A stretch of DNA of 32,000 nucleotides from Candidatus Saccharimonas aalborgensis (GTDB lineage: Bacteria; Patescibacteriota; Saccharimonadia; Saccharimonadales; Saccharimonadaceae). Where the stretch lies: assembly GCF_000392435.1 (NCBI RefSeq), contig NC_021219.1, positions 720,001 to 752,000 of the forward strand, given 5' to 3'. Shown here one piece after another: positions 1-32,000 of this stretch (position 1 is its first letter; each line of letters begins with the position of its first letter). Under the pieces are notes generated by a model. That model saw nothing but the letters and a program-made list of their open reading frames with translations. It was not told the DNA's origin and did no database searches. The translations under genes and the position numbers were made by a program.

Positions 1-102
1 GCGGAGGAGGGCATCAGGATCCTCCACCTCAACGGCACCGGAACTGCAGGCGAAGTCCATGATCGTATCTACGCCGAGGTAAGTGAGGTATGCCAGAATT
101 AG
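1..102 (+). CDS. adk: adenylate kinase, C-terminal fragment (5' end outside window)
   Basis: Frame 1 is open from the window edge to TAG at 100-102 (...ILHLNGTGTAGEVHDRIYAEVSEVCQN*). The tail resembles Adk C-termini (idG..s.eeV...I). It lies directly upstream of map, as in the conserved secY-adk-map order, and overlaps the map start by 13 nt. It is too short for a firm call. Confidence 0.4.
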   Translation, partial: AEEGIRILHLNGTGTAGEVHDRIYAEVSEVCQN

Positions 103-857
103 TCACCGGCCAAAAAACGCCGGTACAAATCGAGGCAATGCGTCAAGGTGGTCGTATTTTAGCTCGTATTTTTGCTGATCTTAGGGATTATGTTCACGCA
201 GGTCTATCGGAAAAAGAGATCGATGCGTTTGTATCGCAGAAAATTGCTGACTATGGTGCGAGCGCAACATACCTTACTGAAGATGTAAACTTTCCAGGAG
301 TGATCTGTATCAGTGTAAATGAAGAGATTGTGCATGGTATCCCGACCAATTATGTGCTGCAAAAGGGTGATATTGTGAGTTTTGATCTTGTCATAACCTA
401 TAAAGAAATGGAGACCGATAGCGCCTTTACGATGATGGTTGATGAGCAGCCGACGGGGGCAGCCAAGCACCTGCTTGCCGCAACAGAGCGTAGCCTCTAT
501 GCGGGAATCGATGCGATTAAAGGACCGGTCTATACTGGCGATATTTCTGCTGCCATTGAGGCAGTATTGCGGGCGTCAAAATTGGGAATTATCCGTGAGT
601 TGGTGGGTCATGGTGTCGGGCTCTCGATGCACATGCCACCCGATATACCAAATTATGGCCGAAAAGGTACGGGGGTACTACTGAAACCTGGCGATACCAT
701 CGCGATTGAGCCGATGGCAACACTTGGGGGTGAAGCGATTGCGCAACTTGATGATGGGTGGACATATGTGACGCGCGACGGGAGTCTTGCGGCTCATTTC
801 GAGCACACTGTTCTGATTACTGAAAACGGTGCAGAAATCTTAACGTTAGCAGTATAA
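90..857 (+). CDS. map: type I methionine aminopeptidase
   Basis: 255 aa with the full-length MetAP pattern: metal-ligand contexts FDLVITY..D, VGHGVG, IAIEPM and FEHTVLIT. Confidence 0.95.
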   Translation: MPELVTGQKTPVQIEAMRQGGRILARIFADLRDYVHAGLSEKEIDAFVSQKIADYGASATYLTEDVNFPGVICISVNEEIVHGIPTNYVLQKGDIVSFDLVITYKEMETDSAFTMMVDEQPTGAAKHLLAATERSLYAGIDAIKGPVYTGDISAAIEAVLRASKLGIIRELVGHGVGLSMHMPPDIPNYGRKGTGVLLKPGDTIAIEPMATLGGEAIAQLDDGWTYVTRDGSLAAHFEHTVLITENGAEILTLAV

Positions 858-874
858 GGTATCCGTAAGCGCTA

Positions 875-883
875 TGCTATAAT
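875..883 (+). promoter_or_regulatory. extended -10 promoter element TGcTATAAT upstream of ftsA
   Basis: tgctataat at 875-883, embedded in the inverted repeat cgctat/atagcg (872-889). It ends only 8 nt before the ftsA ATG (892), and there is no Shine-Dalgarno sequence in between. Confidence 0.5.
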
Positions 884-891
884 AGCGGTAT

Positions 892-2133
892 ATGCAAGAA
901 CAAAATCGATATGCAGTCGGTATTGATGTCGGAACAACGATGATTCGTTGCGTGGTGGGACACGTCGATCCGGCGACCGGAACCCCTACGATCGTGGGAG
1001 TCGGACAAGCGCCAAACACAGGAATGAGAAAAGGAACAGTAGTAAATCTCGCCGGTCCAGCACATGCGATCGATGAGGCGCTTGGTGAGGCCGAACGAAT
1101 GAGTGGTTACGAGGTAAACGATGCCACGATGAGTATTAATGGCTCGCACATACTTAGTACGAAAGCCGACGGTATGATTGCTGTCGGGATGGCAGATCAT
1201 GAAATCAATAGTGAAGATTTACGACGCATCGAAGAAGTAGCTACAACAGGCAAGGTGCCCGCTAACCGCGAAATCCTAGAGGTTGTGCCGCATAGTTACA
1301 TACTCGACGGCCAGACGGGCATAAAAGACCCTCTCGGTATGTCGGGTACTCGCCTAGAGATAGATGCAAATGTTATTTCGGCACTGAGTCCGTATGTTTC
1401 TAGTTTGCAAAAAGCAGCCGAAATGGCGACCGTCCACCCCAATGCCCTTGTCGTATCAGTGCTGGCGGCTGCCAAAGCATCGCTTGGTGAGCAACAGATT
1501 GAAAGCGGCGTGGCGGTTGTTGATATCGGCGGAGCCACGACCGGTGTAGCCGTATTTGAAGAGGGTGATCTACAATACGTTGGCATTATACCGATAGGTG
1601 GTGCCAATATTACTAATGATTTGGCGATTGGGCTCAAAGCTGATCCCGAGCTCGCTGAAAAAGTAAAAGTGACCCATGCGGTCGCTGTATCAAGAAAAGA
1701 AAACGAAGGTGTAAGTGTAAAACACGGCGGCGAAGTGATGTCGTTTTCGACCCAGGATATTGATGAGATTGTCGAAGCACGACTTGAAGAACTATTTGAG
1801 GCTGTCCAAAAGGAGTTGAAAAAGGCTGGTAGGGCGGGACAGTTGCCGAGCGGTGTTGTGCTAACTGGTGGAGGTGCCAAACTAAAAGGAATTGCGGAGT
1901 ACGCAAAAGAACAATTAGGGTTAGCGGTGCGTGTCGGTAAACCCGGCGGGTTCGGAGGAGTGGCTGACCAAATAGAAGAGCCGCAGTTTGCGACAGCAGT
2001 TGGCTTGATGTTAGTGGATGTTGACGATGCGAATGTTCGGCAACCCACTACCGGTAAGCGCATAAATGGTGCCAAGGCAGTAAAGCAGGCATCAGGCATC
2101 CTCTCGAAACTGCTCAGTCGTTTTAAGGCGTAG
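892..2133 (+). CDS. ftsA: cell division protein FtsA
   Basis: 413 aa with an actin-like ATPase N-terminus (YAVGIDVGTTMIRCVVG), DIGGATTGVAVF and VLTGGGAKLKG motifs, and a C-terminal amphipathic tail (GILSKLLSRFKA). It sits directly upstream of ftsZ. Confidence 0.93.
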   Translation: MQEQNRYAVGIDVGTTMIRCVVGHVDPATGTPTIVGVGQAPNTGMRKGTVVNLAGPAHAIDEALGEAERMSGYEVNDATMSINGSHILSTKADGMIAVGMADHEINSEDLRRIEEVATTGKVPANREILEVVPHSYILDGQTGIKDPLGMSGTRLEIDANVISALSPYVSSLQKAAEMATVHPNALVVSVLAAAKASLGEQQIESGVAVVDIGGATTGVAVFEEGDLQYVGIIPIGGANITNDLAIGLKADPELAEKVKVTHAVAVSRKENEGVSVKHGGEVMSFSTQDIDEIVEARLEELFEAVQKELKKAGRAGQLPSGVVLTGGGAKLKGIAEYAKEQLGLAVRVGKPGGFGGVADQIEEPQFATAVGLMLVDVDDANVRQPTTGKRINGAKAVKQASGILSKLLSRFKA

Positions 2134-2214
2134 TGACTGGCTTTTATCTGAACAATAATGGTATACTAGAACAAGATAGTTATTCGATCATGATCAAGGG
2201 GAGACGAGTAAATC

Positions 2215-3417
2215 ATGCCTGAAGTAAAACCGAGTGAGATTCAGACTTTTGCGAGCATCAAGGTAGTTGGTGTGGGAGGAGCAGGAGGGTCTGCAGTAAA
2301 TAGGATGAAAGACGCCGGATTGGTAGGCGTTCAATTTATTGCAATGAATACCGACGCTCAGGCACTTCATAATTCAAAAGCCGATGTAAAGATACATCTT
2401 GGACATAACACAACGAATGGTCTTGGTGCGGGTGCCGATCCTACTGTTGGTGAGGCGGCAGCACGAGAATCAGTGACAGAGATTCGTGATGCGCTCGAAG
2501 GGGCAGATATGGTGTTTGTCACCATAGGAGCAGGCGGTGGAACTGGTTCGGGTGCTGGTCATGTAGTAGCGGAAATTGCTCGAGAGCTAGGCATTTTGAC
2601 AGTAGGAGTGGCAACAAAACCCTTTAGTTTTGAGGGAGAGAAACGACGGACAAATGCAGAGTGGGCAATTGCCCAACTTGGCAAACAAGTTGATACGCTG
2701 ATAACCATTCCGAATGATCGTTTACTGCAAACGATTGATCGACGGACTCCTTTGCTCGAGACGTTTAAAATTGCAGATGACGTATTACGTCAGGGCGTTC
2801 AGGGTATCTCGGAATTGATCACAGAACACGGACTTATCAACCTTGACTTTGCTGACGTCAAGGCGATCATGAGTAACGCCGGTAGTGCACTCATGGGAAT
2901 CGGACGAGCAAGCGGTGATGACCGTGCCGCACAGGCCGCTCAGCAGGCCATTGAAAGTCCGCTCATTGAAGTATCGATCGATGGTGCTAAGGGAGTACTC
3001 TTTAACGTCACCGGTGGCTATGACATGAGTATGAGTGAGATCCAGGAAGCTGCTGAGATTATCACGAGCGCCGTTAGCCCCGACGCGAATATCATCTTTG
3101 GTGCGACACTCAAGCCAGAGCTGGAGGATGAGCTTATTATTACGGTGATTGCAACAGGGTTTGATAGCGCCTACTATCATCAGCAAGCAACACCTTCGTT
3201 AGCTGGGTCATCTTTGTCTCAGGATGCAGCTCAGGATAATACTGTCGACGAAGCGGTAGGAAACATTGACATGAACTTGAACCACACGGATGCCGCCGAG
3301 CATTTTGCGAGCGATACCGATCACAATATATGGAATCAACCTCAAGAACAAGATGAGGATGATACACCAGCATTTTTGCGTCGACGAAAAAAACGTAAAG
3401 AAACAAAAGAATCGTAA
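2215..3417 (+). CDS. ftsZ: cell division GTPase FtsZ
   Basis: 400 aa with the tubulin signature GGGTGSG ([17 protein letters not shown]), NTDAQAL, and the C-terminal conserved peptide [12 protein letters not shown] aaggggaga lies at 2196-2204. Confidence 0.97.
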
Positions 3418-3431
3418 GGGTACTCATACAT

Positions 3432-3887
3432 ATGGCATTGAATTTTAAGATTGGTGACAGCCGGGTCTTAGAATCGCGTGAATCCGCTGATGGAATTACT
3501 ATTCGTCGACGTCGCGAAACAATGGATGGGAAGCACCGATTTACTACCTACGAGAGAATAGAACATCCAAATCTAGCTGTCATCAAAAAAGATGGTTCAC
3601 GCGAATTATTTGATCGAGACAAATTGACAGGCGCCGTTACAAAGTCGGTTGGCAAGTTCCTGAAAGGACAAGAGGAAATTGCGGCGATTATTGATACTGT
3701 AGAGGAATCACTGTATGAGATGGGTGAGAGCGAAGTAACATCAAGGCAAATTGGTGAGCTGGTTCTCGATGAACTGGCTGAACGCAACGAAGTTGCCTAC
3801 GTGCGATTTGCCAGTGTATTTCACAAGTTCAAAACGTTGAATGACTTCGTAAAGATACTTGAACAGCGCAAAAAAGACAGGAATTGA
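3432..3887 (+). CDS. nrdR: NrdR-family transcriptional repressor (ATP-cone), lacking zinc-ribbon cysteines
   Basis: 151 aa, colinear with NrdR: SRVLESR, IRRRRE, RFTTYE and an ATP-cone ending VAYVRFASVFHKF. The four Cys of the N-terminal CX2C...CX2C ribbon are replaced (L3, K6, T30, G33), and the protein contains no Cys at all. Confidence 0.85.
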   Translation: MALNFKIGDSRVLESRESADGITIRRRRETMDGKHRFTTYERIEHPNLAVIKKDGSRELFDRDKLTGAVTKSVGKFLKGQEEIAAIIDTVEESLYEMGESEVTSRQIGELVLDELAERNEVAYVRFASVFHKFKTLNDFVKILEQRKKDRN

Positions 3888-3889
3888 TA

Positions 3890-4156
3890 ATGAGAGTTGT
3901 GGTGGTTACAAAGCCAGAAACTGATTATGCACGGTCTGTCGAGATATTCTTGAATGATTTTAAGCGCCAGACGGGAAAAGAGGTTGAGATACTTGACCCC
4001 GATAGTTTAGCGGGTGGGACCTTTTGCCAATCCTACGACATCGTTGAATATCCGACAATTATCGCACTAAGTAATGATGGACAGGTCCAAAATAGCTGGC
4101 GAGGAACAGCGCTTCCAACGATTAGCGAGGTGAGTTACTATGTTTCACAAGATTAA
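3890..4156 (+). CDS. hypothetical small protein, thioredoxin-fold-like, without CXXC
   Basis: ATG 3890 is preceded by aggaa at 3878-3882. The ORF track starts at TTG 3884, which is too close to that RBS. The beta-alpha-beta pattern (RVVVVTK..., EVEILD, cis-Pro-like EYPTIIAL, VQNSWRG) suggests a Trx/Grx fold, but no CXXC is present. It overlaps the VKOR start by 17 nt. Confidence 0.55.
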   Translation: MRVVVVTKPETDYARSVEIFLNDFKRQTGKEVEILDPDSLAGGTFCQSYDIVEYPTIIALSNDGQVQNSWRGTALPTISEVSYYVSQD

Positions 4157-4769
4157 AGATTATTTTACGCATGAAGACAAAAAACTTCGTGACGATCGAT
4201 GGATTTTCCTTAGTATGCTGGTGGGTGCGATCGGTAGTCTCATTGCTGCATTTGTGTTGTCGGTAGAAGCAGTTGAACTTGCCAAAAATAGCCATGCGGT
4301 CCTCAGCTGCAACTTCAATGCGGTGCTTAACTGCGGAGCTGTCGGTGTTCATCCTTCTGCACACCTGTTTGGATTTCCCAACAGCTTTCTGGGATTGATT
4401 GCCGAACCAGTGGTGATCACGGTTGCGGTGGCAGGTCTCGCTGGTGTGAAATTTCCTCGACTCTTTATGTTTGTCGCGCAGATTTGCTATAGCTTAGGGC
4501 TGATATTTGCCCTCTGGCTGTTTGCGACGAGCTATTTTGTGATCGGAGCACTGTGTCCTTGGTGTCTGCTCGTGACAGCTACGACGCTATTTGTGTGGTT
4601 TGCTATCACTCGTTACAATATACGCGAGAATAACCTGTATCTTTCCCCGAGCGTATCGAAATGGGCTCACCGCTGGGTTGAAAAAAGTTATGATAAAGCG
4701 CTTCTCTTTACGCTTGTGTCTCTATTGGTAGGCGCAATCGTCGTTAAGTACGGAAATGCACTTTTTTAA
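4140..4769 (+). CDS. vitamin K epoxide reductase (VKOR) family membrane protein, DsbB-like
   Basis: 209 aa, polytopic. It has the loop Cys pair CNFNAVLNC followed by SAHLFGFPNSFLG, and a transmembrane CXXC (CPWC), the hallmark layout of bacterial VKOR homologues. RBS gaggtga lies at 4127-4133. Confidence 0.75.
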   Translation: MFHKIKDYFTHEDKKLRDDRWIFLSMLVGAIGSLIAAFVLSVEAVELAKNSHAVLSCNFNAVLNCGAVGVHPSAHLFGFPNSFLGLIAEPVVITVAVAGLAGVKFPRLFMFVAQICYSLGLIFALWLFATSYFVIGALCPWCLLVTATTLFVWFAITRYNIRENNLYLSPSVSKWAHRWVEKSYDKALLFTLVSLLVGAIVVKYGNALF

Positions 4770-4843
4770 GCAAAAGCTTTGTTTTTTACAACATATAGCG
4801 TACAGTGGAGGTATATCCATTTGCTTTAAGGAGGGCAAGTAAT

Positions 4844-5356
4844 ATGGCAAAAGCTAAAAAAACGGTAAATTATGAGAAGGCGTGGTATGCACTTGCGGCT
4901 GCCCGAGTCATGGTGGGATTTGTCTTTTTGTGGGCATTTCTCGACAAGACAATGGGACTTGGCTTTGCGACAAAGCATGGACAGGCATGGCTTGACGGTG
5001 TTTCGCCAACGATGGGTTTTCTGAAATTTGGTGTCAATGCGAAAGGACCATTTGTAGACTTTTTTCATAGTTTAGCGGGCAATGTTTTCGTTGACTGGTT
5101 GTTTATGCTTGGGTTACTAGGTATCGGCATGGCATTGATTCTTGGGATTGGCCTACGCGTTGCTGCAGTTGCGGGCACAACACTTCTCGTTATGATGTGG
5201 GCTGCCGAGTTACCGCTGGCGAATAACCCTGTTGTCGACGAACATCTCGTCTATGCAACGATGCTATGGGTGTTTGCCTTTGGTCCACGCAAATGGAGTT
5301 TGATTGACACGTGGCTTCAAACACCAGCTGCAAAGAACAATCCTTGGCTTTGGTAA
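4844..5356 (+). CDS. DoxX/DoxD-like membrane protein
   Basis: ATG 4844 is preceded by a strong RBS (aaggaggg, 4828-4835). The ORF-track GTG 4805 is upstream of that RBS. Four predicted TM segments follow the DoxX/DoxD-like pattern (RVMVGFVFLWAFLDK ... NNPVVDEHLVYA). Confidence 0.65.
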   Translation: MAKAKKTVNYEKAWYALAAARVMVGFVFLWAFLDKTMGLGFATKHGQAWLDGVSPTMGFLKFGVNAKGPFVDFFHSLAGNVFVDWLFMLGLLGIGMALILGIGLRVAAVAGTTLLVMMWAAELPLANNPVVDEHLVYATMLWVFAFGPRKWSLIDTWLQTPAAKNNPWLW

Positions 5357-5378
5357 TAAGCCGAGAATATCCGTCACT

Positions 5379-5413
5379 AAAACATGGTCGAAAAACGGCC
5401 ATGTTTTTATTTT
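5379..5413 (+). terminator. rho-independent terminator after the DoxX-like gene
   Basis: 12-bp stem: aaaacatggtcg (5379-5390) pairs with cggccatgtttt (5396-5407), including one G-U pair, with loop aaaaa. It is followed by tatttt. Confidence 0.8.
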
Positions 5414-5449
5414 GCGCCTGCTATTGTATACTAGTGGCAAGACGTTTGA

Positions 5450-5629
5450 GTGGTTATCAGCCGCGAGTCGCCAGAAGAACAGAGTTTTCCTAGTAGAACT
5501 GGCCGGTATCGACACGACAGATCGAACCAATAAAGCGCTAAAAAGAATCTCTTTTTGGAAACTGGATGGTACCTCCCGCAAGGGATCCAGTGACTAAAAA
5601 GGGATTTTTAATTTTAAGGAGATCTAGTC
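5450..5629 (+). promoter_or_regulatory. T-box leader (tRNA-Ile sensing) of ileS
   Basis: Canonical antiterminator-type element at 5562-5590: helix ctgga/tccag, a 7-nt bulge UGGUACC (5567-5573) and inner helix uccc-gcaa-ggga. This matches the T-box core (..GGUGGUACC..), with UGGU complementary to an ACCA 3' end. A small Stem-III-like hairpin lies upstream (aaaaaga-auc-ucuuuuu, 5540-5556). A candidate Stem I (5452-5528) exposes AUC (5508-5510, Ile codon) followed by a purine on the 3' side of an internal loop. It lies directly upstream of ileS. All folding was done by eye only. Confidence 0.7.
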
Positions 5630-8494
5630 ATGAAATTCAAATCTGGCACACGTCGAAGGGCACTAGAATACGAACGTGATTGGGTGGCGCGGTGGAAACA
5701 GGACAAAACGTTTGAAAAATCGATCGAGAACCGTCCAAAGGATAATAGCTATGTGTTTTATGATGGGCCGCCGTTTATTACCGGTGTTCCTCATACCGGT
5801 ACGTTACTAGTTTCTGTCATTAAAGACGCGGTTCCACGCTATCAAACCATGAAGGGCAAGCGCGTTGAGCGCGTCTGGGGCTGGGATACTCATGGATTGC
5901 CGGCCGAACGGTACACAGAAAAGAAGCTCGGTATCAATTCTCGCGAAGAAGTGATTCAATACGGGATCGAGAAATATATCCTAGCGTGTCGTACGAACAT
6001 GGTTCAGACTGGTAGTGAATGGGAAGACACAGTCGACCGTATCGGTCGTTGGGTGGATTTCAAGGGCGGGTATGCAACCATGGACAAGGATTACATGGAA
6101 TCTGTCTGGTGGGCCTTCAAAGAGTTGTATGAAAAAGGCAAAATTTACGAAGGCGAAAAAGTGCTCATGTACTGCACGCTCGACGCCACACCACTCAGTA
6201 AAGCTGAGGTCACAATGGACGCCGGTGCCTACCAAGATGTAACAGACCCGAGCGTATATGTGAAATTTCAGCTAGAAGACGGTAGTACTCTGCTCGCATG
6301 GACAACAACTCCATGGACGCTTCCAGCTAACACTGCACTTGCTGTTAACGAAAAACTGATCTACGTTGAAGTATCTGTCGGTGATGATAAATTCATTCTG
6401 GCAAAGGAACTTCTGACGAAGGTCCTACAGAACGAGAAGCATCAACCCCTAGAATATAAAGTGATACGCGAGATGAAGGGGAAAGAACTTGTCGGTAAAT
6501 CATACAAGCCACTACTTGGCATTGATCGCGGTGAAGGCGCACACAAAGTATGGTCTGCTGACTATGTCAGTCACGAAGATGGCACCGGCATCGTGCATAT
6601 CGCGCCGGCATATGGCGAGGAAGACTTCGCGCTAGCGCGCGAGAAAAAGATTCCCGTCGTTCATACAATCGATGAAAATGGTGACTTTACCGAAGGAGAC
6701 TGGAAAGGCCAGAACGTTTGGGAAGTTAACAAACAGATCGCAAAGGACTTGAAAGAGCGTGGCGTTGTCTGGACGATTGATTACATCCGTCACAGCTACC
6801 CGCATTGTCATCGTTGCGGCACGAAACTCATGTATCGAGCCCACCCAAGTTGGTTTATGGACATCGACGGACAACGTGAGAAGATGCTCGAGAAAAACAG
6901 TAAGATAAACTGGTTTCCAGCTCACGTAAAGTATGGTCGCTTTGCAAAAAATATTGAACAAGCTCCAGACTGGAATATTTCTCGTGACAGGTTTTGGGCT
7001 ACGGCTATGCCGGTATGGAAAGGTGTCGATAAAGACGGCAAAGAGCACGTCAAAGTAGTCGGTAGCTATGCCGAGCTCAAGGAATTGTCCGGCGTAGAAC
7101 TCGATGACTATCACCGGCCATGGGTTGATGACGTTACGTTTGAGTTAGATGGTGTGTCGTACGCTCGGGTCGACAAGGTTATGGACAGCTGGTTCGAAGC
7201 AGGAAGTATGCCGTTCGCACAGTTTCACTATCCGTTTGAGAACAAAGAAAAATTTGAGGCGAACTTCCCTGGGGACTTCATAGTTGAATATATAGCACAA
7301 ACGCGGGCCTGGTTCTACTACATGCATGCTCTGAACGTTGCTCTCTTTGGTGAGAACTCATTTAAAAACGTTATCGTAACTGGTACGTTGGCCGGAAACG
7401 ATGGTCGCAAGATGAGCAAAAGTTATGGGAATTATACCGATACAAATGAGTTGATGGACAAGTTTTCGGCTGACTCATTACGTTACCTATTGTTATCGAG
7501 CCCACTCCTCAGTGGGGAAGATTTTGCACTCCAAGACAAAGAAGTGGGTGACGTGGCGCGCAAACTCAGCATGATATGGAATATGTATGACTTCTTCACT
7601 ATGTACGCAGAAGTAGATGGCTGGGAGTTCGAGGGTGAGATCAGTGATCCGCTCGAATCGCTTAAAAATCCACTCGATATATGGATTGTGAGCCGCTTGC
7701 ATCAGCTCGTGGCGGAAGTAGAGAAGCATATGGATGGTTACAATTTGCCCGATGCCATGAGTCCGATCTTACCGTTTATCGACGATGCGAGTAACTGGTA
7801 TGTGCGCCGCTCACGACGACGTTTTTGGAAGACCGAAGACGATGGTGACAAAAACGATGCCTATCGGACGCTGCATTATGTGCTCGTGCGCCTGGCGTAT
7901 GTACTCGCACCGTTTACACCCTTCTTAGCCGAGGAGCTGTATCACAATTTGACGGGTGATGATGAATCAATTCATCTCAAAGATTGGCTGCCGGCTGGTC
8001 GTGTCGACGATGCAGTGATGAATGACATGGATGTGACGCGTGACTACGTCAACCAAGGGCTAAGTTCGCGTGCTAAAGCAGGTATCAAAGTACGTCAGCC
8101 GCTCCAAAGCATAACGGTGCCAGGTCGTCGTGACTATGTCGAGTTTGAGAGTATTCTGCAAGAAGAACTTAATGTCAAAGAAGTGAAAATCGGCAAGGAA
8201 CTATTGCTCGACGAGACGATCACGCCAGAACTGAAGCGTGAAGGTCTGATGCGTGAAGTCGTGCGCCACGTGCAAGCTGCTCGTAAAGACGCTGGTCTCA
8301 ATGTTGATGATAGGATACGGCTATCATTTGCAACAAGTGACGATGAGCTTAGTAGAGCGATTTATGAATTTCGAGACGCTATCGCTGAGGAAGTGCTCCA
8401 AATTGAGCCATCGAGTAGTTCGGGACAGTATGCCCACACAAGTAATGTAAAAATTGATGGGTGTGATCTGGAAATCACACTAGAAAAAGCATAG
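5630..8494 (+). CDS. ileS: isoleucyl-tRNA synthetase (type 2-like, no C-terminal Zn-finger tail)
   Basis: 954 aa with a class I aaRS HIGH region (PPFITGVPHTGT), KMSKS (GRKMSKSYGN), the CP1 editing motif WTTTPWTLPAN and GWDTHGLP. RBS aaggaga lies at 5616-5622. Confidence 0.95.
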   Translation: MKFKSGTRRRALEYERDWVARWKQDKTFEKSIENRPKDNSYVFYDGPPFITGVPHTGTLLVSVIKDAVPRYQTMKGKRVERVWGWDTHGLPAERYTEKKLGINSREEVIQYGIEKYILACRTNMVQTGSEWEDTVDRIGRWVDFKGGYATMDKDYMESVWWAFKELYEKGKIYEGEKVLMYCTLDATPLSKAEVTMDAGAYQDVTDPSVYVKFQLEDGSTLLAWTTTPWTLPANTALAVNEKLIYVEVSVGDDKFILAKELLTKVLQNEKHQPLEYKVIREMKGKELVGKSYKPLLGIDRGEGAHKVWSADYVSHEDGTGIVHIAPAYGEEDFALAREKKIPVVHTIDENGDFTEGDWKGQNVWEVNKQIAKDLKERGVVWTIDYIRHSYPHCHRCGTKLMYRAHPSWFMDIDGQREKMLEKNSKINWFPAHVKYGRFAKNIEQAPDWNISRDRFWATAMPVWKGVDKDGKEHVKVVGSYAELKELSGVELDDYHRPWVDDVTFELDGVSYARVDKVMDSWFEAGSMPFAQFHYPFENKEKFEANFPGDFIVEYIAQTRAWFYYMHALNVALFGENSFKNVIVTGTLAGNDGRKMSKSYGNYTDTNELMDKFSADSLRYLLLSSPLLSGEDFALQDKEVGDVARKLSMIWNMYDFFTMYAEVDGWEFEGEISDPLESLKNPLDIWIVSRLHQLVAEVEKHMDGYNLPDAMSPILPFIDDASNWYVRRSRRRFWKTEDDGDKNDAYRTLHYVLVRLAYVLAPFTPFLAEELYHNLTGDDESIHLKDWLPAGRVDDAVMNDMDVTRDYVNQGLSSRAKAGIKVRQPLQSITVPGRRDYVEFESILQEELNVKEVKIGKELLLDETITPELKREGLMREVVRHVQAARKDAGLNVDDRIRLSFATSDDELSRAIYEFRDAIAEEVLQIEPSSSSGQYAHTSNVKIDGCDLEITLEKA

Positions 8495-8500
8495 GAGAGT

Positions 8501-8770
8501 ATGGAGCCTATCATTATCGATACACGAGAGCCGTTTGAATACGCGGCTAGTCATGTCGAAGGATCGATCAATATCTCGCCGAGCGAGTTTATGCAAGGCG
8601 GGGTGCCAGAAAAGCTGCGCGATGTACCAAAAGATAAGCAGATCATTTTGTACTGTCGTAGTGGCCAGCGGAGCAACACGTGCAGCATGATATTACGGCA
8701 GTATGGATTTACAAACCTTGTAAATGGTGTCAATGAGGGGCGGGTAAGAGCACTTCTGAAGCAGTCCTAA
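8501..8770 (+). CDS. single-domain rhodanese-like sulfurtransferase
   Basis: 89 aa with the active-site loop CRSGQRS preceded by IILY, the typical rhodanese domain layout. Confidence 0.8.
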   Translation: MEPIIIDTREPFEYAASHVEGSINISPSEFMQGGVPEKLRDVPKDKQIILYCRSGQRSNTCSMILRQYGFTNLVNGVNEGRVRALLKQS

Positions 8771-8793
8771 AGAGCTAGCGATGTGTTAGCTCT
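8771..8793 (+). terminator. terminator-like hairpin after the rhodanese gene (weak)
   Basis: agagcta (8771-8777) pairs with tagctct (8787-8793), with a 9-nt loop. The downstream T-run is poor (tgacttt). Confidence 0.3.
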
Positions 8794-8822
8794 TGACTTT
8801 ATATAGCTTTTATGCTTATAAT
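8793..8822 (+). promoter_or_regulatory. sigma70-type promoter TTGACT-N18-TATAAT
   Basis: TTGACT at 8793-8798 and TATAAT at 8817-8822. This is the closest match to the full consensus in the window. It overlaps the ORF-track start (8812) of the downstream small ORF. Confidence 0.6.
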
Positions 8823-8853
8823 GGGTATAGGCAATTCTAATAAACACCGTTAT

Positions 8854-9099
8854 ATGTTAAAAATCCACCACTCACACAATCCATTCTTCTCACCATCTGC
8901 TGCAACGCCAAGCTTGAGGTTGTCACCGGTTGAGCCCGATACGGATGAGCTTATACAAGATATTGAACACGAGCATGAAAATAATGAGGCATGGCAGCTC
9001 GAGAGAGATCTGGATGCCAGTGATCTTGATACGTTTTGGAGCGGCGTTGAGCAGGACCTCAAAAAAGATCCCACATGGTTTGATTTTACTCAAGATTAG
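8854..9099 (+). CDS. hypothetical small acidic protein
   Basis: This is the only long ORF in the 8771-9113 gap. Start ATG 8854 is chosen because ATG 8812 lies inside the predicted promoter. No SD is present and there is no recognisable family. The protein is very acidic (EPDTDELIQDIEHEHENNE...). Confidence 0.4.
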   Translation: MLKIHHSHNPFFSPSAATPSLRLSPVEPDTDELIQDIEHEHENNEAWQLERDLDASDLDTFWSGVEQDLKKDPTWFDFTQD

Positions 9100-9113
9100 C
9101 GCATACTAAAGGT

Positions 9114-9920
9114 ATGGTTACAAAAGCAATTATCCCCGTTGCGGGATGGGGCACGCGTCGTTTGCCTATCACAAAGTCAATCGAAAAATGCATGCTGCCT
9201 GTCGGTAATCGGCCGGTAGTCGATTTTATCGTGCAGGATTGTATAGAGGCTGGCATTACCGACATCTATTTTGTAGTGAGTGAGCATAGTGAACAGGTAA
9301 GGGACTACTATCGTTCAAATATCGATCTTAACGACTATCTAAAAAGAACTGGCAAGACCGATTTGCTTGACATGGTGCGACCTCCCAGAGTAAGTCTGCA
9401 CTATGTGGTTCAGTCGAGCTATGGGAAGTATGGGACGGCGATTCCTCCGAGCCTTGTATTTCGTGAGCTCGCCGAAGGAGAATCGGTCGTTATTGTGGGC
9501 GGTGATGATTTCATCTATAACCCCGGAGGAACATCTGCTGTAAAACGGCTTATCGACGCGGCAGAGGGGGTCGACGGGGCGCTCTATGGTGCCAGGGTTG
9601 AGGGCGATATTAGCCGCTACGGCGTGCTGGCACTGGACGGAACACTCTGTAAGGGTATAGTTGAGAAGCCGACACCTGGTAGCGAACCAAGTAGGCTGAT
9701 AAACATCAGTCAGTACGTATTGTCATATGAAGCAATGAGGATAATTTATGACTATGCAAAAACCGAGCAATCCGGCGAATACTACATCACTGACGTCGTG
9801 AACGAATATATCGTCAATGGGGGCAAATTGCGAGCTGTTGAGATCGAGGGCACCTATTTGGATTGCGGAACAGTTGAGGGTTGGCTGGCGGCGAACCGTA
9901 TTGTTATGGGTGACTCTTGA
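9114..9920 (+). CDS. galU: UTP--glucose-1-phosphate uridylyltransferase-like sugar nucleotidyltransferase
   Basis: 268 aa. The N-terminus AIIPVAGWGTRRLPITKSIEKCMLPV matches the GalU signature (IPVAGLGTRxLPATKxxPKEMLP), and the remainder is colinear with GalU-type enzymes. Confidence 0.75.
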   Translation: MVTKAIIPVAGWGTRRLPITKSIEKCMLPVGNRPVVDFIVQDCIEAGITDIYFVVSEHSEQVRDYYRSNIDLNDYLKRTGKTDLLDMVRPPRVSLHYVVQSSYGKYGTAIPPSLVFRELAEGESVVIVGGDDFIYNPGGTSAVKRLIDAAEGVDGALYGARVEGDISRYGVLALDGTLCKGIVEKPTPGSEPSRLINISQYVLSYEAMRIIYDYAKTEQSGEYYITDVVNEYIVNGGKLRAVEIEGTYLDCGTVEGWLAANRIVMGDS

Positions 9921-9945
9921 AAAACAATCCCGTATCTGTTACAAT
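9917..9945 (+). promoter_or_regulatory. rplU promoter TTGAAA-N17-(TGt)TACAAT
   Basis: TTGAAA at 9917-9922, a 17-nt spacer, TG at 9937-9938 and TACAAT at 9940-9945. The -35 element overlaps the stop codon of the galU-like gene. Confidence 0.6.
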
Positions 9946-9979
9946 CATTATCTGAGTTAGTAATCAAAAAGGAAATTAC

Positions 9980-10285
9980 ATGAAAGCAGTCGTGAAGATC
10001 GCTGGCAAGCAGTATATTGTCAGCGAAAAAGAGACCCTCATGGTGGACCTCCTCCCTGAAGGCACAAAAGAGCTCGATCTCGACGCACTTCTCGTGATTG
10101 ATGGCGACAAAACAACTATTGGCACGCCGCTCATCAAGGGAGTGAAAGTAAAAGCGAAGGTCGTTGAGCCAAAAGTTGGCGGCGAGAAACTCCGCATTAT
10201 CCGCTACAAGAGCAAAAAACGCGTGAATACCCAGACGGGACACCGTCAAAAGTATACCAAGATTGAGATACTCTCAATAAAATAA
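9980..10285 (+). CDS. rplU: 50S ribosomal protein L21
   Basis: 101 aa: MKAVVKIAGKQYIVSEKETL ... GEKLRIIRYKSKKRVNTQTGHRQKYTKIEI, a typical L21. RBS aaaggaaa. Confidence 0.95.
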   Translation: MKAVVKIAGKQYIVSEKETLMVDLLPEGTKELDLDALLVIDGDKTTIGTPLIKGVKVKAKVVEPKVGGEKLRIIRYKSKKRVNTQTGHRQKYTKIEILSIK

Positions 10286-10292
10286 GAAATAG

Positions 10293-10320
10293 CGGCCTCC
10301 GAAAAGGAGGTCGTTTTTTT
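10293..10320. terminator. rho-independent terminator between convergent rplU and the GT-C gene
   Basis: cggcctcc (10293-10300) pairs with ggaggtcg (10306-10313), loop gaaaa, followed by T7 (10314-10320). It lies between two convergent genes, so it may serve both. Confidence 0.8.
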
Positions 10321-11476
10321 ATCCTACCCATGCACCGATATAGAAAAAGACAATGTTGGTGACAAGCAACAGAAATGAAGAAGCACCGATACCAACAAGT
10401 AATGGCCTAGAGATACGGTGGCGAAAAAGTGCAAGACCGAGAAATAGCGGGAAAATAGAGAGAATGTAGCGATTGATGCTCATCATTGAGCCAGCGCTTA
10501 GAGTGAGAACAAACGGTGCAAGGCAATATAACAGCCAGCGCCAGCCAAGTGTTTTGTAGGTTGCTATACAGAGAAAGCTATAGACGGCAAGGTACCAGAC
10601 GTCGCGAATATCTGAATGAAGGAACATGTTTGAAATGTAGTTGGATGAAAACTTGCCCCAGATGGTTTGGGCATGAATGAAAGCGAGGGCATCGCCGCGC
10701 GTGATGAATTGAAATACCATAAAGGCGAGCATTCCGAGTGGTGCCATAATGAGCGGAATGAGTTTGCGGTATTCAATAGGTTGACGCAAGACAATACGCC
10801 GACGTCGGACACTGATAAGCTCAAGGAAAAAGAAAATAACAAGACAGATACCCTGGACGCGGGTTGCGGTTGCCAGTGCCGCGAGAAGTCCCGCGAGAGC
10901 GTAGCGATGTTGCCTATACGAAAGCAGGCTCCCTGCAATGAGCAGCATGAATAAACTCTCAGTATAGCCAGTTGCAAGGAAAAATGATGTAGGGAAAAGC
11001 ACTAACCCCATAAGCATAAACTTGGGGGCGGCACTATCACGAATGCGGGCATGTCGAAGCTCGGCAATTGCCCAGTAGTACAACACAACGACTAGCGTGA
11101 GAGCACTCATCCAGTCAATAATGAGGAGAGACCAATCAATTGGTATGCCACTTATAACGCTAAGACCGTGCGTGATCATTGGATAAAAGGGAAAAAAGGC
11201 AATACGTGCTCGCGCAGGACTTGTGGGTGTGCTGGCGTCGTAGCCAGACGTAGCGATATTGTAGTAATGTTCGCTGTCATAGTACAAGATATTGTTGAGC
11301 GGTGGGGAAAATGCGGCCAGTCGGTAGTCATGAGTGGGGTAACGGCGGAGATAGTCACCCCTTGACCATGTGCCAAGTACTGTTACTGCCACTAAAAAAC
11401 AGGCCATGGTAACAATAAGCACGACCCAAGGATGACTTGACCAGAGTAAAGACAGCCTTTGTTTTGCGCTACGCAT
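10319..11476 (-). CDS. polytopic membrane glycosyltransferase, PIG-V/GT-C-like mannosyltransferase family
   Basis: 385 aa with about 10 TM segments. The N-terminal loop motif YYDSEHYYNIATSGYD resembles the WDSxWYxxIAxxGY motif of PIG-V-like mannosyltransferases. Confidence 0.55.
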   Translation of the reverse strand: MRSAKQRLSLLWSSHPWVVLIVTMACFLVAVTVLGTWSRGDYLRRYPTHDYRLAAFSPPLNNILYYDSEHYYNIATSGYDASTPTSPARARIAFFPFYPMITHGLSVISGIPIDWSLLIIDWMSALTLVVVLYYWAIAELRHARIRDSAAPKFMLMGLVLFPTSFFLATGYTESLFMLLIAGSLLSYRQHRYALAGLLAALATATRVQGICLVIFFFLELISVRRRRIVLRQPIEYRKLIPLIMAPLGMLAFMVFQFITRGDALAFIHAQTIWGKFSSNYISNMFLHSDIRDVWYLAVYSFLCIATYKTLGWRWLLYCLAPFVLTLSAGSMMSINRYILSIFPLFLGLALFRHRISRPLLVGIGASSFLLLVTNIVFFYIGAWVG

Positions 11477-11579
11477 TGAGTATTACTATACCGTGGTGAT
11501 TTGCTGGTGACAATGCGCTTATTTTTGACCAGGCATCATGGTATAATTGTACTAGCGAAAGAGAGGGAAAACGCACAGC

Positions 11580-12341
11580 GTGGTAACGGTGATTTCGGTG
11601 ACGAATCAAAAAGGTGGGGTTGGTAAAACAACAACTGCTATCAATACGGCGTATTATCTTGCAAAAATGGGCAAGTCGACGCTCTTGATTGACTTTGACC
11701 CGCAGGGAAATGCAACCAGCGGTCTTGGTATTGATAAGCAATCGCTGACGGGGACAATGAACGACGTCATCTTGGAGACAAAGAAGTTAGTCGATGTCAT
11801 TGTACCCACTGAGCAGGCACGGTTATTTTTGGCACCCTCTACCCCCGAGTTAGCAAATGCAGAAGTTGAATTGGCGCAGGCCAATCGTCGCTTTAGCCGG
11901 CTAAAAAATGCTATTGAAAACGGTCCTGCCTATGATTTCATTATCATTGATAGCCCTCCCAGCCTTAGTTTGTTGACGGTTAATGGGTTGATCGCCGCAC
12001 GCTATGTACTTTTACCGGTACAGGCTGAATTTTATGCACTCGAGGGACTAAGCCAGCTGCTTGAGACGATGAAACTTGTGCGTAAAAGTATGAACCCAAC
12101 GCTCGACCTACTAGGTGTATTGCCAACAATGGTAGATAGTCGAACGTCATTGTCAACACAGGTACTTGCCGAGATCACGAAACATTTTCCGGGGAAAGTC
12201 TTCAAAACTGTTATTCCGCGCAACGTGCGACTCGCTGAAGCCCCAAGTCATGGAGTTGCGATCGGGTCCTATGATCGATTTAGTAAAGGAGCTCGCGCCT
12301 ACAAAGCAGTGACAAAGGAGGTGATTGAACGTGTCAGCTAA
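11580..12341 (+). CDS. parA: chromosome partitioning ATPase ParA/Soj
   Basis: 253 aa with a GTG start and the deviant Walker A NQKGGVGKTTTAINTA. Also DFDPQGNAT and IIIDSPPSL. RBS gagaggga. The extended -10 element TGgTATAAT lies at 11539-11547. Confidence 0.93.
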   Translation: MVTVISVTNQKGGVGKTTTAINTAYYLAKMGKSTLLIDFDPQGNATSGLGIDKQSLTGTMNDVILETKKLVDVIVPTEQARLFLAPSTPELANAEVELAQANRRFSRLKNAIENGPAYDFIIIDSPPSLSLLTVNGLIAARYVLLPVQAEFYALEGLSQLLETMKLVRKSMNPTLDLLGVLPTMVDSRTSLSTQVLAEITKHFPGKVFKTVIPRNVRLAEAPSHGVAIGSYDRFSKGARAYKAVTKEVIERVS

Positions 12342-13233
12342 AAAAACGGGGTTAGGGAGAAGTTTTAACTCTCTCATCCCCACGGAATTTTTTGATGAGT
12401 CGTTTGATCCTACCGCCGATCAAGATGACAGAGTCAGTGATCTTCGCTACATACGGCTCGAGGAAATTACGCCCGATCCTGATCAGCCAAGGCGAACATT
12501 TGATGAATTGTCACTGAGTGAACTCACTACCTCAATTCGTGATTACGGCGTACTGCAGCCGATCGTCGTAAGGCCCCATCAGGGCAACTATATGATTGTT
12601 GCCGGAGAGCGACGATTTCGAGCAGCAAAACTAGCTGGTCTTACTAAGATACCGGCGTTGGTCCGGACACTCTCCAACCAACACAAATTGGAGCTTTCGC
12701 TGATTGAAAATCTACAGCGCAGTGATCTTAATCCGCTCGAGACCGCGACAGCTTACTTGAAATTGCGCGATCAATTTAATTTGACGTTAGACCAAATCGG
12801 AGAGCGTGTGGGAGGCAAGTCGGTGAGTACGATTAGCAATACGCTTCGATTGTTGCGGCTTCCTGCAATGGTACGTGAAGCGCTCGCCGATGGACGTTTG
12901 AGCGAAGGCAGGGCAAGACCTCTTGTCAACCTCGATGAAGCCACAATCGAAAGTATTTTGCCGCGGATGATCGCCGAAGACTGGAGTGCCCGTATGACTG
13001 AGCAATATATCTCTCGGCTAAAAAGCCACAATAGGGTGACTTCCGGGCCAGCAGCTTCAGGAGCTGAAACAGTAGCATCACTTGATGCTGCGGCCTCTCG
13101 GTTGCAGAAGCGATTTAAGGTGCCGGTGAAGATAAAAGCGACGCCAAGGGGAGCGGGTTCAATAACCATAGCGTTCAAAAATCATAATGAGTTTAAGCGC
13201 CTTACTGAATTATTGGATAGCTCTAGTCACTAG
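12331..13233 (+). CDS. parB: chromosome partitioning protein ParB/Spo0J
   Basis: GLGRSFNSLIP N-terminus, the ParB box IVAGERRFRAAKLAG, an HTH region and LIENLQRSDLNPLE. GTG 12331 sits 9 nt after RBS aaggagg (12315-12321), whereas the ORF-track TTG 12325 is only 3 nt from it. The gene overlaps parA by 11 nt. Confidence 0.92.
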   Translation: MSAKKTGLGRSFNSLIPTEFFDESFDPTADQDDRVSDLRYIRLEEITPDPDQPRRTFDELSLSELTTSIRDYGVLQPIVVRPHQGNYMIVAGERRFRAAKLAGLTKIPALVRTLSNQHKLELSLIENLQRSDLNPLETATAYLKLRDQFNLTLDQIGERVGGKSVSTISNTLRLLRLPAMVREALADGRLSEGRARPLVNLDEATIESILPRMIAEDWSARMTEQYISRLKSHNRVTSGPAASGAETVASLDAAASRLQKRFKVPVKIKATPRGAGSITIAFKNHNEFKRLTELLDSSSH

Positions 13234-13847
13234 TAAAACGTAATAGAAGTCAGAGGCCAAATTCGTGCCGAAACTGGCCCGATGACATCAAAGAGAGGAA
13301 TTGTTCCTAGCCCACTACGTGAATCGTAAGAATAATTACCTTGGCGATGATCACCACAGACAAATAGCGTCCCATCCGGTACAGTCATATCGACCTCACC
13401 ACTCGTGGGGGATCCCGGTCCCTTTGTTGCATCATCGGGGCGAAAGCCGTCAGTGTGAGCGGCATTATAGACAGTAACCACACCATCCTTAACGGTAACG
13501 CGCTCTCCTGCAAAAGCGATGACGCGCTTTACAATATACTCGTCTGGCTCACCCGCGACATAACGAGGATTTTTGAACACAATAATTTGTCCTCGCTCTG
13601 GTGTGTAGGGCTGGTTCTTTAGCTGGGCCATCGTAACAGGGATGCGATTGACAATCAACCTGTCGCCTGTATACATCGTTGATTCCATGCTTGGTCCTAA
13701 GACGCTGAAACTTCGGAAGACAAAGGCATTGATAAGAATAGTACCAATGGCAACGAGAAGGATAAATATACCAAATTGAAATGCATCTTTGATTCGGGGG
13801 TGTCGTGTAAGATAATTGGCTTCCATCAACTCCTTACTATACAACAT
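13230..13847 (-). CDS. lepB: signal peptidase I (S26 family)
   Basis: 205 aa with an N-terminal TM segment, the Ser motif GPSMESTM, the Lys box VKRVIAFAGERV and GDHRQGNYSYDSR. Confidence 0.9.
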   Translation of the reverse strand: MLYSKELMEANYLTRHPRIKDAFQFGIFILLVAIGTILINAFVFRSFSVLGPSMESTMYTGDRLIVNRIPVTMAQLKNQPYTPERGQIIVFKNPRYVAGEPDEYIVKRVIAFAGERVTVKDGVVTVYNAAHTDGFRPDDATKGPGSPTSGEVDMTVPDGTLFVCGDHRQGNYSYDSRSGLGTIPLFDVIGPVSARIWPLTSITFY

Positions 13848-13925
13848 AGGGGGGTAAATATAACCTCAAAACATAGACAGTTTTATTTCTTTTTACCTCT
13901 CAATCCGCTATAGTAGAGGGAGTTT

Positions 13926-15584
13926 ATGGTCAAAAAACCTTCTGTTGACGGCTTTATTCCACGACGCTCGCCTGGGGCAATAGGCGAGTATCATCAGGGG
14001 TATACCCCAGTTTTGCCAGCGCCGGTCAGCGAAGCATCTGGTCTGAAGCGGGCGGAGACTAAGAGTGCGCCAGTATTGGCTGCGAGCGGTCAAGCATTGA
14101 GTCGCGCGGACGTCGATGAGTCACTTAGGCAAATTGACGAGTCGTCAGTAGTAGAGATTGCAGAAAAAAGGCATAAGCGTTTCCGACGACGAACCGCTAA
14201 GCGGCCCGTGTCTTCTCGACGCAAACTCGTGAAGTGGCTAGTGATTGCTGTTATCACCACGATGGTGGTGTTTGCCGGCTGGTTTGGTGTCAAAGTGCTC
14301 CTCGCAGGTCATGCAGTATTTAAAGGAGATTTTTTCGGTATATTGCAACAGAGAGAACTAAAACAGGATGCTAATGGACGTAGTAATGTATTGATTGTCG
14401 GTACGTCTGAAGATGATCCGGGGCATCAAGGCGCAACTCTGACAGATTCAATCATGATTCTCAGCATTGATCAAAAAAATAAGAACGCTTATATGATCAG
14501 TATCCCTAGGGACATGGAGGTACGATATGGACGTTCGTGCGTCGGAACGGGTAACAATGCGGGTAAAATAAACGCATTCTTTGCTTGTTCAAATGATGAT
14601 TTCAGTTCAGATTCCGCCGAGACCGAGCGTCAGAACGAGGCGCGTAAGTTCTTTGGCGATATCGTCGGGCTGGATATTCAGTACAGTGTACATGTCAACT
14701 ACAGTGTGATGCGTGATCTTGTGGGAGCGCTGGGTGGTATTACTGTGACCATTGAGAGCCGCGATCCACGTGGGCAGATGGATGCAAACTTCGACTGGAA
14801 ATGTAGAGGTGGTAACGCCTATGCGAGCTTGGCAACGATGAAGAAAAATTGCCCGCCCAACGGCCATTTTATTGATTATCCAAATGGGCCGGTGACGCTC
14901 GATGCTGAACACGCTCTGTATCTTGCACAGGCACGTGGTGATGTCGAAAACTATGGTTTTGAGATGTCAAACTTTGATCGTGAGAAAAATCAGCAAAAAA
15001 TTATTGTTGCAATCAAAGAGAAGGCCATGAGCAGCGGCACTCTGACTGACATTGGAAAAGTCATGGGTATTATCGACGCAATTGGAAAAAATTTGCGTAC
15101 CAACTTTGACACTAGCGAGATCAGGACCTTGACCTCACTTGCAAAAGACATTCCGTCATCAAGCGTCCAAAGTATTAGCCTCATCGACAATCAATTGGTT
15201 GATCCTTCCGGCCAGCCGAGAGCGGGCTTATATAATTTCTCAAAAATACAAGCGTTTCTCAAGAAAAGGTTGAGCACCGATCCACTACTTGCCGAAGGCG
15301 CGCAAGTGACGGTTCTTAACGGGTCAGGAGTGACAGGTGCCGCTCAGAAACAAGTCGATACTCTAGCAGACATAGGGATAGACGCGACGGCAGGGAATGC
15401 GCCGTCGGGAGAGTATTCGGCAAACATCATTTATCAACTAACCGATAAAAAGCCCGCAACTGCCAAAAAATTAACTGAGCTCTACGGAGTAACACCAGTC
15501 ACAACCGCGCCTCCAGTGACGGTCAGTGAAGGCGTGGACTTTGTCATCATTTTGGCACCTCCCACTAAGTCAGCTACTCCGTAG
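13926..15584 (+). CDS. LytR-CpsA-Psr (LCP) family cell-envelope phosphotransferase with C-terminal LytR_C-like domain
   Basis: 552 aa with an N-terminal cytoplasmic tail and one TM segment. The LCP core is NVLIVGTSEDD...TLTDSIMILSIDQKNKNAYMISIPRDMEV. The C-terminus has VTVLNGSGVTGAAQK. Confidence 0.85.
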   Translation: MVKKPSVDGFIPRRSPGAIGEYHQGYTPVLPAPVSEASGLKRAETKSAPVLAASGQALSRADVDESLRQIDESSVVEIAEKRHKRFRRRTAKRPVSSRRKLVKWLVIAVITTMVVFAGWFGVKVLLAGHAVFKGDFFGILQQRELKQDANGRSNVLIVGTSEDDPGHQGATLTDSIMILSIDQKNKNAYMISIPRDMEVRYGRSCVGTGNNAGKINAFFACSNDDFSSDSAETERQNEARKFFGDIVGLDIQYSVHVNYSVMRDLVGALGGITVTIESRDPRGQMDANFDWKCRGGNAYASLATMKKNCPPNGHFIDYPNGPVTLDAEHALYLAQARGDVENYGFEMSNFDREKNQQKIIVAIKEKAMSSGTLTDIGKVMGIIDAIGKNLRTNFDTSEIRTLTSLAKDIPSSSVQSISLIDNQLVDPSGQPRAGLYNFSKIQAFLKKRLSTDPLLAEGAQVTVLNGSGVTGAAQKQVDTLADIGIDATAGNAPSGEYSANIIYQLTDKKPATAKKLTELYGVTPVTTAPPVTVSEGVDFVIILAPPTKSATP

Positions 15585-15609
15585 ATTCGTGATATAATAA
15601 GCTTCACAT

Positions 15610-16392
15610 ATGGATTTGCTCAAGTCACATAAGCGTCGTTCGCGGATAAGTGAAGTCCTCTATATTACTCTCAATATTGGCCTGGCGCTGTCACTGTTTG
15701 TCGTGGTTCTTTCCGTCCAATCAACTTGGCTAGCATATCTTTTGGTGCTACTAAGCAAATGGCGTGCTCTTGCTGTGCGTCCGAGATTTTGGTTTGCCAA
15801 TCTTGTCGCCAATCTCGTCGACATTATTGTCGGGTTAGCGGTTGTGACGCTTATGTACGCTGCATCGGGTATCGTACCGCTCCAGGCTGCGTTGGCAGTT
15901 ATCTACAGCGTGTGGCTACTTTTTATTAAGCCTCGCTCGAGTAAATTATACGTTGCAATCCAGGCAGCAGCAGCCGTCTTTTTTGGAGTCACGGCTCTTT
16001 CGCTCGTTGCCTATGCCCCACACTCGACCATATTTGTCGCTGGTATGTGGCTGATAGGCTATTCGTCGGCACGTCACGTACTGGGTAGTTATGAAGAGAA
16101 CATGACGGTGCTCTATAGTCTTATTGCCGGGCTCATGTTTGCCGAACTGGGATGGCTAGGATATCACTGGCTATTTGCTTATACGCTTCCTGGATTTGGA
16201 CAAATAAAATTATCCCAACTTGCTATCCTGACGACTCTCTACTGTTTTGTTGCAGAACGTGCCTATGCAAGTTACCATCGACACGGCGTCGTCAAAACAC
16301 GCGACATCCTGATGCCCACGCTGCTCGCACTCAGTATCACGATAGTTTTGGTGATATTTTATAACGATGTAAGTGCTATAAAGTCAGTATAG
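15610..16392 (+). CDS. hypothetical polytopic membrane protein
   Basis: 260 aa with about 7 hydrophobic segments and no recognised family. TGaTATAAT lies at 15590-15598, only 11 nt upstream of the ATG, and no SD is present. Confidence 0.6.
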   Translation: MDLLKSHKRRSRISEVLYITLNIGLALSLFVVVLSVQSTWLAYLLVLLSKWRALAVRPRFWFANLVANLVDIIVGLAVVTLMYAASGIVPLQAALAVIYSVWLLFIKPRSSKLYVAIQAAAAVFFGVTALSLVAYAPHSTIFVAGMWLIGYSSARHVLGSYEENMTVLYSLIAGLMFAELGWLGYHWLFAYTLPGFGQIKLSQLAILTTLYCFVAERAYASYHRHGVVKTRDILMPTLLALSITIVLVIFYNDVSAIKSV

Positions 16393-17274
16393 TCACTGTG
16401 CACGCCGAAAGGCGAGACAAAATCCATCGGTTTTAAGATGGTCAAGGTTCCGTGAAACTGCGCGAGCGATGATCTGAGGGTGTTGGCGCGGATCAGCTTC
16501 GAGAATAAGGATCGATCCCACCTGTGTTACTCTGGGAAGTTGATCAAATAGTTCGTATATCAGCGCCAACCCACCTTCATCGGCGAAGAGAGCTTCTGGT
16601 GGTTCTGCATCAGTTTCGGGAGAGCACTGCCAGGAGTGATCAACATAAGGGAGATTGGCAATTACGTACCGGTAGTTCATTGAATCAACTGAGTGAAGCA
16701 GGTCGGAACGTATGCACGTAACGTTTGCAGCGAGGAGGCGAGCGTTTTCTTCGGCAATGCGTAAGGCATGATGACTATTGTCACTGAGTGTCACCTCAAG
16801 ATGCGGGTATTCAAGACAGGCAGTAATACCCAGGCAGCCACTCCCGGTGCCAATATCGATGAGCTTGGCAGGGTTGGTAGTGACGTATTCTCCTAATAAC
16901 TGAATGATTGTCTCGGATTCGGGTCGCGGAATTAATGTCGCGGGTGTTACTTTAAACAGTCTTCCGTAAAACTCCTTATGGCCAATAATGTAGGCAATCG
17001 GTGTGCGATCGAGCCGAAGGTCAAGGCGTGCATTGGCGATATTGAGTTCTCTCAAAGAGAGGAAGTTATGCGCATGGGCGTGCAAAAAAGTTCGGGATTT
17101 TCGGAGGGTATGCGAAAGAATGATCTCGGCATCGAGCAGGGCACTCGTGATACCAATATCAGCAAGTTGCTCAGCAGCATCCCGAAGCCAGTGGTTGATG
17201 GTAGTGTGTTTATCGAGAACAAAGGTCATAACACCTTGATTGTAGCACGAATCACTAGACACTATGGCGCTCAT
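16393..17274 (-). CDS. prmC: release factor glutamine N5-methyltransferase PrmC/HemK
   Basis: 293 aa with the SAM motif IDIGTGSGCLGI. The catalytic tetrapeptide is at the expected position but reads NLPY (VIANLPYV) instead of NPPY. It lies in the rpmE-prfA-prmC neighbourhood. The start could alternatively be M16 (17229). Confidence 0.85.
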   Translation of the reverse strand: MSAIVSSDSCYNQGVMTFVLDKHTTINHWLRDAAEQLADIGITSALLDAEIILSHTLRKSRTFLHAHAHNFLSLRELNIANARLDLRLDRTPIAYIIGHKEFYGRLFKVTPATLIPRPESETIIQLLGEYVTTNPAKLIDIGTGSGCLGITACLEYPHLEVTLSDNSHHALRIAEENARLLAANVTCIRSDLLHSVDSMNYRYVIANLPYVDHSWQCSPETDAEPPEALFADEGGLALIYELFDQLPRVTQVGSILILEADPRQHPQIIARAVSRNLDHLKTDGFCLAFRRAQ

Positions 17275-17324
17275 GTATTACACTCTTAGTAGTTAATTGA
17301 TCATCAATAAAGGAGATTACGTCT

Positions 17325-17873
17325 ATGTCACAAGATCAACCGCATCATCAAGGAGACCACGCTCCAGCTCAACCGCCGGTGGTAGAGCAACCACCAATGC
17401 AACAACCAGTAAATCCTTATTTTGCTCAGTCTCAAGGAGCTCCCGTGCAGTATATTGTTGCAAGTCAGTCACTCAAAGGTATTGGCGGCTGGCTTCTCTT
17501 TTGGGTAATTATCCTTGGCTTAGCGGGAGTGGGCTATATTACGCTATTCTTTGCTGCACTTACGAATCTTGATTCGCCAAGTGCTATAGTGATGGCGATT
17601 TTTGCGCCATTCTTGGCAATAACTGCTCTTGGAGCTGTGGTCTCTATCTCAATGCAAAAGAAGCTTGGTAAACTCGCAGCTATGGCTTATATCGGTGTGG
17701 CGGTGCTCTATAGTGTTATCAATGCGATTGTTTCGTTTGCTGCCGGCACAGGTGGTAGCAGCTCGAACATCGCTACTCTCATGGGTAGCATTGTTGGCAC
17801 AATCGTCTTTGGCGGATTGATGATCCTCTACTTTATTCAGTCGAGGCGCGTCAAAGAAACACTCGTCAACTAA
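17325..17873 (+). CDS. hypothetical membrane protein with Pro/Gln-rich N-terminus
   Basis: 182 aa with RBS aaaggaga (17309-17316). There are four hydrophobic segments after a P/Q-rich 45-aa head. No family was recognised. Confidence 0.6.
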   Translation: MSQDQPHHQGDHAPAQPPVVEQPPMQQPVNPYFAQSQGAPVQYIVASQSLKGIGGWLLFWVIILGLAGVGYITLFFAALTNLDSPSAIVMAIFAPFLAITALGAVVSISMQKKLGKLAAMAYIGVAVLYSVINAIVSFAAGTGGSSSNIATLMGSIVGTIVFGGLMILYFIQSRRVKETLVN

Positions 17874-17893
17874 GAGACGCGGAAAGTACGAAT

Positions 17894-17929
17894 AAAAACG
17901 GGCTATGGTCACGGAGTAGTCCGTTTTTT
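17894..17929. terminator. terminator hairpin between convergent membrane-protein gene and prfA
   Basis: aaaaacgggctat (17894-17906) pairs with agtagtccgttttt (about 17915-17928). The stem is flanked by an A-run and a T-run, so it could act on both strands. Confidence 0.65.
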
Positions 17930-19004
17930 AACCCTTACTATTAGCTTGTGCAGCTAACAACTCACGTTCGTATGCTTGCAGATGCTCAATGAGATCATCG
18001 ATGTCGCCATTCATGGCGCCAGTGATATTGCTCCGGCTGTAGCCGATTCGATGGTCAGTGATGCGATCTTGGGGGAAGTTGTAGGTACGAATCTTTTCAC
18101 TTCGGTCGCCCGTACCGACGAGGCTACGGCGCTCAGCAGTCAATTTTGCCTGTTCCTCATCTATTTTAATTTGGAGGAGGCGACTACGGAGAACACTCAT
18201 GGCCTTTTCTTTATTTTTGATTTGTGATTTCTCATCTTGGTTGGTAACTACCATACCAGTAGGTAAGTGCGTGATGCGCACGGCGCTGTCGGTAGTATTG
18301 ACGCTTTGGCCGCCGTGGCCGCCACTTCTAAACACATCGATTCGGAGATCGTTGGGGCCAATCTCAACATCAGCTTCCTCTGCCTCGGGGAGGACGGCAA
18401 CGGTGACCGTGCTGGTATGGATACGGCCCTGACTTTCTGTGACTGGTACGCGCTGAACACGGTGGACACCACCCTCGAACTTGAGCTTTGCATAGGGGGC
18501 ATCACCCTTAATCATGATAATCACTTCTTTATAACCGCCGGACTCGTTAGCACTCTCGCTCATGAGCTCGGTTTTGTAGCCATGGGTTTCACACCAACGC
18601 AGGTACATCCGGTAGAGTTCTGCAGCAAACAGGCCTGCCTCGTCACCACCGGCACCAGCGCGAATCTCAACGATGATATTTTTTTCATCGTTTGGGTCTT
18701 TTGGGGTCAGCATGATAAATAAGTCGTTTTCAATGACTTCGAGATTGTGCTCGATCTCTACCACTTCAGATTTTGCTAAGTCGGCTAATTCGTCCGATCC
18801 TTGAGAGAGCTCCTTTGCCTCGAGAAGATTTCTTGTGAGATGCTCGCGCTCACTTGCTTTTGCGATGATAGCATCAAGTTCGCTAAACCGTTTGTTTTTG
18901 GCAGTATACTCTGGATCGGCATAGGCATTTGGTTGCGCCAGAAAATTAGCAAGAGACTGTTTCTCAGCTTTTAGGTCGGCCAAATTGAGGTTGATAGTGG
19001 GCAT
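17928..19004 (-). CDS. prfA: peptide chain release factor 1
   Basis: 358 aa with the GGQ motif ([25 protein letters not shown]) and an RF1-type PxT tripeptide ([14 protein letters not shown]). Confidence 0.95.
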
Positions 19005-19021
19005 GTCTTACCTCATTATAC

Positions 19022-19050
19022 AAAAAGAGATTGTGTCGGAGCACAATCTC
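19022..19050 (-). terminator. rho-independent terminator of rpmE (minus strand)
   Basis: gagattgtg (19027-19035) pairs with cacaatctc (19042-19050), loop tcggag. On the minus strand it is followed by TTTTT (19022-19026), then TATAAT (complement of 19015-19020) 10 nt before the prfA ATG. Confidence 0.75.
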
Positions 19051-19065
19051 CCTAGTATTATATTG

Positions 19066-19386
19066 TTATTTTTCGGTTTTTTGGGCTTTGCGAGCGTTTT
19101 GCTTCTTGGCTTTGGCGGCCATTTGATGACGCAATTCCTCGGCAGCCTTTCGGCGAGCTTCAAATCGGTCGACGCGGCCTTCGGTATCGATAATCTTTTC
19201 CTCACCAGTAAAGAATGGGTGAGAGGCAGACGATACGTGGACTTTTATAAGAGGATACTCGTTGCCATCTTCCCATTTGATCGTCTCAGAACTCTGAGCA
19301 GTCGAACGGGTGAGAAAGCTAAAGCCTGCTTGTTCGTCGCTAAATACGACCAGGCGATAATCTTGTGGGTGAATACTGCTTTTCAT
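19066..19386 (-). CDS. rpmE: 50S ribosomal protein L31, type B (Zn-independent form) with Lys/Ala-rich C-terminal extension
   Basis: Starts at the internal Met of the 192-aa ORF-track entry ([17 protein letters not shown]...[14 protein letters not shown]...GRVDRF). It matches type-B L31 (YkgM-like) and has no CxxC motifs. The upstream 86 codons of the ORF have no L31 similarity and run through the divergent promoter region. Confidence 0.9.
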
Positions 19387-19457
19387 ATCCGTACCATCGT
19401 AGCAGAAAAGTCTCTCCGTGTCAAAGGGTGCGCCTCTGTACCAAAGCATAACAAGTA

Positions 19458-19466
19458 TGCTATGAT
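19458..19466 (+). promoter_or_regulatory. extended -10 element TGcTATGAT upstream of the 568-aa ORF
   Basis: tgctatgat at 19458-19466, the same TGnTAtaAT architecture seen upstream of ftsA, ftsZ, parA, frr, lysS and others. If it is used, the transcript would start near 19473, which favours ATG 19494 over GTG 19467 as the start codon. Confidence 0.4.
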
Positions 19467-21173
19467 GTGGAGGAAGAGAAAGTAAACATAAACATGCCGG
19501 TAGAGCAGGAGATTGGAACACACGAAGCAGCGACGCAGATGGATGCGATTGTTGCTGGCGTGCGCGAACACCATGATCTGAATGAGACAGTGCAATTTGA
19601 TGATAGTGACCCTTTGGGTGAAGAAAACGTCCAGTCTTTGACACACCACCTGGAAATGATGCTCGAGGCGGTAGAAGATTTTGGTTCGTACCGAGATGGT
19701 GATTATGTCGATGAGGAGTTTGTGCAATATGTCATACAGGGCGGATACTCGATTGAAGCAGCATCCGGGCTTATCGATGCGATCCGGAGGTGCGAAGTTG
19801 CCTTCTCTGAGGAAAATCAAGGCGAAGCAACACAGCTTCTGCGCGTTGTCGAGGCAATCCCTTCCGAGTTACTACAGGAGATATACACAGCTGATCCTGA
19901 CAACAAGGCAAACCCTATAACTGCATTACTGAATAGTATTCCGCTGGATGGCAGTCATGCAGCGCAGCTTTTGCGTATTCTCGACAAGTGTCAGGATGAA
20001 GATATGTCAACGGTTGACGCATTGACGTACCCTGAGTATATGAGGCTATTTGCTGCGATGGAGTCAAATGAGCGCGATTTTGAGCTGGCGCGCATTCCGT
20101 CTCATCCCGAGAGTACTTCATATGAAGCAATCGCTGATTTCAATCAGAGGGTTGTTAATCGTGTCTATTGGTTGATGGGTGAGCAACTTGGCCTTCCTAT
20201 GCATATCGTTGACGCTTATATTGCAAATGCGCGTTTCCGCCATACTCACCTCATGCCTAACGGGTCGGAGTTACTAACGGCGTTTGAGGGTGACCGGATA
20301 GCCGATGATATCTATGGCATCGCGGCATGTGTCGAAGCGGTAGGTATCGATGACTTTAAGCGACTCGATGAGGCGTTTACTCTGGAAACTCCTGAGATCT
20401 ATCGCCCAGAAGATTTACGCATCATGCGCGGCATACTCGATGGCGATGAAATGATACTCGAGGAACTGAGAAGGGGCGATCTGACGGTCGTATTCTTCGA
20501 TGCAAGGGGTGACACAAAGAGCGTTATCGTTGACTCAGTAAGAGCATACCGTAAAACTTCGGGGAGAGTTCTATTTTTTGAGATGTCCGGGGCTGAAACA
20601 GTAAAAGCGCGTAAGAAACAACTCGTAGAAAGAGGCCTTCACCCAAGTACCGTGGTATTTGACAGTCATGGCTCGCCGGGCTCAATAGAGGGTAATCGTG
20701 GAAAAAGTCGGTATCGAATCGTAAGTGAGCGGCGGGCAATGCGAACAAGGCGTGATGTTTTTGTGGGAGATATAGTGGATCAATTATTGAGTGATGGGTT
20801 TATGCAACCAGGTCGAGGTATTGATGACTCCAGTGGGGCGTCTGGAGCAGTTGAGATATTCTTTAGTGCATGCAGTACTGATCAAGAGGTCGATAGAGGT
20901 GTGGGTAGCACTCGCGCTAGGAGTGTCGCACAAGCTGCAATAGATGCTACGATTGGTAACCAAAATAGGGTGCTCGTCTATGGAAGCCGTGCACCAATGC
21001 ATCTTCTATGGGGCAATGGCAGGATACGTTATATTGATGACGATCACCATAATGGTACTGGTGAGGATAGGTCAGTAATGACGCGGTATACCTTCGATCC
21101 AGATCGTTTCGCGGATGAAGGAATAGTATTTGAATATATTGATGGAGTAGTACATGACAGGAGAGCAGCATGA
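19467..21173 (+). CDS. hypothetical protein with C-terminal CHAT/caspase-like (clan CD-like) His-Cys domain
   Basis: 568-aa ORF (GTG 19467, alternative ATG 19494). The N-terminal 330 aa or so are acidic and helical with no recognised family. The C-terminal region has an alternating beta/alpha pattern with [16 protein letters not shown] (His401, nt 20667-20669) and [13 protein letters not shown] (Cys469, nt 20871-20873), then ...[10 protein letters not shown]. This resembles the CHAT/DUF4347 signatures (..HG.. and ..LSACxT..). The assignment rests on motif recognition only. Confidence 0.6.
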
Positions 21174-21607
21174 GTGAGATCCCTGGTGATGTGAAGCCCA
21201 TTATCGGCGTAATCGAAAGACCGATCGATTACCGCGAGGAGTATGAGCTTCTCGCTCAACTATTAGCGCAAGTTCTCTATGAGTATCGGCAAGGACGTCC
21301 AAGTGATGGCTTCGATACGTTAATGCGTGAGGATGGAGGTCGTCTCCAGGTTGTTTCCCCGAGTCAACAAAAGCTTCGCATCAATGTGATGGAGAATGAT
21401 CAAGAAACAGGAGAAGAAATCACTGAGACAATGCACGCGGATATGATGGGGAACGAGACAGTGGTCAGTCACGGTGTTTCATCAGATAAGGATGGCGTGC
21501 TGAGCGATCTCGCGCCACTTCGCTATGATGCCTATGGATGCGAGGTACTGACTGACATGATCGAGTATCTCTTTGTCATCCAGGCAGCGAGACGCCGATC
21601 GCCATAA
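21170..21607 (+). CDS. hypothetical acidic protein, translationally coupled to the CHAT-like protein
   Basis: 145 aa. Its ATG overlaps the upstream TGA in an ATGA junction (21170-21173). No family was recognised. The protein is acidic (ENDQETGEEITETMHADMMGNE). Confidence 0.65.
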   Translation: MSEIPGDVKPIIGVIERPIDYREEYELLAQLLAQVLYEYRQGRPSDGFDTLMREDGGRLQVVSPSQQKLRINVMENDQETGEEITETMHADMMGNETVVSHGVSSDKDGVLSDLAPLRYDAYGCEVLTDMIEYLFVIQAARRRSP

Positions 21608-21633
21608 GGGGTAGACAAAAGAAATCATATCTG

Positions 21634-21650
21634 ATACCCTGAGAGGGTAT
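21634..21650 (+). terminator. hairpin closing the two-gene cassette (weak terminator candidate)
   Basis: ataccct-gag-agggtat is a perfect 7-bp stem at 21634-21650, followed by attagttt. The loop is short and the T-run weak. Confidence 0.35.
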
Positions 21651-21722
21651 ATTAGTTTAACGAAACAACTCTGCACGGATATCCTGAGTATAGGTGTGTA
21701 GAGTGAAGGGAGTAAGGATATC

Positions 21723-22427
21723 ATGGCCGTAGAGGTTGATATCAAGGCTTTGCTCGAAGCCGGTGTTCATTTCGGACACAAAACGAGTCGTTGGCACCCA
21801 AAGATGGCGCCATACATCCATAGCAAACGGCAAGACAGTCATATCATTGACCTGACAAAGACCGTCGATGCGCTTGAAAAAGCGCTGCCATTCATCACAA
21901 AAGTTGTCGCGAGTGGTAAGCCAGTCCTCTTTGTAGGGACAAAAAAACAAGCAAAGGAAGCAGTAAAAGCAGCCGCCGAATCATGTGGTCAACCATACGT
22001 TACTGAACGTTGGGTTGGCGGCATGCTGACCAATGTCACGACGACAAACGCCCAGATAAAGAAACTACGTGATCTCGAACGCCGGATGCTAAATGGTGAT
22101 CTCGAAAAGCGCTACAACAAACTTGAGGTTCAGCGATATCAAGAAGAGATTGATTCTCTGAATGTGAAGTATAGCGGCATCAAAGAGCTTAGTGGAAAAC
22201 CCGGCGCAGTCATCGTGATAGATACACTTGTTGATGCGAATGCAATTCGTGAAGCAAATAACCTGCATATTCCTGTTGTTGGCGTGGTTGATACCAATGC
22301 TGATCCGAGTGCTGTATCGTATGCCATTCCTGGTAACGATGATGCGATAAAAGGCACACAACTATTGCTTGATTATTTTGTCGCGGCAGTACGAGAGGCT
22401 GGTGTTGCCAAGAAAGAGGCAGCATAG
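21723..22427 (+). CDS. rpsB: 30S ribosomal protein S2
   Basis: 234 aa with LLEAGVHFGHKTSRWHPKMAPYI and VGTKKQA, colinear with S2. Confidence 0.96.
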   Translation: MAVEVDIKALLEAGVHFGHKTSRWHPKMAPYIHSKRQDSHIIDLTKTVDALEKALPFITKVVASGKPVLFVGTKKQAKEAVKAAAESCGQPYVTERWVGGMLTNVTTTNAQIKKLRDLERRMLNGDLEKRYNKLEVQRYQEEIDSLNVKYSGIKELSGKPGAVIVIDTLVDANAIREANNLHIPVVGVVDTNADPSAVSYAIPGNDDAIKGTQLLLDYFVAAVREAGVAKKEAA

Positions 22428-22428
22428 T

Positions 22429-23025
22429 ATGTCTGTAACGATTGAGGATATCAAAAAGCTCAAAGAGCTGACAGGAGTTGGTCTCACTGATGCCAAGCAA
22501 GCGCTTGTTGAGGCGGATGGCAATTTCGACAAAGCGCTGGAGGCGATGCGCAAAAAAGGTCTCACAAAAGCTGAGAAAAAAGGTGATCGTGAGACGCGAG
22601 AAGGCTTGATTGAGAGCTATGTTCATTCTGGACGAATCGGCGTTATCGTAGAGGTGAATTGTGAAACCGACTTTGTGGCTCGGCTTCCCGAGTTCAAAGA
22701 GTTCGCTCACCAGATTGCTATGCAAATTGCTGCTATGAATCCGACGTATGCCACAATGGAAGATATCCCTGGTGACGTGCTTGAGGCCAAGAAGCATGAA
22801 TTACTTGAGAGCGAGAGTCTCAAAAGCAAACCCGAGGCCATGCGTGAGCAAATTGTCGATGGGCAGCTCAAAAAACATTTTGCAGAGCAAGTTCTCAGTG
22901 AGCAGACATTTGTGCTCGATGACACCAAGACAGTTGGCGAGCGAGTAAAAGAGCAAATCGCTTTGTCAGGTGAAAACATCCGCATTAGTCAGTTCAAACG
23001 TATCGAACTCGGCGTAACTGAATAG
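22429..23025 (+). CDS. tsf: translation elongation factor Ts (short form)
   Basis: ATG 22429 lies 1 nt after the rpsB stop. The N-terminal UBA-like domain is MSVTIEDIKKLKELTGVGLTDAKQALVEADGNFDKALEAMRKKG, followed by VEVNCETDFVAR. The ORF-track start 22369 lies inside rpsB. Confidence 0.93.
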   Translation: MSVTIEDIKKLKELTGVGLTDAKQALVEADGNFDKALEAMRKKGLTKAEKKGDRETREGLIESYVHSGRIGVIVEVNCETDFVARLPEFKEFAHQIAMQIAAMNPTYATMEDIPGDVLEAKKHELLESESLKSKPEAMREQIVDGQLKKHFAEQVLSEQTFVLDDTKTVGERVKEQIALSGENIRISQFKRIELGVTE

Positions 23026-23100
23026 TAGCATTGCTAGTCTACTCACACGTGTCCATCCCTCGCGCCGAGTTTGATTGGTGCGGTATTATAAACTATATCT

Positions 23101-23805
23101 ATGTACGAACGCTACCAACCTCACTTCGAAAACGAGTCTCACAAAGATTTTGAGTACGATGAATCTGGTAATGAGGTTGATCTGAGGCAAGAGGCCGAAG
23201 TCTTTTCTGACCACGAGAGAATTGATAACGGTCGTGATAGTGATATCAAAACACAACTAGCAAAGCTCCGTGAGAGCTTAAGCGAGGATAGCGACGGAAT
23301 TATTCACCTTGTAATCCCGGCGTATACCTATGACTTTAGTGAAAATCCTTTTGTGGGATTAGGGACGCATCGTACCAAAACCTATGAAATATCGCGCTAT
23401 ATCGACGTAGTGTTTTTGCACCGCTTTATGTATCAAGACATTATTGTCTGTGGTTTACAGTCAAGACAGTTTGTGGATGAGGGCAGTAGGGCATCTTTTG
23501 TCAAAAAAATGCGTGAGACGGGTGGAATACCGATCGACACTCGCGAACATCGGTCGTTTGATATCCTGGGCATGGAGTTTTGTCCCTATGTTGAGTACCA
23601 TTCCACAGACGCTTTTTTCAAACTGTATCACACCGTTATGCCACGCGTTGCGGATCGACCACACTATCCGCTCGATGTTTGGTTGATTTTTGATGCAAAC
23701 GCCTACCAGGAAGTGGAGGGCGCAAGTGACTTTCGGCGGGCGTTTCGTCTGAAAAGTGGTTACGATCGTCGCGCTAGTTTACTCGGCATAGCGCAGATCA
23801 ACTAA
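23101..23805 (+). CDS. hypothetical protein (occupies the usual pyrH position)
   Basis: 234-aa ORF between tsf and frr with no recognised family. The N-terminal 65 aa are acidic. No SD precedes the ATG, and AT-rich -10-like hexamers (tattat/tataaa, 23084-23092) lie immediately upstream. Confidence 0.6.
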   Translation: MYERYQPHFENESHKDFEYDESGNEVDLRQEAEVFSDHERIDNGRDSDIKTQLAKLRESLSEDSDGIIHLVIPAYTYDFSENPFVGLGTHRTKTYEISRYIDVVFLHRFMYQDIIVCGLQSRQFVDEGSRASFVKKMRETGGIPIDTREHRSFDILGMEFCPYVEYHSTDAFFKLYHTVMPRVADRPHYPLDVWLIFDANAYQEVEGASDFRRAFRLKSGYDRRASLLGIAQIN

Positions 23806-23846
23806 GCATTTGCTATAATAAGTGAAGTATAACTTGAGAGGAAGCA

Positions 23847-24401
23847 ATGTTTGATACAGATATCTATGAGCTAAAGATGGAAGGTGCTTTCGAGCATTTT
23901 ACAGATGAATTAAGCAAGATCCGTACCGGTCGAGCTCATCCTGGTATGCTCGACGGCATAAAGGTAATGGCCTATGGTGTCGAAGTGCCCCTCAACCAAG
24001 TAGCAAATGTTACCGCCCCCGAGGCGCAATTGTTGCAGATTACGCCATTTGATCCTGCAAATCTCCAACATATTGCGACCGCGATCAGGAACGATCAAGG
24101 TCTAGGGCTCAATCCGAGTGATGATGGTCGTGTCGTACGCGTCCCCGTACCAGCACTGACCGAGGAGCGCCGCAAGCTGCTCGTCAAGCAAGCGGGTGAA
24201 AAAAGCGAAGAGGCGAGAATTGGTCTGCGTACGATTCGTCAGGATGGCATCAAGGATGCTCGCCAAAAAAAGGATGCCAAGGAGCTTTCCGAGGACGACC
24301 TGAAGCGTGTTGAGAAAGAGTTTGACAGATTGATGAGTGTTTATCAGCAAAAAATTGACGAGGCATGCAAAACGAAGGAAAAGGAAATCCTTACAATCTA
24401 A
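23847..24401 (+). CDS. frr: ribosome recycling factor
   Basis: 184 aa, colinear with RRF (FTDELSKIRTGRAHPGMLDGIKV ... NPSDDGRVVRVPVPALTEERRKLLVK). TGcTATAAT lies at 23811-23819 and RBS gagaggaag at 23836-23844. Confidence 0.95.
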   Translation: MFDTDIYELKMEGAFEHFTDELSKIRTGRAHPGMLDGIKVMAYGVEVPLNQVANVTAPEAQLLQITPFDPANLQHIATAIRNDQGLGLNPSDDGRVVRVPVPALTEERRKLLVKQAGEKSEEARIGLRTIRQDGIKDARQKKDAKELSEDDLKRVEKEFDRLMSVYQQKIDEACKTKEKEILTI

Positions 24402-24402
24402 T

Positions 24403-25089
24403 ATGCCGAGCTCCCTTCCTACTCATATAGGCTATATCGTTGATGGTAATCGACGCTGGGCCAAGCAACGCGGCCTTTCTGCCTCGGAGGGTCACGCTGC
24501 TGGCTATGAGGTTGTAAAAACTATTATTATCGACACCATCAAACGAGGTGTCCCGTATGTGAGCGCGTATATATTTAGTACCGAAAACTGGCAACGAAGC
24601 CCCATCGAGGTTAACTTCTTAATGAAGCTTATTGTGCGAGTGCTGACCGATGATCTACATATCTTTATCGAAAATAATATTCGACTTAGGATAGCGGGAT
24701 CAAAAAAACGGCTGACGAAGGGGGTCTTGCGAGCTATTGAGGAGGCTGAACAACAAACGAAGCATTTGACTGGCGGGCAAGCCATCATCTGTCTCAATTA
24801 CGGTGGACATCAGGAACTTGCTGATGCATTTGAAGCGATGCGAGACCACGTCGGCGACCAAGTCATTACACCGGACGTCATCGAGAAATTTCTGTATACA
24901 CCAGACGTACCGGCATGTGATTTAATAGTTCGAACAAGCGGTGAACAGCGGCTCAGTGGCTATATGTTATGGCGCTCGACTTATAGTGAGCTGTTATTTC
25001 TCAAAAAGCACTGGCCGGACATGACAACAAAAGACGTTAGCAGTATACTAAAGGAATACGAACGCCGCGAACGACGGCATGGATCATAG
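24403..25089 (+). CDS. uppS: undecaprenyl (isoprenyl) diphosphate synthase
   Basis: ATG 24403 lies 1 nt after the frr stop. It has HIGYIVDGNRRWAKQRGL, FSTENWQRS and IRTSGEQRLSGYMLW, typical of cis-prenyltransferases. The ORF-track start 24337 lies inside frr. Confidence 0.92.
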   Translation: MPSSLPTHIGYIVDGNRRWAKQRGLSASEGHAAGYEVVKTIIIDTIKRGVPYVSAYIFSTENWQRSPIEVNFLMKLIVRVLTDDLHIFIENNIRLRIAGSKKRLTKGVLRAIEEAEQQTKHLTGGQAIICLNYGGHQELADAFEAMRDHVGDQVITPDVIEKFLYTPDVPACDLIVRTSGEQRLSGYMLWRSTYSELLFLKKHWPDMTTKDVSSILKEYERRERRHGS

Positions 25090-25101
25090 GAGGGGATTGA
25101 T

Positions 25102-26265
25102 ATGGAGACAGTGATCGGTATTATCGTGGGCCTGCTTATTATTACGTTTTTGGTAGTGGTTCATGAGTTAGGACATGCGTTGGTAGCGCGCCGAAATGGT
25201 GTCATCGTCGAAGAGTTTGGGATTGGTTTTCCCCCAAAGATCTGGGGACGTAAGGTTAAGAAAAGTCCGCTTGGCAACAATGTGCTGTTTAGTATAAATC
25301 TCTTGCCACTCGGTGGATTTGTTAAACTCCAAGGCGAACACGATAGTGACAAGAAAAAAGGTGATTATGGTGCCGCCTCTTTTTGGCAAAAGACCAATAT
25401 ACTGCTTGCGGGTGTTGCAATGAACTGGGCGGTTGCCGTCGTTCTGTTTACTATCCTGGCTGCGATCGGTATCCCAAAAATTATCCCCAATCAGTTTAGC
25501 ATTCCGGCCGATACAACGGTACTAAACCAACCTGTTGAGATTGTATCTGTCGGTAAAGAATCTCCCGCTGAGAAGGCGGGGTTACGTTCAGGCGACAAGA
25601 TTTTGCGATTTGCTGATGCGCCGCTTGAGCAAAAGAGCGCGCTTGCCACCCTTGCCGAACAGCATAAGGGCGAGAAAGTTTCAGTCGTGTATTCTCGTGG
25701 AGGCACCGAATACACCACCAGTGCAACACTACGCGCAGACAATGCAGACAAAAAAGGCTACCTCGGTGTCACCTCGGCGCAGCAGGAGCTCGTTCGTTCG
25801 ACCTGGTCTGCGCCAGTAGTTGGGGTTGGCTTAACGGCCCAGTTAAGCTGGGTGACACTGCAAGGTGTAGGTGATCTGTTAGTAAAGGCCGTAACAAACA
25901 TAGCTCTACAACTTAGCCCAGACGAAAAAACACGTCAGGACGCGAGCCAGACACTTTCATCAATCGGTGATGGGGTTGCCGGCCCGGTCGGTATTTATGG
26001 GGTGATATTTCCTGCGGCGGAGAAAGCAGGCTTCGTCCATCTTGTGCTACTGAGTGCGATTATATCGTTGACACTTGCGGTTATGAACATATTACCGATT
26101 CCTGCGCTTGACGGTGGTAGATGGTTTGTCACGTGGCTCTATCGTCTGCGCAAAAAAGTTTTGACCCAAGAGATCGAGGAAAAGATCCACGGTATCGGGT
26201 TTATGGTGCTGATGGCACTTGTTGTTCTGGTGACAATTGCTGATATTGGGAAACTTCGTGGGTGA
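25102..26265 (+). CDS. rseP: RIP site-2 metalloprotease RseP (M50) with PDZ domain
   Basis: 387 aa with HELGHALVAR (HExxH) in TM1, a PDZ-like segment (VGKESPAEKAGLRSGDKILRF) and a C-terminal NILPIPALDGG motif. RBS aggagggg. Confidence 0.92.
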   Translation: METVIGIIVGLLIITFLVVVHELGHALVARRNGVIVEEFGIGFPPKIWGRKVKKSPLGNNVLFSINLLPLGGFVKLQGEHDSDKKKGDYGAASFWQKTNILLAGVAMNWAVAVVLFTILAAIGIPKIIPNQFSIPADTTVLNQPVEIVSVGKESPAEKAGLRSGDKILRFADAPLEQKSALATLAEQHKGEKVSVVYSRGGTEYTTSATLRADNADKKGYLGVTSAQQELVRSTWSAPVVGVGLTAQLSWVTLQGVGDLLVKAVTNIALQLSPDEKTRQDASQTLSSIGDGVAGPVGIYGVIFPAAEKAGFVHLVLLSAIISLTLAVMNILPIPALDGGRWFVTWLYRLRKKVLTQEIEEKIHGIGFMVLMALVVLVTIADIGKLRG

Positions 26266-26996
26266 GTGACAAAAAAAGACAAAAGATTCCCAGTATTGTT
26301 GTCTGGATTGCATGGTGTCTATGGATAATTGCCAGTCTTGTCATGGGGGCATTTTTGACGTCAGAGCTATTCCACATGCTGATGCGAGCGGGGTGGATCT
26401 CTGGTCTCCATACACCAAGCTACGTATTGTTTGAGTACCTTGTGGCATACGCGTTGTCGATGCTCATAGCAGTCGGAATACCTCTTTACGGATGGCGTAT
26501 GGCTATCTCAAAGCAAGAGTTTGGCATTGCACGCTCACTTCGATGGACAGATCTTGGTTGGGGACTCATCGGGATGGTGGCGTATGTCGCATTGGCGCAA
26601 CTAGCTCTCAATATCATTGTGGCGCTAGTGCCAACATTTAACGTGACTGAGGCACAAGATGTCGGCTTTACGGTCGTGTTTGGGTGGGAACGAATGCTAG
26701 CGTTCACTGTCTTGGTTATTGTTGCACCAGTAGTAGAAGAGCTGCTATTTCGCGGCTTTTTATATGGTCGCCTCAGAAAGTTGCATGCACCCGTATGGCT
26801 CTCGGTACTATTCGTTAGCGCGGTATTTGGGTTTGTTCATGGCCAATGGAATCTTGCCGTTGATGTTTTTATCCTGGGAGTTGTGGCTGCTCTTCTGCGT
26901 GAAAAAACCGGTACTATATGGCCGGGTGTTGTCATCCATATGATGAAAAACGCTGTTGCGTTTTATCTTGTATTTGTAATGATGATGGGTCGCTAA
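26262..26996 (+). CDS. CPBP family intramembrane glutamic endopeptidase (CAAX protease/Abi-like)
   Basis: 244 aa, polytopic, with motif 1 PVVEELLFRGFLY, motif 2 FGFVHG and motif 3 HMMKNA. Its GTG start overlaps the rseP stop (GTGA, 26262-26265). Confidence 0.85.
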   Translation: MSDKKRQKIPSIVVWIAWCLWIIASLVMGAFLTSELFHMLMRAGWISGLHTPSYVLFEYLVAYALSMLIAVGIPLYGWRMAISKQEFGIARSLRWTDLGWGLIGMVAYVALAQLALNIIVALVPTFNVTEAQDVGFTVVFGWERMLAFTVLVIVAPVVEELLFRGFLYGRLRKLHAPVWLSVLFVSAVFGFVHGQWNLAVDVFILGVVAALLREKTGTIWPGVVIHMMKNAVAFYLVFVMMMGR

Positions 26997-27002
26997 CCAC
27001 TA

Positions 27003-27743
27003 ATGGCGCCAATCTTGGTAGTAAAAGTCGGTACAAGCACTTTATTGTCTCGACATGAAGCGCCGATGGGTACCTTTGAGGTGATTGCAAATAGCATAAT
27101 CTCACTAAGGGAACGGTATAGAATTGTCTTGGTCACTTCGGGAGCAATCGGTTTTGGCGTCGTGCAGGCTGGTATTGGTATGCGCCCAACAGAGATAGCA
27201 AAGCTCCAGGCACTTTCGATGATGGGGCAGGTGGGCTTACTGAGGAGATGGCGTGAGGCATTTGACCCTCTGGCAATAGGCCAAGTGCTGGTGACGCGTG
27301 CTGACCTTGAGCGTCAGGCGTCGTCAGATAGCTTTCGTCAGAGTGTAGGGCAACTATGGGAGTATGGAGCCATACCAATTCTCAATGAAAATGATGCGGT
27401 GAGTAATGACGAAATCAGCTTTGGCGACAACGATCAGTTGGCGGCCGAGGTTGCAGTTGCGATTGGTGCGCAGCATCTCATATTGCTGACAGACCAGGAC
27501 GGTATTCGAAGCGATTTTGGCACCATGAGCGAGCAGCGTATCCCGGAGATTTCGGTAGAAGACGTAGGCAAACATCTTACGACTGCGGGCTCACCAGTGG
27601 GAAAAGGTGGTGCATTGAGCAAGGTCCAGGCGGCGCGTATTGCACTTGAGGTCGGTATAGAGGTAGTGATCGCTCACGCAGCCTCTCCGAATTCAATCCA
27701 GGATGCCCTCGCTGGCAAAATTGGCACGAAGCTAGTACAATGA
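27003..27743 (+). CDS. proB: glutamate 5-kinase (kinase domain only, no PUA domain)
   Basis: 246 aa, colinear with the ProB kinase domain: LVVKVGTSTL, IVLVTSGAIGFG, LVTRADLE, PILNENDAVSNDEISFGDNDQLAAEVA, LILLTDQDG and GKGGALSKVQAA. It ends where the PUA domain would begin. Confidence 0.85.
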   Translation: MAPILVVKVGTSTLLSRHEAPMGTFEVIANSIISLRERYRIVLVTSGAIGFGVVQAGIGMRPTEIAKLQALSMMGQVGLLRRWREAFDPLAIGQVLVTRADLERQASSDSFRQSVGQLWEYGAIPILNENDAVSNDEISFGDNDQLAAEVAVAIGAQHLILLTDQDGIRSDFGTMSEQRIPEISVEDVGKHLTTAGSPVGKGGALSKVQAARIALEVGIEVVIAHAASPNSIQDALAGKIGTKLVQ

Positions 27744-27752
27744 AAGCCACAT

Positions 27753-28994
27753 ATGAGATTGTCGCATAATTTTACTCGGACTCTTAAGGACGTGCCCGCA
27801 GATGAGGTGTCGCGAAATGCTCAATTACTCATTCGCGCCGGCTATGTGTATAAGGTAATGGCGGGCGTCTATGCCTACACACCGCTTGGTATTAAAGTAC
27901 TCGAGAATATCAAGCAAGTTGTACGTGAGGAGATGAATGCTATCGGTAGCCAAGAGATCATCATGAGCAGCCTGCAGCGAAAAGAGACCTGGGAAGTAAC
28001 CGACCGATGGGATGACAAAAAGGTTGATGTGTGGTTTAAGTCAGCGCTTCAGGATGGTACAGAAGTAGGGTTTGGCTGGTCACACGAAGAAGCAATCCTC
28101 GAGATGATGCGTCAGTACATCAAGAGCTACAAAGACCTACCCGTGTCGGTGTATCAGATACAGACCAAGTTACGAAACGAATTGCGTGCCAAGAGCGGTA
28201 TTATGCGCGGACGGGAATTTATCATGAAGGACATGTACTCTCTCCATGCCACTGAAGCGGACTGTGATGCGTACTACGAGCGTGCTATTGCGGCATATAA
28301 GCGGGTCTATGAGCGGCTAGGGATAGGCGAGGACACCTTTATTACCTTTGCAAGTGGTGGTGCATTTACAACGTTTAGCCATGAGTTTCAGACGATTTGT
28401 GAAGCGGGCGAGGACACCCTCTTCGTGAATGAAAGTCATACCGTGGCGGTCAACGAGGAGGTGCTGGATGATGCCACGAGGGAGCTAGGAATTGATAAGG
28501 AATCTCTTGTGCCAGTGGTGAGCGCCGAATCAGGCAATATTTTCAAATTTGGCACCGAAAAAGCCGAAAAGATGAAACTATACTTTACCGGCGAAGACGG
28601 TGAACAGCATCCTGTCTACCTGGCTTCATACGGTATTGGCATCACACGCGCGATGGGTGTAATTGTTGAGAAGTTTGCAGACGATAAAGGGATTGTTTGG
28701 CCAACGTCGGTCGCTCCCGCACTTGTCTATCTTGTGCAGATCGGCCAGCAGCAGTCACTGCGGCATGCCAATAGTCTTTATGATGAGCTGATGTCCCAGG
28801 GTATAGAGGTAATGTATGATGATCGCGATGAACGTCCAGGTGCTAAATTTGCCGATAGCGAATTGATGGGTATCCCGTATCGTGTTACCGTCAGTGATCG
28901 ACTAATATCCGATGAAAAATACGAATTTACCTCGAGAAAAACCGGTGAAACCGAACTATTGACGCGTGACGAATTACTTGCTAGACTTAGGTAA
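27753..28994 (+). CDS. proS: prolyl-tRNA synthetase, bacterial type lacking the INS editing domain
   Basis: 413 aa, colinear with bacterial ProRS: MRLSHNFTRTLKDVPADE..LLIRAGYV, class II motif 2 YQIQTKLRNELRAKSGIMRGREFIMKDMYS and SHEFQ..GED. Only about 35 aa lie where E. coli ProRS carries its INS editing insertion. The C-terminal anticodon-binding domain is present. Confidence 0.88.
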   Translation: MRLSHNFTRTLKDVPADEVSRNAQLLIRAGYVYKVMAGVYAYTPLGIKVLENIKQVVREEMNAIGSQEIIMSSLQRKETWEVTDRWDDKKVDVWFKSALQDGTEVGFGWSHEEAILEMMRQYIKSYKDLPVSVYQIQTKLRNELRAKSGIMRGREFIMKDMYSLHATEADCDAYYERAIAAYKRVYERLGIGEDTFITFASGGAFTTFSHEFQTICEAGEDTLFVNESHTVAVNEEVLDDATRELGIDKESLVPVVSAESGNIFKFGTEKAEKMKLYFTGEDGEQHPVYLASYGIGITRAMGVIVEKFADDKGIVWPTSVAPALVYLVQIGQQQSLRHANSLYDELMSQGIEVMYDDRDERPGAKFADSELMGIPYRVTVSDRLISDEKYEFTSRKTGETELLTRDELLARLR

Positions 28995-29080
28995 TTCGAG
29001 ATCGTCTTACGGAGGGGTAACAACGCTAATCAAGAGGATTAGGTCCTTCCACGGGGCTCGAAATTAGAGGTATTACAAGT

Positions 29081-29536
29081 ATGAAAAAAGCATATCAGAT
29101 TACAGAAGCTGGCCGCAAAGAACTCGAGGCAGAACTCGCTGAACTTAAGAGTCGTCGTGGTGATATTGCGGCGAAGATTGCCGAAGCGCGTGACTACGGT
29201 GATTTAAGTGAAAATGCAGAGTATGATAGCGCGCGTGAAGAGCAAGGTCTTGTCGAAACGCGTGTTGCGGAGATCGAAGATATTCTCATGAACGCCGAAG
29301 AGATCAAGTCCCGGAAGTCCAGCAAGATTCAGTTGGGGAGCACCGTTGAGCTCAAGACGGGGGCAAAAAAGTTTAGCTATACCCTGGTCGGTCCTGTTGA
29401 AGCAGATCCGCTGAGCGGCAAAATTAGCAACGAGTCGCCCATCGGTGTTGCATTGCTTGGTAAGGTCGTTGGCGACAAGGCCACCATCACTACACCAAAG
29501 GGTGATACTACCTACACCATCGTCTCGATAGCATAA
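29081..29536 (+). CDS. greA: transcription elongation factor GreA
   Basis: 151 aa with an N-terminal coiled coil carrying the acidic tip (AEARDYGDLSENAEYDSAREEQ) and a C-terminal FKBP-like domain (ISNESPIGVALLGKVVGD). Confidence 0.95.
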   Translation: MKKAYQITEAGRKELEAELAELKSRRGDIAAKIAEARDYGDLSENAEYDSAREEQGLVETRVAEIEDILMNAEEIKSRKSSKIQLGSTVELKTGAKKFSYTLVGPVEADPLSGKISNESPIGVALLGKVVGDKATITTPKGDTTYTIVSIA

Positions 29537-29554
29537 GCGATGTCCTTTCAGTAT

Positions 29555-29590
29555 ACAATATTCCACATATAGTGGGATATTGTTTATTTT
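29555..29590 (+). terminator. strong rho-independent terminator after greA
   Basis: 12-bp stem: acaatattccac (29555-29566) pairs with gtgggatattgt (29572-29583), loop atata, followed by ttatttt (29584-29590). Confidence 0.85.
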
Positions 29591-29625
29591 ACATACAAAA
29601 AACACTAGCGCTAGCGTAATAAGGT

Positions 29626-29634
29626 TGGTACTAT
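29626..29634 (+). promoter_or_regulatory. extended -10 element TGgTACTAT upstream of the metallophosphoesterase-like gene
   Basis: tggtactat at 29626-29634, the same TGn-hexamer architecture as the other promoters in the window. It implies a leader of about 105 nt before ATG 29748. Confidence 0.4.
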
Positions 29635-29747
29635 GAAGGTAAGTTCGCTTTTTGGGAGGCGGCTCAGCAAAATTACAAACGAGGGTAGACAAAGCTGTGG
29701 GCGTGAGGGCAAGCATCTTGTCAATCTTTTTAAAATAGGGGAGAAAT

Positions 29748-31031
29748 ATGGCAGAAAGAATAGGCAAGACACAGGAAGTTTTGCATGATGACGGTAATGT
29801 GGCAACTGAGTTTGTCGCGGGCGCCGAACAAGCACCGCAGCCTGTCGTCGACACTGCACAGGAGTTCTTGAGGGCTGCAGGAGTTGATCCGAGCAGAGTA
29901 AACTATTCTGTTCACCTCAAACCTGTCGAGACGAAAGATGACGATGGTAATGTTGTTGGTACAACCTACAAGGCCACGAGCGGCTGGGCAAAATCAACTC
30001 GTCCCGCTAAAGGTGATGCTGAGCGTGAGCTACTCGAAACCTACGCTCACTATACAACGCCCCCGTCACCACGCATTAGTCCCGTTCGCACTAGTAGCTA
30101 CCGCACCGGCAAAAGGGATAAGATTGGTGTTATCCTTCCTGATACTCAGTTTGGTTATCGCTATGTAGACGGCATTTATGTGCCCATTCATGATCCTCGT
30201 GCCCTCAACGTTGCGCGTCAGGTAATCCGCTGCATTGGCACCGAACTCGACCTCGTTGTTCATGTTGGCGATGCGCTCGACTACCCCCATTTCGGCAAAC
30301 ATGATGATGATCCTGCGACCTGGAATACTACTCAAAAAACAAATGCGGACTTCCAGCGGGAAGTTACTGCTGGTGCAATGCGCGCTGATGCGCCAAATGC
30401 AAAAAGTGTATGGCTCGAGGGAAATCACGAGAAGCGTCGCCGTGTGTATGTGGAAGATAAGGCACCTCACCTTGTCGGTGAGCGAGTTGTCAACCCGGAT
30501 GGTTCCCCAGGTGAGTTGGCCCTATCTTTGGCAAATGTATTCAGTTTAGGGAAGCTTGGTATCGATTACATCGAGGGCTATCCCAATAACTGGTACCGCA
30601 TCAATGACCGACTCATGGTAATTCATGGCAGCCAATCAAACGTAAAGGGGAGTACTGTGCACGGCATACTGCATAACACGGCGCATCCCTCGATGTCTGT
30701 CATTAGCGGCCATACGCATCGAGCTGAAAAGGCCACCAAGACGATATACCTACCCGACGGAACACCACGAACTGTTCAAGCCGAATCATTTGGTACGTTG
30801 GCAGACATTCGTGGAGCGGTGCCGGCTGGCAATATGGGACGCACTATGGATAATCTTCACACCGAAAGCTTACCAAACTGGCAGCAGGGCTTAGGAATTG
30901 TCTATTACCGTGAAGGTGATGCACCGTTTAAGACCGAATTTGTGCCAATTCATACCTTTGATGGCCATGAAGCACTGTTTGATGGTAAGGTATTTACTCC
31001 AACGGTCGACGAGTACGGCAACCCACTATAA
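29748..31031 (+). CDS. calcineurin-like metallophosphoesterase domain protein with unknown N-terminal region
   Basis: 427 aa with RBS ggggaga. The ordered MPE motifs are GVILPDTQ (motif I variant, D132), VHVGDALDY (GD), WLEGNHEKR (GNHE), MVIHGSQ (H) and ISGHTHRAE (GHxH). The first 125 aa or so have no recognised similarity. Confidence 0.7.
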   Translation: MAERIGKTQEVLHDDGNVATEFVAGAEQAPQPVVDTAQEFLRAAGVDPSRVNYSVHLKPVETKDDDGNVVGTTYKATSGWAKSTRPAKGDAERELLETYAHYTTPPSPRISPVRTSSYRTGKRDKIGVILPDTQFGYRYVDGIYVPIHDPRALNVARQVIRCIGTELDLVVHVGDALDYPHFGKHDDDPATWNTTQKTNADFQREVTAGAMRADAPNAKSVWLEGNHEKRRRVYVEDKAPHLVGERVVNPDGSPGELALSLANVFSLGKLGIDYIEGYPNNWYRINDRLMVIHGSQSNVKGSTVHGILHNTAHPSMSVISGHTHRAEKATKTIYLPDGTPRTVQAESFGTLADIRGAVPAGNMGRTMDNLHTESLPNWQQGLGIVYYREGDAPFKTEFVPIHTFDGHEALFDGKVFTPTVDEYGNPL

Positions 31032-31086
31032 CCAGAGACTACAGTCTGATATACTGTACCTAGTAATTAACTAGTGGGACTACTTG

Positions 31087-32000
31087 ATGGCGACATTGAA
31101 GGAATTGCGCGATGAGCGCCTACGAAAATTAGATGATCTAAAAAAGCTAGGAGTCAACGCCTATCCTGCTGAGTCGGCGCGCACTCATACATGCCGCGAG
31201 GTAGCAGAACAGTTTGAGTCGCTCGAAGGCCAGACGGTCAAGGTCGTTGGTCGTTTGATCGGAACACGCAAATTTGGCAAACTGGCCTTTCTCGTGCTGC
31301 GTGATATGAGCGGCCAGGTGCAGCTATTTCTCAAAGCAGATACTATCGAACCACTCAATGCACCACTATCGCAGCTGGGCATGGATGAGTTAAACCTGCT
31401 AGATCCAGGTGATTTCGTCGAAGCAGAAGGAGTCGTTATCCGCACACAGACGGGTGAAGTGAGTGTCGATGTACGGAAATTTCGTCTTCTCACGAAATCA
31501 CTGCGACCGATGCCAACTGAGCAAGAGGGGTTTCGTGACAAAGAAGAGCGTTTTCGTCGTCGCTACGTCGACATGAACGTCAACCGCGACGTCCGTGAAC
31601 GATTTGTTCGCCGAAGTAAGTTTTGGCAGGCGACACGTAAGTTCCTCGATGATCATGGATTCTATGAGGTAAATGTTCCAGTCCTCGAGCATACGACGGG
31701 TGGAGCTGATGCAACGCCGTTTGTGACTCACATGGATGCGCTTGATCAGGATTTCTACTTACGGATTAGTCACGAACTTCCGCTCAAGCGGCTCCTCGGA
31801 GCTGGGTTCGAAAAAGTGTATGATGTTGGGCCGCGCTTCCGCAACGAGAATTATACTGATGAGCATCTGCCCGAGCACATTGCGATGGAATGGTACTGGG
31901 CGTATGCCAACTGGCAGGACGGCATGAAGTTCATGGAAGAGATGTATCGCTATGTTTTGTCAGAAACCTTTGGCACGTTGCAATTTGATATTCAGGGCAA
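31087..32000 (+). CDS. lysS: lysyl-tRNA synthetase, class II (3' end outside window)
   Basis: The frame is open from ATG 31087 to the window end and is not in the ORF track because it has no stop. It has an OB-fold anticodon-binding region (VKVVGRLIGTRKFGKLAFLVLRDMSGQVQLF), RFRRRYVDM, and class II motifs FYLRISHELPLKRLL and VYDVGPRFRNE. TGaTATACT lies at 31047-31055. Confidence 0.92.
   Translation, partial: MATLKELRDERLRKLDDLKKLGVNAYPAESARTHTCREVAEQFESLEGQTVKVVGRLIGTRKFGKLAFLVLRDMSGQVQLFLKADTIEPLNAPLSQLGMDELNLLDPGDFVEAEGVVIRTQTGEVSVDVRKFRLLTKSLRPMPTEQEGFRDKEERFRRRYVDMNVNRDVRERFVRRSKFWQATRKFLDDHGFYEVNVPVLEHTTGGADATPFVTHMDALDQDFYLRISHELPLKRLLGAGFEKVYDVGPRFRNENYTDEHLPEHIAMEWYWAYANWQDGMKFMEEMYRYVLSETFGTLQFDIQG

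Follow-up and report, generated by a model that had tools for sequence, protein, structure and literature searches.

Cysteine peptidases of clan CD share an alpha/beta/alpha sandwich with a mostly parallel sheet, in which strand 3 carries the histidine of the catalytic dyad at its C-terminal end and strand 4 the cysteine at its end; their dyad takes the motif form His-Gly ... (Ala/Ser/Gln)-Cys. The cysteine protease domains (CPD) of the TcdB and MARTX toxins belong to this clan as MEROPS family C80. Saccharibacteria live as ultrasmall epibionts, and in their genomes, which measure about 1 Mb, a large share of genes has no assigned function. Here we analyse a two-gene unit of Candidatus Saccharimonas aalborgensis, L336_0742 and L336_0743, within a window of 32,000 nucleotides (the whole stretch of DNA that was analysed). 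Among solved structures, the C-terminal domain of its large protein most resembles Tce1 of Pseudomonas aeruginosa, described as a putative TcdB-CPD-like cysteine protease (PMC13323088). A literature search returned no mention of either locus tag and none of caspase-like proteins in Saccharibacteria.

The pair lies between the rpmE-prfA-prmC and rpsB-tsf-frr gene groups. With rpmE read from the minus strand and rpsB from the plus strand, this is a divergent junction. The genes and their signals are:

19458 to 19466, plus strand: possible promoter, an extended -10-like TGcTATGAT, read from the sequence
19494 to 21173, plus strand: large gene, L336_0742 / WP_015641894.1; the ATG at 19494 gives 559 aa
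21159 to 21164, plus strand: Shine-Dalgarno AGGAGA of the small gene, inside the 3' end of the large gene, read from the sequence
21170 to 21607, plus strand: small acidic partner gene, L336_0743 / WP_015641895.1, 145 aa
21634 to 21650, plus strand: hairpin between the pair and the rpsB leader; perfect 7-bp stem, loop of 3 nt, weak T tail

The stop codon of the large gene and the start codon of the small gene overlap as ATGA (21170-21173), with the Shine-Dalgarno sequence 5 nt 5' of the small-gene ATG. The two ORFs can therefore be read as a translationally coupled unit, as the initial annotation had proposed. The same annotation gave the large ORF 568 aa. An ORF of that length does run from a GTG at 19467, in frame with the ATG at 19494, but the 559-aa form is favoured: the -10-like string ends 1 base before the GTG and, if it is real, is incompatible with a start there, and the NCBI record WP_015641894.1 uses the ATG. 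The string itself is present where it had been reported; the promoter scan, however, found no full two-hexamer sigma-70 site on the plus strand. The hairpin (ATACCCT-GAG-AGGGTAT) is also present and appears in the terminator-scan list with its weak T tail. The intergenic region between the pair and rpsB is invariant in sequence among strains, its overall structure is not unusual (folding z = -1.08), and no Rfam match pointing to an RNA element in the rpsB leader was found in the window. At this locus rpmE is unusually long (106 aa).

Both ORFs can be taken to be real genes rather than chance ORFs, since dN/dS against a second strain is low (0.135 in the small gene, 0.12-0.31 in the various segments of the large one; both are under purifying selection), an exhaustive HMMER search yielded 182 cluster representatives homologous to the large protein, and H401 and C469 (568-aa numbering) are conserved. 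Both domains of the large protein align across this family, and the protein of the window is identical to P0166 of the S. aalborgensis sequence set. No paralogues occur in the window or in the fetched loci of relatives. Both products are predicted to be soluble and acidic. The large product (about 62 kDa) has a pI of 4.66 and its N-domain one of 4.26, while the small partner (about 15 kDa) has a pI of about 4.4 (4.45). The maximal Kyte-Doolittle 19-residue means of 0.87 (large) and 0.95 (small) indicate no transmembrane segment, and these values bear out the acidic, membrane-free proteins described at the outset.

Searches at the sequence level placed neither protein in a recognised family, as had been said of them initially: Pfam, NCBIfam and PADLOC (E <= 1) gave no match for either. 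Pfam at E <= 0.1, including the C80, C14 and CHAT models, gave no match in 53 members of the large-protein family, and Pfam matched none of 8 small partners. PDB sequences returned nothing relevant with three profiles (full-length, C-domain and small partner), and a BFVD viral fold search returned no significant match. A word-index search for homologues of both proteins found same-species proteins only, to which the 53-sequence alignment added none, and all distant homologues are named 'hypothetical protein' or are unnamed. The family evolves fast: its members share 25-47% identity in cases in which prfA and rpsB share 61-84%. As a gauge of vertical descent, mirror-tree comparison of the large protein with prfA and rpsB identities gave rho values of 0.06 and 0.31, with the large-protein identities saturated. 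Two short relatives consist of the C-domain only and lie in accessory contexts, with transposase, Fic, CHAP/TcdB_midN and ParE genes as neighbours.

An AlphaFold2 model of the large protein (pLDDT 87.1, pTM 0.86) predicts a helical N-domain followed by an alpha/beta C-domain; a run with a shallow alignment (pLDDT 40.9) was not used. Its parts map to the DNA as follows:

19494 to 19601, plus strand: acidic N-terminus with predicted disorder (aa 1-36, 559-aa numbering; pLDDT <50, pI 4.41)
19602 to 20474, plus strand: acidic N-domain, all-alpha (aa 37-327; pI 4.26), with its helices (42-327) modelled at high pLDDT
20475 to 21170, plus strand: alpha/beta C-domain with a clan CD-like cysteine-protease fold, according to the model and Foldseek (aa 328-559)
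20667 to 20669, plus strand: putative catalytic His, CAT codon, with a Gly next to it (H392 by 559-aa numbering, H401 by 568-aa numbering; the Gly follows the His)
20871 to 20873, plus strand: putative catalytic Cys, TGC codon (C460 in the 559-aa form, C469 in the 568-aa form)

The long acidic helical N-region reported in the initial annotation thus reappears in the model, and outside the family it has no significant Foldseek, Pfam or PDB-sequence match. The C-domain is the conserved core of the family. Its modelled strands (331-335, 359-363, 386-390 and 452-458) alternate with helices in the order beta1-alpha-beta2-alpha-beta3-His ... alpha-beta4-Cys, with H392 in a Ser-His-Gly loop between strand 386-390 and strand 392-394 and C460 two residues past strand 452-458. 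Additional C-terminal beta-structure follows this core, and the basic C-terminal motif of the family forms a well-folded strand rather than a free tail. The dyad motifs of the window protein are DSHGSPG (His-Gly) and FFSACS (Ala/Ser-Cys). H401 and C469 are invariant in 53 sequences, as are D338, E372 and G402; across 141 family members H401 is 99%, C469 98% and G402 85% conserved, and no other residue in the family is as well conserved as the His and the Cys. By Foldseek, the best match of the C-domain is Tce1 (9qpe_G, probability 1.00, TM 0.61 on target) and the second-best is the CED-3 caspase (4m9r_A, probability 0.95, TM only 0.31 on target). Strand order with the placement of His and Cys, dyad motifs and significant structural similarity to solved members all agree with clan CD, and the modelled C-domain shows a clan CD-type (caspase / CPD-toxin) fold resemblance. 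The caspase/CHAT-like domain of the initial annotation holds in this wider sense, with its His401 and Cys469 conserved, but neither the CHAT nor the caspase Pfam model matches. As D338 and E372 lie at the ends of strands 1 and 2, these invariant residues suggest a specificity other than that of caspases, possibly for basic residues.

The genomic position of the pair was compared across Saccharimonadales, with loci (5 from genomes and 8 from metagenomes) found by exact peptide patterns. The large gene occupies the same place, divergent from rpmE, in nine distinct lineages, and rpsB-tsf follows downstream in the six for which a downstream flank was available and informative. The neighbours at these loci are housekeeping genes, and the junction is occupied in all related loci examined. 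Relative to the window, rpsB of the nine lineages is 69-79% identical and the large protein only 25-33%. In eight of the nine, a small acidic ORF of 125-152 aa overlaps or adjoins the 3' end of the large gene, and one is also present at a relocated copy (L012). The positional counterparts of the small partner at eight other loci have pI values of 4.2-4.6, and a profile built from them ranks the small ORF of the window first of 180 six-frame ORFs (E = 0.003). The partner is absent from one syntenic lineage (L011) and from four relocated copies; one relocated large-gene copy abuts rpmA. Truncated copies of the large gene, QQS67946.1 and QQR51198.1, occur in some MAGs and may be real or the product of long-read indel errors. 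In the cultured Southlakia epibionticum, three hypothetical genes matched by position alone (SEML1_0199-0201) lie at the same junction and are non-core and non-essential (PMC10633639 Table S1).

The initial annotation had seen a cassette inserted into, and interrupting, a block of translation genes. This does not fit the occupation of one junction in nine lineages, and we rejected a foreign or mobile insertion on the normal GC content (0.47-0.49 for the pair, the same as the rest of the window), the lack of flanking repeats and the conserved synteny; no mobile-element or defence genes lie beside the pair either. The pair appears instead to be an old feature fixed at this junction in Saccharimonadales, not an inserted defence cassette.

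Comparison with a second strain (CP065017.1) showed that part of the C-domain is dimorphic:

20490 to 21089, plus strand: dimorphic protease-domain segment (aa ~342-541, 568-aa numbering)

The two strains are 95.6% identical. Within this segment nucleotide identity falls to 52-70% without gaps, against 93-100% in the flanks, and substitution is extensive (pS 0.73, dN 0.33, with synonymous sites saturated). Conservation returns at the extreme C-terminus (aa 542-568) and extends over the gene downstream (92-93% nucleotide identity). Full-length S. aalborgensis sequences fall into two discrete allele classes without intermediates; within this one species the protease domain comes in two forms of ancient divergence. 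At the protein level the C-domain is 62% and the small partner 94% identical between the two strains, and variants of the small protein do not cleanly track the two C-domain classes. A diversity-generating retroelement was considered as a source and rejected: the 32-kb window holds no template repeat, there is no A bias, substitutions are in excess at third codon positions (110, against 61 and 53 at the others), and synonymous sites are saturated.

The explanation to which we give somewhat better than an even chance is that of an operon which is specific to the lineage, the order Saccharimonadales, and is passed on vertically; it would encode a clan CD-type protease with a bound small partner and would be dimorphic through a varying target. 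The large product would be a soluble cytoplasmic protein that joins an acidic helical N-domain peculiar to this family to a clan CD-type domain with a His-Gly...Cys dyad, and it may be an active or self-processing endopeptidase. Through the ATGA overlap the small protein would be synthesised in step with the large one. By analogy with securin-separase and with proteases and their cognate inhibitors, it may form a 1:1 complex with the large protein, in which it would serve as inhibitor, chaperone or adaptor, and its contacts would more probably be with conserved surfaces than with the part of the protease domain that varies. Two protease-domain allele classes would be kept in Ca. S. aalborgensis and recombine as blocks, which points to a target or regulator that is itself variable, for example a host, a phage or a competing strain. 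Our best guess is a partner-regulated cytoplasmic cysteine protease. Several observations count against this explanation: no sequence-level tie to any peptidase family emerged even with profiles, nothing of known function is homologous to the small partner, L011 and the four relocated copies lack the partner while some MAG copies are truncated, and the S. epibionticum genes at the junction, matched by position alone, are non-core and non-essential. A bolder version, which we consider unlikely, would make the pair an undescribed order-wide protease-partner module with two ancient allele classes under balancing or frequency-dependent selection. It would act in conflict, whether as an effector of the epibiont against its host (an actinobacterium), in strain recognition or in defence against phage, and the small protein would be a dedicated chaperone or inhibitor.

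The rival that survives best, a secreted effector with its export chaperone, is unlikely to the same degree. The epibiont would deliver the large protein to its actinobacterial host or to a competitor, either inside the cell or on its surface. There the CPD/caspase-like domain would cleave a target, or would process the protein itself and so free the N-domain. Secretion chaperones are typically small, acidic and encoded adjacent to their substrate, which is how the partner looks; the closest solved fold is that of a T6SS-delivered effector (Tce1), the N-terminus is predicted to be disordered, the family evolves fast with an ancient two-allele polymorphism in the catalytic domain of one species, and the short C-domain-only relatives adjoin transposase, Fic, CHAP/TcdB_midN and ParE genes. 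Yet the large protein has neither a signal peptide nor a transmembrane segment, secretion-system genes are missing from the 32-kb window and from every syntenic locus, and most effector loci have no such fixed place next to genes for ribosomal proteins. The basic C-terminal motif, folded as a strand in the model, offers no free tail.

We regard as decidedly unlikely the view of the initial annotation that the pair is a toxin/immunity, protease/inhibitor or abortive-infection module, in which a latent protease toxin would be held in check by the partner and freed when phages attack or under stress. Several defence systems employ caspase-like proteases, and a translationally coupled layout of a large protease-like protein with a small partner, a domain dimorphism that fits an arms race, and short relatives of which some lie beside toxin-antitoxin and Fic genes would all suit such a module. 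PADLOC, which matches neither protein, nevertheless speaks against a known defence module, and so does the same housekeeping-flanked locus, fixed across an order with no defence or mobile genes nearby. Co-variation in the manner of toxin and immunity protein is likewise not what was found, as the partner stays 94% identical beside a protease domain diverged to 62%. Moreover, several family members keep the dyad without a partner, which is unexpected if the partner were an essential antitoxin.

A housekeeping processing enzyme of the translation apparatus is a very unlikely alternative, for which there is a precedent of placement: the Prp cysteine protease is encoded between rplU and rpmA in Firmicutes. 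Here a lineage-specific protease, co-expressed with rpsB-tsf, would mature or trim a ribosomal protein or translation factor, in keeping with the deeply conserved rpmE/rpsB placement, the orientation shared with rpsB across a weak terminator, the relocated copy that abuts rpmA and the length of rpmE. Synteny alone, however, is weak functional evidence. The dN/dS values of the large-gene segments exceed the 0-0.10 of known housekeeping genes, the truncated copies and the non-essential S. epibionticum positional counterparts speak against such a role, and a conserved substrate is hard to square with a catalytic domain that comes in two forms in a single species. The initial annotation had itself set its proposal against universally conserved core genes with a housekeeping role; the position is indeed conserved, but L011 is without the partner, some MAG copies are truncated, and no housekeeping role can be assigned. 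Least probable of all is a non-proteolytic protein that uses the Cys-His pair for transamidation, deamidation or acyl transfer, or serves as a mere binding module: the absence of a peptidase-family sequence match, the moderate fold match and the Rossmann-like enzymes among the weak Foldseek matches would allow it, but the most conserved residues are a His and a Cys exactly at clan CD peptidase positions and the best structural matches are peptidases.

Two proteins that the reference genome lists as hypothetical have thereby become a defined family of 182 cluster representatives without a Pfam model, with putative catalytic residues, a partner and a chromosomal address. A two-allele dimorphism is a signature usual for interactions with hosts, phages or competitors, which makes the pair a reasonable candidate for the study of how Saccharibacteria deal with their hosts. 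If it should prove to be only the regulated cytoplasmic protease that we favour, it would still represent a new branch of caspase/CPD-type peptidases.

Compared with known systems, the large protein is like Tce1 and Tce2 of P. aeruginosa and the TcdB/MARTX CPD in that the His precedes the Cys and each stands at a strand end, with a spacing of 68 residues in the window protein against 54 in Tce1 and 50 in Tce2, and in the extra C-terminal beta-structure beyond the core. It differs in sequence, as identity to Tce1 is 15% in the structural alignment and Pfam (including C80) and PDB sequences show no relation, and in setting, as the pair stands outside any T6SS or large-toxin context and combines a 290-residue helical N-domain with a coupled partner. 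Activation of the InsP6 type is unlikely in the bacterial cytoplasm. With caspases, metacaspases and orthocaspases (C14, clan CD) it shares the His-Gly and (Ala/Ser)-Cys motif form, whereas the Peptidase_C14 Pfam model does not match it. Separase-securin and TPR-CHAT (Csx29, Craspase) likewise combine a helical N-domain with a C-terminal clan CD-type domain, and the partner could correspondingly be an inhibitor or chaperone; unlike them, the large protein has no CHAT Pfam match or CRISPR context, and its partner is of the size of a folded protein and unrelated in sequence. In Foldseek the Craspase match is weak (7xsq_B, probability 0.10) and separase falls outside the top 50, so that we treat this likeness as an analogy of design rather than a demonstrated relationship. 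Polymorphic toxin/immunity pairs also have a conserved N-terminal part, a C-terminal enzymatic domain that diverges between close strains and a small gene directly 3'. They differ from the present pair, which lacks a trafficking domain, keeps a locus fixed across an order and conserves both the extreme C-terminus and the downstream gene, and whose two C-domain alleles are homologous versions of one domain rather than different folds. What is new here is the two-allele dimorphism of the protease domain, with the partner staying conserved.

The pair located at the junction between rpmE and rpsB comprises a large gene, L336_0742, and a small gene, L336_0743, and the product of the large gene in the window is identical to the Candidatus Saccharimonas aalborgensis protein WP_015641894.1. 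The signals in and around the pair are as follows.

19066-19386, minus strand: rpmE, flanking the pair
19424-19396, minus strand: good rpmE promoter (promoter scan)
19458-19466: TGcTATGAT element (read in the sequence)
19467 (GTG)-21173, plus strand: large ORF, 568 aa (ORF reading)
19494, plus strand: in-frame ATG, alternative start of the large ORF giving 559 aa, used in public annotation
21159-21164, plus strand: AGGAGA ribosome-binding site (read in the sequence)
21170-21173, plus strand: ATGA overlap of large-gene stop and small-gene start (read in the sequence)
21170-21607, plus strand: small ORF, 145 aa (ORF reading)
21634-21650: hairpin ATACCCT-GAG-AGGGTAT, weak T tail (read in the sequence and terminator scan)
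21723-22427, plus strand: rpsB, flanking the pair

The two ORFs, their overlap and the hairpin reported in the initial annotation were all present, the hairpin being recovered by the terminator scan as well. The proposed promoter was found as a TGcTATGAT element, but the promoter scan gave no complete two-hexamer promoter for the pair on the plus strand. A -10 element that ends at 19466 is incompatible with a start codon at 19467; should it be real, translation therefore starts at the ATG at 19494 and yields the 559-aa form. The GC content of the pair (0.47-0.49) equals that of the remaining window. Both proteins are acidic (pI 4.66 for the large and 4.45 for the small protein; 4.26 for the helical N-domain and 7.2 for the C-domain of the large protein) and neither contains a hydrophobic segment. 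The neighbouring rpmE encodes a 106-aa L31 protein with a Lys/Ala-rich C-terminal extension (translation); annotated lengths in relatives are 106-135 aa.

Neither protein matched Pfam, NCBIfam or PADLOC, and a word-index search with both returned same-species relatives only. An exhaustive HMMER search with the large protein identified 182 cluster representatives at E <= 1e-3, of which 96 remain at E <= 1e-10; they are mostly 540-780 aa long and share a conserved core at residues about 270-530. When 52 distant members (16-25% identity) are aligned with the large protein, the invariant columns are D338, E372, H401, G402 and C469 (568-aa numbering), and across 141 members conservation is 99% for H401, 98% for C469, 96% for D338, 94% for M446, 93% for D349 and 91% for E372. 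In a comparison with another strain, the large gene has a dN/dS of 0.23 in its N-terminal part, 0.12 in the variable segment and 0.31 in the C-terminal tail, and the small gene one of 0.135, against 0-0.02 for the neighbours prfA, rpsB, tsf and frr and 0-0.10 for known housekeeping genes overall, indicating that both genes are under purifying selection that is looser than that on these four neighbours. The genes of the pair are real and the large protein belongs to an unannotated family, in which the S. aalborgensis protein is an outlier: it is 28-33% identical to all other members, which share 30-47% mutually, it carries GDTKSV at aa 340-345 (559-aa numbering) vs GD(H/Y)NGA in about 90% of members, and it lacks the basic C-terminal family motif 'KRT.V..I'.

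AlphaFold modelling of the large protein reached a pLDDT of 40.9 with three close sequences, and a pLDDT of 87.1 and pTM of 0.86 with a 53-sequence alignment. The model (559-aa numbering) consists of a disordered stretch (1-36), an all-helical N-domain (42-327) and an alpha/beta C-domain (331-549) with alternating strands and helices. Its strands lie at 331-335, 359-363, 386-390 and 452-458; His392 (H401 in the 568-aa form) is located in a Ser-His-Gly loop after the third strand and Cys460 (C469) two residues past the fourth, which is the order of clan CD peptidases. The best Foldseek match in the PDB is Tce1 from the H3-T6SS of P. aeruginosa (9qpe_G; E = 1.2e-3, probability 1.00, TM 0.61 on the target); the caspase CED-3 is second (probability 0.95) and Craspase is low in the list (probability 0.10). 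Whole-protein and C-domain profiles gave no peptidase match in Pfam or PDB sequences. The domain had been called caspase/CHAT-like, and this holds for the fold and the dyad but does not extend to any named sequence family.

The pair had been regarded as a cassette inserted between rpmE and rpsB. Strain CP065017.1 has the identical order (prmC, prfA, rpmE, the 559-aa and 145-aa genes, rpsB, tsf, a 234-aa unknown, frr), and a 695-aa homologue, 25-30% identical, occupies the equivalent site, followed by a 125-aa ORF and rpsB-tsf. In tblastn searches, divergent rpmE lies immediately upstream of the large gene in nine distinct lineages, represented by the window and the fetched loci (window/L001, L002-4, L005-7, L008, L009/13/14, L010, L011, L015 and L016), and rpsB-tsf follows in all six with an informative downstream flank (window/L001, L002-4, L008, L010, L011 and L015). 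Identity to the window in these genomes is 69-79% for rpsB and 64-76% for prfA, and all named loci with the large gene are Saccharimonadales or Saccharibacteria MAGs. The insertion was thus not borne out, as the homologues of nine lineages share one address. A distant subfamily of 540-580 aa is found at other housekeeping-type loci (L012, L017, L018, L021, L022), and two short C-domain-only relatives occur in accessory surroundings: a mostly C-domain protein of 386 aa (L025, 4001-5161) adjoins a DDE transposase, an HTH-Fic protein and a CHAP/TcdB_toxin_midN protein, and one of 447 aa (L026, 4001-5344) adjoins a PhdYeFM/ParE toxin-antitoxin pair.

In eight of the nine lineages, a small ORF of 125-152 aa (pI 4.2-4.6) is present 3' of the large gene, overlapping it by 1-8 nt in L001, L002, L005, L009, L015 and L016 and separated from it by no more than 11 nt in L008. 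There is no small ORF in L011, where the large gene, at 441 aa, is shortened; among the relocated distant subfamily, only L012 retains a small acidic downstream ORF. The small proteins are barely alignable between lineages (13-26% identity). Nevertheless, when the window sequence was left out of a profile of these proteins, the window small ORF was still the top hit among 180 six-frame ORFs (E = 0.003). These data support an operon of the Saccharimonadales that has been inherited vertically.

Gene order matches in Southlakia epibionticum, a cultured relative, with rpmE (SEML1_0198) on the minus strand, three hypothetical genes on the plus strand (SEML1_0199-0201; 966, 1122 and 462 nt) before rpsB, and then rpsB, tsf, a 708-nt hypothetical gene (SEML1_0204), frr, uppS, rseP and a CPBP protease gene (PMC10633639). 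SEML1_0199-0201, matched to the pair by position only, are listed as 'core family = 0', are non-essential at all Tn-seq passages and carry neither a Pfam nor a Foldseek annotation (PMC10633639, Tables S1 and S2). If they are homologous to the pair, the module is dispensable in laboratory co-culture. We found no mention in the literature of L336_0742, L336_0743 or caspase-like proteins of Saccharibacteria.

The interval between tsf and frr, the site of pyrH in many bacteria, holds a second unknown gene in the window (23101-23805, plus strand; 234 aa). Its product has no Pfam, NCBIfam or PADLOC match and is 98% identical in CP065017.1 (dN/dS 0.11); the positional equivalent SEML1_0204 is non-essential and its Foldseek matches are uncharacterised proteins only (PMC10633639). 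The interval is a gap of about 1.2-1.3 kb in L008 and L011 and is absent from L010 and L015. An AA_kinase-family gene (27003-27743, plus strand), which follows uppS, rseP and a CPBP/Rce1-like protease gene according to the annotation of collinear L001, is taken to be pyrH, away from its usual place in an rpsB-tsf-pyrH-frr order.

Over 21.7 kb, the window shares 95.6% identity with CP065017.1, and identity is 84-100% in all 200-nt windows except for 20490-21089, where it falls to 65%, 70.5% and 52.5% with zero gaps. This segment encodes aa 342-541 (568-aa numbering) and spans the greater part of the C-domain; the catalytic residues fall within it and are conserved. Hypermutation in situ was ruled out: synonymous sites are saturated (pS 0.73, dN 0.33), substitutions are enriched at third codon positions and show no adenine bias, and the window contains no template-like repeat of the segment. 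Judged from this sequence comparison, the segment is an anciently diverged allele. Among 26 public S. aalborgensis-type sequences, the C-domain falls into two discrete classes (about 16 window-type, about 10 of the other type), without intermediates among full-length sequences; P0181, a truncated and apparently frameshifted copy, is of mixed class. Identity is 62% between the two classes and does not exceed 31% with any other member of the family, so that no donor lineage is sampled. A second dimorphic block, at aa 41-135, recombines separately from that in the C-domain; P0167 and P0175 have one class of each. This dimorphism of the C-domain within a species is a new observation. The small protein is 94% identical between the two strains; its variable loop (aa 93-115) has at least three variants, which do not cleanly track the C-domain classes.

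Truncated large genes are also on record in the same species group, on two complete MAG chromosomes (QQS67946.1, 390 aa; QQR51198.1, 329 aa), the latter with a truncated small gene (QQR51200.1, 95 aa); these are either true pseudogenes or the result of indel errors in assemblies of long reads. The public protein P0007 resembles a frameshifted chimera of both C-domain alleles. Identity to L001 over 9496-31173 is mosaic, with 100% over several kb (9496-11495, 28287-31173) and blocks of 84-92% alternating with identical stretches (e.g. 14496-14695, 15696-17890, 24690-25086), indicating that homologous recombination is frequent in the population of S. aalborgensis. Two membrane-protein genes next to prmC (17325-17873 and 15610-16392, both plus strand) have a dS of about 0.57-0.60 between strains, far above their neighbours, and a dN/dS of 0.04; one product is weakly DUF2569-like (E = 2e-5, under the Pfam cutoff) and the other, of 260 aa, has no family on record.

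Most likely, the pair encodes a partner-regulated cytoplasmic protease, which we adopt as a working model with its function inferred. The evidence supports a large product in which a private helical domain is joined to a Cys-His enzyme of the clan CD type, and a small acidic partner that is co-translated with it. Dimorphism and fast evolution suggest that the target recognised by the enzyme is itself variable. Both features would also suit an effector with its chaperone in an epibiotic lifestyle, a less probable explanation. They fit a defence or toxin-antitoxin role too, but this is still less likely given the fixed locus, the lack of PADLOC matches, a partner that does not co-vary with the protease domain and family members that have no partner. 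Maturation of translation components is suggested only by the gene neighbourhood. The observations of the initial annotation were confirmed, and its interpretation stands for fold and dyad but not for insertion. As a layout of protease plus partner, the pair recalls separase-securin and TPR-CHAT, by analogy only. The kind of enzyme is known, while the family is new and unannotated, the architecture and the partner are new, the address is conserved and the dimorphism within a species is unusual.
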